From the NCBI GenBank assembly GCA_964429815.1, contig CAYSCM010000001.1:256001-320000 (forward strand): a stretch of DNA of 64,000 nucleotides. Reading direction: 5' to 3'. How positions within the stretch are numbered: position 1 is the stretch's first letter; each line of letters opens with the position of its first letter. Position numbers and translations under genes: made by a program. Of this stretch, positions 1-64,000 are shown one piece after another. Source of the stretch: an uncultured Candidatus Saccharibacteria bacterium (GTDB taxonomy: Bacteria; Patescibacteriota; Minisyncoccia; Phycocordibacterales; CAYSCM01). Under the pieces are notes generated by a model. The model was not told where the DNA came from and ran no database searches. It saw nothing but the letters and a program-made list of their open reading frames with translations.

Positions 1-20
1 TCCGTATCATCGATATCGTT

Positions 21-55
21 TGAAAAGAAAAGCGCCCGACCAAAGAGTCGGGCGC
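21..55 (-). terminator. rho-independent terminator (GCGCCCGAC/GTCGGGCGC stem followed by T-run on minus strand)
   Basis: 9-bp GC stem at 32-40/47-55; minus-strand continuation is ttttcttttca. Confidence 0.6.
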
Positions 56-72
56 GAACAACAGAGGATGCA

Positions 73-531
73 CTAGGTTCGAATGGCGCGGACGTTATCT
101 TTTTTTCTTTGCTCACGCATTGCGCGTTGTATATCGACAGCAATACTCCGGACTTCGTGGGCGGCCGGCACGATGCCGATGATGAGCAGAACAACCAACG
201 GATCGGCCCAATTCCATGGAACGAAGCCAAACTTAGTTATGGGCCCGGCTAAACAGCCGAATATGTGGGCGGAAAGAATCAGTATGAAAGCGGAGAACCA
301 CTCGAGGGATTCATCTTCCATCATTTTGTTTATCATCCAGAAGGCATAGAGAATGAGATCGGCAAGGAACAGAAGACCCACCCATATAATGATCAGCCCG
401 GAGATGCCCCCTCTGTCTTTAGCCCCCCTCGCCGCGTCCTTCACGAAAGCCGTATTCACGGAGTCGCCAAGCCATACGGCAAAGTAGGCTATGACGAGGC
501 TGAGAGCAATAGTTAGGATTCGGTTGGACAT
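73..531 (-). CDS. hypothetical integral membrane protein
   Basis: ORF with several hydrophobic segments; internal ATG at 531 preceded by GGAGAGG RBS; longer ORF to 597 lacks RBS. Confidence 0.55.
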   Translation of the reverse strand: MSNRILTIALSLVIAYFAVWLGDSVNTAFVKDAARGAKDRGGISGLIIIWVGLLFLADLILYAFWMINKMMEDESLEWFSAFILILSAHIFGCLAGPITKFGFVPWNWADPLVVLLIIGIVPAAHEVRSIAVDIQRAMREQRKKDNVRAIRT

Positions 532-627
532 TTTCCTCTCCGCAGTTGGGAATGAACAGCTTCGTAAGTATTTAACAAAGATTTTTGTTTCTGTCAAGTT
601 TCAATACTTGCTGATATACTTTTTTGA

Positions 628-1050
628 ATGAAATTCACCATCTATACCGACGGGGGAGCGAGGGGAAATCCCGGACCTGCGGGACTCGGTGCGGTCATTG
701 TCGACGAGAAGGGGAAGGTTTTGAAAGAAATTTCTAAATTTCTCGGCCATCAGACGAATAATTTTGCCGAATACGAGGCGATTATTGCGGCGCTCACCGA
801 ACTTAAAAAAATTGTTCCCGAAGGAAAGCGAAAAGATACGCAGGTTGAGATGAAAATGGACAGCGAACTTGCTGTGCGGCAGCTCTCGGGGAAATACCAA
901 ATTAAAACAGAGAGTCTGTTTCCAAAATTTATAGCCATTCACAATATGCGGGTGAAAGATTTCCCGAATATCACCTTCACCCATGTGCGCCGAGAGCAAA
1001 ATAAGGAAGCGGACAGACTTGCGAACGAAGCGATGGACCGTGGTGCGTAA
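628..1050 (+). CDS. rnhA: ribonuclease H
   Basis: MKFTIYTDGGARGNPGPAGLGAVI... and C-terminal RREQNKEADRLAN are the classic RNase H fold motifs. Confidence 0.85.
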   Translation: MKFTIYTDGGARGNPGPAGLGAVIVDEKGKVLKEISKFLGHQTNNFAEYEAIIAALTELKKIVPEGKRKDTQVEMKMDSELAVRQLSGKYQIKTESLFPKFIAIHNMRVKDFPNITFTHVRREQNKEADRLANEAMDRGA

Positions 1051-1052
1051 GT

Positions 1053-2558
1053 ATGCGAGACAAAATTTTTCTCTGGCTCATTCTCGGGTTTGCGGGCGGG
1101 ATCCTGCTTCGTTCGTTTTTTGATTTCGGACTTTTTCTTCCGATCATTTTTTCGGTCGTCGCTTTTTCCGTCATTCTCTCCCGTGCGTTTTGGGATACAT
1201 CCACCGCCGCGGCACTCCTCGTCGCGGCGGCTCTCTTCGGCTGCTCCCTGGGCATGCTCCGCTATGAAAAAGCGGATCTTCCCAAAAATCCCCTCATTGA
1301 GTCGTTTCAGGAAAAAAATGTGGCAGCAGAGGGTGTAGTGGTAGGCGAGCCAGATGAGCGAGAAAACTCAACATTGCTCTACGTCCGGCTCGACAAGATC
1401 GAAGACCAAAGCGTCAACGAAAAAATTCTTGCGGTTGTGGAGCTGTATCCAAAAATATCCTACGGTGATGAAATTACGTTGTCTGGAAAGATTCAATACC
1501 CACAGAACTTTGAAACTGACACGGGAAGAGTATTCGATTACCGCGCATATCTTGCGAAAGAGGGAATTACGTACGAAATGACATTCCCGAAACTTTCAAT
1601 AGAAGGGCACGAGAAAGGAAATCCCGTTCTCGAAGCTCTATTTACACTTAAAGAAAAATTTTTACACAATGTCGAGCAGGTTATACCGGAGCCAGATGCA
1701 TCACTGCTCGGGGGTCTCGTCGTCGGCGCAAAACACTCGCTCGGAAAAGAGCTCCTCGATGATTTTCGCACCGTCGGCGTCGTGCATATCGTTGTGCTTT
1801 CCGGCTACAACGTCACCATTGTTGCTGACTTCATTCAAAAAGTATTCTCCTTTTTGCCCCGCTATGTCGGCATCGGGCTCGGCTCGCTTTCCATCGTCTT
1901 TTTCGCGCTCATGACCGGGGCGACCGCGACGACCGTGCGTGCGAGCATCATGGCACTCCTGGCGATTGTCGCCCGCGCGACAGGGCGCACCTACGTCATC
2001 ACCCGAGCTCTCGTGTTGGCGGGTTTTTTCATGCTTCTCCAAAATCCCCACATCCTCGTCTTCGATACCTCGTTTCAACTCTCGTTCCTCTCAACCCTTG
2101 CGCTCATCTATGTCTCCCCGCTCGTTGAGGCAAGACTTCTTTGGATTCCGGAGAAGTTTGGACTGCGCGAGATTGTGACCGCAACCATTTCGACACAAAT
2201 TTTCGTGTTACCGTTTCTCCTCTATACCACCGGCATCTTCTCTGTCGTTTCATTACCCGCCAACCTCCTCATTTTGCCTTTGGTGCCGGTGACCATGCTC
2301 TTCGGATTTCTCGCGGGTACCCTCGGTTTCGTGAATCTCATCGTGGCGGCACCGTTTTCTTGGGCCGCCACCGCGCTCCTCTCGTTCATGCTCTTTGTCG
2401 TCAAAGAATTAGCGTCGGCACCGTTTGCCGCTGTCGTACTGCCAGCGTTTCCGTTTCTCCTCGTCATGTTCTGGTACGGTCTATATGCGTATGGGTATGT
2501 AAAAATGAGAAAGCCCGCCGCAGCGGAAGCTGCGGCGGGCGCTGCTGCAAGAAGTTAA
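1053..2558 (+). CDS. comEC: ComEC/Rec2 family protein, membrane channel domain only (no MBL domain)
   Basis: polytopic membrane protein with DUF4131-like N-terminus and Competence domain; MBL domain encoded separately at 4268..5125. Confidence 0.7.
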   Translation: MRDKIFLWLILGFAGGILLRSFFDFGLFLPIIFSVVAFSVILSRAFWDTSTAAALLVAAALFGCSLGMLRYEKADLPKNPLIESFQEKNVAAEGVVVGEPDERENSTLLYVRLDKIEDQSVNEKILAVVELYPKISYGDEITLSGKIQYPQNFETDTGRVFDYRAYLAKEGITYEMTFPKLSIEGHEKGNPVLEALFTLKEKFLHNVEQVIPEPDASLLGGLVVGAKHSLGKELLDDFRTVGVVHIVVLSGYNVTIVADFIQKVFSFLPRYVGIGLGSLSIVFFALMTGATATTVRASIMALLAIVARATGRTYVITRALVLAGFFMLLQNPHILVFDTSFQLSFLSTLALIYVSPLVEARLLWIPEKFGLREIVTATISTQIFVLPFLLYTTGIFSVVSLPANLLILPLVPVTMLFGFLAGTLGFVNLIVAAPFSWAATALLSFMLFVVKELASAPFAAVVLPAFPFLLVMFWYGLYAYGYVKMRKPAAAEAAAGAAARS

Positions 2559-3145
2559 GACGCCGCGGAGAAGCGTTTCTCCGCGACACTCCAGTTGAGG
2601 TTGCTCCAGAATGCGTCGATGTAGTTTTTCTTTTCCGCCGGCGCGTAGTCGACCATAAAGGCGTGTTCCCACATATCGAGCGCGAGAATGATCGGAAGCC
2701 CGGCAAGCTGTCCGAGCTCATGATCACCTACCCAATAGATATGGGGTGTTTTTCCTTTACCATCCCACGCAAGCACGGTCCAGCCGATGCCGCGCATGAG
2801 CCCGATATTTTTGAAGTGCGATTCAAACTCGGCGAGGGAGCCGTATTTCTCGACAAGAACCTCACCGAGCGCTCCAGATTCCAAAAGGCCAGCGGGGCCA
2901 CTCTCCCACTGCTCGAAGTAGTACTCGTGCATGCGCATGCCGTTGAACTCGAAACCAAAGCGGCGCATCACCTCGCCGAGGGCGTACGCGTTCTTTTCGC
3001 TGTCGCTTCGAAGATCAGCAAGGACCTCCCGCAGATGGTTGGTGAATTTCACATAGCCAGCGTAGAGCTTGAGGTGCACGTCGAGCTGCTTCTGCGATAT
3101 TCCTCTGAGCTCGGGCAAGGAGAATTTCTGCTCTGCGTAGATCAT
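2555..3145 (-). CDS. sodA: Fe/Mn superoxide dismutase
   Basis: LPELRGISQKQLDVHLKLYAGYV..., DMWEHAF motif. Confidence 0.9.
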   Translation of the reverse strand: MIYAEQKFSLPELRGISQKQLDVHLKLYAGYVKFTNHLREVLADLRSDSEKNAYALGEVMRRFGFEFNGMRMHEYYFEQWESGPAGLLESGALGEVLVEKYGSLAEFESHFKNIGLMRGIGWTVLAWDGKGKTPHIYWVGDHELGQLAGLPIILALDMWEHAFMVDYAPAEKKNYIDAFWSNLNWSVAEKRFSAAS

Positions 3146-3261
3146 GGTGCCGCTTAGTATAGCATCGGCACAATGATTTTCCGGTGTGTCTACCTTGTGG
3201 CCATGTATCGGCGTGGTTCAATACAGGGAGCACCTCAGTTCTCTACAGAAAGGGCAAGAGC

Positions 3262-4209
3262 ATGAAACGACTCTTCCTCATCGTATTATTCTGCGTTTTC
3301 TCGGTGCCGACGTACGGCCAAGTGCAGCTCCTTCGTTCTGACCCTCATAAAGCGGTATGGGCCACATACGCCTACATTCTTCAGAACTCCCTGCGTCGTA
3401 TCGATGTAGCGACCTGTGGGGAGCCCATCCGACGCGCCATCGGAAAAGTTCTCGCGTCCAAAGATGACCCCTTCACCCTCGTCGAGCAGAACTTTATTTT
3501 GCAGACTCGCGGATGCTTTGATCATTACTCGCAGTTCGTCCTGTTCCGAAGGACTCCCAATCCGCCCCAAGAAAATACCTCCGGAGGAACAACGAAGCTC
3601 GCGTACCGGACGGTCATCGGTGCTCCGCTGACCGAGACGACGCAGTACGTACTTATCGAGCGTTTTGGCTCCATGACAGCGCGCGACTTTGCTCGGGAGC
3701 TGTCTTCCACCAGGGGAATGCGCAACCTCGTCCTTGACCTTCGGGACAATCCGGGCGGAAGCCTCGATGGCGCGCTTAGCATCGCGCACCTCTTTGCGCG
3801 CTCCGAGAAGCTTGTCCTCGCGGAGTACGTATTCAAGAACGGGGACGTCAAGACGCTCGTGACGACCTCCGCGGGAATATTCCGTCACGTTCGCATCATC
3901 ATGCTGGTCAACCGCAATACGGCCTCCGCGGGGGAGGCTCTTGCAGGGGCGATCCGGTGCAGCGCCGGGGATGCCCGCATTCTCGGGGAGAGGACGTACG
4001 GCAAGGGCGTGTTCCAAAACGCCCTCGTTCTCGATGAGGGCATTGGCCTCTATCTCACGGCCGGAGAGTACTTCGTCGCCGGGGACCGTGTTCGCGGCAA
4101 GATCCAGGGCATCGGGCTCCTGCCGGATGTACTTCTCCCGAATACGCGACCGACGGAGGTCGACCGCGATGTCGCTGTGAAAATGGCGCTTACGCTCCTC
4201 GAAAAGTAG
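3262..4209 (+). CDS. S41 family C-terminal processing peptidase with signal peptide
   Basis: MKRLFLIVLFCVFSVPTYG signal; NLVLDLRDNPGGSL and TASAGE S41 motifs; start chosen at signal peptide Met. Confidence 0.75.
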   Translation: MKRLFLIVLFCVFSVPTYGQVQLLRSDPHKAVWATYAYILQNSLRRIDVATCGEPIRRAIGKVLASKDDPFTLVEQNFILQTRGCFDHYSQFVLFRRTPNPPQENTSGGTTKLAYRTVIGAPLTETTQYVLIERFGSMTARDFARELSSTRGMRNLVLDLRDNPGGSLDGALSIAHLFARSEKLVLAEYVFKNGDVKTLVTTSAGIFRHVRIIMLVNRNTASAGEALAGAIRCSAGDARILGERTYGKGVFQNALVLDEGIGLYLTAGEYFVAGDRVRGKIQGIGLLPDVLLPNTRPTEVDRDVAVKMALTLLEK

Positions 4210-4212
4210 CGG

Positions 4213-4250
4213 ACGGGCGCGACCCTTGGTCGCGCCCTCTTTCTTTTTTA
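4213..4250 (+). terminator. rho-independent terminator
   Basis: GGGCGCGAC-cctt-GGTCGCGCCC hairpin followed by tctttctttttt. Confidence 0.65.
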
Positions 4251-4267
4251 TATATAGTAGTGCCGCT

Positions 4268-5125
4268 ATGCAGAGACTCCGTCAGCGCGTCCTACTCTCC
4301 ATCGTTCTCGTGCTCGCCGCCGCCGCAGCGCTTTCGCTCTATGCGCTCGTGCGCGAGAGCGCACATCTCCTCACCGTGGCCTTCCTCGATGTCGGACAGG
4401 GCGATGCCATCTATATAGAATCGCCAACAGGCACTCAAATCGTCGTCGATGGCGGCCCAAACAGCGCGCTCCTGCGTGAGCTTGGCAGAGTTATGCCGCT
4501 CTACGACCGCTCCCTCGACGCAATCGTGGTGACGAATCCCGATGCGGATCACTTCTCCGGTTTTATTGACCTGTTATCCCGTTACAAGGTTGGCATCGAG
4601 CTCGAGCCGGGAACGGAAAAACACACGGTAACCTATCAGACGCTCGAGAATACGCTTAGAGAAAAAGGCGTGAAGCAGATCATTGCGCGACGGGGGATGG
4701 TCTTTAATCTCGGCGGCGGTGCACACCTGGATGTTCTCTACCCCGACAAAGATGTCTCGACGTACACACCAAACGATGGCTCCATTGTCATGCGCCTTGT
4801 CTATGGAAGCACAAATATCCTCCTCATGGGCGACGCGACGGCAAAAGTGGAGAGTCGTCTCCTCGCCATCGCCTCATCGACCTCATACAAGACCGATATT
4901 TTAAAACTCGGCCACCACGGTTCCAAGACGAGCTCCTCGCAGGCATGGCTCGCAGCAGCCTCTCCCGCCTACGCTATAATCTCCGCCGGGCTCAAGAATC
5001 GCTATGGGCTACCGAGCCCGGTCGTCACAGAGCGCCTCGCGAGCGACAGCATCCCGACGCTTGAGACGTTTCGCGATGGCACCCTTATTTTTGAGTCAGA
5101 CGGGAAAAACTTTGTACGAAAGTAA
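4268..5125 (+). CDS. ComEC-type metallo-beta-lactamase domain protein (second half of split ComEC)
   Basis: N-terminal TM then FLDVGQGDAIYIE, HHGS MBL motifs typical of ComEC C-terminal domain. Confidence 0.7.
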   Translation: MQRLRQRVLLSIVLVLAAAAALSLYALVRESAHLLTVAFLDVGQGDAIYIESPTGTQIVVDGGPNSALLRELGRVMPLYDRSLDAIVVTNPDADHFSGFIDLLSRYKVGIELEPGTEKHTVTYQTLENTLREKGVKQIIARRGMVFNLGGGAHLDVLYPDKDVSTYTPNDGSIVMRLVYGSTNILLMGDATAKVESRLLAIASSTSYKTDILKLGHHGSKTSSSQAWLAAASPAYAIISAGLKNRYGLPSPVVTERLASDSIPTLETFRDGTLIFESDGKNFVRK

Positions 5126-5149
5126 AACCGCCCTGCAGGGCGGTTTTAC
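5124..5149. terminator. bidirectional terminator (palindrome AACCGCCCTGCAGGGCGGTT)
   Basis: perfect palindrome flanked by A-run and T-run between convergent genes. Confidence 0.7.
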
Positions 5150-5392
5150 TTAGATAATCCCGGCGTCTTTGAGAGCCCTGAACGCGCCTTTCTTGTTGAT
5201 GGTTTTGATGCCGGCGGTTGAGACGTTGAGCACAAAGGTTTTCTGTAGCTCGGGAACAAAGATGCGGCGGCGCTGGATGTTGGGCTGGCGGCGAACTTTG
5301 CCGGACGGGTTAAACTGCGTCGCGCGGACGCGATTGCTGTAGCGGCCCCCGACCAGCGAGCCCTTTCCGGTTATGGCGCAAACTTTAGCCAT
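5150..5392 (-). CDS. rpmB: 50S ribosomal protein L28
   Basis: MAKVCAITGKGSLVGGRYSNRVRATQ... L28 signature. Confidence 0.85.
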   Translation of the reverse strand: MAKVCAITGKGSLVGGRYSNRVRATQFNPSGKVRRQPNIQRRRIFVPELQKTFVLNVSTAGIKTINKKGAFRALKDAGII

Positions 5393-5448
5393 GATTTCGA
5401 GACCTTATCACAACTGCTGGATCTACGCAAAATCGGCTCTGTGCTAGG

Positions 5449-6090
5449 ATGGTCTTCACGATGGACACTCTCTTTCAGATCATCGTCCTCATTTTTTCCG
5501 TCATTCTCCACGAGGTCTCTCACGGCTATGTCGCGGAGCTCTACGGCGACCCGACCGCGCGGCTCCAGGGGCGCCTTACGCTAAATCCTCTGCGGCACAT
5601 CGACCCATTCGGCTCCGTCATACTTCCCGCACTCCTCGTGCTCTCCGGCTCGCGCGTCCTCATCGGCTGGGCCAAGCCAGTGCCCTACAACCCATACAAC
5701 CTCAAAGGCCGCTTCGCCGAGACCATGGTCGCGCTCGCCGGAGTATTCACAAACCTACTCATTGCCGTCCTTTTCGGCCTCCTCATCCGCTTTGCGGGAG
5801 CGATGATGTCGCCGGCATTTCTCTCGCTCATCAGCACCGTCGTTTACATAAATCTCGTGCTCGCTCTCTTCAATCTCGTGCCTATTCCGCCGCTCGATGG
5901 CTCGCGCGCACTCATTTCTCTCCTGCCGTACCGCCTTCTCGAAACATATCGCCGCTTCGAGGGCGCCATCGCGAGTTTCGGCCTTATCGCCTCGTTTCTT
6001 TTTCTCTTTCTCGTCATTCAGCTTATCTGGCCATTTTTCTCAACGCTCATCCAGTACCTCTTCGTGCTCATTACGGGTGTTTCGCTTTGA
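5449..6090 (+). CDS. site-2 protease family (peptidase M50) membrane metalloprotease
   Basis: HEVSHGYVAELYGD HExxH motif in TM helix, multiple TM segments. Confidence 0.75.
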   Translation: MVFTMDTLFQIIVLIFSVILHEVSHGYVAELYGDPTARLQGRLTLNPLRHIDPFGSVILPALLVLSGSRVLIGWAKPVPYNPYNLKGRFAETMVALAGVFTNLLIAVLFGLLIRFAGAMMSPAFLSLISTVVYINLVLALFNLVPIPPLDGSRALISLLPYRLLETYRRFEGAIASFGLIASFLFLFLVIQLIWPFFSTLIQYLFVLITGVSL

Positions 6091-6170
6091 AATGAAGGCG
6101 CGATTTGCGCCCCGGAGCTCTCTATAGTAGAGTGGCCATGCGCAAAAGGCGCGTTTTTGTTTTAGAAAAA

Positions 6171-6581
6171 ATGTCCACAATAAACCAGCTCGTGAAGCGA
6201 AAGCGCAAGGACGCGAAGCGCAAAACCAAGACGCTCGCTCTTACCTATGGCTTCAACACGCTTGAGAACCGCCCGAGCAATTTTAAGTCGCCCTTCAAGC
6301 GCGGTGTGTGCACGAAAGTCACCACCAAGACCCCTCGCAAGCCTAACTCTGCTATTCGCAAGATCGCCCGCGTTCGCCTCACCAACGGCACCGAAATCAC
6401 CGCCTACATTCCCGGTATGGGGCACACCCTCCAAGAGCATTCGGTAGTGCTTGTGCGTGGAGGTCGCGTAAAGGACGTTGGTCTTCGCTACCAGATTGTG
6501 CGTGGTAAGTACGATGCTACGGGTGTCGATACGCGCCGCCAGGGCCGCTCTCGCTACGGTAACAAGCGACCTAAGGGTTAA
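6171..6581 (+). CDS. rpsL: 30S ribosomal protein S12
   Basis: [13 protein letters not shown]...PKKPNSA..RGGRVKDLPGVRY pattern; start trimmed to conserved N-terminus. Confidence 0.95.
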
Positions 6582-6647
6582 AAATCAGGATATGAATAAT
6601 CTAGCTATAGCAAAGTTATTCATACGCCAACATCGACAAAGATAATC

Positions 6648-7112
6648 ATGAGAAGGAAAGTTAAGAAGCGAAATATTCCCGGACCGGATCTTGTCTATCA
6701 AAATCCGAAGGTTCACAAGCTCATCAACTACGTGATGAAGGAGGGGAAGAAGAACGCTGCACGCAAAATCGTGTACGGCGCGTTCGATATCATCAAAAAA
6801 GATCATGGCGATCCGGTCGAAGTCCTTGAGCTCGCGCTCAAAAACGTCGGCCCGACTATGGAGGTTCGCTCTCGCCGCGTCGGCGGTGCCAACTACCAGG
6901 TGCCGCGCGAAGTGCGCCCGGAGCGCCGACTCGCTCTCTCCTACCGCTGGCTCCTCGACGCTGCAAATGGCAAGAAGGGAAAGCCTATGGCCGTAAAACT
7001 TGCTGACGAAATTCTCTCTGCTTCGAAAAACGAGGGTTCAGCCGTGAAAAAGCGCGAAGATACGCACAAGATGGCGGAATCTAACCGCGCCTTTGCTCAC
7101 TTTGCGTGGTGA
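6648..7112 (+). CDS. rpsG: 30S ribosomal protein S7
   Basis: conserved S7 sequence (KEGKKNAARKIVYGAF..., ANYQVPREVRPERR). Confidence 0.95.
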   Translation: MRRKVKKRNIPGPDLVYQNPKVHKLINYVMKEGKKNAARKIVYGAFDIIKKDHGDPVEVLELALKNVGPTMEVRSRRVGGANYQVPREVRPERRLALSYRWLLDAANGKKGKPMAVKLADEILSASKNEGSAVKKREDTHKMAESNRAFAHFAW

Positions 7113-7143
7113 TTTTCGAGTAAAGCGAAGAAAATTCTAGTTG

Positions 7144-7177
7144 CAAATTGGAGCATCCCGCTCCAATTTTGTTTTTC
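7144..7177 (+). terminator. rho-independent terminator after rpsG
   Basis: 10-bp stem AAATTGGAGC/GCTCCAATTT then tgtttttct. Confidence 0.7.
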
Positions 7178-7365
7178 TGTAGAAGCCAAGGGACACAGTA
7201 CTACGATAGTATCGCAGTATCTCGCAAGGCGCGTGCGCAGGTAGCGTTTATCTCCTGGGCGAAGCGCCTTGCGTCTAAATAACCTCGCAAAATTGGGGTC
7301 GAGGCGCCCACTTCGCCTAGTAAAAATCGCTCAGAAACGAGCAGTTTTTACTTGAAGGCGAAAAT

Positions 7366-7395
7366 ATTGACAATTATAAAACTCCAATTTATAAT
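7366..7395 (+). promoter_or_regulatory. consensus sigma70 promoter (TTGACA-18-TATAAT)
   Basis: TTGACA at 7366-7371, TATAAT at 7390-7395. Confidence 0.6.
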
Positions 7396-7432
7396 GATCC
7401 TAGTGGAATGAGTTCCAACTTTGGAGGAGAAT

Positions 7433-7873
7433 ATGTCCGAGATCTCGCTGATCTGGGTGCTCAGGCTCATCGGTCTCACCACCCTTCTGGGGCTCATTGC
7501 CTTACCGACGGGGATCCATTTTGTTAGACTTTTTATTTACCGACTCGAAAAGAGATGCAGCGTGCGGTTGGAAGCGGCCTCGGCATCACTCTATTTACTT
7601 AGAGAAAGTTTTCGACCCCTGCTCTATATCCCAACTGCGCTAGGGTATCTGCTGTGGATCGCATCGTTTCTTTCGGTGGTTGGGACGACGCCTCTCTTCG
7701 TTCTTTATCTTTTTAAGTCAGACTACCCAATCGCTAGCGCCATCGAGGCCGCTGCCGTATTGGCTGCCTACATAATCGGCTGGCGACTTGGGTCAAGCCT
7801 TCATTTTCTCCAGCTAAAAAAGCTGAATGACGAAGCGCTCCTCGACCTGTATCCCCCGAGTTATGATTATTAG
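7433..7873 (+). CDS. hypothetical small membrane protein inserted between rpsG and fusA
   Basis: GGAGGAG RBS 3 nt upstream of ATG; 3-4 TM segments; own promoter and terminator. Confidence 0.6.
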   Translation: MSEISLIWVLRLIGLTTLLGLIALPTGIHFVRLFIYRLEKRCSVRLEAASASLYLLRESFRPLLYIPTALGYLLWIASFLSVVGTTPLFVLYLFKSDYPIASAIEAAAVLAAYIIGWRLGSSLHFLQLKKLNDEALLDLYPPSYDY

Positions 7874-7885
7874 TACTTTGACGTA

Positions 7886-7915
7886 GAGGACCCGCAACGC
7901 GGGTCCTCTTTTTGC
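7886..7915 (+). terminator. rho-independent terminator
   Basis: GAGGACCCGC..GCGGGTCCTC stem followed by ttttt. Confidence 0.75.
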
Positions 7916-7970
7916 AAATTTTCCGCTTTGGAGTATTCTACACATCACGCCACTGGCGCTTATTTTATTT

Positions 7971-10118
7971 ATGAACCGGGACTATCCACTGGAGCGAGTA
8001 CGAAACTTCGGCATCATCGCGCACATCGATGCGGGGAAGACCACCACGTCCGAGCGCGTCCTTTTTTATACCGGCTCCCAGCACAAAATCGGGGAGGTGC
8101 ACGAAGGTGAGACCACGACCGACTGGATGGAGCAGGAGCGCGAGCGCGGCATTACCATTACCGCGGCCGCCATCACTTGCTTCTGGAGCAGGACTGATGA
8201 GGTGGACAAGAATAACAAAGAAAAGAAAACGCGCTTCAACATCATCGACACCCCGGGACACATCGACTTCACCGTCGAAGTGAAGCGCTCGCTTCGCGTG
8301 CTCGACGGGGCCGTCGTCGTTTTCGACGGTGTTGCAGGGGTCGAGCCACAATCCGAAACTAACTGGCGCTACGCGGATGAGGCTTCGGTGCCGCGCATCT
8401 GTTTCATCAACAAACTCGATCGCATGGGCGCCTCCTTTGAGCGCTCCTATCAGTCAATTCTCGACCGCCTCAACAAGAGGGCGGTACGCATGCAGCTCCC
8501 GATCGGGGCAGAGGAAAACTTCTCGGGTGTTGTCGATCTTCTCAAGATGAAAGCGTATCGCTTCGAAGGAAAAATGGGTGAGACCGTCATCGAGATGGAG
8601 ATCCCGGCAGAGCTGATGGATGAGGTTAAGAAGTATCGCGCCGAGCTCATCGAGCGCATCGTTGAAAACGACGATGATGCCATGAATGCCTACCTCGAGG
8701 GCACGGAGCCGTCGATCGATGAGCTCAAGAAAATCCTCCGTAAAGCCGTCATCGCCAATAACATTTTCCCCGTCTACACCGGAAGCGCGCTCAAGAACAA
8801 AGGCGTACAGCTCGTTCTCGACGCCGTCGTCGACTACCTTCCGTCCCCTATCGACCTCCCGCCGGTTAGGGGTACTGACCCAAAGACGGGCGAGGCCATC
8901 GAGCGCAAGCCCTCCGATGCGGATCCGTTCTGTGCGCTCGCCTTTAAGCTCCAGACTGACCCCTTCGTCGGAGCGCTCACGTTCTTCCGCGTCTACTCAG
9001 GCACGGTGGAGGCGGGCTCCTATATCTACAACTCCACGACCAGTACCAAGGAGCGCCTTGGCCGCATCGTGCGCCTTCAAGCGGACAAGCGCGAAGAGGT
9101 GAAGAAGGTGTTTGCCGGTGAAATTGCCGCCGCGGTCGGCCTTAAGGACACAAAGACCTCCCACACGCTATGCGACGAGAGTAAGCCCATCGTGCTCGAG
9201 CAGATCAAATTCCCCGAGCCGGTCATTTCGATGCGCATCGAGCCGAAGACCAAGCAGGACCAGGAAAAAATGGGCATGGCGCTCAAGAAGCTCTCCGATG
9301 AAGATCCGACGTTTAAGGTCTCCGCTGATTCCGAAACTATGGAAACGCTCATCTCGGGCATGGGTGAGCTTCACCTTGAAATTATCGTCGACCGCATGAA
9401 GCGTGAGTTTGGTGTCGAGGCAAACGTCGGCAAACCGCAAGTCGCGTATCGCGAAACTATCCAGAAAGAGGCGGATGCGGAAGGCAAGTACATCAAGCAA
9501 ACCGGCGGTCGCGGCCAGTACGGACACGTACGTATTAAGATCCAACCGCTCCAGCCGATCGATCCAGAGGCGAAGGTCAAGAAAAATGTTTCGCGCGAAG
9601 ATCACTTCGAATTCGTCAACAACATCAAGGGCGGTGTCATTCCGCAGGAGTACATCCCCGCGGTCGAGAAGGGTATCAAGGAAGCGATGGAGCGCGGCAT
9701 CGTCGCGGGCTTCCGCATGGTGGATATTTCTGTCGAGCTCTATGACGGCTCCTATCACGATGTCGACTCCTCGGAAATCGCCTTTAAGATCGCTGGTTCC
9801 ATGGCATTCCAGGATGCCGCCAAGAACGCTCACCCTGTCCTTCTCGAGCCGATTATGAAAGTGGAAGTTGTCGTTCCGGAGAAATTCGTCGGCGACATCA
9901 CCGGCTCTATCAACGGCAAGCGCGGGCAGATCGAGGGTATGGAAGAGCGAGGTATGGCTCGCGCCGTGCGCGCCAAGGTGCCGCTCTCTGAAATGTTCGG
10001 CTATACGACCGCACTCCGCTCCATGACGGAAGGACGCGCTTCCTTCACCATGGAATTTGATCACTACGAAGTGGTACCGCCAAACGTCGCAAAAGAAATT
10101 ACTGAATCTCGCAAGTAG
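7971..10118 (+). CDS. fusA: elongation factor G
   Basis: [10 protein letters not shown]1 motif, full-length EF-G homology. Confidence 0.95.
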
Positions 10119-10120
10119 CA

Positions 10121-10146
10121 AAACCCGCTCTCTGGCGGGTTTTGCG
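10121..10146 (+). terminator. rho-independent terminator after fusA
   Basis: AACCCGC-tctctg-GCGGGTT then ttgcg. Confidence 0.6.
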
Positions 10147-10177
10147 CTAGTTTGTAAGAAGCACAGAGGAGTACCTC

Positions 10178-10351
10178 ATGAGTACGCAAAAAGCTAACCC
10201 CGATCCGTTCATCGAGGGCCATCTCCGTGATCGCTACGAGCGCGGCGAGCGGCCGGACTTTCGCGAGCCGCGAAATCCTCTGCCAAAGGTGCGTCCCGGT
10301 GCCTCGATGGAGGTCGTGCCGAGCTTTATCGCCGGACGTAAAAAGAAGTAG
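10178..10351 (+). CDS. small hypothetical protein (57 aa, basic)
   Basis: GAGGAG RBS 6 nt upstream; followed immediately by strong terminator; below ORF-track length cutoff. Confidence 0.45.
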   Translation: MSTQKANPDPFIEGHLRDRYERGERPDFREPRNPLPKVRPGASMEVVPSFIAGRKKK

Positions 10352-10352
10352 C

Positions 10353-10388
10353 GTGCGGGCCGCCCCTAGGCGGCCCGCGATTTATTTG
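10353..10388 (+). terminator. rho-independent terminator
   Basis: GCGGGCCGCC-cctag-GCGGCCCGC then gatttatttg. Confidence 0.7.
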
Positions 10389-10434
10389 CAATACTGCGGT
10401 TAACAACGTTCTTTCATAAACAGAGGAGAGAGTC

Positions 10435-10953
10435 ATGCTGGACACGTTCGGCCGCTCGATCATGGCCCTTTCGAACTCGTCCTCCAGTGGTTACTGGGCC
10501 AGCTGTCGCAGGTGGGAAGGCGTCATTGCCTTCCTCGTCATCATCGATGAAGAAAAGAAAAAGACGGCGGACGTACTGCTCCATCCGCACGACATCGAGC
10601 CTGTGCTCTATTTCTCTCTTACGGTCCCGGGCGTTCGTATCACGGAAAAGAACCGCGAGTCCGTAGGGAAGCTCGCTAGGATGGTCAACGCGCGCTTGCC
10701 GTACATCTCGATAAGCCCGGAGACGGGCGATGGCACGCTCTTCTGCTATTACGTATGGCGCTACCCCCGCATCATCGACGCCAAAGAATTCCGCGATAAC
10801 GTCGAGGAAATCACCGAAGATTTCGGTGAGGTCATGCGAACATTCCACCGCTATTTCCTCTGGCTCGTGCGCGGGAAAATAAGCCTCGAGGATCTGGAGA
10901 AGCTTCTCACTGAGCGCTTCCCCCTTGAGGGAGGCCCCCCGAGGCTCTCCTGA
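10435..10953 (+). CDS. hypothetical protein (YbjN-like fold suspected)
   Basis: GAGGAGAGAG RBS upstream of ATG 10435; protein-like composition; preferred over GC-rich antisense ORF 10414..11007. Confidence 0.5.
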   Translation: MLDTFGRSIMALSNSSSSGYWASCRRWEGVIAFLVIIDEEKKKTADVLLHPHDIEPVLYFSLTVPGVRITEKNRESVGKLARMVNARLPYISISPETGDGTLFCYYVWRYPRIIDAKEFRDNVEEITEDFGEVMRTFHRYFLWLVRGKISLEDLEKLLTERFPLEGGPPRLS

Positions 10954-10967
10954 AATCAAGACGCTCC

Positions 10968-11005
10968 CCGCGCGGCCCCTTGCGGCCGCGCGGTTTCTCT
11001 TTTTC
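10968..11005 (+). terminator. rho-independent terminator
   Basis: CCGCGCGGCC-cctt-GGCCGCGCGG then tttctctttttc. Confidence 0.75.
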
Positions 11006-11011
11006 ATTCAG

Positions 11012-11040
11012 TTGACTATTTTTAGAAGCCCCTCTACAAT
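11012..11040 (+). promoter_or_regulatory. sigma70 promoter for tuf (TTGACT-17-TACAAT)
   Basis: TTGACT 11012-11017, TACAAT 11035-11040; followed by ~160-nt leader. Confidence 0.6.
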
Positions 11041-11201
11041 TCCCCCTACGCAAGAGTGCGTTCTTTTTGTTTACCCCGGTGCACGGCCGAGGGTCACAGA
11101 GAGGCGCGCCAGGCAGATTAATAGAAGCCAAGTCTTCTTGGGTCAGGCGTCTCTCGCGCACTTACTCAAGACAGGGTTGGAAAAATTATAAACACATACA
11201 A

Positions 11202-12398
11202 ATGGCAACATTTGACCGTTCGAAGCCGCACGTCAACGTGGGCACCATCGGCCACGTCGACCACGGCAAAACGACGCTCACCGCCGGCATCCTCCATGTT
11301 CTCAACATGGCAGGAGGTGGCTACGGTGCACGCGCCGAAGCTGTCGATCAGATCGACAACGCTCCGGAAGAGAAGGCTCGTGGTATCACCATCGCCCTTC
11401 ATCACTCCGAGTACTGGACGCCTGCGCGCCACTATGCGCACATCGACGCTCCGGGCCACGCTGACTACATCAAAAACATGATCACGGGTGCCGCCCAGAT
11501 GGACGGCGCAGTGCTCGTCGTTGCAGCGACCGACGGTGTCATGCCGCAGACGCGCGAACACATCCTTCTCGCTCGCCAAGTCGGCGTGCCGAAGATCGTC
11601 GTCTTCCTCAACAAGGTAGACATGGTTCCGGATAAAGACCTCATCGACCTCGTCGAAGAGGAAGTCCGCGAGCTCCTTACCAAGAACAACTTCGATGGAG
11701 CTAATGCTCCGGTCATCCGCGGCTCGGGCCTCAAGGCGCTCGAATCGAAGGATATGAACGACGAGTACGCACAGAAGGTGCTCGAACTCGCCAAGGCACT
11801 GGATGAATACATCCCGACACCGGTTCGCGAGACGGACAAGCCGTTCCTCATGCCGATCGAAGACATCTTCTCGATCGAAGGGCGCGGTACTGTCGTCACG
11901 GGCCGCATCGAGCGCGGCAAGGTGAAAGTTGGCGAAGACGTCGAAATCGTCGGTATCAAGCCGACGGCCAAGACGACCGTGACCGGCATCGAAATGTTCA
12001 ACAAGCAGCTCGATGAGGGTCTCGCCGGCGACAACGCAGGCATCCTCCTTCGCGGCACGAAGAAAGAAGATGTACACCGCGGCCAGGTCATTTGTAAGCC
12101 AGGCTCGGTCACTCCTCACACGGAGTTTGAGTCAGAGGTCTACATCCTCAACAAGGATGAGGGCGGTCGCCACACGCCGTTCTTCACCGGCTACAAGCCG
12201 CAATTCTACGTCCGCACGACCGACGTCACCGGCGAGGTCACCCTCGCACAGGGCGTTGAAATGGTCATGCCGGGCGATACCGTTACCTTCAAAGTGAAAC
12301 TCACCGCTCCGGTAGCGCTTGAGGAAAAGCAGCGCTTCGCTATCCGCGAAGGCGGCAAGACCGTCGGCGCCGGCGTCGTCACCAAGATCGTCGCCTAA
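11202..12398 (+). CDS. tuf: elongation factor Tu
   Basis: [26 protein letters not shown]...; start trimmed from longer ORF to conserved N-terminus. Confidence 0.95.
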
Positions 12399-12427
12399 CC
12401 GCCTCTTACCTCTTCTGATTTCCGACC

Positions 12428-12805
12428 ATGGCAAGCGAAACCACCAAAAAACCCCGCGCACCTCGCACCAAAAAGGCCACTAAGGCCCCCGAGGCGCCGA
12501 TTCAGAAGCTTCGCATACGGGTGCGCGCCTACGAACACAAGCTTCTCGACGCGTCCGTAAAGCAGATCATCGACACGGCAATACGCTTCGACGCGACGGT
12601 CGTGGGGCCGGTTCCGCTTCCTACGGAAATTAAAAAATATACCGTCAATCGCTCGACCTTCGTCCACAAGAATGCGCGAGAGCAGTTCGAGATGCGGGTC
12701 CACAAACGAATGATGGATATCATGAATCCCAATCCGAAGGTGATCGAGGCACTCACGAACCTCAATCTTCCCTCCGGCGTCAACATCGACGTAAAGATGG
12801 TCTAA
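12428..12805 (+). CDS. rpsJ: 30S ribosomal protein S10 with ~25-aa Lys/Pro/Ala-rich N-terminal extension
   Basis: IRIRVRAYEHKLLDASVKQIIDTA... S10 core. Confidence 0.9.
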   Translation: MASETTKKPRAPRTKKATKAPEAPIQKLRIRVRAYEHKLLDASVKQIIDTAIRFDATVVGPVPLPTEIKKYTVNRSTFVHKNAREQFEMRVHKRMMDIMNPNPKVIEALTNLNLPSGVNIDVKMV

Positions 12806-12823
12806 CAAAAATGCGACCACCCA

Positions 12824-12852
12824 AAAACGCTCCCAATCAGGGCGTTTTTTGG
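12824..12852 (+). terminator. rho-independent terminator after rpsJ
   Basis: AACGC(T)CCC..GGGCGTT then tttttt. Confidence 0.65.
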
Positions 12853-12865
12853 TGTTACCGGCACA

Positions 12866-12894
12866 TTGACAAAATGGCCTAATTCGTGCTATAA
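12866..12894 (+). promoter_or_regulatory. consensus sigma70 promoter (TTGACA-17-TATAAT)
   Basis: TTGACA 12866-12871, TATAAT 12889-12894. Confidence 0.65.
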
Positions 12895-12962
12895 TGTGTG
12901 CAGTATTGAACATCCTGCACTGCAGGCCTGCACCTCAAGGTTTAGGGGTAGGAGTAACTCCG

Positions 12963-13352
12963 ATGACGACCGCCGAAATCAGGATCAGTGGCAAGCGCCC
13001 CCCGAACACTCATGGCATCATGCACCTCTATATTGAGGGACAGGCCAAGCCCATCTACATCTGGACGCCTGAGGAGATCGACTGGCTCTGCGGCCATGCC
13101 GTTCACCGGCTAGACCACGCGTATGACGCTTATCTAAGGGATCTGTCCTGTCCGGAATCGATCGAGAATCCCGAGCTTCGCGAAGCAGTCCGTGTCTGCC
13201 AGAAAGAGCGAGCGGAGAAGGTGCCCCACGAAAAACGCACCTGGCTCCTTCTCTCGCCGAGAAAGATTCGCTATTCGGCGTGGGCGGGGACGCTCGTCCT
13301 TGTCTCGAACCGTGCCCGCATCGAGGAGCTCCTCCAGCTCGCGGCGGCCTAA
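12963..13352 (+). CDS. hypothetical protein (129 aa)
   Basis: AGGAGT RBS 7 nt upstream; own promoter and terminator; inserted between rpsJ and rplC. Confidence 0.55.
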   Translation: MTTAEIRISGKRPPNTHGIMHLYIEGQAKPIYIWTPEEIDWLCGHAVHRLDHAYDAYLRDLSCPESIENPELREAVRVCQKERAEKVPHEKRTWLLLSPRKIRYSAWAGTLVLVSNRARIEELLQLAAA

Positions 13353-13373
13353 GCCCACACGCGCGAACCTATT

Positions 13374-13410
13374 CCGCCCGGAAGTCTCGAACCTCCGGGC
13401 GGTTTTCTTT
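13374..13410 (+). terminator. rho-independent terminator
   Basis: CCGCCCGGA..TCCGGGCGG then ttttctttt. Confidence 0.75.
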
Positions 13411-13438
13411 TGACTTTTTATTTTTTTGTGATATTATT
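13410..13438 (+). promoter_or_regulatory. sigma70 promoter (TTGACT-17-TATTAT)
   Basis: TTGACT 13410-13415, TATTAT 13433-13438. Confidence 0.5.
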
Positions 13439-13482
13439 TTGGAGGCGTCTAGAACCCCCTCAGCACAACTAGGAGTAAGAAT

Positions 13483-13926
13483 ATGAGAAACTCGACCTTC
13501 GGGAAACTCCGCCTCCTGCCTTGGGAGACACGATACACGCCGTTCTCATACTTCATCCGAAATGAAAGAAAAAAGAGAAACGTGTCGCTCAGGGCCTTCT
13601 ATAAATTTCTTGTTGACAGGCACGGAGGACCAATTGTCGGGGTCGATAATTCTCTAATCAGCAGATGGGAAACAGCAAATGCGGAACCGTCCGCTGATGC
13701 AGTGCAAGTTCTTGCAATTATTCTCGAAGTTCCACTGCAGGCGCTAGCATCTCTCATTCCGAGCGCGTGGTCGTTACTACTAATCGAGGTAGCGGATATC
13801 GTGCACATCCTCGCGGAAAGAAAATCCCAGGAGAACATGACGATTGGAGAGATGGTCCGTATGTTGCAGGACCATATTCGCCACAAATACTGGGATGAAA
13901 GCAACGATAGGATTTCACTCAAGTAA
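13483..13926 (+). CDS. XRE-family helix-turn-helix protein
   Basis: AGGAGT RBS; SLISRWETANAEPSADAVQVLAIILEV matches HTH_3 (Cro/C1) motif. Confidence 0.55.
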   Translation: MRNSTFGKLRLLPWETRYTPFSYFIRNERKKRNVSLRAFYKFLVDRHGGPIVGVDNSLISRWETANAEPSADAVQVLAIILEVPLQALASLIPSAWSLLLIEVADIVHILAERKSQENMTIGEMVRMLQDHIRHKYWDESNDRISLK

Positions 13927-13941
13927 CAGATTTTCACCCTT

Positions 13942-13982
13942 CCGCCCGGCAGTCTCGCGACTGCCGGGCGTTTTCTTTTTTA
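13942..13982 (+). terminator. rho-independent terminator
   Basis: CGCCCGGCAGTC-tcgc-GACTGCCGGGCG then ttttctttttt. Confidence 0.8.
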
Positions 13983-14112
13983 TTTGCATATTTTTAGAGG
14001 TTCCTGTAGTGTGTCCCCATTCGCTACGTTCTCTAGGGAATACCCGGTGGGAACCAATGGCAAGAAGGCTCTAAGAGCCCGGCGCCATTGTTGGCGTTTT
14101 TTTGTTTCAACC

Positions 14113-14748
14113 ATGAAATTCATCGTCGGATTCAAACAGCATATGACGCAGATCTTCGACGAAGCTGGCACGGTGCAGCCGGTTACCGTGCTTTCCGCTA
14201 CTCCTAACGTCGTGACTGCCATCAAGAGCAAAGAAAAGGATGGCTATATTGCGGTGCAGGTGGGTGCGGGGGAGCGCAAGGAAAAAAATATTTCAAAAGC
14301 CGTTAAGGGGCACGTGAAAGGCCACGGCAATTTTTCGGTACTTAAAGAGTTCCGCCCCGAAAATGTCGGCGACGAAGGTGAAGTCTCCAAAATGACACCA
14401 GGCACCGCGCTTGCGGTTGATGTGTTCGCTCCGGGCGACAAGGTGGTCGTCTCGGCAATTTCAAAAGGCAAAGGGTTCCAGGGTGTTGTGAAGCGCCACG
14501 GTTTCAAGGGAGATTCTCGCACGCACGGCCGCAAGCACTCCGAGCGCGCACCAGGTTCCATCGGCGGCGGAGGCCGCGCAGGAGGCCGTGTGGTGAAAGG
14601 TATGCGCATGGCAGGCCGCATGGGGTCTGATCGCATTACGGTAAAAAACCTCAAGGTGGTTGCTATCAATAAAGAAGCTGGAGAAATTCTTATTTCGGGA
14701 GCCGTTCCGGGTCGTCGGGGAACGGTCGTTGAAGTGCGCGGCATGTAA
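14113..14748 (+). CDS. rplC: 50S ribosomal protein L3
   Basis: MKFIVGFKQHMTQIFDEAGTVQPVTVL... L3; start trimmed. Confidence 0.95.
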   Translation: MKFIVGFKQHMTQIFDEAGTVQPVTVLSATPNVVTAIKSKEKDGYIAVQVGAGERKEKNISKAVKGHVKGHGNFSVLKEFRPENVGDEGEVSKMTPGTALAVDVFAPGDKVVVSAISKGKGFQGVVKRHGFKGDSRTHGRKHSERAPGSIGGGGRAGGRVVKGMRMAGRMGSDRITVKNLKVVAINKEAGEILISGAVPGRRGTVVEVRGM

Positions 14749-14753
14749 ACACT

Positions 14754-15416
14754 ATGGCTGAAGTAACTATCTACAATCAGAAGGGTGAATCGGCGGGGAA
14801 GGTAAAACTTCCGGGCTTCTTCGAGACGAAGTGGAAGGCGGATGTCGTCCACCAGGTGGTCGTCGCGGAAGCGGCAAACGCTCGTGTGTCTATCGCCAAC
14901 ACCAAGGATAGAAGCGATGTGCGCGGTGGCGGCCGCAAGCCGTGGCAGCAGAAGGGTACCGGCCGAGCTCGTCACGGATCTTCTCGCTCGCCGATCTGGC
15001 GCGGAGGCGGTTCCACCTTTGGTCCGCAGAAAGAAAAGGACTACTCGCAAAAAATCAATAAGTCGATGCGCCGCAGGGCTCTCGCTATGGCACTCTCCCG
15101 CAAGGCCGCCGATGGGGAAGTGATCTTTGTCGATAAGCTCGTCTTTGCAAAGCCTTCAGCTAAAGAGGCTAAGGCAACACTCCTCGCGCTCGGCAAAAAC
15201 AAGGACTTCTCCTCGCTCAAGGATCGCCGCAACAACGCCGCTCTCATCGCGCTTTCCGAAAATGATAAAGAAGCTAAGAAGAGTTTCCGCAATTTCGGCA
15301 ATGTACTGATCGAGGAGGCACGCAACATCACCGCATCCGAGATCCTCGGCAAGAAGTACCTCATCATCGAAAATCCAACCGCGACCCTTCCGCGCTGGGA
15401 AAAAATTCTTAACTAA
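14754..15416 (+). CDS. rplD: 50S ribosomal protein L4
   Basis: RGGGRKPWQQKGTGRARHGS... L4 signature. Confidence 0.95.
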   Translation: MAEVTIYNQKGESAGKVKLPGFFETKWKADVVHQVVVAEAANARVSIANTKDRSDVRGGGRKPWQQKGTGRARHGSSRSPIWRGGGSTFGPQKEKDYSQKINKSMRRRALAMALSRKAADGEVIFVDKLVFAKPSAKEAKATLLALGKNKDFSSLKDRRNNAALIALSENDKEAKKSFRNFGNVLIEEARNITASEILGKKYLIIENPTATLPRWEKILN

Positions 15417-15421
15417 CCACC

Positions 15422-15838
15422 ATGGCTCTCTTCAATTTTGGAAAAAAGAAAAAGGACGCTCCGAATCTTCCTAAGAAGGCGACCCAGGCCGTGGCCGCAC
15501 CGGCGAAAGACGTAAAGATTCCGAAGGCAGCAAAAGTCTCGGGGGAGGGAGCGGGACGCTACGCGCACGTGCTTCTTCGCCCGCGCATCACGGAAAAAGC
15601 GACCGATGTCACCTCAAATAGCGTCTACGTTTTTGAAATCGATCCGCGAAGCGACAAGCGTGCCGTGCGTGAGGCGGTCAAAACCCAGTACAAGGTAAAT
15701 CCGGTGAAGATTAACATCGTGAAGCTTCCCGCTAAGCGTGTCGAGTCAAAACTTCGCGGCGGATTTCCGGGCGCGACTGCCGCGACGAAGAAGGCCTACG
15801 TCTACCTTCCTAAAGGAACCACTATTGAACTTGCATAA
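15422..15838 (+). CDS. rplW: 50S ribosomal protein L23 with ~45-aa N-terminal extension
   Basis: C-terminal L23 core (RPRITEKAT...VFEIDPRSDKRAVREAV). Confidence 0.85.
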   Translation: MALFNFGKKKKDAPNLPKKATQAVAAPAKDVKIPKAAKVSGEGAGRYAHVLLRPRITEKATDVTSNSVYVFEIDPRSDKRAVREAVKTQYKVNPVKINIVKLPAKRVESKLRGGFPGATAATKKAYVYLPKGTTIELA

Positions 15839-15843
15839 CTATC

Positions 15844-16686
15844 ATGAAAAGCCATAACCCCACTTCAAAAGGCCGCCGTCAGCTTGTCTCGATCGAGTAC
15901 GGCAAATACCTCACCGCAAACGAGCCGTGGAAAGGACTCGTCTCGGGCGGCAAGCGCCGCGTCGGGCGCAACGCGTTCGGCCGTATCACGACTCGCCACA
16001 AGGGCGGCGGCCACAAGCGCCTCTTCCGCGATGTCGACTTCATGCTCACCAAGTTCGATATCCCGGCGCGCGTCGAGACTATTGAATACGACCCGAACCG
16101 CACGGCCTTTATCGCCCGCATCGTCTATCGCGATGGCGAGCGCCGCTACGTGCTCGCGAGCAAATCCATGCGTGTGGGCAATGAACTCCTCATTTCGGAG
16201 AAAGCCCCGGTGAAGCTTGGCAACCGCATGCCGCTTCGCAACATGCCGGTCGGCACTTTTGTCTACAATGTCGAGATTCAGCCGAAGGGGGGCGCCAAAC
16301 TCATCCGCTCGGCAGGGAACACTGCGGAAATCGTCGCGCAAGATGGTGACTACACAAACCTCAAGATGCCTAGTACCGAAGTGCGTCGCGTGCTCTCGGG
16401 GGCGTGGGCGACGATCGGTGAAGTATCCAACGATGAGAACAAGCTCCGCTCACTCGGAAAGGCCGGACGCTCCCGCTGGCTCGGCATTCGCCCGACCGTG
16501 CGCGGCTCCGTCATGAACCCGGTTGATCACCCACACGGCGGCGGCGAGGGTCGCCAGGGACGTGGTCGCCGACGCGCCATCTCCATCTACGGCAAACCGA
16601 CCGGCAAGGGCCAGAAGAGCCGCCGACCGAAGAAGTACAGCAACGGCATGATTCTCTCCCGACGTCGTGTCGGAAAAAACCGCTAA
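15844..16686 (+). CDS. rplB: 50S ribosomal protein L2
   Basis: full-length L2 (GRNAFGRITTRHKGGGHKR..., PHGGGEGR). Confidence 0.95.
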   Translation: MKSHNPTSKGRRQLVSIEYGKYLTANEPWKGLVSGGKRRVGRNAFGRITTRHKGGGHKRLFRDVDFMLTKFDIPARVETIEYDPNRTAFIARIVYRDGERRYVLASKSMRVGNELLISEKAPVKLGNRMPLRNMPVGTFVYNVEIQPKGGAKLIRSAGNTAEIVAQDGDYTNLKMPSTEVRRVLSGAWATIGEVSNDENKLRSLGKAGRSRWLGIRPTVRGSVMNPVDHPHGGGEGRQGRGRRRAISIYGKPTGKGQKSRRPKKYSNGMILSRRRVGKNR

Positions 16687-16694
16687 AACTGATG

Positions 16695-16730
16695 AAAAAC
16701 GCCGCGACTTCCGTCGCGGCGTTCGTGTTC
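16695..16730. terminator. hairpin terminator between convergent rplB and minus-strand gene
   Basis: AACGCCGCGAC-ttcc-GTCGCGGCGTT; T-run on minus side. Confidence 0.65.
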
Positions 16731-17391
16731 ACCAGTACGCAAAGGGATCGCGCCAGTCTGGGTAGTTATCATGGAGCCATCGGTATATTGGAGGATGCAG
16801 TTGCGGAAGTCTAGCTGCACGGCGTTTACTGTCTCTCGCCGCGTCTTCCTCAAGAAGGCGTGTATCTTCATCGGTTATTCCGTCGAACTTTCTTTCCTTC
16901 CGTTTTTCGACGTGCACAATGCCAATAAACTCGGCTGGTTTCTCTGGCTCAACAAAGGTACGGTCGATTACCACGTCGATGATATAGCCTCTTGGCCGTT
17001 CGATGGGAGCGGTGTGAATGTTGGGCGGATTCAAAGCGTAGCGACAATAGACTTGAGCGCTCTCTAAACCAAGTCGATCGTCGCTGAATTCCCGGTGTAT
17101 ATGTACCCGGAGATTCCCTTTCCTATCGAGAACATGAAGAATTCCAGAATCAGGCCTTCCGTAGGCATCGTATCCTTCGACCGCTCTCCAACCGGATGGG
17201 AGCACTACATCGAATCTCACATAATTTGGTGGCGGATTAGCCAACTCGTTAAAGAGTTGTCCATTGAGATCAAATGCTCTCAGCACCTGGAAACCTCCTC
17301 GTTGGAGCGTTTCGCGCATTCCCTTCAGTCCCTGCCAAGGGAATTCTGCATTTTCAAGAGTAAACCAGGGGAGTACTACGGTACCAGACAT
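16729..17391 (-). CDS. hypothetical protein (220 aa), antisense insertion within r-protein cluster
   Basis: AAGGAG RBS upstream of ATG at 17391; no recognisable family. Confidence 0.55.
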   Translation of the reverse strand: MSGTVVLPWFTLENAEFPWQGLKGMRETLQRGGFQVLRAFDLNGQLFNELANPPPNYVRFDVVLPSGWRAVEGYDAYGRPDSGILHVLDRKGNLRVHIHREFSDDRLGLESAQVYCRYALNPPNIHTAPIERPRGYIIDVVIDRTFVEPEKPAEFIGIVHVEKRKERKFDGITDEDTRLLEEDAARDSKRRAARLPQLHPPIYRWLHDNYPDWRDPFAYW

Positions 17392-17468
17392 GTAATCTCC
17401 TTTTGTTTGTGGATCAGTCCTGAGGTGACATTAAATTTAAACAGCGCTTTTTGCAATAAAAGAAATTC

Positions 17469-17494
17469 ACCCCGCACTTCTTTGTGCGGGGTGA
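17469..17494 (-). terminator. rho-independent terminator
   Basis: CACCCCGCAC..TGCGGGGTG; minus-strand T-run follows. Confidence 0.7.
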
Positions 17495-17499
17495 GTTCG

Positions 17500-17847
17500 T
17501 CATCCGGTCTCGGACGGCACGCTGTTTTCGAGCTGTGAGCCGACCAGAACGAACGAATTAACGAAGATGATGAGAATACCCGCGAGAATGCTAAGAAACC
17601 ACAGCGGGCTCGAGAGGAGTATAATGAAGAGCGTGTAGAGTAGGGTCGCCGTGACGGAAAGCGATGAAAGCCAGGCACTTTCCTCGTCCCAATCCCACTC
17701 CCACTTCACGAAGCTTTCAGCGACCAGATACAGGACGAGGGCCGGCCCGCCAAAGAAAAAGAGGAAAAATCTCGCCCCATCGATCGCCTGAGTCATCATG
17801 GCGTCGAGGGTCATCAGCACGTGCGCCATCGTCCACGGTTTCGTCAT
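17500..17847 (-). CDS. hypothetical membrane protein (115 aa)
   Basis: AAGGGAGA RBS upstream of internal ATG 17847; 3 TM segments. Confidence 0.5.
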   Translation of the reverse strand: MTKPWTMAHVLMTLDAMMTQAIDGARFFLFFFGGPALVLYLVAESFVKWEWDWDEESAWLSSLSVTATLLYTLFIILLSSPLWFLSILAGILIIFVNSFVLVGSQLENSVPSETG

Positions 17848-17937
17848 AGGTTCTCCCTTCACGGTCTCTTGCGGAACTGTAGATCTTCTTGGGATTTTTG
17901 CAAGAATTTGCAAGAATATGAGGGATCCGAAAGAAAA

Positions 17938-17973
17938 ACGCCGCGATCTGATGCATCGCGGCGGGGACCAAAA
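17938..17973 (-). terminator. rho-independent terminator
   Basis: CGCCGCGAT-ctgatgc-ATCGCGGCG; minus-strand tttttctttc follows. Confidence 0.7.
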
Positions 17974-17975
17974 AT

Positions 17976-18224
17976 TCAGGCAGCGTCCTTTTCGCCGGGG
18001 AATAGAGGGTCGCTAAGCCTGTACTTAGTGATTCCGTCGCGGCGGTAGAGCGTGCCGGGTGCGTAGCCATGGCCTCGCTTCAGGCAGTAGGCCGCGACGT
18101 AGGCCCTCGCTTCCCCTTCGCTCTCGGCCGAAAAGTACTCGAGTTTTTTCTCTGCACTTCGAGCTCCCGAGACGGGATTTCGGAAAAATTTTACGTAGTT
18201 GAACTCGAACTCCTGTCGGGGCAT
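17976..18224 (-). CDS. hypothetical small protein (82 aa)
   Basis: AAGGAG RBS 6 nt upstream of ATG at 18224 (MPRQEFEFNYVKF...). Confidence 0.5.
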   Translation of the reverse strand: MPRQEFEFNYVKFFRNPVSGARSAEKKLEYFSAESEGEARAYVAAYCLKRGHGYAPGTLYRRDGITKYRLSDPLFPGEKDAA

Positions 18225-18289
18225 GGAAGGCTCCTTCAGTTGCGCTCCGGCCACTCTAGACCCGTTCTGTCTCCCTCGCAAGCCTCCGT

Positions 18290-18318
18290 TTGACAGTGCG
18301 GGCTCGCGCGAGTAGTAT
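18290..18318 (+). promoter_or_regulatory. sigma70 promoter for rpsS block (TTGACA-17-TAGTAT)
   Basis: TTGACA 18290-18295, TAGTAT 18313-18318. Confidence 0.55.
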
Positions 18319-18358
18319 GTTGCCACAAGCTCTTCAGCGAGCTTTTTTGATTGAAATT

Positions 18359-18706
18359 ATGAGCCGATCGCTCAAAAAGGGACCCTACGTCGACGAGAAA
18401 CTCCTCAAGAAAATCGAGGGGAAGAAGCCCCAGTCAACCGGGGTTATTAAAACGTGGGCTCGCCGCTCCGTCATCGCTCCTACCATGGTCGGCTTCATCT
18501 TTGGCGTCTACAACGGCAAGCAGCACATCGACGTGCTGGTGACCGAGGAAATGGTAGGGCATCGCCTGGGGGAGTTCTCGCCGACCAAGAAGTTCACCCG
18601 CCATGGCGGCAAGATGCAGAAGGAGCTTGAAATTAAGAAGAAGGAGGCTGAAATTGCCGCCGCGCAGGCCGCAAAGACCGCTGCCGCGGATGCTGGCAAG
18701 AAATAA
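18359..18706 (+). CDS. rpsS: 30S ribosomal protein S19 with ~45-aa Lys/Ala-rich C-terminal extension
   Basis: [20 protein letters not shown]...[17 protein letters not shown]19 core. Confidence 0.9.
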
Positions 18707-18707
18707 T

Positions 18708-19076
18708 ATGAAAGCCTCTCTCAAAAACTATCGACAGGCTCCGCGAAAGGTGCGCCTCGTGACCGACATGGTGAAAGGGAAGAAAGTTCCTGAAGCTCTC
18801 GTTGCGCTCACCCATCTCCCCAAGCGTGCCGCGCTTCCCATGAAAAAACTCATCGAGTCGGCAAGCAGGAATGCCGAGAATCTCGGCATGAAGCGCGAAA
18901 ATCTTTTCATCAAAGATATTCGAGTCGACAAAGGGATCGTCTTCAAGCGCATCATGCCGCGCGCGCGTGGCCGCGGAGCCCTCATCCGTCGTGAGTCGAG
19001 CCACATTTCTCTTTCTCTTGCTGAAGGTAACCCGCCGAAGAAGGGTCGCAACGCCCCTAAAGCGGTCGCCGCATAA
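18708..19076 (+). CDS. rplV: 50S ribosomal protein L22
   Basis: MKASLKNYRQAPRKVRLVTDMVKGKKV... L22. Confidence 0.9.
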   Translation: MKASLKNYRQAPRKVRLVTDMVKGKKVPEALVALTHLPKRAALPMKKLIESASRNAENLGMKRENLFIKDIRVDKGIVFKRIMPRARGRGALIRRESSHISLSLAEGNPPKKGRNAPKAVAA

Positions 19077-19081
19077 ACACC

Positions 19082-19771
19082 ATGACGCACACCGTACATC
19101 CCTACGCACACCGACTTGGAATACTGCGCGACTGGAAAAGCCGTTGGATAACTTCTGATCCCAAGCGCTTCCGGGAATTTGTGAAATGTGATACGACTAT
19201 TCGCGAGTTCCTCACCAAGCGCTTGCGCGGCCTCTATGTCGCCGGCGTCGACATTGAGCGCAACAATAAAGTGCTTCGCGTCATCATAAAGACTTCCCGC
19301 CCCGGCATGCTCATTGGTCGCTCCGGAGAGGGGGCTGTTAAGCTCAAGGCCGAACTGGAAAAGCTCATCGCCAAGCTCGGGCTCTCCGATCCGGTGCAGC
19401 TCAAGCTCGATATCGAAGAGGTTCGCAATCCGGAAGGCAACGCCGCCATCGTAGCCTACATGGTCGCCGAGGGTCTCGAGAAACGCCTCACGTTCCGGCG
19501 CGTTCTTAAGATGACGGTCGAAAAGGTGATGGCAAACCGCGATGTCATCGGGGTGCGCATCGCCATCGCGGGGCGACTCGGCGGGGCCGACATGAGCCGT
19601 GCGGAGGAGATCAAGCGTGGTCGCATTCCGCTCCAGACACTGCGTGCCGACATTGATTTTGCCCGTGAGAAGGCGTACCTTCCCTACGGCGTTATAGGCG
19701 TCAAAGTCTGGATCTATAAGGGCGAAGTATTCGCCGACCGCAAGGGTAGTGCGCCGAAAACCGCTAAATAA
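19082..19771 (+). CDS. rpsC: 30S ribosomal protein S3
   Basis: full-length S3 with KH domain. Confidence 0.95.
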   Translation: MTHTVHPYAHRLGILRDWKSRWITSDPKRFREFVKCDTTIREFLTKRLRGLYVAGVDIERNNKVLRVIIKTSRPGMLIGRSGEGAVKLKAELEKLIAKLGLSDPVQLKLDIEEVRNPEGNAAIVAYMVAEGLEKRLTFRRVLKMTVEKVMANRDVIGVRIAIAGRLGGADMSRAEEIKRGRIPLQTLRADIDFAREKAYLPYGVIGVKVWIYKGEVFADRKGSAPKTAK

Positions 19772-19776
19772 TCACC

Positions 19777-20196
19777 ATGCTCTTTCCGAAAAAAGTAAAG
19801 CATCGCAAGTGGCAGACCGGACGCTGGAACCCCAAGCGCCTTACCCCCGACACGCGCGGCATTACCGTGGCGTTCGGTTCTTTTGGCCTTCGCGCGATGA
19901 CGCATGCTCGTGTCACGAGCAACCAGATCGAGGCCGGTCGCAAAGCGATATCGCGCCAACTGGGGAAGACCGGCAAGAGCTGGATACGAATTTTCCCCGA
20001 TCGACCGTTTACCAAGAAGCCGCCGGAAGTGAAGCTCGGGAAGGGAAAGGGCGACCCGCAGGGGTACGTCTTTGAGGTGCTCCCCGGGCGCATTCTCTTT
20101 GAGATAGACGGTGTTCCCGAGAGCGTGGCTCACGTAGCCCTGCGCAAGGCAGGCGCCAAACTTCCGGTGCGCACGAAGGTCGTTGCCCGAACATAA
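19777..20196 (+). CDS. rplP: 50S ribosomal protein L16
   Basis: MLFPKKVKHRKWQTGR... L16. Confidence 0.95.
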   Translation: MLFPKKVKHRKWQTGRWNPKRLTPDTRGITVAFGSFGLRAMTHARVTSNQIEAGRKAISRQLGKTGKSWIRIFPDRPFTKKPPEVKLGKGKGDPQGYVFEVLPGRILFEIDGVPESVAHVALRKAGAKLPVRTKVVART

Positions 20197-20198
20197 TC

Positions 20199-20387
20199 AT
20201 GGCTACAAACGATTTCAAACATACACCAGAGACGGAACTTCGGAATCTCGCCAACGACAAGCGGGAAGCTCTTCGCGCGTTCCGCTTCGGGGTTGCCGGC
20301 AGCAAGACCCGCAACATCCGCGAGGGGCGCAACCTCAAGCGCGACATTGCCCGCATCGAAACCGAGCTTAACGCTCGAAAGAAATAA
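20199..20387 (+). CDS. rpmC: 50S ribosomal protein L29
   Basis: 62-aa L29-like (ELRNLANDKREALRAFRF). Confidence 0.85.
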   Translation: MATNDFKHTPETELRNLANDKREALRAFRFGVAGSKTRNIREGRNLKRDIARIETELNARKK

Positions 20388-20388
20388 T

Positions 20389-20667
20389 ATGATTGCGAAA
20401 ACCACCACAGCATTCAAACGGAAGTTCCAGGGCGTCGTCGTCTCGGACAAAATGCAGCAGACCGCGGTCGTACTCGTCTCGCGCTACGTGAAGCATCCGA
20501 AATACAAGAAGTATCAGCGCCTCACGAAGCGCTACAAGGCGCACAACCCGGAGAACAAGGCAAAGACCGGCGACTCCGTCGTTATTGAGGAGTGCCGTCC
20601 AATAAGCAAGGATAAGCACTTTCAGATATTGTCCATAACGCCCGCCAATTCCGGGGCAGAAGCCTAA
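20389..20667 (+). CDS. rpsQ: 30S ribosomal protein S17
   Basis: FQGVVVSDKMQQTAVVLVSRYVKHPKYKKY S17; start trimmed. Confidence 0.9.
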   Translation: MIAKTTTAFKRKFQGVVVSDKMQQTAVVLVSRYVKHPKYKKYQRLTKRYKAHNPENKAKTGDSVVIEECRPISKDKHFQILSITPANSGAEA

Positions 20668-20671
20668 TATC

Positions 20672-21043
20672 ATGATCCAGCCCCAGACACTCGTCACCGT
20701 TGCAGACAATTCCGGCGCCAAAATTGCCCGTGTGTTCAAGATTCTTGGAAGCTCCAAGAAGCGCTACGCCGAAATAGGAGACCTCGTTGTCCTCTCGGTC
20801 CAGGTCGCCGAGCCGCGCAAGATGATGAAGAAAAAGGAGGTCGCGACCGCCGTCATCGTGCGCCAGAGGAAGCCTTTTAGGCGCAAGGACGGTTCCTACG
20901 TGCGCTTCGATGAGAACGCGGTCGTCATCATCGATAAAGCAAAAATGGAGCCGAAGGCCGGGCGCGTGTTCGGCCCTATTCCGCGCGAGCTAGGGGAGCG
21001 CGGTTTCCAGAAAATCGTCTCGCTTGCCCCCGAGGTCGTGTAA
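20672..21043 (+). CDS. rplN: 50S ribosomal protein L14
   Basis: MIQPQTLVTVADNSGAKIARVFKILG L14. Confidence 0.95.
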   Translation: MIQPQTLVTVADNSGAKIARVFKILGSSKKRYAEIGDLVVLSVQVAEPRKMMKKKEVATAVIVRQRKPFRRKDGSYVRFDENAVVIIDKAKMEPKAGRVFGPIPRELGERGFQKIVSLAPEVV

Positions 21044-21049
21044 TTCATC

Positions 21050-21352
21050 ATGAAAATCCACAAAGGCGATAGCGTCATAGTGATTTCCGGCAAGGACCGC
21101 GGCAAAACGGGCAAAGTTCTCCGCGCACTCCCATCCGAACACAAGGTCGTGGTCGAAGGCGTTAACTTGCTCAAGAAGCACCAGCGCCCCACGCAAAACA
21201 ACCAGAAGGGCCAAATCGTCGAGAAAACGATGCCCATCCATGTAAGTAACGTGATGCTCGTCGATGGGAAGGGTAAGCGCACGCGCGCCAGCTTCCGTCA
21301 CGTGGGAGAAAAGAAGCAGCGCTTTGCCAAAACGACGGGAAGTGAAATCTAA
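21050..21352 (+). CDS. rplX: 50S ribosomal protein L24
   Basis: MKIHKGDSVIVISGKDRGKTGKVL KOW motif. Confidence 0.9.
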   Translation: MKIHKGDSVIVISGKDRGKTGKVLRALPSEHKVVVEGVNLLKKHQRPTQNNQKGQIVEKTMPIHVSNVMLVDGKGKRTRASFRHVGEKKQRFAKTTGSEI

Positions 21353-21356
21353 TACC

Positions 21357-21878
21357 ATGCTCGAACTCATCAAAAAACAAAACGATGCGCACAAGGCGCT
21401 CTCCTACAAAAACGTAATGCAGACACCAAAGATCGAGAAGGTCATCGTCTCGATCGGCGTTGGCTCTGTGAAGGACAAGAAAAAATTTGACGTCATAACA
21501 GACCGCCTCGCGAAGATCACGGGCCAAAAGGCCGCTCCGCGCGCCGCCAAGAAATCGATTGCAACCTTTAAGCTGCGCCAGGGGGACGTCGTCGGGTTCC
21601 AAATCACGCTCCGAGGCTCGCGCATGAAGAATTTTCTCGAACGCCTTCTCGCGGTGGCGCTTCCACGTACCCGCGACTTCCGTGGGCTTGATCCTAAGGC
21701 TATCGACGAGATGGGTAACCTCACCATCGGCATTAAGGAGCACACTATTTTCCCTGAAACCTCTGACGAGGATCTCAAGGACGTCTTTGGATTTGCCGTG
21801 ACGGTGGTTACTACCGCCAAAAGTCGCGACGAGGCACTGAAGTATCTCACCTACCTCGGATTTCCTTTCAAGAAATAA
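21357..21878 (+). CDS. rplE: 50S ribosomal protein L5
   Basis: L5 core; start trimmed to MLELIKK. Confidence 0.9.
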   Translation: MLELIKKQNDAHKALSYKNVMQTPKIEKVIVSIGVGSVKDKKKFDVITDRLAKITGQKAAPRAAKKSIATFKLRQGDVVGFQITLRGSRMKNFLERLLAVALPRTRDFRGLDPKAIDEMGNLTIGIKEHTIFPETSDEDLKDVFGFAVTVVTTAKSRDEALKYLTYLGFPFKK

Positions 21879-21949
21879 AAAGCCCTAGCTTTCAGAGCAA
21901 TTTGTATTTTTTGGGCTTCAGCTTAGGTCGAGCTTTCGGACCGGAGCAG

Positions 21950-21979
21950 TTGACAATCTCCACTATTATATAGTATAAT
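21950..21979 (+). promoter_or_regulatory. consensus sigma70 promoter (TTGACA-18-TATAAT) driving DGR target gene
   Basis: TTGACA 21950-21955, TATAAT 21974-21979; ~135-nt leader to AAGGAGGT RBS. Confidence 0.6.
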
Positions 21980-22117
21980 TCTTTCCATAACACTAGTTCC
22001 TTGATTTGGTTTTGCCCTGGCAGGAAGAGCTTTCGTTGAGAGAATTTCCTGCTGTGGCAAAGCCCGTTCGGGCCGAGTCTGAACAGCACTGTAAAAACGC
22101 TCAAAGGAGGTAATCTC

Positions 22118-22759
22118 ATGAGCGAACAACAGATCGCCAAGCTCGCCGGCGCATTGGTGGAGCACCAACGGCATTTCGGTGCCATGCCAACCGAGGATCG
22201 CCAGTGGGCGATCCAGAATACTGAAGCGGCCATCGGTCTATTCGCCGTTGCAGTGAAGAACCGCGACAACGGCCAGACACAGAAACCAAGGACGCTCTTG
22301 AAGTTCGTGGCGAGCGTAAGCATCGCCGCGATCGAAGGCTTCAAAGTCTCCGAGAACTTCGAGGAGGGGAAGTTGGGCCCGGTCAGAATCTATTGGCTCG
22401 GCGACGACTTCAAGAAGCACTTCGGCCGCAAGACCGAGAGCGCTTTGGAAGCAGTCGAGCTGAAGGTTCACACTCTGACCAAGGCTTCGCTCGATGCCCC
22501 GATCATCGCGGAACTCGCGGGCAATGCGGAGATCACGATGGGCCAGTTCTTCGCTCTGCTATCGAAGCAGGGCAAGGGCGAGAGCGGGCCGCTCCTTACG
22601 AACGGCTACGCCAACATCGCCTACATCCGCGACGACGAGGGCGTCCTATGGGCGGTGGACGCCCACTGGCACGCCGGCCGCGGGGGCTGGGACGTCTACG
22701 CCGACTCAGTCGCCTACCCGGGCGAGTGGGACCGGGGTCGCCAGGTTCTTTCCCGCTGA
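22118..22759 (+). CDS. DGR variable (target) protein, 212 aa, VR at C-terminus
   Basis: strong AAGGAGGT RBS; C-terminal 36 codons form VR; no signal peptide visible. Confidence 0.8.
   Translation: MSEQQIAKLAGALVEHQRHFGAMPTEDRQWAIQNTEAAIGLFAVAVKNRDNGQTQKPRTLLKFVASVSIAAIEGFKVSENFEEGKLGPVRIYWLGDDFKKHFGRKTESALEAVELKVHTLTKASLDAPIIAELAGNAEITMGQFFALLSKQGKGESGPLLTNGYANIAYIRDDEGVLWAVDAHWHAGRGGWDVYADSVAYPGEWDRGRQVLSR
22649..22756 (+). repeat. DGR variable repeat (VR)
   Basis: 92/108 identical to TR; all 16 substitutions map to TR adenines (11 AAC and 2 GAC codons). Confidence 0.9.
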
Positions 22760-23097
22760 TTCTCGAACCCTTAAGCCCTCGGCCTGAGATCCTTTGACCC
22801 TCTGAAACTTTGCGAAGCAATTTGCGAAGGAGTAGGAGGGTCTTCTATTTTTTATTTTGATATAGTAAGACGTGAGGAGTGCTACTGATGCGGCGGCTAC
22901 GGCTTCCGCACAGCGCCTCGAGTATCTGTATCGCCAGAATCACGTCGGCTAAGGCTTGCGCGAGAGCGCGTGCAGGTACTCTTAAAAAAGATAAAGAATC
23001 GGTGCCTCATGCTGGCGGACTTCAAGGTCCCACATACGATACAGCTCGGAGAGTATTCGATGGGTGGTGTTATTGATGGCTTAAGGCACACAACGGA

Positions 23098-23206
23098 TGG
23101 GCGGTGAACGCCAACTGGAACGCCGACAACGGGGGCTGGAACGTCAACGCCAACTCAGTCGACAACCCGAACGAGTGGAACCGGGGTAACCAGGTTCTTT
23201 CCCGCT
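23098..23206 (+). repeat. DGR template repeat (TR), 11 AAC codons
   Basis: TGGGCGGTGAACGCCAACTGGAACGCCGACAACGGGGGCTGGAACGTCAACGCCAACTCAGTCGACAACCCGAACGAGTGGAACCGGGGTAACCAGGTTCTTTCCCGCT. Confidence 0.9.
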
Positions 23207-23570
23207 ATTCTTTTCTTCCCCCGCCCTTCGGCGGGGTTTTGCTTTCGAGGCCCCTCTTCCATCCCCCAACCATCCGACCCAGTTCGTGCACTTTTTCCGA
23301 GAGAGCAGCATACCTCTTTGTGTCAAGCGCGCGCAGCTCCCATGCGACTCGTAAAAGGAATTTCGCGGTGTCTATTTTTTTGAGTGTGTGAAAAAGTGTC
23401 GGCACTTTTTCACCCGAGCCCTGATAACTTGCGGTGAAGAGAAGTTCCAGCGTGTCTATGAGCGAAAAGTCGATGCGCTCACCGAGTGTATACCGGGCGT
23501 TTTTTGGAAAGTTGTTCCTGCACTCATGCCAGATTTTATATACTGCAACAGCATGTTCAATAACCGGCAA
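23205..23570 (-). CDS. avd: Avd-like accessory variability determinant (four-helix-bundle / 23S rRNA IVS protein family)
   Basis: 121 aa, basic; FPKNARYTLGERIDFSLIDTLE motif resembles FPKxExYxLxxQxxRAxxS of PF05635; stop codon abuts TR end; opposite strand to TR/RT. Confidence 0.6.
   Translation of the reverse strand: MPVIEHAVAVYKIWHECRNNFPKNARYTLGERIDFSLIDTLELLFTASYQGSGEKVPTLFHTLKKIDTAKFLLRVAWELRALDTKRYAALSEKVHELGRMVGGWKRGLESKTPPKGGGRKE
23218..23246 (+). terminator. GC hairpin plus T-run immediately 3' of TR
   Basis: CCCGCC-cttc-GGCGGG then gttttgcttt. Confidence 0.5.
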
Positions 23571-23590
23571 AAGTCGTTGGGGGGGTCGCT

Positions 23591-24592
23591 TTGAGGTCGC
23601 AACTCGCTCATACGTATGACGATATCATCTCGCTAGAAAATCTCCTTGCCGCATGGCAGGAATTCGTGCGCGGGAAGCGCAAAAAATGCGACGTGCAAGA
23701 GTTTCAGTTTCGGCTCGTGGACAATATTCTTGAGCTCTACCGTGACTTGAAAGAGAAAACATACACGCATGGGCCGTACCACCCTTTTAAAATAAGCGAC
23801 CCTAAACCCCGCGACATCCACAAGGCGAGCGTACGCGACCGGCTCCTCCACCACGCAATATATCGGAAACTCTATCCATTCTTCGACAAAATTTTCATTG
23901 CCGATTCGTACTCATGCAGGAAAGGCAAAGGAACACACAAGGCGATGAACCGTTTTCGTTCCTTTGCATACAAGGCGAGCTTAAATCACACAAAAACGCT
24001 TTGGGTGCTCAAGTGCGACATCAAAAAGTTCTTTGCATCAGTCGATCAGCATGTTCTCCTGGAGATTATTAGGCGCTGCATTTCTGACACCGACATCCTC
24101 TGGCTCATCGAGCGAGTCGTGCAGAGTTTCAATCCCAGCAGGGAGGGCACGGGTCTCCCGCTCGGCAATCTCACCTCGCAGCTTTTAGTGAATGTGTATA
24201 TGAACGAGTTTGACCAGTTTGTGAAGCGCACCCTCAAAGCGAAATACTACATCCGTTACGCCGATGATTTTGTGATTTTCTCGCAAGATGCGAAATGGCT
24301 CCAACAAATATGCAAATATATCAGCATATTCTTACGTGAACGGCTGAAACTCGAATTGCACCCTAATAAAGTATCGATCACAACGCTCGCATCCGGTATC
24401 GATTTTCTCGGCTGGGTGAATTTTCCTGATCATCGCGTGCTACGCACCTCGACAAAGCGGCGGATGTTGAAGCGAATGACTGGTGAGCAATCTAAAGAGA
24501 TCATCAAACCGTATTTAGGGCTTCTTCAACATGGGAACAGCAAAAAGCTGCAATTGAAAATCTTGTTTGACACAGCAGAGGCAATCAAGTAA
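23591..24592 (+). CDS. DGR-type reverse transcriptase
   Basis: 333 aa; [20 protein letters not shown] (DGR [ILV]GxxxSQ in place of group II QGxxxSP), [14 protein letters not shown] box. Confidence 0.9.
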
Positions 24593-24734
24593 GCTCATCC
24601 CACAAAGCCGAGTAGGGCTTTTCTTTTGGCAAGTGCTAAACCGTCTACGCGGTCGCATACTCCCAGAAGAAAGGGAAGAATACTTCTCTTTTTTCACTCC
24701 ACACGTGGGGGATTGCCAGAAGTTCGTATACCAC

Positions 24735-24920
24735 ATGGCAAAAACCTCAGTCATCGTTCGAAGCAAACGAAAGCCCAAGTTTAAGTCTCGGGTTGTTCGT
24801 CGCTGTTTCAAGTGCGGACGCAAGCGCAGCTACATGCGCGACTTTGACCTGTGCCGCATCTGCTTCCGCGAACTCGCGAACGAAGGCATGATCCCGGGCA
24901 TTAAGAAAAGCTCCTGGTAA
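24735..24920 (+). CDS. rpsN: 30S ribosomal protein S14 type Z (zinc-binding)
   Basis: 61 aa, CFKCGRK...CRIC zinc ribbon. Confidence 0.9.
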
Positions 24921-24925
24921 TTTCC

Positions 24926-25309
24926 ATGTTGATCACTGACCCAGTCGGAGATTTCATAGTGCGCCTCAAGAACGCGACCGACGCGGGACGCTCGTCGACG
25001 ACGGCGCCCTACAGCAAGCTGAGAGCCGCTATCGCGGAGAGTCTCAAGGGCCGCGGCTTCATCAAGAGCTACGACAAACGCGGCAAGAAGGCGAAAAAGG
25101 TCATCGAAATCGAACTCATCCCTGAGAAGATCCAAGGCGTCGCGCGCGTCAGCAAGCCGGGCCGCCGCCTCTACATTCGCGTCAACGAGATCAAGGCCGT
25201 CCGTTCCGGACAAGGAGCACTCGTGCTTTCGACCCCGAAGGGAATTCTCACCGATCGCGAAGCCCGCAAAGAAAACGTCGGCGGCGAAGCGCTCTTCAAA
25301 ATCTGGTAA
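24926..25309 (+). CDS. rpsH: 30S ribosomal protein S8
   Basis: MLITDPVGDFIVRLKNA S8. Confidence 0.95.
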   Translation: MLITDPVGDFIVRLKNATDAGRSSTTAPYSKLRAAIAESLKGRGFIKSYDKRGKKAKKVIEIELIPEKIQGVARVSKPGRRLYIRVNEIKAVRSGQGALVLSTPKGILTDREARKENVGGEALFKIW

Positions 25310-25313
25310 TTCT

Positions 25314-25850
25314 ATGAGCCGCGTCGGAAAACAAATCATCATGGTCCCCGAAAAAACCGAGCTCACCCTCACGGGAGACCTTGTGTCTGTGAAGGGGCCG
25401 CTTGGAGAGCTCTCCCGGGCACTCGATAGCCGCATCAAGGTGGAAGTAAACGGCAACGAAGTAAAAGTTCTTCCCGCAGTCGCCGGTAAAGAGGGAGACG
25501 TCCTCTCGGGAACCTACGTCGCTCATATCAAGAATATGGTCGAGGGCGTCAACAAGCCCTTTGTTAAAAAACTCATCATCGAGGGTATCGGCTACAAGGC
25601 CGACGCGCAGGGCGATACCATCACTTTCGGCCTCGGTTTCTCGCACCCGATCAAGGTGAAGATTCCGACGGGTCTCAAGGTTACGACCGAAAAAGGTGTC
25701 ATCACGATTTCGGGAAGCAACGTCGAGCAGGTCGGGCAGTTCGCCGCGGACCTGCGGGATCTTAAGCGCCCAGAGCCGTACAAGGGGAAGGGTATCCGCT
25801 ACGAGGGCGAGGTCATTCACCGCAAGGAAGGTAAGAAGAACGTCGCATAA
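25314..25850 (+). CDS. rplF: 50S ribosomal protein L6
   Basis: MSRVGKQIIMVPEKTELTL L6. Confidence 0.95.
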   Translation: MSRVGKQIIMVPEKTELTLTGDLVSVKGPLGELSRALDSRIKVEVNGNEVKVLPAVAGKEGDVLSGTYVAHIKNMVEGVNKPFVKKLIIEGIGYKADAQGDTITFGLGFSHPIKVKIPTGLKVTTEKGVITISGSNVEQVGQFAADLRDLKRPEPYKGKGIRYEGEVIHRKEGKKNVA

Positions 25851-25855
25851 CCGCT

Positions 25856-26197
25856 ATGGCTTCCCTCAAAGAACAAAAACGAGAACGCCGCCACAAAAAG
25901 ATCCGCACGCGTGTCGCGGGTACCGAGTCGCGCCCACGCCTAGCTGTCTTCCGCTCCAATAAGTTCCTCTACGCGCAGCTCATTGACGATGAGAAGGGCG
26001 TTACCATAGCAGCCGCAAAAACCTCTGAGGCAAACAAGCCGATGCACGAACGAGCCGCTGCTGCGGGGGAGGAAATCGCCAAGAAGGCCCTGGCAAAAAA
26101 AATCGAGAAGGTAGTGTTCGATCGGGGCGGTTTCAAGTATGCTGGCGCGATCAAGGCATTCGCGGACGCGGCAAGGAAGGGAGGGCTTCATTTTTAG
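25856..26197 (+). CDS. rplR: 50S ribosomal protein L18
   Basis: RPRLAVFRSNKFLYAQLIDDEKG L18. Confidence 0.9.
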   Translation: MASLKEQKRERRHKKIRTRVAGTESRPRLAVFRSNKFLYAQLIDDEKGVTIAAAKTSEANKPMHERAAAAGEEIAKKALAKKIEKVVFDRGGFKYAGAIKAFADAARKGGLHF

Positions 26198-26203
26198 ACG
26201 ACC

Positions 26204-26803
26204 ATGACTGAGGAAACAAAAACAACGGGAGAAAATGTCGCAGTCGTGCAGGCGGCGGCTCCGGCTTCTGTTCCAGGAGGACCGCAGCGCCCCGACATGC
26301 GCGAACGACGCGCCCCACGCGGACGCGGACGCGGTGAAGGCCGCCGCGGGCAGCGCCCGGAGCGTGCTCGAAGCGAATTCGACCAGAAGATAGTCACCAT
26401 TCGGCGCGTGACTCGCGTTATGGCAGGAGGGCGCCGTTTCAATTTCTCCGTCGCGCTCGTCGCGGGGGACCGCAAAGGGCGCGTGGGTGTGGGGCTGGGT
26501 AAAGGTGCCGATACGTCGCTTGCGATCGATAAGGCACTTCGCGCGGCGAAGAAACACATGATACGCGTGCCGCTCACTCCGGAAGGACGCATTCCACATG
26601 AGGTCTCCGCAAAATTTGCAGCGTCCCGCATCATCATGAAGCCAGCTCCGGGGAAGGGCTTGGTCGCAGGAAGCTCCGCTCGCACTGTGCTTGAGCTTGC
26701 TGGTGTCAAAGATATTTCCGCCAAGCTCCTCTCAGGAAGCAAAAATCGCATCAACAACGCCCAGGTTGCGCTTGAGGCGCTTAAAACGCTCAAAGCCCGC
26801 TAA
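26204..26803 (+). CDS. rpsE: 30S ribosomal protein S5 with Arg/Gly-rich N-terminal extension
   Basis: VTRVMAGGRRFNFSVALVAGDRKGRVGVGLGKG S5. Confidence 0.95.
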   Translation: MTEETKTTGENVAVVQAAAPASVPGGPQRPDMRERRAPRGRGRGEGRRGQRPERARSEFDQKIVTIRRVTRVMAGGRRFNFSVALVAGDRKGRVGVGLGKGADTSLAIDKALRAAKKHMIRVPLTPEGRIPHEVSAKFAASRIIMKPAPGKGLVAGSSARTVLELAGVKDISAKLLSGSKNRINNAQVALEALKTLKAR

Positions 26804-26807
26804 TACC

Positions 26808-27254
26808 ATGAATCTCACCACCCTTAAACCAGCGCATCCTCGGCATAAAACGCCTCGCGTCGGCCGCGGCGGCAAACGCGGCAAGACCTCGGGCCGCGGC
26901 GGCAAGGGGCAGACCGCGCGCGCTGGCGCAAAAATACGTCCGGAATTCCGGGACATTATCAAAAAACTTCCGAAGCGTCGCGGCTACGGCCGCAACCGCT
27001 CACGCACTGTCTACACGATGCGTCCGCGGCCTATACCCATCTCGTTCGCCGACGTACTTAACGCTTTCGATGTCGGTGCAGAGGTGAACCGCAAGGCCCT
27101 CCTTGAGAAAGGGCTCATCGAGCGTCGCGGCGGCAAGCTTCCGCAGGTAAAAATCATCGGCACGGGCGAAGGCAAGAAGCTTTCCCTTGTTGGGATCGAG
27201 GTTTCAATGTCAGCACGCGCGGCCATCGAGAAAGCAGGTGGCTCCATCGCCTAG
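26808..27254 (+). CDS. rplO: 50S ribosomal protein L15 (directly after rpsE; no L30 gene)
   Basis: MNLTTLKPAHPRHKTPRVGRGGKRGKTSGRGGKGQ L15. Confidence 0.9.
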   Translation: MNLTTLKPAHPRHKTPRVGRGGKRGKTSGRGGKGQTARAGAKIRPEFRDIIKKLPKRRGYGRNRSRTVYTMRPRPIPISFADVLNAFDVGAEVNRKALLEKGLIERRGGKLPQVKIIGTGEGKKLSLVGIEVSMSARAAIEKAGGSIA

Positions 27255-27257
27255 GCC

Positions 27258-28529
27258 ATGCAATCTTTTTTCGAAAAAATCCGAGTCATCATTACCGACG
27301 CAGCGCTCCGTAATCGCATCATCTTCGTGCTCGGCGCGCTCGTCGTCTTTCGGCTTCTCGCCATAATTCCGATCCCGGGCGTCAACACAACGGCCCTCAA
27401 CCAGCTCTTCTCCAACAACCAGCTCCTGGGACTCTTCAACACTTTCTCCGGCGGGGGCCTCAGCAACCTTTCGATCGTACTCCTTGGTGTCGGTCCCTAC
27501 ATCACCGCCTCGATCATCATGCAGCTTCTCACCATTATGTCGCCGCGCCTTAAGGCGCTCTATACCGAAGAGGGGGAGGCGGGTCGGGAGAGGTTTTCCC
27601 AATACAGCCGCCTCCTCACGCTCCCCTTGGCGCTCATCCAGTCCTTCGGTTTCCTCGTTCTCCTCGAACGACAAGGCGTCGTCTCGTCGCTCTCCAATTT
27701 CAACTTTGCGGTAAACGTTCTCGTGGTCGCGGCCGGCTCGATTCTTCTCATGTGGATCGGCGAGCTCATTACGGAGTACGGCATCGGCAACGGCGTCTCG
27801 CTTATCATCTTTGCCGGCATCGTCTCGCGCCTTCCCGCAACCATCTCCCAACTCGCCTTCACCTTCACTGCCTCCCAGATCCCGCTCTATCTCACGTTCG
27901 TGATCGCGGCGGTCGCCATCGTCGCAGCGGTCGTCATCCTCACGGAAGCCGAACGACCCATTCCCATAACCTACGCCAAGCGCGTACGTGGTATGAAGGT
28001 CTACGGCGGCACTTCTACCTACCTTCCGCTTCGGCTCAACCAGGCCGGAGTTATTCCCATCATCTTCGCGCTCTCGATACTGCTCTTCCCGCAGCTCATT
28101 TTCAATTTCCTCTCGCACGCGCACAGCGATGTGATCGTCGGTATCAGCAATGTGATACTACGCTTCCTCAACAATCCGTTCGCCTACGCTGCCATCTACT
28201 TCGTTCTCGTGTTCGCCTTCACGTACTTCTATACCGCGGTCACCTTCGATCCGGATTCCATCTCGCAAAACCTTCAAAGAAACGGCGCCTTCATTCCCGG
28301 CGTGCGTCCGGGCGAGACGACGTCGCGCTACCTCGCAAAGATTCTTACCCGCCTTACGCTCGTCGGCGCAATTTTCCTCGGCATCATCGCGGTATTGCCG
28401 CTTGCAGTGCGGGCGATCACTGGCATCCAGGCGCTCGCGATAGGCGGCACCGCGCTTCTCATCGTCGTGCAAGTGGTCATCGATTTCATCCGCCGCGTCG
28501 ATGCGCAGCTCTCCATCCGGGAATATTAA
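27258..28529 (+). CDS. secY: preprotein translocase subunit SecY
   Basis: 10-TM SecY homology. Confidence 0.95.
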   Translation: MQSFFEKIRVIITDAALRNRIIFVLGALVVFRLLAIIPIPGVNTTALNQLFSNNQLLGLFNTFSGGGLSNLSIVLLGVGPYITASIIMQLLTIMSPRLKALYTEEGEAGRERFSQYSRLLTLPLALIQSFGFLVLLERQGVVSSLSNFNFAVNVLVVAAGSILLMWIGELITEYGIGNGVSLIIFAGIVSRLPATISQLAFTFTASQIPLYLTFVIAAVAIVAAVVILTEAERPIPITYAKRVRGMKVYGGTSTYLPLRLNQAGVIPIIFALSILLFPQLIFNFLSHAHSDVIVGISNVILRFLNNPFAYAAIYFVLVFAFTYFYTAVTFDPDSISQNLQRNGAFIPGVRPGETTSRYLAKILTRLTLVGAIFLGIIAVLPLAVRAITGIQALAIGGTALLIVVQVVIDFIRRVDAQLSIREY

Positions 28530-28567
28530 ACTGCAAGGAGCGCAGTGTTGGTGATAAGCTACTCTCC

Positions 28568-29167
28568 ATGGGGCCGAAAACGTTCATTTTCACGGGCCGC
28601 TCCGGCTGCGGCAAGGGGACTCAAGCATCGCTTCTTATTGATGATTATGCCCACGAAGGCCAGCCAAGCTACCGCATCGAATCAGGGGCGATGTTCCGCT
28701 CGTTTATAAGCGAGCATGGCTATACGAATGCCCTTGCCGCCGATATCCTCAATTCCGGCAAGCTTCAACCCGAGTTTCTTTCTATCTGGGTGTGGAGCAA
28801 CCTCCTTATACGTGACTTCCAAGACCCCTCCCCGCATCTCGTGCTCGACGGTATGCCGCGACGGATTCACGAAGCGCCGGTACTTGATGGGGCCCTCGAT
28901 TTCTACGATCGGGCAGAACGATTCGTGATCTATCTCAATGTGTCGAGGAAGTGGTCCGAAGACCGACTCCGCGCTAGGAAGAGGGATGACGATGTGGAGC
29001 AGTACATACAGAATCGCCTTGATTGGTTTGAAAGCGAGGTGATGAAGGTAATCGAGTTTTTCAAGAAGAATACGAAGTACACGTTTCTTGATATCAATGG
29101 CGAGCAGCCCATTGAGAAGGTTCGGGTTGATATCGCCGCTGCCATCAATGCACATTCGAAACACTAA
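28568..29167 (+). CDS. adk: adenylate kinase
   Basis: FTGRSGCGKGTQA P-loop; gene sits at the conserved adk position between secY and map; ORF-track entry 27752..29167 is a frame artefact. Confidence 0.75.
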   Translation: MGPKTFIFTGRSGCGKGTQASLLIDDYAHEGQPSYRIESGAMFRSFISEHGYTNALAADILNSGKLQPEFLSIWVWSNLLIRDFQDPSPHLVLDGMPRRIHEAPVLDGALDFYDRAERFVIYLNVSRKWSEDRLRARKRDDDVEQYIQNRLDWFESEVMKVIEFFKKNTKYTFLDINGEQPIEKVRVDIAAAINAHSKH

Positions 29168-29918
29168 CGATATAGAAATTCTTCGCGAGGGAGGTCGCCG
29201 TTTGGCGGTGGTTTTGCGCCAGGTCGCTGCGGCCGTGAGGCCGGGAGTTTCCTCCGACGAGCTCAACAAGCTGGCGCAGAAACTCATCGAGGAGGGTGGC
29301 GACAGGCCGGCGTTTCTCGGCTACACGCCGGAAGGTGCTCCGCGCCCTTACCCCGCGGCGCTCTGCGTTTCCATCAACGACGAAGTCGTGCACGGTATTC
29401 CCAATGAGATACCGACCGTTCTGCGGGAGGGCGACATCGTCGCCCTCGACCTCGGGCTCATCCATAAAGGGCTCATTGTCGACGCGGCGGTTTCAGTTCC
29501 TGTCGGAAAGGTAGACGCAGAAGCACAAAGACTCATCACCACAACTAAAAAGGCTCTCGAGAAAGGCATCGCCGCTGCCCGTGGAGAGGCGAAGGTGGGC
29601 GACATCGGCGCGGCGATCCAGGCATTCGTCAAGCCGCACGGCTACGGCATCCCCCTTGAGCTCGGAGGCCACGGCGTTGGGATCAAGGTCCACGAGAAGC
29701 CCTACATTCCGAACGTTGGAAGGAAGGGGACGGGAGAGAGACTTACTGTCGGCATGGTCATTGCCATCGAACCCATGCTGAACGAAGGAAGGGCGGATGT
29801 GCGTATGGACAGCGATGATTACACCATACGGACCGCCGACGGCTCACGAAGCGCCCACTTCGAGCACACGATCTTGATAACTGAAGGCGCACCGGAAATT
29901 TTGACGAAAGAAAACTAA
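29148..29918 (+). CDS. map: type I methionine aminopeptidase
   Basis: IEILREGGRRLA..., metal ligands D/D/H/E/E pattern; overlaps adk by 20 nt. Confidence 0.9.
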   Translation: MHIRNTNDIEILREGGRRLAVVLRQVAAAVRPGVSSDELNKLAQKLIEEGGDRPAFLGYTPEGAPRPYPAALCVSINDEVVHGIPNEIPTVLREGDIVALDLGLIHKGLIVDAAVSVPVGKVDAEAQRLITTTKKALEKGIAAARGEAKVGDIGAAIQAFVKPHGYGIPLELGGHGVGIKVHEKPYIPNVGRKGTGERLTVGMVIAIEPMLNEGRADVRMDSDDYTIRTADGSRSAHFEHTILITEGAPEILTKEN

Positions 29919-29931
29919 ACAAGAGAGAATT

Positions 29932-29969
29932 AAAAACGCGGGACCCTAAGGGTCCCGCGCCGGTTTTTC
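29932..29969. terminator. strong hairpin terminator after map
   Basis: CGCGGGACCC-taa-GGGTCCCGCG then ccggttttt. Confidence 0.75.
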
Positions 29970-30224
29970 CGGAAGCATACCGAGAAAGTCGCTGGCGAGA
30001 CGGGACGCTCTACCTCGTCGCTGCGGCGCCTTGGCGCGCGCTCGCTCGATTTCCTGCTCGAGCGCGCGCTGCCCTTCGAGCTTTTTCCGCCTTCTTTCTT
30101 TTCGTCGCTCCCACAGCGAGTGGATAGTGGTGCGCATGAAACCCTCCAAAAAACGTTTCAGCGACTATACCGCAGGTGTGCATCTGTGCAAAGTCGCCGA
30201 TACGAGCGGGGTATACTAAGGTGC

Positions 30225-32945
30225 ATGGAAAAGATGGCTGCTGTCGAGGGAGTATTTCAAACCCCCGAGGAAGAAATAGCGCATTTACGTGAGCAGCTCA
30301 CACGGCACGAGATAGCCGCGATCGTCGGAACCTCCGGGCCGCCCGAGCCGCTCCAGCAGGTAATTCGCGCCTACGCGCAAAAGCCTCCTCACGAGGTCAT
30401 ACCCGGCCCCTCCATGCTTCCCGAAGGGCGTGCAGGCGAGATCGCCCTCGAGCTAAAACCCGAGTCGCATGACGAGAAGATGGCGGAGCTTCTTGGTATT
30501 CTCCAGGAACACGGAATAAAAAACGCTCTCACGGTCGCGGAGAAACTCGGTCCCCACGTTGAAGACGATTTCCACCGTTTTTTGGTCGAGTATCTACGCG
30601 AGGGGTTTTCCGTAAAAGGGTTCCACGAAGGAGGGGCGCTCTGGCGGCCGCTCCATATGAGGCTCTATGAGGTGCGCATATCACAGAAAGAAGAGGAGGC
30701 CGGCAAGGACCTCAAGAAAGCCCTCTCAGGAATGGAACAGCTCTACGCCGCACTCCTCGCCTCCTCCGGCAAGCGTGAGTTTCGCAAAGATTTCTTTACG
30801 CTCGAGATCGCGGTCGGAAATTCCTCGGAGGATATCGTCTTCTATGTTTCCGTGCTCGAGAGCAAAGCCGACCTCCTTCAAAAGCAGACACTCGCGCTCT
30901 TTCCGGGCGCGCGGATCGAGCTCCTGCGCGATGATTATAATATTTTTAACGAAAAAGGCGCCTCACTTGCTTCCTATGGCTCTCTTGCCCGGTCGCCGGT
31001 CTATCCGCTTCGGACCTATGATGAGTTCGACCACGATCCGCTAAGTGGCATCATTGCGGCGTTCTCCCGGATGCGCAAGGAGGGCGAGGGGGCCGCGTTC
31101 CAGCTCTCCGTCTCGCCCGTCGGAGACGAGTTCAATGCACGGTTTAAAAAGGCGGCAGTAGACCTCGAGAAGGGAGTCCCCGCGCCGAAGGCGACCAGGG
31201 TCGCCCTCTCCACGGGAGAGAAAATTGTCTCCGGCATCAGCAAACTCATCGGGGGAGAGGGCAAAAAGAGCGATACCCAGAAGCCGGTCGACTCCGTTGC
31301 GCTCGAGGAGGTAAAGAAAAAAATAGGCAGCCCCATAGTTCTCGCCGGCATTCGTCTCGTCGTTTCGGCCGAAAACGAAATGCGCGCGAGCGCCATCCTC
31401 TCCGACCTTGAAGCATCGTTTGGTCAATTCAGTGCGGCCCAGGGCAACGCGCTTTCGTTCAAACGGGTCCCTCGGAAAGCCCTCACGGCATTTCTTTCCG
31501 ACTTCTCCTTTCGCTCATTCGATGAGGGGAAGGGCATGCCCCTTAGCCTGCGTGAACTCACCAGCCTCTACCACCTCTCCGGTGCAGCGCTTGTCCCCAG
31601 CCGCGAGGTGAAGCAGACGCGCTTCAAAACGGCTCCGGCGCCGCTTGAGCTTGTCGAGGAAGGGATACGCCTCGGCAGCAACCGTCATGGAGGCGAGGAG
31701 CGTCCCGTGCGGTTTGCCGATACCGATCGACTCCGCCACCTCTACGTCATAGGGCAAACGGGCACCGGCAAGTCTGTGTTCCTCAAGAACATGGTCATCC
31801 AAGATATCGCACGAGGGGCCGGGGTGTGCTACATCGATCCGCATGGCTCGGATATCGAGGAAGTGCTCGGCGCGGTGCCGCCGGAGCGCGAGGGAGACGT
31901 CATCTACTTCAATCCGGCCGATCCTGAGCGCCCCTTGGGCCTCAATATGCTCGAGTACGATGCGCGCTTCCCCGAGCAGAAAACGTTCGTAGTCAACGAG
32001 CTTCTCTCCATTTTCAATAAGCTCTTCGACATGAAGGTCGCGGGAGGGCCCGCATTCGAGCAGTACTTCAGAAATTCAGCGCTTTTGGTTATGGAGCACC
32101 CGCAAAGCGGAAACACCCTTTTTGATATCGGGCGAGTTCTTGCGGACCGCGGCTTCAGGCAGATGAAGCTTTCTCACAGCCAAAATCCAACCATCCAACA
32201 ATTTTGGCGCACCGCTGAGGAGACGACCGGCGAGCAATCGCTTGCGAACTTCGTTCCCTACATCACCAATAAGTTCGACGTCTTTACGACCAACGACATC
32301 ATGCGCCCCATCATCGCGCAGGAGCGCTCGGCGCTCAACTTCCGGGAAATAATGGACTCGAAAAAGATTCTCTTGGTGAATCTCGCCAAGGGGCGTCTCG
32401 GCGACATCAACGCGAACCTCATCGGGCTTGTGCTCGTCGGCAAAATACTCATGGCCGCGCTCTCGCGAGTCGACTCATTCGGTGCAGATCTCCCGCCGTT
32501 CTACCTCTACATTGACGAGTTTCAGAACATCACCACTGACTCCATAGTTTCCATCCTCTCAGAGGCGCGTAAGTACGGCCTTTCGCTCACCATCGCGCAT
32601 CAATTCATCAAGCAAATACAGGAAAATATCCGCGACGCGGTCTTCGGGAACGTGGGGAGCCTCTGTACATTTCGGGTTGGAAGCGACGATGCGCAAGAGC
32701 TCGAAAAACTTTTCGCGCCCACCTTCAAGGCTATGGATCTTCAAAATCTCGACAACTACAACGCGATCCTCAAACTCCTCTCCGGTGGAAAACCCATGGT
32801 GCCGTTTTCCCTCGCCACCGCAGCGCCGGCTGCGACCGACCGCGACACGGCCGCCCGCATTAAGAAATCCTCCGCGCTTCGCTTCGGGCGCCCCAAGTTC
32901 GAGATTGAAAAAGAAATTGCCGCACGCTATAGTCAGCCCCTATGA
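30225..32945 (+). CDS. large soluble P-loop ATPase with VirD4/TraG/TrwB-like C-terminal domain (type IV secretion DNA-binding domain family)
   Basis: Walker A VIGQTGTGKS, Walker B FYLYIDEFQN, TIAHQ motif; ~500-aa N-terminal domain of unknown function, no TM segments. Confidence 0.6.
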   Translation: MEKMAAVEGVFQTPEEEIAHLREQLTRHEIAAIVGTSGPPEPLQQVIRAYAQKPPHEVIPGPSMLPEGRAGEIALELKPESHDEKMAELLGILQEHGIKNALTVAEKLGPHVEDDFHRFLVEYLREGFSVKGFHEGGALWRPLHMRLYEVRISQKEEEAGKDLKKALSGMEQLYAALLASSGKREFRKDFFTLEIAVGNSSEDIVFYVSVLESKADLLQKQTLALFPGARIELLRDDYNIFNEKGASLASYGSLARSPVYPLRTYDEFDHDPLSGIIAAFSRMRKEGEGAAFQLSVSPVGDEFNARFKKAAVDLEKGVPAPKATRVALSTGEKIVSGISKLIGGEGKKSDTQKPVDSVALEEVKKKIGSPIVLAGIRLVVSAENEMRASAILSDLEASFGQFSAAQGNALSFKRVPRKALTAFLSDFSFRSFDEGKGMPLSLRELTSLYHLSGAALVPSREVKQTRFKTAPAPLELVEEGIRLGSNRHGGEERPVRFADTDRLRHLYVIGQTGTGKSVFLKNMVIQDIARGAGVCYIDPHGSDIEEVLGAVPPEREGDVIYFNPADPERPLGLNMLEYDARFPEQKTFVVNELLSIFNKLFDMKVAGGPAFEQYFRNSALLVMEHPQSGNTLFDIGRVLADRGFRQMKLSHSQNPTIQQFWRTAEETTGEQSLANFVPYITNKFDVFTTNDIMRPIIAQERSALNFREIMDSKKILLVNLAKGRLGDINANLIGLVLVGKILMAALSRVDSFGADLPPFYLYIDEFQNITTDSIVSILSEARKYGLSLTIAHQFIKQIQENIRDAVFGNVGSLCTFRVGSDDAQELEKLFAPTFKAMDLQNLDNYNAILKLLSGGKPMVPFSLATAAPAATDRDTAARIKKSSALRFGRPKFEIEKEIAARYSQPL

Positions 32946-33547
32946 AACATCCTAAAGAAGAACGCACGCTCGTCCTCATAAAGCCGGACGGCATCCAGCG
33001 CACTCTTATCGGCGAGATCATGGGGCGCTATGAGCGCCTTGGGCTCAAGCTCGTCGGCCTCAAGATGCTCGTGCCGACCGAGAAGGAGGTCGAGGAGCAC
33101 TACACGCTCGACCCAAACTGGCGCCGCATCACCGGGGAGAAGCGCATCGCGAAGGCACGCGAGCGCGGCGAAAAGCCGCCGTCAGAGGACCCGCTCGAAA
33201 TAACCGCCATCATTCTCGAAAAGCTCAAAAAATACATGACCTCGGGTCCCGTCATCGCAATGGTCTGGCAGGGAGCGCACTCGGTCGAGCTGGTCCGCAA
33301 GCTCACTGGCGGCACCGAACCGAGAAGCTCCGATGTCGGCACTATCCGCGGGGATTTCGTACTCGACTCCTATGGCATGGCGGACACCGATGGTCGGGCT
33401 ATCCGCAACCTTATCCACGCCTCCGGCACGGTGCCTGAAGCGGAAAAGGAAATTCCACACTGGTTCTCCAGAAAAGAGCTCGTCGACTATCGTCTCGTGC
33501 AGGAGCAGATACTCTACGACGTTAATCTCGACGGAATCTTTGAGTAA
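32942..33547 (+). CDS. ndk: nucleoside diphosphate kinase (long form)
   Basis: ERTLVLIKPDGIQRTLIGEI NDK motif; ATGA overlap with upstream gene. Confidence 0.85.
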   Translation: MKHPKEERTLVLIKPDGIQRTLIGEIMGRYERLGLKLVGLKMLVPTEKEVEEHYTLDPNWRRITGEKRIAKARERGEKPPSEDPLEITAIILEKLKKYMTSGPVIAMVWQGAHSVELVRKLTGGTEPRSSDVGTIRGDFVLDSYGMADTDGRAIRNLIHASGTVPEAEKEIPHWFSRKELVDYRLVQEQILYDVNLDGIFE

Positions 33548-33711
33548 AGGCCAGCCGAAGTTCTAAAAAACACGCCTATTTTCAGCTGAAAATGTGCTCC
33601 GCTGGGCGCTGTCCCGCCTGCGCGAGGTTTTTCGTCCTTCGGCGGGAGAGTATTGAATGTAAAATACCGGACTACGTAACCTTAAGCCCTCTCTTTGGTA
33701 TACTGGAGGTA

Positions 33712-33895
33712 GGTTCGTCTGGCGTATTACCCCTTACGCAAACATTAGGGAGTCCTATATCTCGCCGCGTCCGTGATCGCCGGCCTAGCCGCGAACTACG
33801 ATGCGCCGTTGCGGACACCCACCTGGCGTAGCGCCAGGTAATACGCACAAATGAACCTCCACAGAGTGCTCCCGCGGTGCGGGGGCATTTTGTTT
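33712..33895 (+). ncRNA. candidate small structured RNA (unknown family)
   Basis: TGGTATACT extended -10 at 33696-33704; no ORF; long-range pairing GCGTATTACC/GGTAATACGC; terminator hairpin plus T-run at 33869-33897. Confidence 0.35.
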
Positions 33896-33916
33896 TTCGG
33901 GGTATACTGCTAGGTC

Positions 33917-35284
33917 ATGGCCAGCGGAAAGCTCACGCTCACATTTTACGGCGGCACTGGGGCCGTGACCGGCTCCAACTTCCTTCTCGACGACGGGGAG
34001 ACGAAACTCCTCATCGATTGCGGGCTCCAGCAGGGCACGAAGTTCGTCGAAGATTACAACCGCCAGAGTTTTCCTTACAATCCCCGTGATATCGCCGCAC
34101 TCGTCGTCACCCACACTCATCTCGACCACATCGGCCGCATCCCTAAACTTGTACGGCAAGGCTTCCGGGGCCCCATTTTTTCGACTCCGCCGACCAAAGC
34201 GCTCGCAGCCATCCTTCTTCGCGATGCGCTTTCCGTCATGGAGCACAACCATAAGCTCCACGGCGAACCCCCCATCTATGAAGCAGAGGATATCGAGCGG
34301 GCGCTTTCGCTGTGGCGGGGGGTGCCCTACCACGCGATGGAAAAGATCGCCGGCGATTTCTCCATCTATCTGAAAAATTCCGGCCACATTCTCGGCTCGG
34401 CTATCGTGCAGGTCTACCACCGAGGCATCTCGGTTGCTTTCACCGGCGACCTCGGCAATTCCCCTTCGCCCCTTCTTCCCGACTGCGAAGAGGTGACTGA
34501 CGTCGATTACCTCGTCATGGAGAGCGTGTATGGGGACCGCAATCACGAGAAACGCGACGAGCGCCGCGACGCACTTGAGGACATAATCGAAGACACAGCG
34601 CATCGCGGCGGCACGCTCCTCATCCCGGCGTTTTCCCTCGAGCGCAGCCAGATCCTCCTCTACGAAATAAACCGGCTCATGGAGGGAAGCAAGATACCGC
34701 TGCTGCCGGTGTTTCTCGACTCGCCGCTTGCCATCAAAGCGACCGTAGTCTACGAGCAATTCTGCGACTACCTCAAGAGCGATGTGCGCGGCCAGTTTAA
34801 AAAGTGCGAGGAGATTTTTTCCTTTCCCCAGCTCTTTCTCGCCCGGGAGCGCAAGGACGCGCAGCGCGTTTTGGAGGGGAGGGGCCCCCGTATCATCATC
34901 GCAGGCTCGGGCATGTCGATGGGAGGCCGGGCCCCCGAGCTCGAGAAAAAAATTCTCCCCGATCCGGACTCGACGCTCCTCCTCGCGGGGTTCCAGGTGC
35001 CGGGAACTATAGGCAGGCGTATTCTCGACGGGGCCAAGGAGGTGGTCATAAACGGAGAAACGGTGTCGGTGCGCGCCAGGGTGCTCTCGATACGCGGCTA
35101 CTCCGCGCACAAAGACTCTGATGCGCTTGTCGCGTTCGGACAGCGCGCGGCGGACGCGGCCAAAAAAATATTCGTCACGATGGGGGAGCCGAAAGCATCT
35201 CTTTTTCTCGCGCAGCGGCTTCGCGACTATGTTGGCGTCAATACGGTCGTGCCCAAGGCGGGAGATAGGGTCGAGCTCATCTGA
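33917..35284 (+). CDS. beta-CASP family MBL-fold ribonuclease (RNase J/CPSF-like)
   Basis: HTHLDHIG MBL motif, beta-CASP and RNA-specificity C-terminal region; TATACT 8 nt upstream of ATG. Confidence 0.8.
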   Translation: MASGKLTLTFYGGTGAVTGSNFLLDDGETKLLIDCGLQQGTKFVEDYNRQSFPYNPRDIAALVVTHTHLDHIGRIPKLVRQGFRGPIFSTPPTKALAAILLRDALSVMEHNHKLHGEPPIYEAEDIERALSLWRGVPYHAMEKIAGDFSIYLKNSGHILGSAIVQVYHRGISVAFTGDLGNSPSPLLPDCEEVTDVDYLVMESVYGDRNHEKRDERRDALEDIIEDTAHRGGTLLIPAFSLERSQILLYEINRLMEGSKIPLLPVFLDSPLAIKATVVYEQFCDYLKSDVRGQFKKCEEIFSFPQLFLARERKDAQRVLEGRGPRIIIAGSGMSMGGRAPELEKKILPDPDSTLLLAGFQVPGTIGRRILDGAKEVVINGETVSVRARVLSIRGYSAHKDSDALVAFGQRAADAAKKIFVTMGEPKASLFLAQRLRDYVGVNTVVPKAGDRVELI

Positions 35285-35328
35285 TTCTCCATACGCAAAA
35301 GGAGCTTTTGGACGTATAATCAATCTCC

Positions 35329-35913
35329 ATGGGCGAGGAAATGATCCGTCACGCACATACGAAGGTAAAGGTCTGCGTCTCCGGCGCGGCGGAGACGGGG
35401 CATTGCGGCCTCAATGCATTTGAAAAGGGAAAAGACCTTGGTCGCGAGATAGCTAAGCAGGGCGCGGTCCTGGTGACCGGCGCCACGACCGGCTTTCCCC
35501 TGTGGGCCGCGCAAGGGGCGAAAGAGGAAGACGGCCTCGTCATCGGTTTCTCGCCCGCTTCCTCCGAGCGCGAGCACGTCGAAGTGTTCCGGCTCCCCGT
35601 CGATTTTCATGACCTCATCGTCTACACCGGCTTTGGCTACCCCGGACGCGACCTCATCCTCACGCGCAGCTCCGACGCCGTCGCATTCGGTTGCGGCCGC
35701 ATCGGCACCATTCACGAGTTCACCATTGCCTTCGAGGATAGAAAGCCCATCGGCGTTTACGAGGCGGAGTGGGAGACCGACGAAGTTATACGTACCATCC
35801 TTGAGAAGGGACACCGCCCGGATGGCTTCGTCCTCTTCGATAAGGACCCCGGAGTTTTGGTAGGGAAGCTCATCAAAATGGTTCAAGACCGCAGAAAATC
35901 TTTGAAAATATAA
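35329..35913 (+). CDS. TIGR00725/LOG-like Rossmann-fold protein
   Basis: VCVSGAAETGHCG...AVLVTGATTGFP pattern of SLOG/LOG family. Confidence 0.55.
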   Translation: MGEEMIRHAHTKVKVCVSGAAETGHCGLNAFEKGKDLGREIAKQGAVLVTGATTGFPLWAAQGAKEEDGLVIGFSPASSEREHVEVFRLPVDFHDLIVYTGFGYPGRDLILTRSSDAVAFGCGRIGTIHEFTIAFEDRKPIGVYEAEWETDEVIRTILEKGHRPDGFVLFDKDPGVLVGKLIKMVQDRRKSLKI

Positions 35914-35915
35914 AA

Positions 35916-35946
35916 CAAAAACTCCCGCGCACGCGGGAGTTTTTGT
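35916..35946. terminator. bidirectional hairpin terminator
   Basis: AAACTCCCGCG-cac-CGCGGGAGTTT flanked by A- and T-runs. Confidence 0.75.
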
Positions 35947-36290
35947 TAGGTGACCGTTTTGACTACTTGCGCAAAGGTCTCGGGGTGCTTTTCGGCGAGG
36001 AGGGCGAGAATCTTTCTATCGAGTCCCACCTTTCCTTTAGCGAGCGCGGCGATGAATTTGCTGTAAGAGATGCCGTGTTTGCGGACCTCGGCGTTTATCT
36101 TTACTGTCCAGAGGGCGCGCATGTCTGCCTTTTTGTCACGGCGGTGCGCGAAGGCGTACTTGCCGGCATGGAAAATGGCCTCGCGGGCCTGGCGTTTCTT
36201 TTTGGAGCGGCCGAAGCGGAAGCCTTTCGTTTGGCGAAGAATGTACTTGCGGCGGCGTGTATTGACTACTCCTCCTTTGACGCGCGACAT
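35946..36290 (-). CDS. rplT: 50S ribosomal protein L20
   Basis: MSRVKGGVVNTRRRKYILRQTKGFRFGRS L20. Confidence 0.95.
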   Translation of the reverse strand: MSRVKGGVVNTRRRKYILRQTKGFRFGRSKKKRQAREAIFHAGKYAFAHRRDKKADMRALWTVKINAEVRKHGISYSKFIAALAKGKVGLDRKILALLAEKHPETFAQVVKTVT

Positions 36291-36293
36291 GGT

Positions 36294-36479
36294 CTAGCTG
36301 TTAGGCAAAAAGCGGCTCTTCTGCGCGTTGGTCATCTTGAGTTCAACGAGTCCACGGCGGTTGAGACGCCCCGTCTGCGACTCCTTGGCGTTGAAATGAT
36401 TCTGTCCGGCTTTGCGCGCCAAAATCTTCCCCTTGCGGGTGACCCGGAGCCTTTTGGTGAATGACTTGTTCGTTTTCAT
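36294..36479 (-). CDS. rpmI: 50S ribosomal protein L35
   Basis: MKTNKSFTKRLRVTRKGKILARKAG L35. Confidence 0.9.
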   Translation of the reverse strand: MKTNKSFTKRLRVTRKGKILARKAGQNHFNAKESQTGRLNRRGLVELKMTNAQKSRFLPNS

Positions 36480-37003
36480 GATGCTTTTTTGCTTTTATTC
36501 CGCTCGATGAGGACCGTGAAGCCCTTGGGCGACTTTTTTATCGGGTCGGCCACCCGGTGAGGCTCCCCGATGATGAGCATGAATCGCTCGAGCCGCTCCT
36601 TCAGGAATTTTTCGTCCATGTACTTGTAGCGTCCCCAGAGGAAGAGGTCGATTTTGACGCGATCTCCCTCCCGCAGCCACTCAGAGGCCTTCTTGGCCTT
36701 GAGCGCGAGGTCGTGCTCGCCGGTGCCTATCTTGATCTGCACGCTTTTTACCTCGGTGGTGTGGGCTTTGCCTTTTCCCTCCTGCTCTTTCTTCTTTTGG
36801 TCGTACTGAAACTTACCATAGTCCATTATTTTCGCAACGGGCGGGTTGGCACCCGGACTTATCTCGATTAGATCAAGTGTCGCTTCTTTTGCCCTTCTGA
36901 GAGCCTCCGAGGTCGGGATAATACCTAAATTGGCGCCGTCAGCGCCAATGACCCGCAGTTCGGGCACTCGGATGGACTCGTTGATTCTTACTTTTTCTGC
37001 CAC
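36476..37003 (-). CDS. infC: translation initiation factor IF-3
   Basis: IRVPELRVIGADGANLGIIPTSEALRRAKE IF3. Confidence 0.9.
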   Translation of the reverse strand: MAEKVRINESIRVPELRVIGADGANLGIIPTSEALRRAKEATLDLIEISPGANPPVAKIMDYGKFQYDQKKKEQEGKGKAHTTEVKSVQIKIGTGEHDLALKAKKASEWLREGDRVKIDLFLWGRYKYMDEKFLKERLERFMLIIGEPHRVADPIKKSPKGFTVLIERNKSKKAS

Positions 37004-37099
37004 AGGAACCGGCCTACTCTAGCATTTGCGAGCCGTTTTCGCAATTGGAACTCCGGGTCGATTTTTCTAGTATTGATACTAGATGAATTGGAGTTACCC

Positions 37100-37498
37100 A
37101 TGATCTTCACGTGCCTCGACCACGTCTCGGTCCTCTGTAGAGACTACGAAGTATCGAAGAAGTTTTACATCACGATCCTCGGCTTCAGGCTCATTCGTGA
37201 GGAATTCCGATGGGACCGTTTCTCCTGGAGGGGAGAATTGTCGCTTCGTGGACGCTACCTCGTCGAGCTCACCTCTCTCCCCAACGCTCCGGCACGCCTG
37301 ACTAATCCCGAAGCAACGGGCGGTAGGCACCTGGCGTTTGCATGCGGAGATTTCGACAGTGCCCTCGCACATTTGCGGGAGCGTTGTTCGGTTGAGAGCG
37401 TGCGTTTTGACGCCTTGCGAAAGCGGAGGTTCACGTTCTTTTTTGATCCGGACGGATTGCCCACCGAACTTGTCGAAGCGAAAAGGCCTCACGTATAG
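37100..37498 (+). CDS. VOC/glyoxalase family protein
   Basis: GGAG RBS; glyoxalase-like beta-alpha-beta-beta-beta pattern (MIFTCLDHVSVLCRDYEVSKKFYITILGF). Confidence 0.6.
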   Translation: MIFTCLDHVSVLCRDYEVSKKFYITILGFRLIREEFRWDRFSWRGELSLRGRYLVELTSLPNAPARLTNPEATGGRHLAFACGDFDSALAHLRERCSVESVRFDALRKRRFTFFFDPDGLPTELVEAKRPHV

Positions 37499-37508
37499 GG
37501 GCCTTTTT

Positions 37509-37865
37509 TCAGTCTTCAGGCGGGTACATCTCGTGTTTGATCGCCCGGAGCTTCGCGATCACGTCGGGATCAGTGATGCGCATGAAACGCTCGACCTCAT
37601 CACCGTCCTTTTTGGCCGCCTCGTAGAACATGTGAAGCGGTCGGTTATCGAACATCTTGCCGAGTTTGTATACCGTAGCCTCTTTGTACAAAGGTCTGTA
37701 ATTAAGCATGAACTGATCGATTGGCCGGCAGTCTTCTTCAGTATGGTGGCCGACGCCGTAGATGTAATAGGCGTAATTGTTAATCGCCCCCGCAGGATCG
37801 TGTTTGTAGTGGTAATAGTAGCCGGGCTCCGGCACTTTTTCTGGTGGTTGCGGATTGTTGCTCAT
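37509..37865 (-). CDS. DUF1653 family protein
   Basis: YYHYKHD...Y.YGVGHHTEE...YRPLY...MF pattern of DUF1653. Confidence 0.55.
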   Translation of the reverse strand: MSNNPQPPEKVPEPGYYYHYKHDPAGAINNYAYYIYGVGHHTEEDCRPIDQFMLNYRPLYKEATVYKLGKMFDNRPLHMFYEAAKKDGDEVERFMRITDPDVIAKLRAIKHEMYPPED

Positions 37866-37946
37866 GTGAAATTTCCTGTTGCCCCTCCAACCTTACTTCA
37901 GAATTTTAAAATACAAAACTCGCCATCGAACGTGTTTTGTGTTCGG

Positions 37947-37965
37947 GTAGAGAGGGGTGGAATCA
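37947..37965. repeat. degenerate copy of tmRNA 3' end (att-like)
   Basis: GTAGAGAGGGGTGGAATCA vs GTAGAGATGGGCGGAATCG (16/18). Confidence 0.35.
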
Positions 37966-38027
37966 TAGGGATATTCCTAACCACCTTAACGTGATATATT
38001 TCGATAAAGTTTTATCCTCCTGACTGA

Positions 38028-38564
38028 ATGCAAAAAAATATATACATAATCACTGGCGGACCTGGGTCTGGAAAAACGAGTATGATCGAGGAATTGAAGA
38101 AGCAGGGATTTAATGGCTCTGAAGAATTATCAAGGCAATTTATTAAGGAGCAGATACAGACGAAAGGGAGGTTACTTCCCTGGGTCGATAGATTGGGATA
38201 CAGCGAAGAGATGCTCAAAAGAAGAGTGAATCAGCATGAAAAAACCTCTTCCAGTGATTTATGGTTTTTTGATAGAGGAATTCCGGACTTAATTGCCTAT
38301 ATAAGAAAAGATAAGCTTAGCGTGCCCGAGATCTTCTATGTCTCAGCAAAAGAGTACAGGTACAATCACATTGTATTTTTAACACCTCCCTGGAAAGACA
38401 TATACGAAAACGATTCTGAACGAAGAGAAACTTTTGAGGAGGCAAAAAAAATTCACGCCGAGATTGTGAGCACCTACCTAAACCTAGGATATGAAACCCA
38501 TACTGTACCAAAGGGCACCATTGACGAGAGGGTCAGTTGGGTTTTGAATCTCGTCGGCGGCTGA
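38028..38564 (+). CDS. P-loop NTPase (AAA_28-like ATPase), in AT-rich segment
   Basis: IYIITGGPGSGKTS Walker A; locally much lower GC than surroundings. Confidence 0.7.
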   Translation: MQKNIYIITGGPGSGKTSMIEELKKQGFNGSEELSRQFIKEQIQTKGRLLPWVDRLGYSEEMLKRRVNQHEKTSSSDLWFFDRGIPDLIAYIRKDKLSVPEIFYVSAKEYRYNHIVFLTPPWKDIYENDSERRETFEEAKKIHAEIVSTYLNLGYETHTVPKGTIDERVSWVLNLVGG

Positions 38565-38633
38565 AGTTATCAAACTGAAAAATCCTCCAATACCCCAGGG
38601 CTTTTCGAGGTCTTTGTCAGTGAAACTCCTAGA

Positions 38634-38660
38634 TGTAGAGATGGGCGGAATCGACATACC
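38634..38660. repeat. partial duplicate of tmRNA 3' end (att-like)
   Basis: GAGATGGGCGGAATCGA identical to ssrA 3'-terminal 17 nt, ~155 bp downstream of ssrA. Confidence 0.5.
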
Positions 38661-38780
38661 AAGTCACTAATTCGCTTCGCTCATAAGTGCTTGCCGGCCC
38701 TCCTCGCCGTCGCGAAGCGACATGGCTCCGGCCGTTCGATTCCGACGAATGTGCCACATTCTCCAACAAAGGCAAAAGAA

Positions 38781-38812
38781 AAAACCGGCACAAAGCCGGT
38801 TTTTCTTTTGCT
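38781..38812. terminator. terminator after ssrA
   Basis: AAACCGGC-acaaa-GCCGGTTT with flanking A/T runs. Confidence 0.7.
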
Positions 38813-38813
38813 G

Positions 38814-39183
38814 TGGAGATGGGCGGAATCGAACCGCCGTGCAAAATAGGGTAAACGCGTTTCTACACTATCTAGTCTGCTCTCAATTCTCGAAGTTATG
38901 CGTTAAGAGCAAACAAAATCGCATACCTTCCAGTCTCGTAGTTTAGACGCGCTCGTGAGACACCAAATGCGTCGAGTCCGGAAATATTACACCCAAGAGT
39001 GCCTAACAGACTTCAACAAGCTGGATGGGATTAGGCCGTCGCGTAAGCGAAGGAGAAATCCTTTGCCGAAAAATACGGCGAAGTAACTGATTTTGCAGTT
39101 ATTTTTTCAGGATTTTAAGGAAGGTCCTGACTTCCACAGTGCACGTTAGTTTACGGATTATTTTGTCTAGGCCGATCATCCCC
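38814..39183 (-). ncRNA. ssrA: tmRNA (transfer-messenger RNA)
   Basis: 5' GGGGATG / 3' CATCTCC-A acceptor with G3-U70 wobble, T-arm GGCGGTTCGATTCCGCC, internal tag ORF GCA AAG GAT TTC TCC TTC GCT TAC GCG ACG GCC TAA (AKDFSFAYATA*); adjacent smpB. Confidence 0.75.
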
Positions 39184-39259
39184 GAGGAGGGCACGAGCGT
39201 GTTTCAGCGATTCACGTGTTTTGTTGAGGAGGCAAGTTTAACGCTTGCCTCTATTTTCT

Positions 39260-39385
39260 TTAGGTGGAACGTTTCCCTTTCACTGCAAGGTACAAGACCA
39301 TGATGAGACCTACTGCTAGCAGTACTCCCCACCCGAAAACGATGTTCTCGCTCACCCATATGAGATGAGCATTGAGATCGCACAT
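39260..39385 (-). CDS. possible 41-aa membrane peptide
   Basis: GGAGGTA RBS 4 nt upstream of ATG; single TM helix; speculative. Confidence 0.25.
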   Translation of the reverse strand: MCDLNAHLIWVSENIVFGWGVLLAVGLIMVLYLAVKGKRST

Positions 39386-39441
39386 GACTACCTCCAAGTT
39401 TCCTCAACAAAACACGCAACTCACGCCCTCTTTGGGAAGGC

Positions 39442-39891
39442 CTAGTATTCTTTTTTCAACGAACGCCCTATGTCTCTCTGCGCCTCGCGCTTCTTCATAT
39501 CTTGACGTTTGTCATGGAGTTTCTTACCACGCACGACCGCGATGGAGACCTTTATCTTGCGAGCCTTACCATACATCGAAATAGGCACTATTGTCAAGCC
39601 CTTTTTGCTCTCAAACCCCAGAAGCCGGGAGATTTCCGTGCGGGTAAGGAGAAGTTTTCGTGTGCGTTCCTGATCGTAGTTCTCGGGGGTGTTCTTCGGC
39701 TGGTAGGGCGGGAGCTGCATGCCAACGAGGTATGCTTCATTGCCGCGCACGACGATGCGCGCACCTTCCAGTTTTCCGCGCCCTTCGCGCAAGCTCTTTA
39801 CCTCAAGACCCAGCAATTCGATACCCGCCTCTAAGGTTTCGAGTATCTCGTAGGTCAGGCGCACTTTTTTGTTTTCGACCAAGGCGGCCAT
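39442..39891 (-). CDS. smpB: SsrA-binding protein SmpB
   Basis: KLEGARIVVRGNEAYLVGMQLPPY...GKARKIKVSIAVVRGKK SmpB. Confidence 0.9.
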   Translation of the reverse strand: MAALVENKKVRLTYEILETLEAGIELLGLEVKSLREGRGKLEGARIVVRGNEAYLVGMQLPPYQPKNTPENYDQERTRKLLLTRTEISRLLGFESKKGLTIVPISMYGKARKIKVSIAVVRGKKLHDKRQDMKKREAQRDIGRSLKKEY

Positions 39892-39988
39892 GCCCCCGAC
39901 TATAGCATTTTTCCTCAGGGAACCCTACCCAAATGCCGATTTTTGTTTTCTAGTATTTTCAGTCCTTTTGTGTATACTACTAGTCTCT

Positions 39989-41947
39989 ATGCCTCCGATG
40001 GGAGATCAAAAAGAGAAAAAAGGCGATAAAAAGCGTAATCCACGTCGTCCACTCTTTCCGCTTCCGGGAGGGGGTGGGTTGTGGGCCAATCTTTTTACCG
40101 CGCTCCTTATTTTTCTCCTGCTCGCCAGCATCTACTCATTCTTTGCGGGAAGCGCCGGCAACCCCGAGAATATTCCCCTTTCGCAGCTTGCCACCGACAT
40201 CACGGCGGGGAAGGTGAGCAGCATCGTTGTTTCTGGCGACGATCTCAAGATCACCTACGCGGACAAAAGCGAGAAAGCTTCGAAAAAGGAATCGGGCACC
40301 GCGCTCACGCAGACCCTCGATAACTACGGAGTCACCCCTGACGCGCTTCGGAAAGTTTCCATCTCGATCGAGAATCAGTCCGGGTTCCGTTTTTGGTTCC
40401 TCGAGCTTTCGCCCTTTATCCTCCCGCTCATTTTTATCGTCGCTCTCTTCTGGTTCCTTTCGCGACAGGTGCGTGGCGCGGGCATGCAAGCCTTTACGTT
40501 CGGCCAGAGCAAAGCGCGCATGATCGATCCCAATGACAAAAATCAGCGGGTGACTTTCAAAGACGTCGCTGGTGCCAAGGAGGCGAAAGAAGAGCTTACC
40601 GAAATAGTTGACTTCCTGCGCAACCCTAAGAAATTCCTCGACATCGGCGCGCGCATTCCGAAAGGGCTTCTCCTCATGGGCGCCCCGGGAACAGGGAAGA
40701 CCTTGCTTGCTCGCGCGGTCGCAGGTGAGGCAGGCGTGCCCTTCTTTACCATCTCCGGAAGCGAGTTCGTCGAAATGTTCGTCGGCGTCGGCGCCTCCCG
40801 CGTGCGCGACCTTTTCGCGATGGCTAAGCGCGCCGCTCCGGCCATTATTTTCGTCGATGAGATCGACGCTGTGGGGCGCGTGCGCGGCACCGGGGTCGGC
40901 GGCGGCAACGATGAACGCGAACAGACGCTGAATCAAATCCTCGTCGAAATGGACGGCTTTGAACCGAATGAAAAGGTGATCGTCATGGCTGCGACCAATC
41001 GTCCCGATGTACTCGATCCTGCACTCCTTCGCCCCGGTCGCTTCGATCGCCGCGTCGTCATCGACCTTCCCGATCGCTCCGACCGCGAGGAAATTCTCAA
41101 AATCCACGCACGCAAAAAGCCGCTCGCTGAAGATGTGAATCTCACGACGGTCGCCGAGCGAACGCCCGGCTTTTCAGGAGCCGATCTCTACTCGCTTATG
41201 AACGAGGGTGCCATTTTAGCCGCCCGCGAGAATAGGAAGCGCGTCTCGCAGTTCGACCTTATCCGCTCTATCGAGAAGGTGATGCTGGGGCCTGAGCGCA
41301 AGAGCCACCTTCTTAATAAAAAAGAGAAGGAAATAACTGCGTACCACGAAGCCGGACACGCCCTTGTCTCCTCAATTCTCCCGTATTCAGATCCAGTCCA
41401 TAAAATCTCGATCATTTCTCGTGGTCGCGCGGCAGGGTACACGCTCAAGCTTCCGTTTGAAGAGACGAAAATGCAGTCACGTCGTGAGTTTCTCGATGAC
41501 ATTGCCGTCTCCCTCGGCGGCTACATAGCGGAGCGTATTGTTTTCGGCGATCTCACGACCGGCCCAAGCAACGACCTCCAAGTTTTGACGGCGCTTGCGC
41601 GCAACATGGTCACCAAGTACGGCATGAGCGAAAAAATGGGACCCGTCGCACTCGAGGGCGAGGGAGGGGCTCTCTTTGGTGCGGGTGTAGGAAGCAAGGA
41701 GTACTCTGAGCGCGTCTCCGCGGAAGTGGATGCCGAAGTGAAAGGCATCATCGATGGGGCCTACAAGAAAGCAGAGACCACCATTAATGAACATCGCCAG
41801 CTCCTTGATGCTATTGCTAAGCGCCTCATCGAAGTCGAGACAATCGAACGCGATGACTTTGAAAAAATTCTCATTACGCACGGCGTGACGCCGAAGAAAA
41901 AAGACGAGCGCATTGATACGACCGAGACGCTCGTCATTCGAGACTAG
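39989..41947 (+). CDS. ftsH: ATP-dependent zinc metalloprotease FtsH
   Basis: GAPGTGKT Walker A, HEAGHAL zinc motif, N-terminal TM; start trimmed. Confidence 0.9.
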
Positions 41948-41954
41948 ATAAAAA

Positions 41955-41981
41955 AGCGGCCGCGACTCTCGTCGCGGCCGT
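41955..41981. terminator. hairpin terminator between convergent ftsH and minus gene
   Basis: GCGGCCGCGAC-tctc-GTCGCGGCCG. Confidence 0.6.
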
Positions 41982-41987
41982 CGTCGC

Positions 41988-42500
41988 TCAGGCGGCTTTC
42001 TTCTTCCGCATCTCCTCGATATCCTTGAGGATCACCTTGGGGATCTTGGGGTTGCCGTTGCGGTAGACGAATCGGAGCGCCTTGGCCCGCATCTGCGCAA
42101 TTTTCTGCACCGCTTTCTCGGAGAGGACTTCTACCGGATCGACGTGCTTTTCCCGCTCGTCAGCATACTTCACCGCAAATCGAATGACTTGTGCCATCGT
42201 GAGCGGCCGCTTTTGCTTCTGCAACTCCGCGATAATGAAAGGAGAACCTGAGACGCTCACTCCGAGAAGCGTGTTCTTCCGAAAACCGTGAAGATGGAGC
42301 ACGACGCTCCCATCGAAGGCGCGGTCCTCCACGTCTGTCTTATTGCGGTTTCGCCAGGGCATAAGTGTGAGCTCCTCAAAAAACGGCATCGCGAAGAAGT
42401 TGGTCGAAGGTGGTACGCGCGGGATCTGCCGCATGATCTCGGCGATCCCAGGGAAACCAACGAGACTAACGGTTTCCACGCGAGTTTTCTTTGTGCGCAT
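41988..42500 (-). CDS. hypothetical protein (170 aa), possible C-terminal HTH
   Basis: AGGAGAG RBS upstream of ATG at 42500. Confidence 0.5.
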   Translation of the reverse strand: MRTKKTRVETVSLVGFPGIAEIMRQIPRVPPSTNFFAMPFFEELTLMPWRNRNKTDVEDRAFDGSVVLHLHGFRKNTLLGVSVSGSPFIIAELQKQKRPLTMAQVIRFAVKYADEREKHVDPVEVLSEKAVQKIAQMRAKALRFVYRNGNPKIPKVILKDIEEMRKKKAA

Positions 42501-42732
42501 TGCTCTCTCCTGTTTTCTGGTCTCCAGAAAGGATACCCAGGCAGAAAAACTAATCAAGTACTTAAAGGAAGGCGAAAAAGGCTGCAACCGCTGCAATCTG
42601 CACCGCTTTAAGGACGGCACCTATAAAAATAAGTTGTTTCGCCTTTTTCTTGCTCACGTTTATGTAAACGTAGAGAGAGGCGTTTCGTTACAAATTCCTG
42701 ATTTACATGATGTGCGCTATAGTCCCGAGGAT

Positions 42733-42805
42733 GGGCGTGTAGCTCAACGGTTAGAGCACCAAGCTTATACCTTGGTGGTTCCTGGTTCGAATCCAGGCAC
42801 GCCCA
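42733..42805 (+). tRNA. tRNA-Ile with anticodon TAT (UAU)
   Basis: cloverleaf: acceptor GGGCGTG/CACGCCC, D-arm GCTC..GAGC, anticodon stem CCAAG/CTTGG loop CTTATAC, T-arm CCTGG TTCGAAT CCAGG; no encoded CCA. Confidence 0.8.
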
Positions 42806-44956
42806 CTATTCGAAGTGAAGGTTGGCAGACGCTTCGGCGGCTTTTGTAGCGACGTGTGGGTACTTAGCGAGGGTAGGATCCTCCTCAACAAGCGCCTCGG
42901 CCTCCGTGCGGGCCGCCTCTACCATTTTGAGATTGCTCATCGCTTCCATCGCGATATCCGAGATGCCCCACTGACGCCCTCCGCCGAGCTCGCCCGCACC
43001 ACGCAGCTTGAGATCAAATTCGGCGAGTTCAAAGCCATTTTTTGCTGTTTTGATGGCGCGTAAACGATCCGTGGTCTGCTTTCCCTTAGAATCCGCAAAC
43101 ACGTAGCAATATGCTTGATGTGTGGAGCGAAGCACGCGGCCACGAAGCTGGTGGAGTTGGGCCAGTCCAAAACGTTCCGCCCCCTCGATGACAATTACCG
43201 TCGCATTCGGAACATTCACGCCCACCTCGACAACCGACGTTGCAACCAATATCTGGATTTTATTCGCAGCGAATTGCTCCATAACGGAGTCCTTGTCCGA
43301 CGCACTCATTTTGCTGTGGAGTATGCCAACATCGAATTCCGGAAATACTTCATCAGCGAGGCGTTTCGCCTCTTTTTTCACCGATTTAGCGAGAAGAGCG
43401 AGCTCCTTGGTGGGATCGGGCTCGTCAATGCGCGGGCAAATGACGTAGGCTTGGCGGCCCGCTTTGAGCTCGGAGCGGATTTTTTCGTAGACACTTTCGC
43501 GCTCACTTGGTGCGACGATTTCTGTCACTATCGGCTTGCGTCCCGCGGGCATCTCGTCGAGGAGTGAGAGGTCGAGATCGCCGTAAATGGTAAGGGCAAG
43601 TGTGCGGGGGATGGGGGTCGCCGTCATAGAGAGAAGGTGAGGTGCAATGTCGTCCTTACGTACCAGTTTTTTCCGCTCCCTCGTGCCGAAGCGATGCTGC
43701 TCGTCGATGATGACGTAGGCAAGATTCTTAAATTTAACCGCCTTTTGAATGAGAGCGTGGGTGCCGATGAGGATGGGTATTTCGCCATTAGCGACCCACC
43801 TGAGAAGCTGTGCGCGGGAGATATCCGTAGCACCCTCGCGGTTAACTTTTGAGGGGAACTTTTTACAGCCCGAGCTCGTGAGGAGGCCGATGTTGATGGG
43901 AAGGTGCTTAAATAGCGCTATGAAAGATTCAAAGTGCTGCTTGGCGAGGATTTCGGTCGGTACCATGTAGGCGACCTGAAGATTGCCAAAATTCTGCCCC
44001 GCCGGTCGGGTCATCACGGTGGCGTACGCGGTCGCAGCGGCAACCGCGGTTTTCCCCGACCCCACATCGCCCTCGAGAAGGCGCGACATAGGGTGTCCCG
44101 ATTTCATATCAGACACAATGTTTTCAATAGATTTTTTTTGTGCACCGGTGAGGGGGAAAGAAAAGCGTGACGTAAATTCACTGATGTCGCGCTGCTCGAG
44201 TGCAATTTTGAACGATTGATGGTGTTCGTACTCACGACGCTCCTTAAACTTTCCGACCTGAATAAAAAATACTTCCTCAAAGGCGAAGCGCTTTTTTGCC
44301 GAAATTGAATCCCTAAGCGTTTTTGGGGTGTGGATCCACACCAGAGCGGCGGCTTTGGTGGGGAGGTGGTAGCGCTCGATGATCTCGGCGGGAATTGGGT
44401 CGACGATTTTCTCCAGAATGCCGCTTTTGAGGACACGGTCGATGGCATAGTAGAACCACTTCGAGGTGATGCCTCGGCTCTCGGGGTAGATGGGGTAGAG
44501 GCTCGAGGCGCTCATATCGGAAAACATGGGCCCCGTGCCGGCCTCGTTTATGTGAGCGGCTTCGATTTCGGGATTACCAAAGTACACACCCGATTTTCCC
44601 GAGCCGACTTTGCCGGCAATTTTTACAAAACTCCCGTCGGGATGCATTTTCGCGATGTAGGGCTGGTTGAACCAAATGAGTTTGACCTTGCCGCTCCCGT
44701 CCTCGAGGTAGCCCTCCGCAATGGGGACCTTGGAGCGGAAGGCGCGGCGTGTTTTGGGCCCTTTGAGAACGCCGTAGAGCGTTGCGGCCTCACCCGGGGC
44801 GAGCGTCGCCACCGTCTTCGTCCTCCCTAAATTTTCGTAGCGGGTCGGGTAGTGGGAGAGGAGGTCGTCGATCGTTGCGATGCTGAGTTTCCTGTGGGCC
44901 CGTTTTTGGACTTCTGAAATACGAAAATGTTTCTCGACGGCGTCGGTGAGTTCCAT
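42806..44956 (-). CDS. recG: ATP-dependent DNA helicase RecG
   Basis: wedge domain plus DEQHRFG and helicase motifs. Confidence 0.9.
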   Translation of the reverse strand: MELTDAVEKHFRISEVQKRAHRKLSIATIDDLLSHYPTRYENLGRTKTVATLAPGEAATLYGVLKGPKTRRAFRSKVPIAEGYLEDGSGKVKLIWFNQPYIAKMHPDGSFVKIAGKVGSGKSGVYFGNPEIEAAHINEAGTGPMFSDMSASSLYPIYPESRGITSKWFYYAIDRVLKSGILEKIVDPIPAEIIERYHLPTKAAALVWIHTPKTLRDSISAKKRFAFEEVFFIQVGKFKERREYEHHQSFKIALEQRDISEFTSRFSFPLTGAQKKSIENIVSDMKSGHPMSRLLEGDVGSGKTAVAAATAYATVMTRPAGQNFGNLQVAYMVPTEILAKQHFESFIALFKHLPINIGLLTSSGCKKFPSKVNREGATDISRAQLLRWVANGEIPILIGTHALIQKAVKFKNLAYVIIDEQHRFGTRERKKLVRKDDIAPHLLSMTATPIPRTLALTIYGDLDLSLLDEMPAGRKPIVTEIVAPSERESVYEKIRSELKAGRQAYVICPRIDEPDPTKELALLAKSVKKEAKRLADEVFPEFDVGILHSKMSASDKDSVMEQFAANKIQILVATSVVEVGVNVPNATVIVIEGAERFGLAQLHQLRGRVLRSTHQAYCYVFADSKGKQTTDRLRAIKTAKNGFELAEFDLKLRGAGELGGGRQWGISDIAMEAMSNLKMVEAARTEAEALVEEDPTLAKYPHVATKAAEASANLHFE

Positions 44957-45020
44957 GGGCCCTAGTATACGTTGGATAGGGAGGTTGTGAGAGGAGCGGG
45001 AATGACGCTACGATGGGGTA

Positions 45021-45509
45021 ATGAAACTCGAAGGCGGTGCGCCGGAGCGTCCCCGGATGGAACTGCGTAAATTAATACCTAAGACAGACTCGGAAGAGAG
45101 CTCGCTCTCTTCCGGACCTCTTTCCCCGATGGCGAAGCTCGTCCAGGAGATCCGCAAGGCGCCAAAGGGTGCCAAGGCGCCACAACCACATGAGCGACTG
45201 GAGAAGGAGCGTCCAGCACCTGCCAATATCAACTACGAGATAATCACCAACTGGGTCAGTCGGGTCACAACGGTAGACGATATCAAAAACTTACTCCAGG
45301 GTCTCTATGAAAAGCCCCTCGGCGATCCGAGCGACGAAGGACACTACCCCGGCTACCCGTGGGATGAAAACCCCGACGATATCATCGGCGCGCTCACGAC
45401 ATATCTCGCGAGCGAGCGTACCGACGAGGCTGCGCTTGAGCGCATACCGCAGGAGTGTGGTCTGCGCAAGAAGGTCGTCGAGCTAGTGCCGCCACAAACG
45501 GTGCATTAG
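45021..45509 (+). CDS. hypothetical protein
   Basis: ORF only. Confidence 0.35.
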   Translation: MKLEGGAPERPRMELRKLIPKTDSEESSLSSGPLSPMAKLVQEIRKAPKGAKAPQPHERLEKERPAPANINYEIITNWVSRVTTVDDIKNLLQGLYEKPLGDPSDEGHYPGYPWDENPDDIIGALTTYLASERTDEAALERIPQECGLRKKVVELVPPQTVH

Positions 45510-45571
45510 GAAAAAGACAAAAAAGTGTTATTGTTGGCGGTGAGAGGAGTTCTTCGCTAAGGAGAACGACG

Positions 45572-45823
45572 ATGACTATCATCCCCGACCCAGCTGTCGA
45601 GTTCCTCGAACTCGCGAAGCAGTCAATACAGACGACAGACCACTTCCACATGGCATGCCGCCTGGCGTCTCTCCACGATTTCGGCTCTGAAGGTAATAAG
45701 CTCGTGCATAGGGGACTCTGTGAGATCGGGGAGGGAGTTCTCGAGCGCATCCGCACCGACTTCGAGGCTGAGCTCGGCGCGCTAGCGCTTGCAAAAGCCG
45801 CGAGGTTCAAAATCGCGGCGTAA
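45572..45823 (+). CDS. hypothetical small protein (83 aa)
   Basis: AAGGAG RBS upstream of ATG 45572; followed by terminator. Confidence 0.45.
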   Translation: MTIIPDPAVEFLELAKQSIQTTDHFHMACRLASLHDFGSEGNKLVHRGLCEIGEGVLERIRTDFEAELGALALAKAARFKIAA

Positions 45824-45830
45824 AAAAACA

Positions 45831-45863
45831 AAGCCGCCGGTTCCTGACCGGCGGCTTTTTGTC
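45831..45863. terminator. bidirectional terminator
   Basis: AAGCCGCCGG-ttcctgac-CGGCGGCTT with A-run/T-run. Confidence 0.75.
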
Positions 45864-46230
45864 AGCTTGCTTTAGAGTGTCTTGCATCAAGCGCTAGCGC
45901 TAGCGCCATCGCGGCGATCGAGATGTCCCGGAAGAGGACAACAAACTGCGCACCGTTGAAGATTACGATCGCGGCGAGCATGAAGGTGGCAAGAGCGCAG
46001 GGGATGAGTATGCGCCAGCCCGAGAGGATCCAGAGAGCAATCACCACTTCAACAACTTCGAAGAGAGTGAGGAGTGTTGTGTCGGCGACGTAGCCGCGCA
46101 CGAGCTCAGGAAAGTAGCCTGTCCAACCACTCGGATCTCCTCCGAAGATCCACACTGACAGCGGCGGATAAAGAAACGCAAACGCGACGCCGGTGCGAAG
46201 GAGGAGCGAAGTGCGTTTATCCATATGCAC
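45862..46230 (-). CDS. DoxX family membrane protein
   Basis: four TM helices, DoxX-like. Confidence 0.55.
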   Translation of the reverse strand: MHMDKRTSLLLRTGVAFAFLYPPLSVWIFGGDPSGWTGYFPELVRGYVADTTLLTLFEVVEVVIALWILSGWRILIPCALATFMLAAIVIFNGAQFVVLFRDISIAAMALALALDARHSKAS

Positions 46231-46250
46231 TTAGTATCGCACGGCGGATT

Positions 46251-46772
46251 CTACTGCACGACGATGGTGCACTTCTGACTGGCGCGCAGGTGGTTGTGAC
46301 AGCCCCACTTTCCGGCATAACTGAAAGTAAAGTCGAAGTACTGTCCGGGCCCGAGCGCTTTGCAAGCGTCGAAGGAGCTTCCGAGACAATCTGAAGCGCT
46401 CTTTTGCGGGTAGAGCGAGTGTGTGGGATGAATGTCCGAGGCTGGCCAGAAGGATGCCGAGGTATCGTTGTTCATAAAACGCACCGTCTGGCCTTTTTTG
46501 ATCGTAATGGTTGTCGGGTTGAAGCCACTTGTGCTCCAATCCACCATGGCATCGTAGCCTTGCGTGTTGGTCGAGGAGCTCTCGTTTCCTGTCACGGTGC
46601 CGGTCTCCATGCCACTTCCCGTGGGGCCTCCTGGGGTATAGTCGGAGCCTCCGGAGGTTGTTTGCGTCTGCCCCGACGGAGAGGGGGAGGCGGTATTTTG
46701 GGAAATGAGGTACCAACCGCCTACGACGATGATAACGAGTATGACGATGATCCAAAGGGTACGCGTGCTCAT
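46251..46772 (-). CDS. secreted cupredoxin-like domain protein
   Basis: N-terminal TM anchor, Ser/Thr/Gly linker, C-terminal plastocyanin-like pattern (..ITIKKGQTVRFMNND...H..C..H). Confidence 0.5.
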   Translation of the reverse strand: MSTRTLWIIVILVIIVVGGWYLISQNTASPSPSGQTQTTSGGSDYTPGGPTGSGMETGTVTGNESSSTNTQGYDAMVDWSTSGFNPTTITIKKGQTVRFMNNDTSASFWPASDIHPTHSLYPQKSASDCLGSSFDACKALGPGQYFDFTFSYAGKWGCHNHLRASQKCTIVVQ

Positions 46773-46816
46773 GGAATGGACAAGGTTAATGAAAAAGAAG
46801 CCTTAGTATACCAAAT

Positions 46817-47596
46817 CTACGAAGTGGAGGCGTTTTTGGGTGCCGAGCGCTTCTCTACTTCGATCGCAAGAAAGAGGGGGATCTCTTTGCGGGAGTGATC
46901 TTCGGCAGCAGCCCGTGGGCCCTTCTCGCTCACCTTGTGCGAGATCCACTCTTCAAGGCGGGTGATGGAAAGCCCTGCCGAGCGAAGTGCCTTCGTATAG
47001 TCTTGCAGCGATCGGTGAAATGAATACGTAAATTCTTTCGCCGCCGAACCCGGGTGCGTATCTATTTCGATCTTCGCGGACGAAAGATAGGCATCGATTC
47101 TGCGATACTGCACCCTTTCTTTCTCATCGTAGCCCCAAGAACTTTTTTTCGGGATACGAAAGGCGGGATGATTAAGGACAAAGATAAAACGCCCCGTTTT
47201 CGTCAGCACGCGTGCCACCTCCGCAAACACCGGGGGAAGCGATTGCATATTTTGAAGCGCAAGGACGCACAGCACGACATCAAAAGAAGCGTCGGCGGCA
47301 AAGGAGAGGTGTGTCGCATTGGCAATATGAAAGGGTATCTTCGGTGAGGCAATTTTCGCCCGTTCGATAAGGGAAGGTGAGAGATCACACCCAACAATCG
47401 TTTTGGCGTTTTGTGCGAAAGCTCTCGTGAAGTATCCTTCTCCGCAAGCAAGATCAAGCACGGCCTCGGCCTTGTCGAGCTCGAGGATACGCTTGAGATT
47501 GGGGAGAAGCACTCTCGCGTGGTAGGTATCCCCCTCCTCGAGGTGTTGCCCGTACCAATCCGCGACATTTTCCCATGACGTGTCTTTCTTTTTCAT
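46817..47596 (-). CDS. class I SAM-dependent methyltransferase
   Basis: VLDLACGEGYFT motif I. Confidence 0.8.
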   Translation of the reverse strand: MKKKDTSWENVADWYGQHLEEGDTYHARVLLPNLKRILELDKAEAVLDLACGEGYFTRAFAQNAKTIVGCDLSPSLIERAKIASPKIPFHIANATHLSFAADASFDVVLCVLALQNMQSLPPVFAEVARVLTKTGRFIFVLNHPAFRIPKKSSWGYDEKERVQYRRIDAYLSSAKIEIDTHPGSAAKEFTYSFHRSLQDYTKALRSAGLSITRLEEWISHKVSEKGPRAAAEDHSRKEIPLFLAIEVEKRSAPKNASTS

Positions 47597-48183
47597 CTCT
47601 TTTCCAAAACAGCGATCACACGCTCGTACAGAGTGTCGATGGGGGAGGCTTTTATGAGTAAGAAATTGTTGGATTCTGCTTGTTTTTTGATCTTATTTCC
47701 GTATGTGTAGTGATACAGGGCATCTTTCTTTGCTCTCTCTCCTTCCTTATTACCACGCTTGCGCAGAGTCTGTCTCTCATAAATGGGCTCGACTTCGTCG
47801 TAAAGGAAGAGTGCCTTTATTTGGATCTAGTCTCTCGTGGCCAATAGATCGGGAATAATCCCATCACCTTCGAAAATTACCTCTTCATTGCATCGTATAT
47901 GTTTCGAAAGGAGTGTATTGAGAGAAGGCCATACTGCGTGGCCAACATCGAGTAATTTCTGAGCGAAAACCTCGGCAGAAAAATCTTCAAGATAATTTTG
48001 GTGATCGACAAACGTAAACAATGCTGGAGACCTTGAGCTGTCGGCCACTTCGCGGATCGCAATTCGTATGTCGTCTATCTCGGTCAGGGGAATCTGATAT
48101 TTATTTGCAATCTGTCGAGCCAAATACGATTTTCCTACGCCGGAACTTCCGCCAATAAGGAGGACTGTCCATTCTTTCTCCAT
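47593..48183 (-). pseudogene. P-loop kinase/ATPase gene interrupted by a single in-frame TAG (47824-47826)
   Basis: GGSSGVGKS Walker A; reading frame continues uninterrupted for 76 codons after TAG and ends in ATGA overlap with methyltransferase start. Confidence 0.55.
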
Positions 48184-48204
48184 CCTTCAATTATAAGGCG
48201 AGCT

Positions 48205-48288
48205 ACTCTGGATTCAGAAAACCGTCGTCAATCCCCATAAGGGTATTTTAGCGCTTCTAAAGACGACTTGTTGAGGCTCTCAGGTCGC
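48205..48288. repeat. intergenic repeat family, copy A
   Basis: shares ggattca..tcaatcccc..gggtatttt..gacttgttgaggc.ctc.ggtcg with copies B and C. Confidence 0.5.
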
Positions 48289-48656
48289 TAAGATTTATGC
48301 ACCGCTTCAAGATTGTGGCCGTTGGGGTCAATTACAAACGCAGCAAAATATCCAGGCTCATAATCGCGCAGGCCGGGAGCACCATTATCAGTCGCGCCAC
48401 GGGTAAGTGCAATTTTGTAAAATTCCTCAACGGCCTGCCTGCTCTTTGCGGTCAGGGCTATGTGTACGGATTTTGAAAGGGGCATGTCCACTCCGGCCTG
48501 GCTTATTTCGAGCATGTCGTGAGGGTTAGACCCAAAGCCAACTACGACACCTTCAATTTCAAATACGACATTGTACCCGAGTGCCCCAAGTACCGCTTCG
48601 TAAAACAAGCGGTTCTTTGCGAAATCTGTTACTTTAATTTGTACGTGGTCAAACAT
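48288..48656 (-). CDS. VOC/glyoxalase family protein
   Basis: MFDHVQIKVTDFAKNRLFYEAVLG glyoxalase pattern. Confidence 0.7.
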   Translation of the reverse strand: MFDHVQIKVTDFAKNRLFYEAVLGALGYNVVFEIEGVVVGFGSNPHDMLEISQAGVDMPLSKSVHIALTAKSRQAVEEFYKIALTRGATDNGAPGLRDYEPGYFAAFVIDPNGHNLEAVHKS

Positions 48657-48685
48657 ACTTACATTATAGTCGAGTGTTGATACCC

Positions 48686-48803
48686 GGATCTGTCCGATAC
48701 AAAAGTCTTCGGGCGGGCCGCTCGGGATTCAAACTTTTAAGCTCAATAAACACGAGGGTATTTTTGGCCCATCTTGGTGCAATCTGTTGAGGCCTTCGAG
48801 TCG
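48686..48803. repeat. intergenic repeat family, copy B (contains both sub-motifs)
   Basis: ggatctgtccgatacaaaag..cgggcgg + ctcgggattcaaacttttaagctcaat..gggtattttt..ctgttgaggccttcgagtcgc. Confidence 0.5.
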
Positions 48804-48863
48804 CAAAGGTTTCTTTGGGATTATCCGAATTGAACTCCGGGAAGATCCTTTCGACGTAACCTG

Positions 48864-49553
48864 CTACCATTGTCCGAGATCAAGAACCGGCTTGCCGATA
48901 ACCGCGTTTTGTGCGACGGTCCAAGTGGAGGTTGCGGACGGATTGTCCTTGGAAAGATACCACTCGCCGCTCTGAATTGTCGTTCCGTTTATTATTTCAC
49001 CAGGAACGCCAATAACCCGAGCGATGATATTGTGCGAACTTTGGCCAGAACCAACTCTGGCAAGAATGATATCGCCTTTTTGTACGGAGCGATCATATTT
49101 TTCAATTATGAGATATTCATTTGCCGGATAAGTTGGCGCCATCGAATCCCCGCTCATCAGAAAAGGTTCGAGGAGAAAACCCCGAAAAGCTACAATGATT
49201 ATAATCGCAAACAACCAGAACGCGACAGAGCCGGTGAGGAGGGCAGGTAAAAATTTCCAGAAGGTGACGGCAAAATATTTCCGATACAGAAAATACGCAA
49301 CAGCGTAGAAAACTAAAGTTATCGAGAGCTTAAAGATGCCTGCTCCAAGCCAGAAAACCAGCACGCCCACGATGGCTGACGCGACTGTGGAAAGAAAAAG
49401 AATTATTGCAACGCGCCCAAAAGTGCTTGTTTTGATCCCATACAATTTATTTGCCAAATTCACAAACTCGATGCTACCAATGAAAAACAGTCCGCCAACA
49501 ATCAGTATGGGCACAAGAATAGTAAGACTCATGTTAAGATTATACCTTTCCAA
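48864..49553 (-). CDS. lepB: signal peptidase I with extended N-terminal TM region
   Basis: SGDSMAPTY catalytic Ser box, ...GDNR-like region. Confidence 0.75.
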   Translation of the reverse strand: MERYNLNMSLTILVPILIVGGLFFIGSIEFVNLANKLYGIKTSTFGRVAIILFLSTVASAIVGVLVFWLGAGIFKLSITLVFYAVAYFLYRKYFAVTFWKFLPALLTGSVAFWLFAIIIIVAFRGFLLEPFLMSGDSMAPTYPANEYLIIEKYDRSVQKGDIILARVGSGQSSHNIIARVIGVPGEIINGTTIQSGEWYLSKDNPSATSTWTVAQNAVIGKPVLDLGQW

Positions 49554-49584
49554 AAAGGTTACTTACATTGTTCACTCAAACCCT

Positions 49585-49680
49585 CAGGTCTACCGATAAA
49601 AAGTTGTCAATGCGGAGAGGGCCGGTCTAGAACTCGGCCTCGTCAAGCAGTGTAAGGGTTTCTTGGCAACTTGGCGACCA
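49585..49680. repeat. intergenic repeat family, copy E
   Basis: caggtctaccgataaaaagttgtcaatgcggagagggccggtctag matches copies B/D sub-motif 1. Confidence 0.45.
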
Positions 49681-49721
49681 CGCGTTTTCAGGGAGAACGG
49701 TCGGGAGCTGTTGAATGCGAC

Positions 49722-50294
49722 CTAATGTAATCTCTTACCAGATCGCATCATCGCGAGAAGTACTTCCATACGGCGAGCTCTCGTTTCTAGCCTTTTAGCC
49801 GTTTGGAGTCTCCACGCAATCGCGTAGGTATTCACACGATTGAGTGACTTGAAAAAATCGTAAGCCTTCGGATCTTTTTTTACCGCTTCAACAAAATCCG
49901 CGGGGACCTCCGCCGTACTCCCGACGTCATAGGCTCGATCCCATCGGCCATCCTTTTTTGCCGCGTCTATCTCCCTCTTCCCAGCAGCGGTCATGCGGCC
50001 TTCTTTAAGTAGACGAAGGACGTGCTCGCGATTCCGCTTCGACCACATGCTTTGTGGACGGCGTGGCGTAAATTTTTGCAAGAATGAACCGGCATCATAG
50101 GCCTTCTTTTGCCCGTCAATCCATCCATAACAAAGCGCTTCATCGAGGGCTTCATCATAGGTTGCGGATTTGTGGCCGGAACCTTTTTTGTAAATACGGA
50201 GCCAAACACCTTCCGAACGCGAGTAATGCTTTGAAAGCCACGAACGCCAACTCGCAGCCATAGCAAACAATTTGATCGGAATTTTTTTCGCCAT
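49722..50294 (-). CDS. YdeI/OmpD-associated family protein
   Basis: pattern typical of PF13376 (LRIYKKGSG..., YAIAWRLQTAKR). Confidence 0.55.
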   Translation of the reverse strand: MAKKIPIKLFAMAASWRSWLSKHYSRSEGVWLRIYKKGSGHKSATYDEALDEALCYGWIDGQKKAYDAGSFLQKFTPRRPQSMWSKRNREHVLRLLKEGRMTAAGKREIDAAKKDGRWDRAYDVGSTAEVPADFVEAVKKDPKAYDFFKSLNRVNTYAIAWRLQTAKRLETRARRMEVLLAMMRSGKRLH

Positions 50295-50310
50295 GAGCCA
50301 AACGTTTTGC

Positions 50311-50398
50311 GGGCCACTCGGGATTCAACTTTTAGAGGTCAATCCCCGCAAGAGTATTTTGGTGGATTCAATGCCGACTTGTTGAGGCACTCGGGTCG
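50311..50398. repeat. intergenic repeat family, copy C
   Basis: gggccactcgggattcaacttttagaggtcaatccccgcaagagtattttgg..gacttgttgaggcactcgggtcgg. Confidence 0.5.
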
Positions 50399-50436
50399 GA
50401 GTCTATAAAGCAGTGGGCTTACTAAATTGCCTGAGG

Positions 50437-51051
50437 CTACCTGGCATCTGTTTTGATCATTTTAACGATTTCCGGGAATCGCTCGATGTTGAAATGTCCG
50501 TTTTTGCTCTTGAAGATAGTTATTTGCGCAGTTGGAAGTTTTGCTCGATATTTTTCTGCGTGCGCGACTGGGACAACATCGTCATCTTTCGAGAACAGAA
50601 GGTAAAGATTCTTACAGTTCTGCTGAATCATCGAAAGGTTTTTCTTAAGCTCAAAGCCTCCGGCTAGCCTGTCGCCTGGCATGTCGTCGTCAAACGGAGG
50701 ACATACGAGATATATCGAAATTGCTTTCTTGGACAGTTTGTTTTCAGAAAGATATTTAGCGAGGAAAATGCCACCGAGAGAGCCACCAATGAGAATGAAA
50801 GGTCGTCTAAGGAGCAGGAGATAATTCTCGAACATAATCTTCCAATCACGATACTGCGAATTGTCCTGCAGCGGCATTCGTGGAATCGTCACAACAAACT
50901 TGGCGCCCAGATCTTTTTGGAGATTATCGCTGTTCCAGCGGATCCGTTTACCCAGCGTTACCTTCTTAGTTTTAAGATATTTGACATATTCCTTGTCGGA
51001 CACAAAAGTATTGCCACCATGGATATAGAGGACATCTATTTTCCTTTTCAT
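50437..51051 (-). CDS. alpha/beta hydrolase (YdeN/RBBP9-like serine hydrolase)
   Basis: GGSLGG nucleophile elbow; AT-richer than flanks. Confidence 0.6.
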   Translation of the reverse strand: MKRKIDVLYIHGGNTFVSDKEYVKYLKTKKVTLGKRIRWNSDNLQKDLGAKFVVTIPRMPLQDNSQYRDWKIMFENYLLLLRRPFILIGGSLGGIFLAKYLSENKLSKKAISIYLVCPPFDDDMPGDRLAGGFELKKNLSMIQQNCKNLYLLFSKDDDVVPVAHAEKYRAKLPTAQITIFKSKNGHFNIERFPEIVKMIKTDAR

Positions 51052-51087
51052 ATTAGAACTATAGCAATAATGAGGGCCAAGATCTTC

Positions 51088-51150
51088 GGGTCTGTCCGAT
51101 AATAAAGTTTTCGGGCGGAGAGGGTGGGATTAGGTCACAAGTATTTTTCT
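51088..51150. repeat. intergenic repeat family, copy D
   Basis: gggtctgtccgataataaagttttcgggcggagagggtgggattaggtcacaagtattttt. Confidence 0.45.
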
Positions 51151-51261
51151 GCTGAAAAATCTCGCGACCCCGCCTCGCGCCAGCGCTGCGGCTTTCGAAT
51201 CCCATCCCTACCGCAATGATGAATCGCGCAGACGCCTCCCCGGGCGTCTTTGCGAATCATT

Positions 51262-51350
51262 GCGGAGAGGGTGGGATTTGAACCCACGGTCCAGTTTCCC
51301 GGACTCCGCATTTCGAGTGCGGTGCCTTCGACCAACTCAGCCACCTCTCC
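51262..51350 (-). tRNA. tRNA-Ser (anticodon CGA)
   Basis: GGAGAGG acceptor, anticodon loop CTCGAAA, long variable arm GTCCGGGAAACTGGACC, T-arm GTGGG TTCAAAT CCCAC; followed by long imperfect hairpin 51205-51260. Confidence 0.85.
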
Positions 51351-51431
51351 AACCTGCAAAACATACCATAGCTCAGACAATTTTCATCTTTGTAAGGAGT
51401 CGCACCAGGTCCGTTTCCTACACGGTGAGCT

Positions 51432-52061
51432 CTAATGCGCCAGTGCGATGAGGACGACTTCGCGCGCTCCGGGAAGCCGGAGCGCGCGTTTTGCTTCCGA
51501 GAGCGTAGCACCGGTGGTCATGACGTCGTCGACGACGATAAGAAGGCCCTCCGGCAAGGCTCCGGTCAGAGCGAAAGTCCCTTCAACATTCTGAAGCCTC
51601 CCCTGCCGGGAGAGCGAAGTCTGGGGCGCTGTGTCGCGCATCTTTTTTAAAAGTCCCGCGACACGGGCCTCGCCGAGCCTTCGTGCCGCAACGGCGAGAA
51701 CAAGCTCGACCTGGTTAAAACCCCGCGCACGCAGGCGCTCTTGCGAGAGCGGAGAGGGGATGAGAACGAGCGGGCGCTCGAGCACGCCCTCGTCTTCCAC
51801 AAACGACAGCAGGGCCTCGGCGAGTGCGCTTCCGAGAATCTCCGCACTGCGCCTATCCCTTCTGTACTTAAGCTCTCGTATGAGCGCGCAGACAAGGGGA
51901 TCTTTGTAGGAGGAGAGGACATGTATACCGTCGACAACGGTGCCGAAGGAGAATTTCGAAAGCGCTTCTGCGTCGCTTGTCGCGGCGATGAGCGCGGCTT
52001 CTCTGCGTTGCGGCAAGAGGAGGTTGAGAAGTTCCAAAAGCGCACGGCGAACTTTCTCCAT
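51432..52061 (-). CDS. comFC: ComF family phosphoribosyltransferase-domain competence protein
   Basis: C-terminal PRTase motif LIVVDDVMTTGATL. Confidence 0.75.
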   Translation of the reverse strand: MEKVRRALLELLNLLLPQRREAALIAATSDAEALSKFSFGTVVDGIHVLSSYKDPLVCALIRELKYRRDRRSAEILGSALAEALLSFVEDEGVLERPLVLIPSPLSQERLRARGFNQVELVLAVAARRLGEARVAGLLKKMRDTAPQTSLSRQGRLQNVEGTFALTGALPEGLLIVVDDVMTTGATLSEAKRALRLPGAREVVLIALAH

Positions 52062-52115
52062 GACCTTAATCTAGCCACGCTAACGTTGTGGGCGCAACGG
52101 GGTATACTACAAGGA

Positions 52116-53252
52116 ATGGTACGTTTAGGTGCTTCACTTTCTTCGCTTTTTGGCGGTGTGTTTTCGCAAAAACCCGCCGAAAGCGTCGTGGGCGTCGACA
52201 TAGGCTCTTCTTCTATAAAGGTCGTACAGTTGCGGCGTAAGTCCGGCGTTCCCGTCCTTGAGACGTACGGCGAGCTCGCGCTCGGCCCTTACGGCGGAGT
52301 CGAGATCGGTCGCGCCACGAATCTAGGGCCCGACGTCATAGCCAAAGCGCTCAATGATGTTGTGCGCGAGGCCAATGTCACCGCAACCTCCGGCGGCTTC
52401 TCCATCCCCTTCAGCGCCTCACTCATTTCACTCATCGAGCTTCCGCAGGTGCCTCCCGGTCAGCTCGCCCAGATGATCCCGCTCGAGGCGCGCAAGTACA
52501 TCCCCGTCTCAATCGGCGAGGTGACGCTCGACTGGTTCGTCATACCCAAAGAAGAAGCGCGCTACCTGTCCCTTTCGGAAGATAAGGAAAAGGCGCCGGA
52601 AGCGTCCAAAATAAACGTGCTCCTTGTCGCTATCCACAATGACACGCTCAGCAAGTACCGCGACATCATAAAACAGACCAAGCTTACACCAGGATTTTTC
52701 GAGATAGAGATCTTCAGCGCCGCTCGCGCTTCACTCGAGCAAGGCATTGCACCGGTCATGGTCCTCGACCTCGGGGCTGCGACCACGAAGCTCTACATCG
52801 TCGAGTACGGCATCGTGCGTGCCTCCCACAACATCAACCGCGGCGGGCAGGACGTGACGCTCGCACTTTCCCGCACCCTCGGCGTTTCCGTCCAAAAAGC
52901 GGAGGAGATGAAGCGCGAACTCGGGCTCCTGCCGGGGCAAAACGGCACGGGGGTATCGGAGACGGCGCTCCTCTCCCTCGAATACATTTTTTCGGAAGCC
53001 AATCGTGTGCTTCTCTCCTATGAGCGGCGTTTCAATAAAAACGTCAGCAAGGTGGCCCTCGTCGGCGGCGGAGCCATTATGAAGGGACTTCTTGAGGTCT
53101 CGAAAAAACATTTCCAGACGGACGTTGTGCTCGGGAACCCTTTTGCGAAAGTCGAGGCTCCAGCGTTCCTGGAGCATGTTTTGCGACAGGCCGGGCCGGA
53201 ATTTTCCGTCGCGACGGGACTTGCCCTTCGAAAGCTCTCCGAGCAGGGATAA
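52116..53252 (+). CDS. pilM: type IV pilus assembly protein PilM
   Basis: actin-like ATPase fold, VGVDIGSSSIKVVQL; TATACT 7 nt upstream. Confidence 0.8.
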   Translation: MVRLGASLSSLFGGVFSQKPAESVVGVDIGSSSIKVVQLRRKSGVPVLETYGELALGPYGGVEIGRATNLGPDVIAKALNDVVREANVTATSGGFSIPFSASLISLIELPQVPPGQLAQMIPLEARKYIPVSIGEVTLDWFVIPKEEARYLSLSEDKEKAPEASKINVLLVAIHNDTLSKYRDIIKQTKLTPGFFEIEIFSAARASLEQGIAPVMVLDLGAATTKLYIVEYGIVRASHNINRGGQDVTLALSRTLGVSVQKAEEMKRELGLLPGQNGTGVSETALLSLEYIFSEANRVLLSYERRFNKNVSKVALVGGGAIMKGLLEVSKKHFQTDVVLGNPFAKVEAPAFLEHVLRQAGPEFSVATGLALRKLSEQG

Positions 53253-53297
53253 CTTGCTTGGAAGAGAATGTGAGCGTCGCCTATACTATAGAGTGAA

Positions 53298-53945
53298 ATG
53301 GAACCGAAGTTCCGTACATCTTTCATTCCAAAGCAGCCCATCGTGGCCGTCCCGGCGAAATCAACGCGTCGTGGCGGCGGGCTTCTCTTTCTCGTCGCGC
53401 TCATAATTTTTCTTGCTGCAGTCACCCTCGCCGGCGCGGTATTTCTCTACCAGCAGTACCTCAAGCAGGCGATAAGCTCCAATAAAGCTTCCCTTGAACG
53501 CGCACGGGCCGCGTTCGAGCCGGCGCTCATCCAGGAACTTGAGCGGCTCGACAGCCGCATAACGGTCGCCGGGCAGCTTCTCGGGAAACATACCGCTCCG
53601 GCAGAGCTTCTCACCTTCCTCGCCGACAACACGCTCCAGGACGTGCGCTTTACCGACTTCAATTACACCGCATCTGCGGACAAGATATCGCTCACCATGA
53701 AAGGGGAAGCCAAAAGTTTCGCCGCGGTCGTCCTACAATCGGATGCATTCGCTAAAACCCACGATCTCCACGAGCCTATTTTCTCCAATCTCAATCTCGA
53801 CGATAGGGGGAATGTCCAGTTCGACTTCGCCGCGTACGTAGAACCCGGCCTCGTTTCCTACGCCGCGTCTCTCGATCGAGGGCTCGGCGCAGCCGGTACG
53901 CAGCAGGGGACGAATGGTTCACAGCACGCCACCTCAACACCATGA
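53298..53945 (+). CDS. pilN: PilN-like pilus assembly protein
   Basis: N-terminal TM then coiled coil, position after pilM. Confidence 0.5.
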   Translation: MEPKFRTSFIPKQPIVAVPAKSTRRGGGLLFLVALIIFLAAVTLAGAVFLYQQYLKQAISSNKASLERARAAFEPALIQELERLDSRITVAGQLLGKHTAPAELLTFLADNTLQDVRFTDFNYTASADKISLTMKGEAKSFAAVVLQSDAFAKTHDLHEPIFSNLNLDDRGNVQFDFAAYVEPGLVSYAASLDRGLGAAGTQQGTNGSQHATSTP

Positions 53946-54484
53946 TAAAGTTCCTTATTCCCATCATCTTCGTTGGCACCGCAGCCGGGCTCTTCTTCGG
54001 CTACATCGACCCCACATACTCGAGCGTGAAAGGGCTTAAGGGGGAGAACCAGCAGTACTCCGATGCGCTCGATAAGGCCAAAGAGCTCCAGGCAGTGCGC
54101 GATCGCCTCCTCTCCAAGTACAACACCTTCCAGGGCTCCGACCTCGACCGTCTCCAGAAGCTCCTGCCGGATGCCATCGACAACGTGCGTCTCATCCTCG
54201 ACCTCGATAACATGGCAAGCCGCTACGCAATGCGCACTCGCAACGTCACCGTAAGTAACGAAAGCGCTCCCGCGCAAGGAACCGTTGGGCCGGACGTAAA
54301 CCGTTTCGGCACGGCGACCATCACCTTCTCGGTCATCGGCTCTTATGAAAATTTCCTTGCTTACTTGCGTGACCTTGAGACAAGCCTGCGACTCGTCGAT
54401 ATCACGACTGTTGTCTTTCAGGTCAACCAGGGAAGCGACCTCAACACCTACACCATTACCGTGAAGACCTATTGGCTCAAGTAA
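53942..54484 (+). CDS. pilO: PilO-like pilus assembly protein
   Basis: N-terminal TM, coiled coil, operon position. Confidence 0.5.
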   Translation: MIKFLIPIIFVGTAAGLFFGYIDPTYSSVKGLKGENQQYSDALDKAKELQAVRDRLLSKYNTFQGSDLDRLQKLLPDAIDNVRLILDLDNMASRYAMRTRNVTVSNESAPAQGTVGPDVNRFGTATITFSVIGSYENFLAYLRDLETSLRLVDITTVVFQVNQGSDLNTYTITVKTYWLK

Positions 54485-54486
54485 CC

Positions 54487-54825
54487 ATGAACTTTTTCGC
54501 AAAATACAAGAACATAACCGTCACCGTCGTTATCGCGATCCTTCTCTACCTCGGCTATTCTTATTTCTTCGGTGGCGTGAGCGCTCCGTCGAACATCGTC
54601 ACGGAGACCGCGAACCCGGCGCAGAGCGAAGTCGGCGGAGACCTTCTTCAGACGCTTCTCACACTGCGCTCGCTTACCCTCAACGAGGGGATTTTCACCG
54701 ACAAGGTGTTCGTCTCGCTCAGAGATTTCAGCCAGCCCATCACACCACTGCCTGTCGGCCGCAAGAACCCCTTCGCTCCGTTCACCGCCGCAGCGACGAA
54801 CCAAAAAGCGGGAACGACGCGCTAG
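54487..54825 (+). CDS. hypothetical pilus-operon membrane protein (PilP-like position)
   Basis: N-terminal TM; between pilO and pilB. Confidence 0.35.
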   Translation: MNFFAKYKNITVTVVIAILLYLGYSYFFGGVSAPSNIVTETANPAQSEVGGDLLQTLLTLRSLTLNEGIFTDKVFVSLRDFSQPITPLPVGRKNPFAPFTAAATNQKAGTTR

Positions 54826-54867
54826 TGCGCGGGAGGGCACAAGCGCGAGTTCGGCGTCAGGAGGACC

Positions 54868-56643
54868 ATGGAAAAACTACTTGAACTTTTAGTCGACAAG
54901 GGAGTTCTCAGCGCTTCCGATGCCGCTGCAATAAGCTCGCAAGCCACCGCCGAAGAGGGGGCCGAAGAGCAGCTTCAAAAGCGCGGCGTGAGCGCCGAAG
55001 ACATCCTTACCACAAAGAGCGATTACTACAAAGTTCCCTGGAAGACACTTGGCGACGAGACGGTCGCCATCGAGACCCTGCGCTATATTCCCGAAGAGTC
55101 GGCGGCGCACTACCGCTTCGTGCCGCTCGCACAGCGCGACGGGGTCCTTGAGGTTGGTATCCTCGACCCGGACAATATCGAAGCGCTCGATGCCCTTAAT
55201 TTCATAAGTTCGAAAATGGGTGTGCCCTACAAGGTGTTCCTCATCACCGAAGAGGATTTCAAAAAAGTCATTGGCATGTACAAGGGCCTCTCCTCCGAAG
55301 TGGGGAAGGCGCTATCCGAGCTCGGCGGGGAGCTTGGAGAGGCTGACGACCTTGAGACTCAGCTCTCGGAGGTGAAGGGGAAACTCAAAGAGGACGAAGA
55401 GCACATCAAGGAAGATGCCCCGGTCACGAAGATGGTCGCCACCATCATCCGCTATGCGGTCGAAGGGCGTGCTTCGGACATACACATCGAACCCACCGCC
55501 ACGAATGTGCGCGTGCGTTTCCGCGTCGACGGCGATCTCTACACGTCGCTCACTCTTCCCGCTGCCGTACAGAAAGCCATCGTCGCGCGCATCAAAATAC
55601 TCTCCCTCATCAAGCTCGATGAGAAGCGGAAGCCGCAGGACGGTCGTTTTTCGGCCATGGTCGACAACCGGCGCATCGATTTCCGCGTTTCGACTTTTCC
55701 CACCTCCTACGGTGAAAAGGTCGTGATGCGCATCCTTGACCGCGACAAGGGAGCCATCAAGCTCACCGACCTCGGGATGGAAGAGGAGCAGCTTGCGGCG
55801 GTCCGCGACATGATAAAGCACCCCTACGGCATCATTCTTCTCTCGGGCCCGACCGGCTCCGGTAAGTCGACAAGCCTCTACGCGATGCTCAACGAGATGG
55901 ACCGCGAAAAGAAAAACGTCGTCTCGCTCGAGGACCCGGTCGAGTATGACATCCAGGGCGTCGCGCAGTCTCAGGTCCGCCCGGAGATAGGCTATACGTT
56001 CGCTTCGGGGCTCCGTTCTATACTGCGCCAAGACCCGAACGTCATCATGGTCGGCGAGATCCGTGACAAGGAAACGGCCCAGCTTGCGGTGCAAGCGGCC
56101 CTCACCGGACACCTCGTCCTCTCGACCATCCACACCAACACGGCTGTCGGCGCAATACCGCGCCTCATCGATCTTGGCGTCGATCCGTTTCTCATCGCGC
56201 CGACCTTGATCGGCGTCATCGCCCAACGTCTCGTCCGTGTGCTCTGTAAGGGAAGCGGCAAGAAAATGCCGGTCGAAGGGAGCATCAAAATAATGCTCGA
56301 GAAACAGTTCGCTGATCTACCCGCCAAGTACCGCAGCCAGATCCCAACCGGAAAGTCCGTCTACGGTCTCGATCCGACGCCAGAGTGCCCCTCGGGGACC
56401 CGCGGGCGCACGGGGGTGTTCGAATTCCTCACCATGGATGCGGCGATCGAATCGATCATCCTCAAGCATCCGGTCGAGGAGGAGATCTGGACCATTGCGC
56501 GCGGTCGAGGCATGTTCACCATGAAGGAAGACGCGATCAAGAAAGCGATGAAAGGAGAGATACCGTTCGAGGAAATAAATACCCTCGGCGGGGCGCTCCT
56601 CACCGACGAAGAAGCGCCGCAAGGGGAAGAGGCGAAGTCATAG
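54868..56643 (+). CDS. pilB: type IV pilus assembly ATPase PilB (GspE family)
   Basis: N-terminal GSPII_E_N domain, Walker A GPTGSGKST, Asp/His boxes. Confidence 0.9.
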   Translation: MEKLLELLVDKGVLSASDAAAISSQATAEEGAEEQLQKRGVSAEDILTTKSDYYKVPWKTLGDETVAIETLRYIPEESAAHYRFVPLAQRDGVLEVGILDPDNIEALDALNFISSKMGVPYKVFLITEEDFKKVIGMYKGLSSEVGKALSELGGELGEADDLETQLSEVKGKLKEDEEHIKEDAPVTKMVATIIRYAVEGRASDIHIEPTATNVRVRFRVDGDLYTSLTLPAAVQKAIVARIKILSLIKLDEKRKPQDGRFSAMVDNRRIDFRVSTFPTSYGEKVVMRILDRDKGAIKLTDLGMEEEQLAAVRDMIKHPYGIILLSGPTGSGKSTSLYAMLNEMDREKKNVVSLEDPVEYDIQGVAQSQVRPEIGYTFASGLRSILRQDPNVIMVGEIRDKETAQLAVQAALTGHLVLSTIHTNTAVGAIPRLIDLGVDPFLIAPTLIGVIAQRLVRVLCKGSGKKMPVEGSIKIMLEKQFADLPAKYRSQIPTGKSVYGLDPTPECPSGTRGRTGVFEFLTMDAAIESIILKHPVEEEIWTIARGRGMFTMKEDAIKKAMKGEIPFEEINTLGGALLTDEEAPQGEEAKS

Positions 56644-56694
56644 TCTGTTGAAAAGCGGCGCGGATAGGCTCATGAGGGCGGTATACTGAGGGGC

Positions 56695-57081
56695 ATGGCA
56701 CTCCAGAGCAAATCGATCCTCATCGTCGACGATGACCGGTTTCTCATCGATATGTACTCGCTGAAGTTCAAAGAAGAAGGGTTCACGGTCTCCTCGGCGC
56801 AGGGCGGGGAAGAAGCCATCAGCAAGCTCTCGACTGAAGCTCCGGACGTCGTACTCCTCGATCTCATCATGCCGGGCGTCGACGGCCTCGAAGTGTTGCG
56901 GACCGTTCGGGAAAAGAATCTTGCGAAAGACACCACGTTCATCGTGCTTAGCAACCAAAGCCAAACCGACGACATAGCGCGCGCCAAGGAGCTCGGCGCC
57001 AATCACTACATCGTCAAGGCGAGCGCCGTACCCTCCGAAGTGGTCGCTGAGGTGCGCAAAAAATTAGCACAAACGTCATAA
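56695..57081 (+). CDS. single-domain response regulator (CheY-like receiver)
   Basis: ILIVDDD...D(57)-equivalent LLDLIMPGVDG, K box. Confidence 0.8.
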   Translation: MALQSKSILIVDDDRFLIDMYSLKFKEEGFTVSSAQGGEEAISKLSTEAPDVVLLDLIMPGVDGLEVLRTVREKNLAKDTTFIVLSNQSQTDDIARAKELGANHYIVKASAVPSEVVAEVRKKLAQTS

Positions 57082-57085
57082 TCGT

Positions 57086-58147
57086 ATGGACTATAAAAAA
57101 GAGCTCGTCGAACTTATCGAGACCGTCATAGCGGAGGGCGCTTCCGACCTCCACTTCACCGCCGGTCGACAGCCGACCATCCGCGTTTCCGGCTCGCTTC
57201 TTCCCCTTATCAAAAAACAGACGCTAACACCCGCCGATACCCTCGGCTTCCTCACCGAGCTCTTGCGGCCGGAGAAGAAAAAAGAATTCCTCGACACCCA
57301 GGAGATCGACTTCTCCTACGCCTTTAAGGACAAAGGACGTTTCCGCGGCAACGCTTTTTTCCAGCAGGGCACCATCGCGGTAGCGCTGCGCCTCATTCCT
57401 CGTGACATCCGGCCTCTCTCCGAGCTCAACTTGCCGCCCATTCTCGGAGAATTTACCAAGCGCGAACAAGGTTTCTTCCTGCTCGTGGGTCCCGTCGGGC
57501 AGGGAAAGTCGACCACCCTTGCGGCGCTCCTTGAGATGATCAACCAGGAGCGCTCTGAGCATATCGTGACCATCGAGGACCCGATCGAGTACCTTTTTCA
57601 GCCGAAAAAATCCCTCGTCGAGCAGCGCGAGGTGCGCATCGACACCAAGGATTTCCACATCGCGCTTAGGCAGGTATTCCGTCAGGACGTCGACGTCATT
57701 ATGATCGGCGAGATGCGATCGCCGGAGACCATATCGACCGCGGTCACCGCCGCGGAGACTGGCCACCTCGTCTTCTCGACGCTCCACACCAACAACGCCG
57801 CCCAGACCATCGACCGCATTATCGACTCGTTCCCCTCCGGACAGCAGGAGCAGATCCGCATCCAGCTTGCCGGCTCGCTTGCGGGTATTTTCTCGCAGCG
57901 CCTCATCCCGCGCATCTCCGGGGGGCTTGTGCCGGCCTATGAGCTTCTCATCAATAACGCTGCAGTCGCCAACCTCATCCGTGAAAAGCGCTCCCACGAG
58001 ATAAACACCGTCATCGAAACGGGCGCCGACCAAGGCATGATCGACATGAATCGCTCCCTTGCGGAGCTGGTCCGGCGGGGCGAAATTACGGTGGAAAACG
58101 CCTTCATGCGCTCCCTTAATCCCAAGGTTCTGGAGCGCCTCGTCTAG
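57086..58147 (+). CDS. pilT: twitching motility ATPase PilT
   Basis: GPVGQGKSTT Walker A, PilT family length and motifs. Confidence 0.9.
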   Translation: MDYKKELVELIETVIAEGASDLHFTAGRQPTIRVSGSLLPLIKKQTLTPADTLGFLTELLRPEKKKEFLDTQEIDFSYAFKDKGRFRGNAFFQQGTIAVALRLIPRDIRPLSELNLPPILGEFTKREQGFFLLVGPVGQGKSTTLAALLEMINQERSEHIVTIEDPIEYLFQPKKSLVEQREVRIDTKDFHIALRQVFRQDVDVIMIGEMRSPETISTAVTAAETGHLVFSTLHTNNAAQTIDRIIDSFPSGQQEQIRIQLAGSLAGIFSQRLIPRISGGLVPAYELLINNAAVANLIREKRSHEINTVIETGADQGMIDMNRSLAELVRRGEITVENAFMRSLNPKVLERLV

Positions 58148-58149
58148 CC

Positions 58150-59358
58150 ATGCTTTTCTCCTATAAAGCCATCGACGAAACAGGTGCCGCACGTGAGGGT
58201 ACCATCGATGCGGTCTCGCAGGACGCCGCGATAGCGGCCTTGCAGCGGCGAAATCTGGTCTTGACCTCCATTGGTGAAGCCGGAAAAGGCGGCGGACTCT
58301 CGCTCAATCTCGCTATTTTTGAGAGGGTTAAGTCGAAGGATATTGTCTTTCTCTCGCGCCAGATCTCGACCCTCTTCGAGGCTCAGGTCTCAGCGCTTCG
58401 TGTCTTCCGCCTCCTTGCCGCGGAATCGCCAAGCCCGGTGCTCGGTAAAAAATTGGCCGACGTCTCCGACGAGCTCCAGGGGGGAAGTTCCATCAGCAAG
58501 GCTTTGAGCAAGCACCCCGAGGTCTTTTCCGATTTTTACGTCAACATGGTGCGTGCGGGGGAAGAGTCGGGAAAACTCGACGAGATTTTCCGTTACCTTG
58601 CCGACTACCTCGACCGCTCCTACGAGGTGACCTCGAAGGTGCGCAATGCCCTTATCTATCCGGCGTTCGTCATCGTAACCTTCGTCGTCGTCATGATACT
58701 CATGCTCACCCTCGTCATCCCGAAGCTCTCCGTCATTCTCCTCGAGGCGGGGCAAAAAGTCCCCATCTATACGCGCATCATAATCGGGCTTTCGCAATTT
58801 TTCGTGAACTACGGCGTCTTTCTTTTCATCCTCGCCGGCATCGGCGGCGTCTTCGCCTGGCGCTTCGCGCGCACGAACAACGGGAGCTACTATTTCGATT
58901 CCCTTAAAATAAACATCCCCTACGTCGGAGACCTCTATCGCAAGCTCTACCTCTCTCGCGTGGCGGACAATCTATCCACCATGCTCCAGAGCGGCATCCC
59001 CATGGTGCGCGCTGTCGAGATATCTGCCTCCGTAGTCGGCAATTCTGTCTACCAGAAGGTGCTCCTCGAGACGCTCGAGAGCATCAAGGGCGGTATCTCG
59101 CTCTCCGATACCCTGGCGCGCTACCCTGCGGAGATCCCGGGCATTCTCGTCCAGATGACGCGGGTAGGCGAGGAGTCCGGCGAGCTCGGCTCTATCCTCA
59201 AGACCCTGGCCAAGTTCTACCAACGCGAGGTAAGCAATGCCGTCGACACCTTGGTGGGGCTTATCGAACCGGTCATGATAGTGGCGCTCGGCCTTGGCGT
59301 CGGCATCCTTCTCGCGGCAGTACTCCTACCCATCTACAACATCGCAAGCGCGGTGTAG
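58150..59358 (+). CDS. pilC: type IV pilus platform protein PilC (GspF family)
   Basis: two GspF repeats, 3 TM. Confidence 0.9.
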   Translation: MLFSYKAIDETGAAREGTIDAVSQDAAIAALQRRNLVLTSIGEAGKGGGLSLNLAIFERVKSKDIVFLSRQISTLFEAQVSALRVFRLLAAESPSPVLGKKLADVSDELQGGSSISKALSKHPEVFSDFYVNMVRAGEESGKLDEIFRYLADYLDRSYEVTSKVRNALIYPAFVIVTFVVVMILMLTLVIPKLSVILLEAGQKVPIYTRIIIGLSQFFVNYGVFLFILAGIGGVFAWRFARTNNGSYYFDSLKINIPYVGDLYRKLYLSRVADNLSTMLQSGIPMVRAVEISASVVGNSVYQKVLLETLESIKGGISLSDTLARYPAEIPGILVQMTRVGEESGELGSILKTLAKFYQREVSNAVDTLVGLIEPVMIVALGLGVGILLAAVLLPIYNIASAV

Positions 59359-59482
59359 AGCCCTGCTACGGCCGTCTCGTTATCCACACGCGCCTGCGTG
59401 GGGCATGGGGTAGCGACGTATACTTATGGCGTACGCTTTAGCATAAAAAGCGGTCGAAATTTAACGGTATTAATCAGTAACC

Positions 59483-59977
59483 ATGTTTACAAGAACTACT
59501 ACATCCAAAGGCTTCACCCTCATCGAGCTCCTCGTGGTCATCGCCATCATCGGCATACTCTCCTCGGTCGTCCTTGCTTCGCTTTCGACCGCTCGTGCCA
59601 AGAGCCGTGATGCAGCACGTGTCGCATCGCTCAAGGAAATGGCGAAATCCATTGCGCTTGCGGACGCAGACCCCGCTCCTGCACTTACGACCTGCACGGC
59701 AGCCGGCGCCAAGGCGAACACCTGCAATGGTCCCTCACCGGTCAACTTCGCAAGCTACTGCGACCCAACAGCCGGTTGTGGCGGCACAGCGTGTACGACG
59801 ACCAATGGCTCGGCTTGTCAGTATGCGATAGGCAAGGCAACCCTCGCAACGGCCAACCCAACCACCCAAAGTTGGGAGATCTGTATCTTCCTCGAAACCG
59901 GCGCAGGTTCGCTGAGTTCGGGTATGGTCCATTCCGGCTCCGATACCGGCGGCGGCGTCGTAGCGACCTGCAACTAG
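59483..59977 (+). CDS. type IV pilin (copy 1)
   Basis: KGFTLIELLVVIAIIGIL prepilin N-terminal methylation motif; Cys-rich C-terminal region. Confidence 0.85.
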   Translation: MFTRTTTSKGFTLIELLVVIAIIGILSSVVLASLSTARAKSRDAARVASLKEMAKSIALADADPAPALTTCTAAGAKANTCNGPSPVNFASYCDPTAGCGGTACTTTNGSACQYAIGKATLATANPTTQSWEICIFLETGAGSLSSGMVHSGSDTGGGVVATCN

Positions 59978-60051
59978 CCTCTATTTCTCACGAAATATCG
60001 AAATCCCCAGCGGTCGCTGGGGATTTCGCTTTATAGCGCTATACTTTTCCT

Positions 60052-60543
60052 ATGAGAAAACCCTATCGCCGCGGCTTCACCCTCATCGAGCTCCTCGTGG
60101 TCATCGCCATCATCGGCATACTCTCCTCGGTCGTCCTTGCTTCGCTTTCGACCGCTCGTGCCAAGAGCCGTGATGCAGCACGTGTCGCATCGCTCAAGGA
60201 AATGGCGAAATCCATTGCGCTTGCGGACGCAGACCCCGCTCCTGCACTTACGACCTGCACGGCAGCCGGCGCCAAGGCGAACACCTGCAATGGTCCCTCA
60301 CCGGTCAACTTCGCAAGCTACTGCGACCCAACAGCCGGTTGTGGCGGCACAGCGTGTACGACGACCAATGGCTCGGCTTGTCAGTATGCGATAGGACTCT
60401 CCTCGGCAATTGGGACCGGTGGCGCGACCACGCAGAATTACCAAATATGTACGTGGCTTGAGACCGGGGCCGGCTCACTTACACAGGGTCCGGTGAGCGT
60501 GCGAAGCGACACAGGAGGTGGCGTCGTGCAAAATTGCATCTAA
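60052..60543 (+). CDS. type IV pilin (copy 2); 5' ~350 nt identical to copy 1, divergent 3' end
   Basis: first ~118 aa identical to copy 1; ORF track shows identical antisense ORFs 59574..59831 and 60137..60394. Confidence 0.85.
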   Translation: MRKPYRRGFTLIELLVVIAIIGILSSVVLASLSTARAKSRDAARVASLKEMAKSIALADADPAPALTTCTAAGAKANTCNGPSPVNFASYCDPTAGCGGTACTTTNGSACQYAIGLSSAIGTGGATTQNYQICTWLETGAGSLTQGPVSVRSDTGGGVVQNCI

Positions 60544-60593
60544 ATCCCCAAGTTCTTGGAATTTGTTGTCGGGAGTGGATATATACTTAGTGT

Positions 60594-61103
60594 ATGAAAG
60601 AGTGCATGAAAGAGAAGCGCGGCTTCACCCTCATCGAGCTCCTCGTGGTCATCGCCATCATCGGCATACTCTCCTCGGTCGTCCTTGCTTCGCTCCAAAC
60701 TGCGCGCGCCAAGAGCCGTGACGCTAAGCGCATATCCGACCTGCGCCAGGTACAACTTGCGCTCGAGCTCTACTATGACGTCAATCGGGCATATCCATCG
60801 GCCATCACGACGGCGACCCTCGTGACCCCCGGCTACATCCCTTCGATACCCACGGACCCGACGACAGGCGTTTCGTATAAGTATTCGGTGCGCAATGCCA
60901 CCTGCACCAGCTATCACCTCGGCGCGGACCTCGAACAGACGAGCAATATCGCGCTCAACAACGACTCCGACGCAACGGCCGTCGCCGCAACGAGCGCCAC
61001 GTGCCCCGACGCATCCGTGACGACGAGCGACTTCAGTGGTGGATTCCCGACATGCTCTGCGACCTCGGGTACTCCTGACGGTTGTTATGATCTAACGCCG
61101 TAG
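60594..61103 (+). CDS. type IV pilin (copy 3); shares only the prepilin N-terminus with copies 1/2
   Basis: RGFTLIELLVVIAIIGILSSVVLASL then divergent. Confidence 0.85.
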   Translation: MKECMKEKRGFTLIELLVVIAIIGILSSVVLASLQTARAKSRDAKRISDLRQVQLALELYYDVNRAYPSAITTATLVTPGYIPSIPTDPTTGVSYKYSVRNATCTSYHLGADLEQTSNIALNNDSDATAVAATSATCPDASVTTSDFSGGFPTCSATSGTPDGCYDLTP

Positions 61104-61169
61104 CGTGCAAGGGAAAACCCGCGCCCGCTCTCAGCGGGGCCCGGTTTCTTTCGCGTTATACTAAGATGA

Positions 61170-61946
61170 ATGGCTCTTATCGGTATTGGCGCGTTCATGC
61201 TCGGAACCATCATCGGCAGTTTCCTTAACGTCGTCGTCCTCCGGCTTGGCTCGGGGCGCTCCGTGACGGGGCGCAGCGCCTGCCTTTCCTGTGGGACGAC
61301 GCTTGAAGCCGTCGATCTCGTTCCTATCCTCTCCTATCTTTTTCTTCGCGGCCGGTGCCGTCGCTGCGGGAGTCGCATGTCAGCCCAGTACCCGCTCGTC
61401 GAGCTTGCGACCGGCATATTGTTTCTCCTCGTCGCACTCCTCCCTTTTTCGCCCTATGAGATGATCTATCTTGCTATCCTCGTGTCCCTTCTTGTCGCCA
61501 TTGCCGCCTATGACATCAGGCACAAAATAGTACCCGATGTGCTCGTCTATCCGTTTATCGCACTTGCCCTCCTCCATGCCGCATTCGCCGCGTTCATCTT
61601 CATTCCCGCCACACCCTTTGCTCTCTATGTAGTCTCCGGATTTTCCTTCGCGCTACCCCTTGTCCTTATCTGGTATCTTTCTCATGGCCGCGCGATGGGG
61701 CTAGGTGACGGGAAGCTCGCGCTCGGACTGGGCTTCATGCTCGGTCCCATCGGGACCATCTCGGCATTCGTCTTTTCATTTTGGAGCGGCGCGCTTGTTG
61801 GGGTTGCGCTCATCGCTATTCAGCGCGTTGCTTTGCGGGCGAGGGGCAAGGCTCTTACAATGAAAAGCGAGATTCCCTTCGCCCCCTTCCTCATCTTCGG
61901 GGCGATGCTCGTAAAGCTCCTGGGAGTCGAGCTGCCGCTTTTTTAA
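61170..61946 (+). CDS. pilD: prepilin peptidase (A24 family)
   Basis: N-terminal CxxC..CxxC zinc motif and DUF/peptidase A24 TM core. Confidence 0.85.
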   Translation: MALIGIGAFMLGTIIGSFLNVVVLRLGSGRSVTGRSACLSCGTTLEAVDLVPILSYLFLRGRCRRCGSRMSAQYPLVELATGILFLLVALLPFSPYEMIYLAILVSLLVAIAAYDIRHKIVPDVLVYPFIALALLHAAFAAFIFIPATPFALYVVSGFSFALPLVLIWYLSHGRAMGLGDGKLALGLGFMLGPIGTISAFVFSFWSGALVGVALIAIQRVALRARGKALTMKSEIPFAPFLIFGAMLVKLLGVELPLF

Positions 61947-61956
61947 TCCCTACTCC

Positions 61957-62697
61957 ATGCACCCTAGAGACGACCACGCTCGATACCCTAAGGGCTTTAC
62001 GCTCGTGGAACTTCTCGTTACGGTCTCTATTCTCGTCGTCATCACTGCTATCATACTCGTGAGCCAAAACCGCTTTGGCGGTCAAATAACTCTCACGAAC
62101 CTTGCATACTCCCTGGCACTTTCCATTCGGCAAGCTCAAACGTACGGACTCGCTGTACGTGAGGTGAACTCCGGAAGCGGAAACTTCTCCGCTGCGTTCG
62201 GCGTCCACTTCGACCCCGCGACGCCGTCCCAGTACATCATCTTCGCGGATCTCGACGGCAACGGTCGCTACACAGACTCAAGCGAGAACTATTCGTTCAT
62301 CAGGATAACGAGCGGCGGCAAGATATCTTCCGTGTGCGGCGTGCTCGCCAATGCCACCAACAAGTGCAACCCCGACATTTCAACCCTCGATATCGTCTTC
62401 AAGCGCCCCAATCCCGACGCGCTCATCAAGAGTAATGTCCTCACCGACACCTATGGCGGCGCCAAAATAGTCCTCACCTCGCCGCAAGGGGATACCCGCT
62501 ACGTCTATGTTGCCGCGACCGGTCAGATCTCGGTCCAGCAGGCCGCCACGACGCTCTATACGCAGGCCTCCTACTATGCGCAGGGGTACTACCAGTCCTC
62601 CTACTACAGCCAGAGCTACTACCAGAGCACTTACTACAGCCAGGGCTACTACCAGAGTTACTACGAGAGTTCCTATCAACCCGGTTATGCATTCTAA
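61957..62697 (+). CDS. pseudopilin/minor pilin with C-terminal Tyr/Ser/Gln-rich repeat ending GYAF
   Basis: KGFTLVELLV prepilin motif; C-terminus ASYYAQGYYQSSYYSQSYYQSTYYSQGYYQSYYESSYQPGYAF. Confidence 0.75.
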   Translation: MHPRDDHARYPKGFTLVELLVTVSILVVITAIILVSQNRFGGQITLTNLAYSLALSIRQAQTYGLAVREVNSGSGNFSAAFGVHFDPATPSQYIIFADLDGNGRYTDSSENYSFIRITSGGKISSVCGVLANATNKCNPDISTLDIVFKRPNPDALIKSNVLTDTYGGAKIVLTSPQGDTRYVYVAATGQISVQQAATTLYTQASYYAQGYYQSSYYSQSYYQSTYYSQGYYQSYYESSYQPGYAF

Positions 62698-62710
62698 GTA
62701 TTTCGCGACA

Positions 62711-63292
62711 ATGAAGAGGGACGAAAAGCTTCGCGACGGCGGCTTCACGCTCATCGAGATCCTTGTCGCCATCACCATTTTTGCAATCGTCATGATGATC
62801 GCGGTCGCAGCACTTCTTGCTCTCGTCGACGGCTCTCGAAAAGCGCAAGCGCTCGAGTCGGTCATGAACAACCTCAACTTTGCGCTCGAGAACATGACGC
62901 GCTCCATCCGCGTTGGGACGCTCTATCACTGTCAGACGACGAACACCCCCTCATCAAACCTTCAGACCCCTCAAGACTGCACGACCGGTGGCGTACTCCT
63001 CGCGTTCGAAGGGGCAACGGGGGATACAACCACGAACAGCGACCAGATCATTTACCGCCTTAATGGGGCTCAGCTTGAGCGCAGTACCGATGGCGGTGGC
63101 ACCTTCATTGCCATTACGGCTCCTGAAGTCAATATCCAAAGTTTTGCATTTTACGTGAGCGGCACCACACGGGGGGACGGACAGCAGCCCAGAGTCCTCA
63201 TGACCATACGCGGCATTGCCGGCGTCTCCCCGAAGGTACAAACTCCTTTCTATCTGGAGTCCATGGCTTCCCAGCGCCTTCTCGACCTTTAA
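62711..63292 (+). CDS. pseudopilin (GspH/FimT-like)
   Basis: GGFTLIEILVAITIFAIVMM prepilin motif. Confidence 0.7.
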   Translation: MKRDEKLRDGGFTLIEILVAITIFAIVMMIAVAALLALVDGSRKAQALESVMNNLNFALENMTRSIRVGTLYHCQTTNTPSSNLQTPQDCTTGGVLLAFEGATGDTTTNSDQIIYRLNGAQLERSTDGGGTFIAITAPEVNIQSFAFYVSGTTRGDGQQPRVLMTIRGIAGVSPKVQTPFYLESMASQRLLDL

Positions 63293-63293
63293 T

Positions 63294-63911
63294 ATGGCCT
63301 CTTTCCAGAGAAAAACCGGATTTACCCTCATTGAGACGCTTGTCGCCATCTCAGTCCTTCTCGTGTCGATCGCGGGACCGCTCACCATCGCTTCTAAGAG
63401 CCTCACCTCCGCCCTTTTCGCCCGCGATCAGGTAACCTCTTTCTACCTCGCGCAAGAGGGCATCGAATTCGTCCGTAATTGGCGCGACAACAATGCGCTC
63501 GCGAGTGCGGCTTGGCTCACGGGGCTTAGCAACTGCATCTCACCGAATGTCTGTTCGGTCGATCCGAAAAATAACCTCATCGTTGCCTGCGCCGGAGGTG
63601 TGTGTCCCGCGCTCAAGTACGACAGTGCTTCCGGTTTTTACAACACTCAAACTGGTGCCAACTCTATATTTACCCGCACTATTAAGTTAACCCAGATAAC
63701 CGCCGATGAGTACGCGATTTCATCAAAAATTTCGTGGACCTCGGGGCTTTTTCCCAAGACCTTTCAGGTACGCGATAACATTTACAATTGGGCGGGCACC
63801 GCCGTCTACGCGCAAGGAGCCTACTACAGCCAAGGCACCTACTATAGCCAGGGCACTTACTACAGCCAGGGCTACTACCAGAGTACCTATCAGTCAGGGT
63901 ACGCGTTCTAA
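63294..63911 (+). CDS. pseudopilin with C-terminal YYSQG repeats ending GYAF
   Basis: TGFTLIETLVAISVLLV prepilin motif; C-terminus AQGAYYSQGTYYSQGTYYSQGYYQSTYQSGYAF. Confidence 0.75.
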   Translation: MASFQRKTGFTLIETLVAISVLLVSIAGPLTIASKSLTSALFARDQVTSFYLAQEGIEFVRNWRDNNALASAAWLTGLSNCISPNVCSVDPKNNLIVACAGGVCPALKYDSASGFYNTQTGANSIFTRTIKLTQITADEYAISSKISWTSGLFPKTFQVRDNIYNWAGTAVYAQGAYYSQGTYYSQGTYYSQGYYQSTYQSGYAF

Positions 63912-63917
63912 AATACC

Positions 63918-64000
63918 ATGTCTCGCTCCTCAGACGGATTCACTCTCTTGCTCGCAGTCCTCATCAGCAGCGTCCTTCTGACGCTTGGACTCGCTATCTT
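63918..64000 (+). CDS. pseudopilin, 5' partial (runs off window)
   Basis: DGFTLLLAVLISSVLL prepilin motif. Confidence 0.5.
   Translation, partial: MSRSSDGFTLLLAVLISSVLLTLGLAI

Follow-up and report, generated by a model that had tools for sequence, protein, structure and literature searches.

Genes, promoters and repeated spacers beside tRNA-Ser(CGA)

Five minus-strand genes between 47.6 and 51.1 kb of the 64-kb window (the whole stretch of DNA analysed here) lie directly 3' of a tRNA-Ser(CGA) gene on the same strand (Table 1). The segment is flanked on one side by the tRNA gene and a ComF-like gene, and on the other by a methyltransferase gene (46817-47596) whose ATG is overlapped by the TGA of the kinase-like ORF; an HMM scan of the window found no repeat beyond that ORF. 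GC content is 0.43-0.51 within the segment and 0.53-0.61 in the flanking DNA on either side. The cargo consists of unrelated accessory genes, and because those flanking the repeats fall into different Pfam families, gene duplication, considered in the original prediction as a possible source of the similarity, does not account for the repeats. Pfam scanning of the segment genes and of 30 ORFs across the window turned up no integrase or other mobility gene.

Every gene of the segment has a TATAAT or TATAGT exactly 6 nt before its ATG and outside the repeat. This leaderless layout, a -10 box 6 nt before ATG, is common genome-wide; the boxes of host genes mostly read TATACT, in contrast to those of the segment. 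The distance from repeat to -10 box ranges from 2 to 42 nt across copies, the shortest case being the TATAAT that begins 2 nt past copy A. The elements had been described as ending 20-60 nt before the start codons; they actually end 4-54 nt before them, at no fixed distance. Nor did the -35-like box read in copy A hold up: from its sequence, the TTGAC lies 30 nt upstream of that gene's -10 box, which is too far.

Table 1. Features of the tRNA-Ser(CGA) locus, in window coordinates
Feature	Position	Strand	Remarks
tRNA-Ser(CGA) gene	51262-51350	-	ARAGORN; Rfam tRNA 60.7 bits
Near-perfect palindrome, 47 nt	51215-51261	-	Directly after the tRNA; left part of the 147-nt non-coding insert
Inverted partial tRNA 3' end copy	51198-51214		GCGGTAGGGATGGGATT on minus strand; 14/17 complementary to core
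Terminator-like hairpin and T-run (predicted)	51163-51179	-	Within the insert; sequence prediction
Copy E core	51115-51131	-	Exact 17-nt direct repeat, tRNA-Ser T-loop to discriminator+1 (AATCCCACCCTCTCCGC)
Copy E right arm sm1	51089-51114	-	CCGAAAACTTTATTATCGGACAGACC
Ser_hydrolase-family alpha/beta hydrolase	50437-51051	-	Pfam; TATAGT -10 box 51058-51063
Copy C	50299-50399	-	X 50309-50399 (core 50309-50325) and first ~10 nt of sm1 50299-50308
YdeI/OmdA-family gene	49722-50294	-	Pfam
Copy D	49587-49721	-	TCAACA-like block 49707-49721, tRNA-Ser 3' end 49607-49633 (21/27), sm1 49587-49606
S26 signal-peptidase-like gene, N-terminal membrane region	48864-49532	-	Pfam; TATAAT 49539-49544
Copy B, sole complete unit	48687-48804	-	X 48713-48804 (core 48713-48729) and sm1 48687-48712
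VOC/glyoxalase-family gene	48288-48656	-	Pfam; TATAAT 48663-48668
Copy A	48198-48288	-	X unit; core 48198-48214; starts at last base of VOC stop codon
P-loop kinase-like ORF	47600-48183	-	In-frame TAG 47827-47829, frame continues; TATAAT 48190-48195

All five minus-strand intergenic spacers carry related sequence, as the original prediction stated, and within the window the family does not extend outside 48.2-51.3 kb. The predicted distribution of two sub-motifs (1 in B, D and E; 2 in A, B and C; both in B) also stands, with two refinements: copy C retains the first ~10 nt of sm1, the right-hand part of sub-motif 1, and copy D has a marginal match to sub-motif 2 (HMM, E = 6.8). Sub-motif 2 corresponds to a unit of ~91 nt, here called X, whose copies A, B and C are 62-71% identical overall, with local blocks of 61 nt at 79% (A-C) and 20 nt at 95% (B-C). 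For sub-motif 1 (B 48687-48712, D 49587-49633, E 51089-51131), E matches B at 28/32 positions and aligns with D over 40 columns, scores that 0/500 shuffles reached in either case; the E-B block is 28 nt at 89%. The 'CGGGCGGAGAGGG' half of sub-motif 1 proved to duplicate the tRNA-Ser 3' end; the sub-motif is composed of this 17-nt tRNA-end copy and a conserved 26-nt arm, sm1. The tRNA gene and its partial copies, the main clue at this locus, had been missed in the original prediction.

A common plan recurs in every spacer: a left arm, a core resembling a tRNA 3' end, and a right arm that is whole, truncated or absent. The left arm is the ~74-nt body of unit X, which terminates in a 17-nt core equal to the tRNA core in length and ends and placed at the same position relative to sm1. 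In B and C this core reads AATCCCGAG[T/C]GGCCCGC and shares 6-nt and 4-nt ends with the tRNA core; in B its register before sm1 is identical to that of the tRNA core. The pattern AATCCC-7 nt-CCGC is found in E, B and C, with A and D more diverged. The right arm is missing from A and cut short in C, and E consists of core and sm1; a MAFFT hint that the left part of E is a diverged X received no support from the HMM. The TCAACA-like block of copy D directly follows the YdeI stop codon.

Two kinds of core are present. Cores A, B and C match the resident tRNA at only 8-10/17 positions and so cannot derive from this tRNA, and sm1 is found after both the tRNA-type and the X-type core, which means that a single simple crossover point cannot explain all of the junctions. 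Identities between units form a mosaic (the left side is alike in A and C, the core in B and C, and the right side in B and E), a pattern suggestive of related inserts or of later recombination among them. ARAGORN and Rfam found nothing when A, B and C were considered as degenerate whole tRNAs. No other tRNA with an X-core 3' end was present in viral contigs or among the 198 tRNAs of the fetched loci.

Partial tRNA copies and the hairpin insert

The last 17 nt of tRNA-Ser are repeated exactly, in direct orientation, as the core of copy E, and the repeat encloses just 147 nt of non-coding DNA (51115-51261). Within this insert the inverted partial tRNA copy pairs with the direct copy, and the fold of 51110-51225 reaches -30.1 kcal/mol (z -4.6; 0/200 shuffles equally good). 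The diverged tRNA 3' end in copy D, matching at 21/27 positions including flank, encloses the hydrolase and YdeI genes. The tRNA-end copies in E and D each precede homologous sm1. No tRNA-Ser-type repeat was found at the far left boundary of the segment.

Inserts built in the same way, with an inverted partial tRNA, hairpins and a direct partial tRNA, occupy the tRNA-Ser(CGA) 3' end in metagenome contigs L101, L115 and L071. Contig L127 carries an identical 88-nt tRNA with an empty site, its flank resuming right after the duplicated core. The occupied and empty sites together establish the tRNA-Ser(CGA) end as a proven insertion target. This clean empty-versus-occupied comparison at the same tRNA makes the hairpin insert a candidate site-specific mobile element.

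Four assemblies of the same population, this one and three others, are 100% identical, and their cargo is invariant. Contigs assembled from short reads of the same organism end precisely where the tRNA gene ends on its 3' side; population heterogeneity at the tRNA was considered and rejected, since the 29-mer at the break is common to more than 120 unrelated contigs, one assembly reads through, and all are 100% identical. The collections contained no close relative, nor did a related genome turn up whose site is empty or holds other cargo.

Occurrence of the repeats and cargo elsewhere

A motif pattern search allowing up to 3 mismatches placed the family only here in the 64-kb window (chance expectation 0.00-0.19), and an HMM built from A, B and C likewise found nothing else in the window. 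Scanning 185,579 species genomes with the X pattern returned 3 single, unrelated matches; in viral contigs the X pattern gave 4 weak partial matches and sm1 none. A blastn search of the segment against phage and plasmid collections yielded nothing except a short coding match. X and sm1 HMMs applied to 120 metagenomic tRNA-Ser loci, recovered from unrelated genomes, found neither arm, and the same HMMs found nothing around hydrolase and peptidase homologues.

Homologues of the hydrolase, 60-82% identical, occur on many other (Parcubacteria-type) contigs in differing neighbourhoods, and the DNA similarity ends at the ORF. VOC and kinase genes beside hydrolase homologues elsewhere proved not to be orthologues of the segment's genes. 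A single homologue was found for the signal-peptidase-like gene (47% identity), and ComF, the adjacent core gene, had no relative above 41% in the collections searched. A search of viral contigs for hydrolase and YdeI relatives was uninformative.

Serial insertion at the tRNA and competing explanations

We estimate at about 50% the probability that the segment is a small tRNA-linked island formed by serial site-specific insertion and now decayed, the repeated spacers most likely being junction remnants left as foreign DNA inserted repeatedly beside tRNA-Ser. Insertion linked to a tRNA is a familiar route of gene gain; one gene per insert is an unusually fine grain. The island would occupy 47.6-51.3 kb, attached to the 3' end of tRNA-Ser(CGA), with the five repeats as junctions between modules. 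As judged from sequence, the spacer layout resembles attP/attR junctions: X as left arm, the 17-nt tRNA-end core or a variant of it, and the 26-nt sm1 would correspond to the P-O-P' plan of attP, which tandem ('accretion') integration at one tRNA leaves between inserts. We infer a tyrosine-type recombinase, encoded elsewhere or since lost, that would have repeatedly integrated circular DNA by recombination between a matching core on the circle and the tRNA 3' end, or an already displaced copy of that end, each insertion moving older modules farther from the tRNA. The arms may have remained similar through relatedness of the inserts or through later recombination with each other. The latest event would then be the 147-nt hairpin insert, which would have displaced the exact 17-nt tRNA-end copy, and the genes would be read from ordinary leaderless-type -10 boxes outside the repeats.

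Location at a tRNA 3' end, a direct tRNA-end repeat and deviant GC are all present here, as expected of an island. Also in favour are the unrelated cargo, the hydrolase homologues in other neighbourhoods, -10 boxes that differ from those of most host genes, the lack of further copies in the window, the mosaic identities and the proven targeting of this tRNA end by inserts. Additive islands usually leave direct repeats of 16-20 bp at tRNA sites, integrase loss after integration is common (PMC6917214), and integrase-less remnants that keep att sites are known as CIMEs (PMC5704250). Serial integration at one tRNA, leaving partial tRNAs and degraded elements, has also been documented (10.1101/2020.12.28.424599). 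With arm-core-arm junctions between every gene, the anatomy appears to fit a CIME or tandem accretion. Against serial insertion stands the lack of an integrase or mobility gene in the island or the 30 scanned ORFs. The modules are also single genes of 0.6-1 kb, far below typical integrative elements, and the exact repeat encloses non-coding DNA only, whereas the gene-enclosing repeat (D) is diverged. The mismatched A/B/C cores, the occurrence of sm1 after both core types, the lack of a relative with an empty site or other cargo, and the absence of both arms from the 120 other tRNA-Ser loci weigh against it as well.

The units might instead be intergenic regulatory modules, X acting as a terminator and/or upstream promoter element and sm1 as a palindromic operator-like site, with the tRNA copies a coincidental scar; homologous or illegitimate recombination would have spread such modules from spacer to spacer, in the manner of 'putative mobile promoters' or of the cassettes of promoter and stem-loop known from T4-type phages. 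We regard this as possible, though rather unlikely. Prokaryotic genomes commonly contain families of homologous regions upstream of non-homologous genes (PMC3488235). The units lie in the gap from one gene's stop codon to the next gene's -10 box, A and D starting right at the stop codon. Copies A, B and C consist of conserved blocks joined by variable linkers of constant length, such as TCAACA-N18/19-[T/A/C]AAAAT; copy A scores promoter-like, and sm1 reads as an imperfect palindrome, CCGAAAA...TTATCGG. At 27/30 nt (3/1000 shuffles), the centre of unit C resembles the sequence 3' of the closest hydrolase homologue; it also resembles a hairpin after the peptidase homologue (7/1000 shuffles), and another contig with a hydrolase homologue carries an intergenic repeat family of its own. 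However, the working -10 boxes lie outside the repeats, at the variable distances given above, promoter-like and terminator-like sites are not enriched, and no stable or conserved fold was found. With 2 promoter-like sites found against 4.5 expected, the shared core promoter of the original prediction finds no support either. Nowhere in the remaining ~60 kb of the window, which includes many promoters, does the motif occur. The regulatory reading also leaves unexplained why the core copies a tRNA 3' end in register and why the family keeps to a low-GC segment next to that tRNA.

In integron arrays each unit holds one gene, all genes point the same way, a site of 60-140 nt lies behind each of them, and the cargo is of detoxification type. 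Their attC sites are imperfect palindromes that fold as hairpins (R''/R', L''/L') and carry a 5' RYYYAAC and a 3' GTTRRRY; intI lies beside the array or is absent, as in CALINs, clusters of attC sites lacking an integrase. The segment shares with such arrays its one gene per module, its single orientation, a site of 90-130 nt after each gene, the likeness of the sites to one another and the type of cargo, VOC, hydrolase and YdeI being typical of cassette arrays. An R''-like box lies near the 5' end of the sites (CCTCAAC in A, B and C; ATTCAAC in D), C has an R'-like GTTGAAT, and the strongly folding hairpin insert, polymorphic at the same tRNA in other metagenomes, mimics a duplex tRNA end. 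An active integron-like platform, in which a recombinase encoded elsewhere moves single-gene cassettes at the tRNA-Ser site, is nevertheless improbable. Copies A-D fold no better than shuffled sequence on either DNA strand (z -2.4 to +1.45), and the 3' GTTRRRY is mostly missing, the corresponding box being GTTTGAA in B, TTCTGAA in A and GTTCTAG in D. The cores are tRNA-like, each gene has its own promoter, and the ORF scan revealed nothing resembling intI. The invariance of cassette content among the four assemblies and the occurrence of hydrolase homologues elsewhere without these sites also speak against it. The broader idea that Patescibacteria-type small genomes may use a tRNA-anchored, integron-like platform, with single-gene modules joined by ~130-nt sites around a 17-nt tRNA-end mimic and moved by a recombinase encoded elsewhere, is doubtful; in that reading, equally doubtful, the cargo-less hairpin insert would represent this element in its minimal form and might recombine as folded single-stranded DNA.

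The original prediction offered a shared promoter, a regulatory RNA or a MITE-like mobile repeat; what stands of it is spread by DNA-level mobility or recombination. It is very improbable that X is a MITE-like non-autonomous transposable element that landed in several spacers. X is short and non-coding, with three copies, and in C a TCAAC...GTTGA pair lies between imperfect 10-nt direct repeats (CCCGAGTGCC / CCCGAGTGGCC); these repeats, however, are imperfect identically in all copies and hence part of the unit, not fresh target duplications. Terminal inverted repeats are lacking, the inverted termini of X being only 5 nt, and the copies are not dispersed: they share one orientation in adjacent spacers, with none else in the 64 kb or the scanned collections. 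A structured cis-regulatory RNA or 5' UTR element common to the downstream genes is barely conceivable, despite the position of the units upstream of genes and compensatory changes at 6/21 predicted pairs in a three-sequence alignment, too few for a covariation test. The A/B/C consensus fold reaches only -7.8 kcal/mol, single-sequence folding lies within the shuffle range (z -1.9 to +1.45), and an Rfam scan, suggested with the original prediction, gave no match at the gathering score or at E<=10. Moreover, -10 boxes 6 nt before the ATG imply leaderless mRNAs, from which the units would be excluded.

To our knowledge, gene gain and loss in ultra-small, often symbiotic bacteria are poorly documented, and recognisable mobile elements have rarely been reported in them. 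A tRNA-linked island with single-gene junctions, if that is what the segment is, would constitute a readable record of gene gain at one hotspot; if the repeats are merely decayed scars, they reflect ordinary island biology. The 17-nt core, sm1 and X are concrete sequences to seek in other such genomes.

Among documented systems, additive tRNA islands and CIMEs (PMC5704250; PMC6917214) share with the segment the site at a tRNA 3' end, a direct repeat (here 17 nt), low GC, accessory cargo, att-like junctions and mobility genes that are absent as after decay. They are kilobase-scale elements, in contrast to the single genes seen here; unlike in those systems, 3/5 cores here mismatch the resident tRNA, and no integrase, donor element or empty site was found for the segment. 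The tycheposon islands of Prochlorococcus (10.1101/2020.12.28.424599) likewise lie beside tRNAs in a streamlined genome, with successive integrations separated only by partial tRNAs and older ones farther in. Tycheposons differ in host lineage and in carrying a tyrosine recombinase and replication genes, none of which were seen here, whereas conserved arms on both sides of the core are described here and not for tycheposons. Putative mobile promoters (PMC3488235) are likewise homologous non-coding stretches that precede non-homologous genes of a single genome; here, by contrast, the -10 boxes lie outside the repeats and the copies cluster at one tRNA-linked locus. The threshold used in that study was at least 80% identity over at least 50 nt, and the best block here, the 79% over 61 nt shared by A and C, falls just short of it.

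Repeat family in the spacers of a minus-strand gene cluster

Repeat finding and alignment placed related sequence in every spacer among the five minus-strand genes of the island, the repeat-bearing part of the window, as copies A to E (by coordinate A, B, D, C, E). Two parts were distinguished: X, a unit of ~91 nt that corresponds to sub-motif 2 of the original prediction, and sm1, a right arm of ~26 nt within the longer sub-motif 1 of that prediction. That these spacers share a repeat family was borne out. The E-B, E-D, B-C and A-C pairwise alignments each beat all 500 shuffles, searches of the 64 kb allowing up to 3 mismatches found the motifs confined to the island (chance expectation 0.00-0.19), and an HMM of A, B and C found no further match in the window. 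A Pfam scan assigned the five genes to different families, so that the repeats cannot be ascribed to duplication of neighbouring genes; local tandem gene duplication, which the original prediction had named as the competing origin, is thereby excluded.

Features of the island, its flanks and the comparison loci
Feature	Position	Strand	Basis or content
P-loop kinase-like ORF, VOC/glyoxalase, S26 peptidase-like, YdeI/OmdA and Ser_hydrolase-type alpha/beta hydrolase genes	47.6-51.1 kb	minus	Pfam
X, copy A	48198-48288		repeat finding, alignment
X, copy B	48713-48804		repeat finding, alignment
X, copy C	50309-50399		repeat finding, alignment
sm1, copy B	48687-48712		gene-proximal part of sub-motif 1
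sm1, copy D	49587-49606		gene-proximal part of sub-motif 1
sm1, copy E	51089-51114		gene-proximal part of sub-motif 1
B junction			complete: left arm, core and sm1
D junction			tRNA-like core and sm1; left-arm match marginal (HMM E = 6.8)
E junction			core and sm1
C and A junctions			left arm and core; sm1 truncated or absent
tRNA-Ser(CGA) gene	51262-51350	minus	same strand as island genes
ComF-like gene, type IV pilus cluster	beyond tRNA-Ser
Methyltransferase, cupredoxin-like gene, RecG, tRNA-Ile	opposite flank of island
Repeats at L131 (another contig)	4864-4905, 7269-7381, 8135-8247, 10294-10335, 11031-11048		42-102 nt
Shared 19-mer GGGCGCAG[G/A]AATCGAACTG	L138 ~919-937; L141 ~790-808		different samples

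More specific roles had also been proposed for the repeats. A structured cis-regulatory RNA is very improbable: Rfam gave no match up to E = 10, single-strand folds of A to D on either strand were no better than shuffles, and the three-sequence consensus fold of A, B and C reached only -7.8 kcal/mol. A MITE can hardly be the source either, as inverted termini did not exceed 5 nt, there were no dispersed copies, and all copies lie in a single orientation in adjacent spacers. Core promoters were the remaining proposal. In four of the five island genes, TATAAT or TATAGT stands exactly 6 nt ahead of the ATG, and the -10 boxes fall outside the repeats, 2 to 42 nt away. The GGGGATTGAC motif of copy A, taken for a -35 box, lies too distant from the -10 box (30 nt) to act as one, and neither promoter-like nor terminator-like sites are enriched. 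A, B and C do retain TCAACA-N18/19-[T/A/C]AAAAT, with linkers that vary in sequence and are constant in length; a promoter role for these copies through this motif is a weaker possibility. The leaderless-type -10 layout is itself widespread in the window, host genes mostly carrying TATACT, and it suggests frequent leaderless transcription in this genome.

Copies of the tRNA-Ser(CGA) 3' end

The original prediction took no account of the tRNA-Ser(CGA) gene next to the island. The 'CGGGCGGAGAGGG' portion of sub-motif 1 repeats the 3' end of this tRNA. Copy E contains an exact direct repeat of the last 17 nt (AATCCCACCCTCTCCGC) at 51115-51131, a core spanning the T-loop to one base beyond the discriminator, and a 27-nt stretch of copy D (49607-49633) matches the tRNA end and its first flanking bases at 21/27 positions; in both, sm1 comes directly after the tRNA-end copy. 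In both B and C, X terminates in a 17-nt core, AATCCCGAG[T/C]GGCCCGC, which equals the tRNA core in length and is identical to it in the first six and last four bases. The B core stands in the same register ahead of sm1 as the tRNA core, and C keeps the first ten bases of sm1 after its core. The core of copy A is more diverged than those of B and C, and all three cores depart from the resident tRNA over the central seven bases. Therefore, the plan of every spacer on the gene strand is a left arm (the X body ahead of the core), a 17-nt core resembling the tRNA 3' end, and a right arm.

The segment 51132-51261, which separates the tRNA from the displaced 17-nt copy, combines a terminator-like hairpin with a 47-nt palindrome and an inverted partial tRNA end (51198-51214); with the direct tRNA copy, it folds at -30.1 kcal/mol (z -4.6). 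The hairpin insert (51115-51261) is non-coding and had no Rfam match. The same architecture follows tRNA-Ser(CGA) in three unrelated metagenome contigs (L101, L115 and L071), in the order inverted partial tRNA end, GC-rich hairpins, direct partial tRNA end, and the L101 element folds at -45 kcal/mol (z -4.65). Another contig, L127, has an identical 88-nt tRNA without the insert, and in alignment with L101 its 3' flank resumes precisely where the duplicated core ends, 169 nt further downstream. Because L127 and L101 form an empty-versus-occupied pair, the comparison of these contigs shows that insertion does occur at the tRNA-Ser(CGA) end and that hairpin inserts duplicate its last ~20 nt. The insert looks like a small site-specific mobile element.

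Origin of the junctions

The island also differs from its surroundings, with a GC content of 0.43-0.51 across 47.5-51.1 kb versus 0.53-0.61 on either side. Homologues of the hydrolase, 60-82% identical, occur on many contigs, the few named hosts being Kaiserbacteria, Wildermuthbacteria, Pacebacteria/Paceibacterota and Vogelbacteria; their neighbourhoods are quite different, and DNA similarity ends at the ORF boundaries. The best relative of ComF, the adjoining core gene, is at most 41% identical, and the S26 peptidase-like protein has one relative only, at 47% identity. Judged by these homologue patterns, the cargo looks accessory. The host appears to belong to an isolated Patescibacteria-type lineage, from match names and gene content. 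None of the 30 ORFs scanned with Pfam in the window encodes an integrase or transposase.

Neither arm was found in 185,579 species genomes (the source genome evidently not among them), in viral contigs, in phage and plasmid collections, or at 120 metagenomic loci sharing the 3' 29-mer of the tRNA. Present-day variation at the locus was also considered. Short-read contigs end at the tRNA 3' end. The 29-mer there recurs in over 120 unrelated contigs; the break is bridged in one assembly, and every same-organism contig is 100% identical to the window. There is therefore no sign of such variation.

We favor the reading, at a probability of about 0.5, of a small additive island next to tRNA-Ser in which the repeats are the joins between inserted segments. 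With inserts added in tandem at a single att site, attL would come to lie at the tRNA and attR at the far end, and each insert would be parted from the next by an attP-like P-O-P' site. This reading fits the shared arm-core-arm layout, the presence of both exact and decayed copies of the tRNA end, the reduced GC, the accessory look of the cargo and the demonstrated use of this tRNA end as a target. As sm1 stands after cores of both types and the units resemble one another in mosaic fashion, it has to be assumed either that the junctions recombined with one another later or that the array was assembled elsewhere before it entered. The original interpretation is partly right, and only in the broad sense that the repeat spread by recombination.

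Terminator or upstream-promoter pieces copied from spacer to spacer would account for the positions of the units and for the block-and-linker pattern of X, but we consider such regulatory modules rather unlikely, as they leave unexplained why the cores mimic a tRNA, why the family is confined to the island and why the spacing varies. More doubtful still is an active integron-like cassette platform, which one gene per unit and the hairpin insert would suit: in hairpin fold and in R' box the repeats fall short of integron attC sites, each gene has its own promoter, and neither an integrase in the 30 ORFs nor variation was seen.

A decayed tRNA-linked island with att-type scars, the reading preferred here, is a known kind of locus. 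Islands at tRNA genes with 16-20-bp repeats, multi-cassette mosaics and fast loss of mobility genes (PMC6917214) are one comparable case. Also comparable are serial integrations set apart by partial tRNAs, with older partial tRNAs scattered (10.1101/2020.12.28.424599), and CIMEs, integrase-less remnants that retain att sites and undergo tandem accretion (PMC5704250). Unusual for such islands are the single-gene modules and the fact that most junctions preserve both arms. The finding would gain greatly in interest should the complete genome or read-level data reveal sites that are active or a recombinase dedicated to them.

Spacers at homologous loci and other observations

L131, the contig with an 80%-identical hydrolase, carries an intergenic repeat family of its own, unlike that of the island, among genes of one strand; its copies have a common left block ending at a fixed point beyond which they diverge. 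In L141, which carries the closest hydrolase homologue, and in L138, which carries the peptidase homologue, the sequence 3' of the homologue contains a common 19-mer. Taken in reverse complement, this 19-mer corresponds to a tRNA segment from T-loop to acceptor; neither flank has a tRNA gene. Similarity of the L141 and L138 flanks to the centre of unit C is short and marginal (3/1000 and 7/1000 shuffles, uncorrected for ~20 comparisons). These loci hint that accessory genes of this type are repeatedly accompanied by spacer elements broadly like those of the island, a likeness rather than an established homology.

The kinase-like ORF (47600-48183, minus) contains an in-frame TAG at 47827-47829. 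Its frame runs ~75 codons further, to a TGA overlapping the methyltransferase ATG, and this boundary has no repeat. The ORF may represent a pseudogene, a sequencing error or read-through.

Across the window, TATACT stands 6-7 nt before the start codon of many genes, for example those starting at 628, 30225, 44956 and 52116, with further instances at 56695, 60052, 60594 and 61170. Some 17 kb from the island, 30120-32945 (plus) encodes a 941-aa protein with weak HerA (DUF87) and TraG-D_C matches that resembles a coupling/translocase ATPase. Amid ribosomal-protein and SecY genes, 23591-24592 (plus) is a reverse-transcriptase-domain ORF (RVT_1, E = 4e-26), which could derive from a diversity-generating retroelement, a retron or a group II intron.

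Follow-up and report, generated by a model that had tools for sequence, protein, structure and literature searches.

Tandem type IV pilin genes with an identical core and divergent ends in a candidate-phyla-radiation bacterium: probable gene conversion between old paralogs

Introduction

Type IV pilins carry a short basic leader ending in glycine, phenylalanine or methionine at position +1, glutamate at +5 and a hydrophobic N-terminal helix. In Moraxella bovis and M. lacunata the Piv-mediated Q/I inversion places one or the other of two alternative C-terminal segments behind one constant N-terminal coding segment, a switch that depends on inverted orientation and on a site-specific invertase encoded beside the pilin genes.

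Neisseria gonorrhoeae and N. meningitidis generate mosaic pilins by non-reciprocal recombination between pilE and pilS, with crossovers in short conserved blocks. The pilS copies (up to 19 in six loci) are silent, having neither promoter nor ribosome-binding site, and pilin switching needs an upstream G4 element (PMC4534519). Legionella pneumophila possesses two related major-type pilin paralogs, pilA1 and pilA2, in one locus conserved across the genus; of the two, PilA2 alone has been detected in assembled form under standard conditions (PMC13170364). With PilA4 and PilA5, Thermus thermophilus has two major pilins in one bacterium, forming filaments of differing properties (PMC7203116). In the tandem paralog cluster of Staphylococcus aureus described by Tsuru and Kobayashi (2008), the exchanged or conserved unit does not correspond to the ORF boundaries (PMC2568036). 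Lastly, host binding by cultivated Saccharibacteria is mediated by type IV pili, which TM7x needs for both host binding and motility (PMC11623550).

Here we describe an array of three pilin genes in a window of 64,000 nucleotides, this being the whole stretch of DNA analysed, from a small uncultured bacterium. Its structure is probably the product of ectopic gene conversion between old tandem pilin paralogs, an ordinary evolutionary process.

Location and gene content of the array

The interval between pilC and pilD of a complete type IV pilus operon holds three tandem prepilin genes on the + strand (Table 1). A preliminary description of this DNA had reported three tandem pilin genes, and these are indeed three + strand ORFs, each with a prepilin N-methylation motif. 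All three match PF07963 (E 3e-8 to 4e-10) as well as TIGR02532, both over cutoff, and all carry a class III signal peptide reading ...[KR]G/FTLIELLVVIAIIGIL, where the slash marks the cleavage site. The upstream part of the operon (51741..54484) is composed of pilM, an ORF in the position of pilN, and pilO, in the same order as in relatives. The type IVa machinery encoded in cis comprises PilB, PilT, PilC, PilD, PilM/N/O and minor pilins; monoderm-like candidate-phyla-radiation bacteria generally have no secretin. The array is the putative major-pilin segment of the type IV pilus operon of a candidate-phyla-radiation (Adlerbacteria-like) bacterium.

The three pilin proteins form singleton clusters, and the array is known from one assembly of one genome. 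A search of genome contigs with copy 1 returned distant pilins, the matches running mainly through the universal N-terminal motif SKGFTLIE, and exact matching of copies 1 and 3 against recorded contigs gave no hit.

Table 1. Features of the pilus operon and pilin array (window positions; a slash marks the prepilin cleavage site)
Feature	Position	Strand	Remarks
pilM	51741..53252	+	PF11104 PilM_2, E 1.6e-32
pilN-position ORF	53298..53945	+	No Pfam match
pilO	53942..54484	+	PF04350 PilO, E 1.9e-5
pilB, assembly ATPase	54868..56643	+	T2SSE and MshEN domains
CheY-like receiver	56695..57081	+	Response_reg
pilT, retraction ATPase	57086..58147	+	TIGR01420 pilT_fam, 425.7 bits, over cutoff
pilC, platform protein	58150..59358	+	T2SSF
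Pilin A1 (copy 1), type-A PilA-like prepilin, 164 aa	59483..59977	+	PF07963, TIGR02532; leader MFTRTTTSKG/FTLIE
Putative conversion tract, copy 1, 323 nt	59510..59832	+	Exact match to 60073..60395
A1 own tail	59833..59974	+	
Terminator-like hairpin after A1, 13 bp, GC-rich	59999..60028	+	Fold -29.9 kcal/mol, z -6.35; palindrome reported on the - strand by the scan
TATACT, -10-like box	60040..60045	+	6 nt 5' of the A2 start codon
Pilin A2 (copy 2), type-A prepilin, 163 aa	60052..60543	+	PF07963, TIGR02532; leader MRKPYRRG/FTLIE
Putative conversion tract, copy 2	60073..60395	+	Offset of 563 from copy 1
A2 own tail	60396..60540	+	
TATACT, -10-like box	60582..60587	+	6 nt 5' of the pilin B start codon
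Pilin B (copy 3), GspG-like type-B prepilin, 169 aa	60594..61103	+	TIGR01710, E 4.5e-13, under cutoff
TATACT box	61157..61162	+	5' of pilD
pilD, prepilin peptidase	61170..61946	+	PF06750, E 5e-30; PF01478, E 3e-12
Minor pilin	61957..62697	+	PF07963; start set to the ATG closest to the GFTLIE motif
Minor pilin	62711..63292	+	PF07963; start set in the same way
Minor pilin	63294..63911	+	PF07963; start set in the same way

Signals between the genes

The hairpin following A1 has counterparts in relatives, where a homologous GAAATCCCC...GGGGATTTC hairpin and T run lie 3' of type-A pilin genes (L088, L095, L099, L110, L113 and L116). A TATACT box precedes the start codon by 6-7 nt in each of A2, B and pilD, and the terminator-TATACT-ATG layout is kept in relatives. 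The hexamer is enriched (19 observed versus 6.85 expected), the enrichment having been tested after it was spotted by eye. A sigma-70 consensus scan of 59300-61250 found no promoter. The boxes suggest that each pilin gene may be transcribed separately from a TATACT -10 box acting as a putative promoter, and A1, with the strong terminator 3' of it, may be the most expressed copy.

Identical tracts and their boundaries

The 323-nt tract common to A1 and A2 starts at the codon of the prepilin cleavage site and encodes the G(-1) residue together with mature residues 1-107. The identity of copies 1 and 2 had been recognized in the preliminary description, which overestimated its length at about 350 nt; the ORFs there termed antisense (59574..59831 and 60137..60394) are identical 85-aa ORFs in another frame of the + strand. 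Over the core (codons 10-117) A1 and A2 show no nonsynonymous and one synonymous difference in about 87 synonymous sites, and this sole difference falls at the boundary codon. By contrast, their last 47 codons have 54% nucleotide identity with a saturated pS of 0.835 and a pN of 0.33, and the 7-9 codons of the leader peptides have 43% identity with a pS of 0.59. Divergence had been placed in the last ~45 codons only; the tail is 47 codons long, and the leader codons and everything upstream differ too.

An exact tract of 74 nt is common to all three genes (59510-59583 = 60073-60146 = 60621-60694), with 0 matches expected in shuffles, and pilin B shares exact sequence with both A1 and A2 over 60621..60694 only. 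Copies 2 and 3 have 77 nt in common, and patchy similarity reaches to ~107 nt. The type-A and type-B copies employ the same codon at 24 of 25 positions in codons 10-34, versus 4 of 11 among the next protein-conserved codons. Because this segment is 65-80% identical between types in five relatives, with longest exact runs of ≤18 nt, the A/B identity is specific to this lineage and does not reflect constraint at the nucleotide level.

The A1/A2 identity far exceeds chance or protein-level constraint. The tracts start in a strongly conserved coding block, GFTLIE, and the long one stops just past a second, CQYAIG, whose Cys and Tyr show little or no variation across the family. Gene conversion between A1 and A2, one of the processes named in the preliminary description, is supported because the tract edges at 59510 and 59832 are abrupt, synonymous divergence is close to zero between them and it is saturated outside.

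Recent duplication had been named as well. One type-A gene would then have been duplicated in tandem, its tail and leader diverging rapidly under positive selection, and the 323 identical nucleotides could be the remnant of a young duplicate; the clade does include tandem expansions of type-A genes. Selection on the protein, however, cannot set saturated synonymous sites in the tail beside a single synonymous change in the core. The upstream regions, too, have nothing in common beyond an 8-mer, TATACTTA, which is also all that is left of the similarity described between the leaders upstream of copies 1 and 3: the local alignment score of these two regions was reached by 40 of 200 shuffles and is not above chance.

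Age of the A1 and A2 tails

For the A1 tail, identity is 77% to that of P0005 and 50% to that of A2, which ranks 24th of 119; the nearest tail to A2 is P0008 (67%). Column bootstraps for the grouping of the A1 and A2 tails with those of other organisms are 100% and 96%, respectively, for tails which are short (47-48 aa) and limit the power of lineage assignment. Two tail classes, TLATA..TTQSWEIC (P0005, P0003) and AIGTGGATTQNYQIC..NCI (P0008, P0009, P0010), are scattered among organisms with a single type-A gene. Third-position identity of the A1 and A2 tails to the nearest tails elsewhere is ~0.40, i.e. saturated, and by this measure no signal of recent lateral import of tails was found.

The phylogenies of the two parts are discordant, in that the cores are identical within the genome whereas neither tail has its closest match in the neighbouring gene, both being nearer to those of other organisms. 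A1 and A2 are therefore probably old paralogs with a recently overwritten core, and recent duplication, with leaders and tails anciently diverged, becomes extremely improbable.

The same data bear on duplication followed by replacement of the tail and leader of one copy with DNA from another strain or species. Had an unsampled strain supplied a foreign tail and leader, the mosaic would look the same; both tail classes do occur in single-type-A organisms, and type IV pili often go together with DNA uptake. Yet two replacements would be needed, one on the leader side and one on the tail side, where a single internal conversion suffices; the saturated third positions leave no recent donor among the sampled tails, and two relatives, L088 and L110, directly show conversion between resident copies. 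We consider such an import quite unlikely.

Pilin loci of relatives

The canonical locus of relatives runs pilB-pilT-pilC-A-B-pilD-minor pilins. Pilin B aligns with L084_5589 and L088_7424 and has in common with the second pilin of relatives the motifs R-I-S/A-D-L/I, DPTTG, YHLGA and CYD[LV]T; the B class could be assigned in most relative loci. Far from being unrelated to other pilins beyond its 5' end, as first supposed, copy 3 belongs to a distinct pilin subfamily conserved in relatives. It is the ortholog of this second pilin type (type B) rather than a third variant, and annotators should treat it as a different, orthologous pilin.

Arrays with more than one type-A gene were found in L088, L104, L110, L113, L115 and L116. 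The exact tract lies at the 5' end in L088 (108 nt, 86+22); in L110 it lies at the 3' end and spans 314 nt, from within the gene's 3' half on into the spacer behind it, erasing tail diversity; in L113 it is 56 nt long. Exact tracts are absent from the L104, L115 and L116 arrays (≤14 nt). Independent tracts of differing extent and position in related arrays argue for gene conversion. With tracts at the 5' end, the 3' end or nowhere, there is no fixed design of constant 5' and variable 3' parts in the arrays of relatives. The tail was also considered as a hypervariable region of the family, an idea which we dropped: at 1.62 bits of entropy across the family it is no more variable than residues 60-117 (1.54 bits).

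Metagenome contigs of several relatives (L097, L098, L103 and L113) stop inside or just after pilin 5' segments, and the structure of the array explains such assembly breaks at pilin genes. They also lend some weight to an assembly artefact, in which two alleles or strains of a single pilin gene were joined into a spurious tandem, or a pair of slightly different copies collapsed to an identical consensus: the 323-nt repeat is longer than short-read k-mer sizes, and the proteins are present in one assembly only. Against this, the passage from A1 tail through terminator to A2 leader is a unique junction which some genome has to possess, and the tandem path alone would use all segments; the junction has the same terminator-TATACT-ATG layout as in relatives, whose independent assemblies include multi-A arrays with similar tracts (L088, L110). 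A collapse could mask a few SNPs but could not make the mosaic, and we regard an artefact as very unlikely.

Predicted structure of the pilin

The AF2 model of A1 (pLDDT 94) predicts the pilin lollipop fold, a long alpha-1 helix against a C-terminal beta-sheet, with a helix at 13-59 and strands at 115-117, 132-141, 144-152 and 159-161. The tail contributes three of the four strands as well as the C-terminus. The best fold match in the PDB (Foldseek) is PAK pilin 1oqw (probability 0.87, TM 0.48-0.53, with a weak E of 0.08). In a sequence search of the PDB the matches were confined to the N-terminal helix or, for Thermus PilA, to residues 11-95. Across the family C163 does not vary and C134 hardly does, a conservation that points to a C-terminal disulfide.

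Gene conversion or programmed variation

The preliminary description also proposed cassette-like recombination varying the exposed C-terminal region of the major pilin. In a programmed form of this process, the identical 5' segment would anchor swaps of C-terminal cassettes into an expressed major pilin gene and vary the pilus surface, as in Neisseria pilE/pilS or Moraxella Q/I switching. Several observations agree with it. RecA-type exchange would find ample homology in the exact direct repeats of 323 and 74 nt, most of the beta-sheet and the C-terminus in a confident pilin model come from the tails, the tract edges coincide with the conserved blocks GFTLIE and CQYAIG, and 5' exact tracts occur again in L088. 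A selective reason is plausible given that pili bind hosts in cultivated candidate-phyla-radiation episymbionts (PMC11623550). The three genes of the locus, however, are complete, none being promoterless or truncated at the 5' end: every one has its start codon, its leader peptide and a TATACT -10-like box. The repertoire, with two tails, is minimal. The relatives speak against cassettes too, with a tract in L110 that removes tail diversity, three arrays that have no tract and a tail no more variable in the family than the region before it.

Nor were the expected accessories found. All three copies being complete ORFs with ATG and leader, the array includes no silent pilin cassettes; no G4 motif, (G3+N1-7)x3 G3+, occurs on either strand of 59001-61300; there are 0 inverted repeats in 59300-61300; and the flanking ORFs scanned include no recombinase gene, the neighbours being pilC and pilD. 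With full-length copies, tracts that vary among relatives and none of these accessories, we judge programmed cassette exchange unlikely.

Three established types of variation were rejected on the same grounds or similar ones. A Neisseria-type system fails for want of silent cassettes and a G4 motif in the array, and a Piv-type invertible switch as in Moraxella for want of inverted repeats and of a recombinase domain in the flanking ORFs scanned. Where a diversity-generating retroelement acts, template and variable repeats differ almost only at template adenines and a reverse transcriptase is nearby. The A1 and A2 tails differ at 65 of 141 positions, across all base pairs, and by a 3-nt indel, and are not such a target.

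The analysis shows that A1 and A2 are mosaics, that their tails are old, that copy 3 is an ortholog of a conserved pilin and that such tracts vary in position among relatives. The array holds a pair of type-A (PilA-like) paralogs of ancient divergence, A1 and A2, together with a conserved type-B (GspG-like) pilin. Ectopic, non-reciprocal homologous recombination between the tandem copies has probably overwritten the 323-nt internal segment of one type-A gene by that of the other in recent times, and has probably homogenised an N-terminal helix segment of 74-77 nt over all three genes. The leaders, the upstream regions and the last 47 codons would have escaped conversion and kept their old divergence. 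Since A1 and A2 are alike except for the last 47 mature residues, the same machinery could assemble both, and their filaments would be expected to differ in the beta-sheet and C-terminal surface. Unequal crossing-over at the 323-bp direct repeat would also let the array readily lose or gain copies.

Candidate-phyla-radiation bacteria have few conserved surface machines, and type IV pili belong to this small set. The Adlerbacteria-like pilus operon has a conserved A+B pair in which type A has repeatedly been expanded and tandem copies probably exchange segments by conversion, and the array gives a concrete picture of how a pilus surface may be diversified or re-homogenised in these organisms. 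It is doubtful, though slightly less so than cassette exchange, that full-length, individually transcribed pilin arrays constitute a recombination-driven variation system in Adlerbacteria-like bacteria. If they did, surface segments would be reshuffled or deleted through frequent segmental conversion and unequal crossing-over between type-A genes, with the invariant N-terminal block as anchor, and host attachment specificity or phage susceptibility would shift within populations, in a manner distinct from the silent-cassette system of Neisseria.

Comparison with known systems

The array is best explained by a known process and not by a new mechanism or a dedicated pilin-switching system. It resembles the Moraxella Q/I genes in having a constant N-terminal coding segment and two alternative C-terminal segments, but its copies are direct repeats, with neither inverted repeats nor a recombinase among the flanking genes. 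The type-A family profile matches PilA of 6xxd (residues 11-95, E 1.4e-10); the Thermus pilins are not known to be tandem mosaics or to have arisen by conversion. In the Legionella pair, identity is ~72% and differences occur along the whole length, without the mosaic of identical core and saturated ends seen here.

Like this organism, TM7x is a candidate-phyla-radiation bacterium with type IV pili, but its pilins are found in four separate loci and belong to two distinct pilus systems; tandem arrays, duplication and recombination go unmentioned in that account (PMC11623550). The L110 tract, in crossing from the 3' half of a gene into the spacer, is similar to the exchanged or conserved unit in the S. 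aureus cluster (PMC2568036). The S. aureus cluster concerns another protein family and another organism, whereas the A1/A2 tract lies inside the ORF, beginning at the signal-peptide cleavage codon. With pilE-pilS of Neisseria the array has in common that segments of type IV pilin genes appear to have moved between copies while the N-terminal region stayed constant. It differs in having two complete type-A genes and no G4, and in that the segment converted would be the core of the gene rather than its variable part.

Type IV pilus operon and pilin genes

The type IV pilus operon that holds the three-pilin array is complete. In all three ORFs of the array, copy 1 (A1), copy 2 (A2) and copy 3 (pilin B), the encoded protein opens with a leader that is short and basic, ahead of G|FTLIELLVVIAIIGIL, and matches the prepilin N-methylation motif. 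Uncultured Patescibacteria, several of which bear the name Candidatus Adlerbacteria, are the source of full-length homologs of copy 1 (50-71% identity); the three pilins are singleton clusters (one NCBI contig, 501,704 bp). A metagenome scan together with contig look-ups supplied 44 related loci. The gene order kept in relatives is pilB-pilT-pilC-A-B-pilD-minor pilins-ligA. The CheY-like receiver gene interrupts pilB-pilT here; pilT directly follows pilB in loci L084, L088, L089, L091, L094 and L095.

Two of the minor pilins have C-terminal repeats rich in Tyr, Ser and Gln, (YYSQG)n ... GYAF, and their genes have 42 nt in common at 93% identity. A crude scan of the relatives' minor pilins found no tails of this type, which might represent extensions of the C-terminus that are adhesive or of low complexity.

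Coordinates of features in the window
Feature	Position	Strand	Remarks
tmRNA gene	38811-39183	-	upstream of pilus operon
tRNA gene	42733-42805	+	upstream of pilus operon
recG helicase gene	42806..44956	-	upstream of pilus operon
tRNA gene	51263-51350	-	upstream of pilus operon
pilM, pilN-position ORF, pilO	51741..54484		start of type IV pilus operon
pilB	54868..56643		type IV pilus operon
CheY-like receiver	56695..57081		stand-alone gene, between pilB and pilT
pilT	57086..58147		type IV pilus operon
pilC	58150..59358		directly before pilin array
Pilin copy 1 (A1)	59483..59977	+	164 aa; PF07963, TIGR02532
YCDPTAGCG (C93, C99), copy 1	59760-59780		
GC-rich hairpin, 13-bp	59999-60028		3' of copy 1; -29.9 kcal/mol, z -6.35
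Pilin copy 2 (A2)	60052..60543	+	163 aa; PF07963, TIGR02532
YCDPTAGCG (C93, C99), copy 2	60323-60343		
Pilin copy 3 (B)	60594..61103	+	169 aa; PF07963, TIGR02532
pilD	61170..61946		after pilin array
Three minor pilins	61957..63911		after pilD
Tyr/Ser/Gln-rich repeat	62556-62675		in minor pilin 61957..62697
Tyr/Ser/Gln-rich repeat	63812-63889		in minor pilin 63294..63911
TATACT	60040-60045, 60582-60587, 61157-61162, 56682-56687, 53282-53287, 33903-33908		6-10 nt upstream of start codons
TATACT	44964-44969, 3156-3161	-	

Mosaic structure of copies 1 and 2

The first two copies have an exact match of 323 nt (59510-59832 and 60073-60395, offset 563), shorter than the roughly 350 nt of 5' identity in the preliminary description, and the identical 85-aa ORFs (59574..59831 and 60137..60394) that it called antisense lie on the + strand in another frame. 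Codon alignment of the two genes gave no nonsynonymous and one synonymous difference in codons 10-117 (about 87 synonymous sites), as against 54% nucleotide identity, a saturated pS of 0.835 and a pN of 0.33 in the last 47 codons (the tail), and 43% nucleotide identity in the seven alignable leader codons. Divergence is thus not limited to the last ~45 codons, as had been claimed, since the two genes differ in their leader-peptide codons and in all upstream sequence as well; nor do the upstream leaders of copies 1 and 3 share sequence beyond the octamer TATACTTA, a match not above that of shuffled controls. Because the core is near-identical and both ends are diverged, one divergence time cannot yield the mosaic. 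We take the core to have been copied recently from gene to gene between copies 1 and 2, both ends being old.

An exact 74-nt tract occurs in all three copies (59510-59583, 60073-60146 and 60621-60694; none expected by chance), extending to 77 nt between copies 2 and 3. Copy 1 or 2 uses the same codon as copy 3 at 24 of 25 positions in codons 10-34, and at only 4 of the next 11 protein-conserved codons. In five relatives the corresponding segment shows only 65-80% identity between the two pilin types, and no exact run exceeds 18 nt, so that the nucleotide identity in the window reflects lineage-specific homogenisation and not sequence constraint.

Pilin types and the age of the tails

Copies 1 and 2 carry the type A motifs (VASL.EMAK, CQY.I, TTQ..[EQ]IC and C-terminal GC) and copy 3 those of type B (RI[SA]D[LI], DPTTG, YHLGA and CYD[LV]T). 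Apart from its shared 5' tract copy 3 had been considered unrelated; it is instead orthologous to the relatives' second pilin, and can be aligned with that of L084, L088 and others.

The copy 1 tail (KATLATANPTTQSWEIC...) is 77% identical to that of P0005, and the copy 2 tail (SSAIGTGGATTQNYQIC...NCI) 67% identical to that of P0008, both type-A homologs from other organisms; to the copy 1 tail that of copy 2 is 50% identical, which places it 24th of 119. These groupings recurred in 100% and 96% of column bootstrap replicates, respectively, and on this evidence we assign the tails to different, older classes. Recent import of the tails left no sign, third-position identity to the nearest tails being only ~0.40, equal to that of the cores. 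The most economical history would therefore be one of two old type-A paralogs, the internal 323 nt of which were recently overwritten by conversion. Of the originally proposed recent duplication with gene conversion, the conversion is retained, given almost no synonymous change in the core, while the recency of the duplication is contradicted by the tails.

A false tandem created during assembly is unlikely, since the stretch from the A1 tail through the terminator to the distinct A2 leader is a unique junction and, we infer, no path other than the tandem takes in all segments. Bubble-popping might mask a small number of SNPs in the 323-nt segment; it is incapable of making the mosaic, and independent assemblies of relatives contain arrays and tracts of this kind.

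Arrays in relatives

Multiple type-A genes occur in L088, L104, L110, L113, L115 and L116. L088 has an exact tract of 86 nt running from the cleavage codon and a further 22 nt that lie upstream; the remainder is ~60% identical. In its sister locus L110 the tract comprises 314 nt, of which 258 nt form the 3' end of the gene and 56 nt lie downstream, with a 5' part ~75-80% identical; there, tail diversity has been erased by conversion. L113 has a tract of 56 nt, and L104, L115 and L116 have none >14 nt. The L110 pair (168-kb contig; L110:3142-3455 = L110:3743-4056, the tract ending 56 nt beyond the stop codon) shows the window's pattern in mirror image.

The metagenome contigs L097 (ends at 5732), L098 (starts inside a type-B pilin), L103 and L113 break off inside a pilin's N-terminal coding segment or just after it, consistent with assemblies breaking at this intragenomic repeat. 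In L098, where the order is B then A, both pilin types have the unusual variant IIGLLSTIVV, a hint that concerted evolution may have acted in that locus as well.

Cassette-like recombination, also proposed initially, would keep the 5' end constant and vary the 3' end. It does not fit the differing tract positions in relatives or the tail variability, which across 64 family members does not exceed that of residues 60-117 (1.62 vs 1.54 bits). No G4 motif was found near the pilins, no inverted repeats at the array and no recombinase gene among the flanking genes scanned, and the mismatch spectrum of the tails is not adenine-specific. Tract positions, tail variability and the missing switching features together fit ectopic conversion that acts sporadically between the tandem paralogs. 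That these episymbiont-like bacteria vary their pili by a recombination-based system has nothing specific in its support and appears quite improbable.

Structure

The AlphaFold2 model of copy 1, from a 66-sequence alignment, is confident (pLDDT 94, pTM 0.82), and among solved structures its fold is matched best by PAK pilin 1oqw (prob 0.87, with a weak E-value). It consists of an alpha-1 helix (residues 13-59), an irregular Cys-rich region (60-114) and strands at 115-117, 132-141, 144-152 and 159-161; the 47-residue tail, from the 118-131 loop to the C-terminus, therefore supplies three of the four strands. In the family alignment C163 is invariant and C134 nearly so, and the two probably pair. 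Residue G(-1) and mature residues 1-107 are common to A1 and A2, so the same machinery should handle both, and the model predicts that they differ in part of the globular surface. The extra cysteines C93 and C99 of both copies, at positions that the family does not conserve (entropy 2.7 and 2.5 bits), might form an additional genome-specific disulfide.

Putative expression signals

TATACT is over-represented, with 19 occurrences in the window against 6.85 expected, and stands 6-10 nt before many start codons; for copy 2, copy 3, pilD and the receiver gene it lies 6-7 nt upstream of the ATG. The succession of type-A stop codon, hairpin with T run, TATACT, ~6-8 nt and ATG recurs in L088, L089, L095, L097, L101, L103, L110 and L113. 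This suggests that TATACT is a conserved -10 box and that leaderless or very short-leader mRNAs, probably including the pilin transcripts, are widespread in the clade. From this layout each pilin gene looks independently transcribed, with copy 1 resembling a major pilin gene that is highly expressed and has its own terminator. Behind copy 2 the hairpin is degenerate (z 0.04), making read-through into copy 3 and pilD likely.

Comparison with known systems

The pilin mosaic is real and well defined; it adds a case from a lineage that has received little study to a process already known. The recombination chemistry would be similar to that of Neisseria pilE/pilS, but the array is without the silent truncated cassettes and G4 element which define that system (PMC4534519). 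The paired pilin paralogs pilA1/pilA2 of Legionella are one of the closest parallels, although their differences run the whole length, unlike the identical core found here (PMC13170364). Ordinary concerted evolution of tandem paralogs (PMC2568036) is likewise one of the closest parallels.

What the first reader, a model, noticed from the sequence alone, without database searches (positions are those of the whole stretch)
61957..63911. Pseudopilins with Tyr-rich C-terminal repeats ending in GYAF
Two prepilin-type proteins end in low-complexity tails built from (S/Q)YYSQGYYQS-like units. Both terminate ...YQPGYAF-COOH or ...YQSGYAF-COOH. One is ASYYAQGYYQSSYYSQSYYQSTYYSQGYYQSYYESSYQPGYAF. The other is AQGAYYSQGTYYSQGTYYSQGYYQSTYQSGYAF. 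The tails are also near-identical at nucleotide level (62560-62697 vs 63820-63911). A conserved C-terminal Tyr-repeat motif on minor pilins is not a standard feature of type IV pili. It could mediate adhesion (Tyr-rich adhesives), cross-linking or a sorting function.
Basis: seen in the sequence. Interest (0 to 1): 0.5.

Follow-up and report, generated by a model that had tools for sequence, protein, structure and literature searches.

The report
Tyrosine-rich tails on pilus-tip pilins
Two of the four small proteins that cap the type IV pilus of an ultra-small (Patescibacteria) bacterium end in floppy tails made of a YYSQG-like repeat. The same repeat occurs in dozens of other surface proteins of such bacteria, so it is probably a reusable sticky module rather than noise, but its function has not been tested.

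Summary
The two pilins are MP1 (61957-62697, 246 aa) and MP3 (63285-63911, 208 aa). Both are prepilin-type minor pilins in a complete type IV pilus operon, and they end ...YQPGYAF and ...YQSGYAF after Tyr/Ser/Gln/Gly repeats. The claim of near-identity at the nucleotide level is overstated: the longest identical run is 32 nt, and 18 of 36 aligned codons are identical.

The tails are still not noise. Tyr-repeat tails arose in at least three separate MP1 clades. In one distant operon (L086) the same YYSQG repeat sits on MP1, on MP3 and in the MP4 region. A back-translated YSQGxYYSQG scan found 45 metagenomic ORFs with the same composition. Most are signal-peptide or surface proteins, and some lie next to pilus genes. 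No Pfam or NCBIfam model and no paper covers the repeat.

Best reading: these are modular tip pilins carrying an undescribed disordered adhesive or cohesive module. That function is inferred. Novelty: new variant of a known kind.

The parts
61957..62697 (+). MP1: GspH/FimU/FimT-type minor pilin, 246 aa, class III signal peptide ...YPKG|FTLVE
62542..62694 (+). MP1 C-terminal tail (aa 196-246). The Tyr repeat proper is aa 205-246, built of three 10-residue units (S/T)YYSQ(G/S)YYQS followed by YYESSYQPGYAF.
   Evidence: The last predicted beta-strand ends at aa 195, and 10-residue block means of pLDDT are 41-54 from aa 201. TRF finds 30 bp x 3.1. Composition is Y 38%, S 24%, Q 17%, G 7%.
62711..63292 (+). 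MP2: minor pilin, 193 aa, weakly GspJ/PilW-like at the N-terminus, no tail
   Evidence: TIGR01711 gspJ E 1.9e-6 over aa 10-71, far below its cut-off.
63285..63911 (+). MP3: minor pilin, 208 aa from the ATG, signal ...RKTG|FTLIE. PilV/GspI-like by position and weak N-terminal hits only.
   Evidence: AlphaFold2 model with pLDDT above 90 for aa 21-170. The family normally ends at ...ENIFDW(Q/L), which corresponds to IYNW at aa 166-169 here.
63792..63908 (+). MP3 C-terminal tail (aa 170-208): three 6-residue units xYYSQG, then YYQSTYQSGYAF
   Evidence: 10-residue block means of pLDDT are 48-59 from aa 171. TRF finds 18 bp x 2.9. Composition is Y 32%, Q 18%, G 15%, S 15%.
63919..64000 (+). MP4 (start only, runs off the window): MSRSSDG|FTLLLAVLISSVLL..., Leu instead of Glu at +5, as in GspK/PilX-type tip pilins
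   Evidence: Read from the sequence. Homologous to the fourth minor pilin of L002 and L003. Whether it carries a Tyr run cannot be seen.
61170..61946 (+). PilD prepilin peptidase/N-methyltransferase
   Evidence: Pfam A24_N_bact 103.8 bits and Peptidase_A24 47.2 bits.
59483..61103 (+). Three major-type pilin genes (59483-59977, 60052-60543, 60594-61103)
   Evidence: N_methyl and GspG-like hits. The first two share a 323-nt identical run.
51741..59358 (+). Pilus machinery: PilM (51741-53252), an unassigned ORF (53298-53945), PilO (53942-54484), PilB (54868-56643), a response regulator (56695-57081), PilT-like ATPase (57086-58147) and PilC-like platform protein (58150-59358)
   Evidence: Pfam hits for PilM, PilO, PilB and the response regulator. 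PilT and PilC are assigned by synteny with the T2SSE and T2SSF genes of L002 and L003.

Best explanation
MP1 and MP3 are two of the four core minor pilins (H-, J-, I- and K-like) that prime and then cap a retractile type IV pilus of a Patescibacteria (Paceibacteria/Parcubacteria-type) bacterium. Each is a modular pilin: a complete pilin fold followed by a 40-50-residue, uncharged, intrinsically disordered tail built of (S/T)YYSQG / YYQS units. That unit belongs to a wider, undescribed Tyr/Ser/Gly/Gln repeat module used in many secreted or surface-anchored proteins of these bacteria.

Proposed mechanism:
1. PilD cleaves the prepilins at G|F.
2. The four minor pilins form the priming complex and are pushed out at the pilus tip by PilB.
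3. The free tails, up to about 14-16 nm if extended, act as multivalent, low-specificity sticky tentacles. Tyr rings and hydroxyls, helped by Gln and Ser, make many weak contacts with host-envelope glycans or proteins, or with other copies of the same module.
4. PilT retraction then pulls the cell onto its target.

Origin: the tail-coding segment was copied between the two genes. Each copy was then remodelled by slippage (a 30-bp unit in one, an 18-bp unit in the other) while the peptide was kept.

What is shown: pilin identity, the operon, the GspH/FimU fold of MP1, low-confidence tails, recurrence of the module, and its association with exported proteins. What is inferred: tip location (from the known roles of the GspH/I/J/K and FimU-PilVWX families), disorder, and the adhesive or cohesive function.
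For: - Identity. Prepilin motifs are present. The operon runs PilM-O, PilB, PilT, PilC, three pilins, PilD and four minor pilins, and is syntenic in L002, L003 and L086.
- Fold. The MP1 model matches EpsH, FimU, GspH and FimT. In FimT the C-terminal tail is solvent-exposed on the pilus and binds the ligand (PMC8897410).
- Tails are add-ons. Family members end at TGQISVxx (MP1) or ENIFDWQ/L (MP3). Tail block-mean pLDDT is 41-59 against above 90 for the folds.
- MP1's C-terminus is a grafting hotspot. 7 of 118 homologues carry 25 or more extra residues: three Tyr repeats, three longer extensions of 90-211 residues and one G/E/P-rich tail. This fits the modular-pilin principle (PMC8179133) and the host-binding accessory domains on Saccharibacteria minor pilins (PMC11623550).
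- Recurrence. Tyr-repeat tails occur in three MP1 clades whose nearest relatives lack them.
- L086. This operon carries YYSQG runs on MP1, on MP3 and in the MP4 region, identical across 4-5 samples.
- Major-type pilin. L135 carries the repeat as well.
- Wider module. 45 metagenomic ORFs have the same composition (Y 33%, S 16%, G 15%, Q 13%). Most start with a hydrophobic signal or anchor segment. Identifiable or adhesin-like domains in some of them include CARDB (P0121), weak fn3/Ig hits (L111) and an LPXTG-like C-terminal anchor (L100, L112).
- Genomic neighbours. Some of these ORFs lie next to PilB or pilin genes.
- Free ends. On the pilins nothing follows the tail, so it cannot be a mere spacer there.
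- Selection on the peptide. 10 of the 28 aligned same-residue codons differ synonymously, including 4 synonymous differences in the last 6 codons Q-x-G-Y-A-F.
Against: - No experiment or structure bears on binding.
- Most orthologues, including the closest (64% and 59% identity), have no tail, so it is dispensable for pilus function.
- The tails are tandem DNA repeats that slippage can create and expand without selection.
- Low pLDDT may partly reflect the lack of aligned homologues over the tail.
- The tails of the L002/L003 clade are strongly acidic ((E)(S/G)(S/G)Y), so a single common ligand is unlikely.
- In that clade only MP1 has a tail.
- The conserved GYAF end is not explained by a generic sticky-tail model.
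- The tip location of MP1-MP4 is by analogy only, and the class of MP3 is not established.
Confidence: 0.5

Rival explanations
1. Neutral low-complexity expansion. Replication slippage created and copied a Tyr-codon-rich tandem repeat at the 3' ends of two neighbouring genes. The tails are tolerated because pilin C-termini are exposed, and they do nothing.
For: Tandem 30-bp and 18-bp DNA repeats. Absent from 117 of 120 and 119 of 120 homologues and from 79 of the 80 GTDB species-representative loci scanned. Unit number and length differ between tails. A 32-nt identical run suggests recent copying.
Against: The same four-residue composition in the same reading frame recurs in three MP1 clades, on several tip pilins of L086 and in 45 exported proteins. 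Ten synonymous differences coexist with a conserved peptide, and the GYAF end is kept despite 4 synonymous changes. The L086 tails are identical in 4-5 samples.
Confidence: 0.2
2. Substrate for post-translational chemistry. The Tyr and Ser residues are oxidised (DOPA or dityrosine cross-links), O-glycosylated, or sulfated or phosphorylated, giving a covalently cross-linking or glycan-decorated pilus tip.
For: Composition is 32-38% Tyr plus 15-24% Ser. In 10 other loci YYSQG proteins sit beside a conserved cluster of Cys/His-rich membrane proteins and one to three cupredoxin-like proteins (PF13473, 28.2 bits against a cut-off of 27). Pilin O-glycosylation is predicted in Saccharibacteria (PMC11623550).
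Against: No tyrosinase, laccase, peroxidase, glycosyltransferase or oligosaccharyltransferase was found among the roughly 40 largest ORFs of the 64-kb window. The cupredoxin cluster was not seen in the window. The link between that cluster and Tyr chemistry is pure conjecture.
Confidence: 0.1
3. DNA-capture tail. MP1 has the FimT/FimU fold, and FimT binds DNA through its flexible C-terminal tail. The Tyr tails would capture DNA for ComEC-dependent uptake.
Against: The tails contain no Arg or Lys at all, whereas FimT binding is electrostatic through arginines. The analogous tails in L002 and L003 are strongly acidic. The same repeat is common in non-pilin surface proteins.
Confidence: 0.04
4. 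C-terminal sorting or recognition signal. ...(P/S)GYAF-COOH is read by a sorting, anchoring or assembly factor, in the manner of an outer-membrane beta-signal or a CTERM sorting tag.
For: GYAF is identical in both tails despite 4 synonymous differences in the last 6 codons. Both tails end in a terminal aromatic residue.
Against: No other Tyr tail ends in GYAF. Other endings are ...SYKSK...SQGGY...GEQN...GNQN...YYAK and ...GHY. No hydrophobic or charged segment typical of sorting tags is present. Pilins are sorted by their N-terminal class III signal. Tail-less orthologues assemble the same operon.
Confidence: 0.03

Closest known systems
Modular type IV pilins (Streptococcus sanguinis PilB with a vWA module and PilC with a lectin module; more than 1,200 InterPro examples; Raynaud et al. 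2021, PMC8179133)
   Same: An N-terminal pilin module carries an extra C-terminal module presented by the filament, probably at the tip, to add a binding function. CPR examples are known.
   Different: Here the module is a short, low-complexity, probably disordered repeat with no domain signature. It sits on two different core minor pilins at once and is shared with non-pilin surface proteins.
GspH/FimU/FimT family minor pilins, especially Legionella FimT with its flexible DNA-binding C-terminal tail (PMC8897410; PDB 7qyi, 4ipu, 4dq9, 2knq)
   Different: The FimT tail is 13 residues long, Arg-rich and partly ordered. The MP1 tail is about 50 residues long, has no charge apart from one Glu, and is 38% Tyr.
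Saccharibacteria minor pilins PilX1 and PilX2 with lectin-like C-terminal domains needed for host binding (PMC11623550)
   Same: Patescibacteria type IV pilus minor pilins whose C-terminal add-ons mediate episymbiont-host attachment.
   Different: Those add-ons are folded beta-jelly-roll or beta-propeller domains on PilX-type pilins, not repeats on H- and I-like pilins.
Eukaryotic SYGQ-rich prion-like low-complexity domains (FUS/EWS/TAF15 family) and LARKS segments (comparison from my own knowledge)
   Same: Nearly the same four-residue alphabet (S, Y, G and Q make up 78-86% of the residues), predicted disorder and regularly spaced Tyr. This suggests reversible self-association through Tyr.
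   Different: There is no homology. Those domains are intracellular and eukaryotic. Tyr occurs here as YY doublets in strict 4-, 6- or 10-residue units rather than as [G/S]Y[G/S] triplets. Phase separation or cross-beta formation is untested.
Tyr-based adhesive or cross-linked structural proteins (mussel foot proteins with DOPA, resilin and spore-coat dityrosine) and the Tyr-rich motif in the Acinetobacter ComC tip adhesin (PMC10374093)
   Same: Tyr-rich extracellular sequences used for adhesion or cross-linking. ComC shows a Tyr-rich element on a pilus tip protein.
   Different: No oxidising enzyme is identified here. The ComC motif lies in a folded finger of a PilY1-type vWA adhesin and is not a repeat tail.

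Membership tests
Type IV pilin / prepilin (class III signal peptide) | Short basic leader, Gly at -1, Phe or Met at +1, Glu at +5, then a hydrophobic alpha1-N helix of about 20 residues | tested here: met
   MP1 has ...PKG|FTLVELLVTVSILVV and MP3 has ...KTG|FTLIETLVAISVLL. Pfam PF07963 scores 27.6 and 24.2 bits against a cut-off of 21.2. TIGR02532 scores 26.2 and 19.9 bits against 16.3. The models show a long N-terminal helix followed by a beta-sheet.
Type IV pilin / prepilin (class III signal peptide) | Encoded with a dedicated prepilin peptidase and an assembly ATPase and platform protein | tested here: met
   PilD lies immediately upstream (61170-61946). PilB, PilT, PilC, PilM and PilO are in the same strand block.
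GspH/FimU/FimT minor pilin family (MP1) | Globular head with two antiparallel beta-sheets superposable on EpsH, GspH or FimU | tested here: met
GspI/PilV minor pilin family (MP3) | Small head with the GspI/PilV fold; sequence match above the family cut-off | tested here: inconclusive
   Only sub-threshold N-terminal hits were found (TIGR02523 PilV E 0.0028). Foldseek against the PDB gave nothing significant, and the profile search against PDB sequences matched the N-terminal helix only. The assignment rests on gene order.
Modular pilin (sensu Raynaud et al. 2021) | A pilin module followed by an additional module that is not part of the pilin fold | tested here: met
   Both folds are complete at aa 195 (MP1) and aa 169 (MP3), which is where homologues end. 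The extra 40-50 residues recur as an independent module in non-pilin proteins.
Modular pilin (sensu Raynaud et al. 2021) | The extra module is a recognisable functional domain with a direct role in a pilus function | tested here: not met
   No Pfam or NCBIfam signature covers the tail. The tail has low pLDDT and no confident secondary structure. Its function cannot be tested with these tools.
FUS-like SYGQ prion-like low-complexity domain | Composition dominated by S, Y, G and Q with predicted disorder | tested here: met
   Y+S+Q+G make up 86% of tail 1, 79% of tail 3 and 78% of the 45 metagenomic segments. Tail block-mean pLDDT is 41-59.
FUS-like SYGQ prion-like low-complexity domain | [G/S]Y[G/S] triplet spacing; self-association, phase separation or hydrogel formation | not testable with these tools
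   By inspection, Tyr occurs mainly as YY doublets ((S/T)YYSQG, YYQS), so the triplet rule is largely not followed. Self-association needs an experiment.
C-terminal sorting signal (beta-signal or CTERM tag type) | A terminal motif conserved across many exported proteins or orthologues, with a cognate sorting enzyme | tested here: not met
   GYAF occurs only on the two paralogous tails of this genome. It is absent from all other Tyr tails and from the 240 listed homologues. No sortase-like or exosortase-like gene was seen in the window.

The most novel reading that the evidence does not exclude
The YYSQG-type repeat is a previously undescribed extracellular cohesion module of Patescibacteria. 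It would be a bacterial, secreted counterpart of SYGQ/LARKS low-complexity domains that self-associates through Tyr. On this reading the module is displayed both on pilus tips (MP1, MP3, and the MP4 region in L086) and on cell-surface proteins. Pili would then dock homotypically, like Velcro, onto module-bearing surfaces of kin cells or of their own envelope. Alternatively the tails would be oxidatively cross-linked by the co-occurring Cys/His-rich and cupredoxin gene cluster. The lineage-specific GYAF end would be a capping or recognition element.
Probability: 0.12. Interest if true: 0.8.

Novelty: new variant of a known kind. Interest (0 to 1): 0.45.

Why it matters
Patescibacteria are a large and mostly uncultured part of bacterial diversity. 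They live attached to host cells, and type IV pili are among the few surface organelles nearly universal in the group. In the one lineage tested (Saccharibacteria), minor pilins with accessory domains contribute to host binding.

A disordered, Tyr-packed repeat shared by pilus-tip pilins and many other exported proteins would be a new, database-invisible class of adhesion or cohesion module. It would also extend the modular-pilin idea from folded domains to low-complexity sequence. The idea can be tested with synthetic peptides and in the Patescibacteria that can now be manipulated genetically.

The repeat also offers a practical search handle (the YSQGxYYSQG back-translation) for finding surface proteins in these genomes, where most such genes have no annotation.

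Tried and rejected
1. A word-indexed homologue search with the tail alone found no candidate, apparently because no candidate shared three 5-residue words with the query. This cost one of the three searches.
2. phmmer of the tail against 1.84 billion representatives returned only the query's own protein and P0121. Composition filters probably hide other cases, so I switched to a back-translated DNA pattern.
3. I could not see the rest of MP4 or the rest of the genome. P0001 is not on record in the contig index. MP2 led only to a 1.25-kb Logan contig. The source genome is not among the GTDB species representatives.
5. Profile searches against PDB sequences matched only the N-terminal helix.
6. 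The viral contig scan gave one chance hit, a 26-aa frame.
7. Searches for the repeat strings and for 'tyrosine-rich' combined with pilin, Patescibacteria or CPR found nothing relevant. The exception was a Tyr-rich motif in Acinetobacter ComC, which is a different thing.
8. No modifying enzyme was found within the 64 kb.
9. A sorting-signal role for GYAF was rejected because the motif is not seen elsewhere.
10. A DNA-binding role was rejected because the tails have no basic residues and related tails are acidic.
11. An assembly artefact was rejected. The flanks of both tail copies are unique, and an independent assembly matches the window exactly.
Full report
**1. What is in the window**

The region 51.7-64 kb is one strand-consistent type IV pilus operon. 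The genes in order are:
- PilM (51741-53252)
- an unassigned 215-aa ORF (53298-53945)
- PilO (53942-54484)
- PilB (54868-56643)
- a response regulator (56695-57081)
- a PilT-like ATPase (57086-58147)
- a PilC-like platform protein (58150-59358)
- three major-type pilins (59483, 60052, 60594)
- the prepilin peptidase PilD (61170-61946)
- four minor pilins: MP1 (61957-62697), MP2 (62711-63292), MP3 (63285-63911) and MP4 (from 63919, cut by the window end)

This rests. The same gene order, ending in four minor pilins followed by DNA ligase, is found in related loci L002, L003 and L086. MP4 has Leu instead of Glu at +5, as in GspK/PilX-type tip pilins. With PilT present and no secretin seen in the window, these are minor pilins of a retractile type IV pilus, not type II secretion pseudopilins.

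The rest of the window holds ComEC, a ribosomal-protein operon, SecY, FtsH, RecG and a tmRNA. That gene content is mostly housekeeping. The homologues are almost all from Patescibacteria of the Paceibacteria/Parcubacteria type, such as Kaiserbacteria, Nomurabacteria and Campbellbacteria.

**2. The observation**

They are far beyond chance. The Tyr background is 2.5%, and the binomial P values are 2e-15 and 3e-10. They are the only such frames in the 64 kb.

At the DNA level the tails are tandem repeats. Tail 1 has a 30-bp unit x 3.1, coding three copies of (S/T)YYSQ(G/S)YYQS. Tail 3 has an 18-bp unit x 2.9, coding xYYSQG.

The nucleotide claim is overstated. The two tails share one 32-nt identical run (62627-62658 = 63853-63884) but are otherwise diverged. 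Of 36 aligned codons, 18 are identical, 10 differ synonymously and 8 change the residue. The last six codons, Q-(P/S)-G-Y-A-F, carry four synonymous differences with the peptide unchanged. That pattern fits selection on the peptide better than very recent copying. The sample is small, however, and alignment inside repeats is ambiguous.

An independent Logan assembly (L001) is 100% identical to window 62629-63882. It breaks at both ends inside the shared run, which is what a genuine two-copy repeat does to a short-read assembler.

**3. The carrier proteins**

AlphaFold2 with family alignments gives confident pilin folds: mean pLDDT 83 and 86, with the bodies above 90. In 10-residue blocks, pLDDT drops to means of 41-54 from residue 201 of MP1 and to 48-59 from residue 171 of MP3. 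Neither tail has confident secondary structure.

The class of MP3 (PilV/GspI-like) rests only on gene order and sub-threshold N-terminal hits.

**4. Are the tails conserved?**

They are not conserved in orthologues.
- Of the 120 best MP1 homologues (356 in all), nearly all are 185-215 aa and end ...TGQISVxx. The closest two (64% and 59% identity) have no tail.
- Of the 120 best MP3 homologues (313 in all), 119 end at the conserved ...ENIFDW(Q/L).
- Among 80 GTDB species-representative loci, only one carries a Tyr tail.
- The GYAF end was seen nowhere else.

**5. The feature nevertheless recurs independently**

(a) P0015 and P0078, which are sister sequences in loci L002 and L003, carry 60-70-residue acidic tails of (E/Q/N)(S/G)(S/G)Y units on MP1 only.

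(b) L086 is a distant operon. Its MP1 is 41% identical to the window's, and its nearest relatives P0053 and P0054 have no tails. Its MP1 ends ...TYSQAGYYSQSGYYAEGTYYSQGGYYSEGYYYSEGYYYGQGYYYSQGSYKSK. Its MP3 (P0221) ends ...TYSQSGYYSQGGY. The MP4 region contains an internal YYYSQG run. The MP1 tail is identical in contigs from five samples (L086-L090), and the exact MP3 protein is on nine contigs.

(c) The window lineage is the third case.

Nearest-neighbour analysis shows that these are three separate clades whose closest relatives lack tails. The MP1 C-terminus is more generally a grafting site: 7 of 118 homologues have 25 or more extra residues. Three are Tyr repeats, three are longer extensions of 90-211 residues, and one is G/E/P-rich.

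**6. The repeat is not pilin-specific**

phmmer of tail 1 against 1.84 billion representatives found only the query's own protein and P0121. P0121 is KND48240.1, named 'putative cell adhesion protein' from Parcubacteria bacterium C7867-004. In it, YYSQGYYQ repeats link a Cys-rich N-terminal part to a CARDB domain.

A metagenome scan with back-translated YSQGxYYSQG returned 65 loci. I estimate the pattern at about 37 bits, and about 20 hits were chance or AT-rich DNA repeats. The remaining 45 ORFs contain true Tyr segments of 20-300 residues. Their pooled composition is Y 33%, S 16%, G 15% and Q 13%. The window tails match this at Y 32-38%, S 15-24%, Q 17-18% and G 7-15%. Several of the 45 are near-duplicates, so there are roughly 35 distinct proteins.

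ORFs with an intact N-terminus almost always begin with a signal or anchor helix. The repeat lies just after that helix in 15 ORFs, is internal or unplaceable in 18, and is within 30 residues of the stop in 12. The flanking sequence is Cys-rich or, by eye, beta-rich and Ig-like in many. The only domain hits were CARDB (P0121) and weak fn3/Ig hits (L111), and two proteins (L100, L112) end in an LPXTG-like anchor.

One of the 45 (L135, Hainich groundwater) is a major-type pilin with a C-terminal YYSQG run. Three loci (L092, L094, L119) have a Patescibacteria-type PilB gene next to the repeat protein, and L139 has a pilin beside it.

No Pfam or NCBIfam model covers the repeat. No paper in the searchable library mentions it.

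**7. Interpretation**

The tails are best read as a low-complexity, probably disordered module of the Patescibacteria exoproteome, grafted onto two tip-complex pilins. This is a new flavour of modular pilin (PMC8179133). In Saccharibacteria, a minor pilin with a C-terminal lectin-like domain (PilX2) is needed for efficient host binding (PMC11623550).

On the pilins nothing follows the tail, so it cannot be a spacer there. Whatever it does, it does itself. A multivalent, Tyr-based, low-specificity adhesive or cohesive role is the most economical reading (confidence about 0.5). The alphabet is that of SYGQ prion-like domains, which suggests self-association. That parallel comes from my own knowledge and was not tested.

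The rivals are:
- neutral slippage (0.2)
- a substrate for Tyr or Ser modification or cross-linking (0.1)
- DNA capture in the manner of FimT (0.04; the tails have no basic residues, and related tails are acidic)
- a GYAF sorting signal (0.03; the motif is not seen elsewhere)

No modifying enzyme was found among the largest ORFs of the window.

**8. Verdict**

The feature is unusual on pilins and plausibly adhesive. However, the conserved element is the YYSQG-type repeat module, not GYAF, and the module is neither restricted to pilins nor conserved among orthologues.

I rate it a new variant of a known kind, a modular tip pilin carrying an undescribed low-complexity module. Interest is moderate at 0.45. 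The recurrence pattern is suggestive and the module appears to be undescribed, but function is entirely inferred and low-complexity tails are an intrinsically soft target.

Noticed in passing
L086:1703-4514 (Logan SRR30813775 contig 41345; also L087-L091): A distant Patescibacteria pilus operon carries YYSQG runs on MP1 and MP3. Its fourth minor pilin is split by a +1 frame change into a 91-aa N-terminal piece (3755-4030) and a 159-aa ORF (4035-4514). The second ORF starts with a signal-peptide-like segment, then a run of YYYSQG repeats, then the C-terminal half of MP4. The split is called the same way in every contig that reaches this region.
   Followed up: partly
L085:119-7020 (Parcubacteria bacterium C7867-004, LFCN01000002); homologous clusters in L099, L104, L114, L119, L121, L123, L131, L132, L147, L148: YYSQG-repeat proteins often sit beside a conserved cluster with almost no annotation. 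It holds three or four paralogous membrane-anchored Cys/His-rich proteins (CYHG...GHG motifs, no Pfam hit), one to three small proteins with a transmembrane segment and a cupredoxin-like domain (PF13473, just above its cut-off), and a PD40-like beta-propeller protein. A link to copper or to Tyr chemistry is only a guess.
   Followed up: partly
L002:5835-6638 (P0015) and L003:6001-6786 (P0078): A sister pair of MP1 homologues carries a different, strongly acidic Tyr-periodic tail, (E/Q/N)(S/G)(S/G)Y repeated about 15 times and ending in a G/D-rich stretch and ...QN. In these operons MP3 has no tail.
   Followed up: partly
L092-L156, e.g. L094, L130, L137, L139, L153 (ends ...P.FEEF, ...FLEI, ...VTEF); L098, L129, L132, L133, L140, L145 (ends ...(K/R)(W/F)(R/K)EV.P or ...WQEVAP); L100 and L112 (ends ...QVPYTGFEAGP, a hydrophobic helix, then KKK): Many of the repeat-bearing surface proteins end in a few recurrent C-terminal motifs. 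One looks like an LPXTG-type sortase signal (VPYTG followed by a transmembrane segment and a basic tail). These may be sorting or anchoring signals of Patescibacteria surface proteins.
   Followed up: no
window 59483-59977 and 60052-60543: Two adjacent major-type pilin genes share a 323-nt identical run (59510-59832 = 60073-60395) covering most of the N-terminal two-thirds of the genes. They then diverge in the C-terminal third. This indicates a recent duplication or gene conversion with a variable C-terminal region.
   Followed up: partly
window 23591-24592 (+): An ORF with a reverse-transcriptase domain (RVT_1, 92 bits) lies inside or next to the ribosomal-protein gene block. No group II intron RNA reached the Rfam gathering score.
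   Followed up: no
window 38813-39183 (-): A tmRNA with an unusual predicted tag peptide, AKSVTSPYFSAKDFSFAYATA.
   Followed up: no
window 1053-2558 (+): A ComEC (Competence plus DUF4131) gene lies in the same 64 kb as the pilus operon. This is consistent with pilus-dependent DNA uptake in this organism.
   Followed up: no
L135:3419-4189 (-) (Hainich groundwater contig ERZ1292625.17025): A major-type (GspG-like) pilin carries a C-terminal YYSQG run of about 70 residues followed by an acidic G/D-rich end. The module is therefore also grafted onto non-tip pilins.
   Followed up: partly
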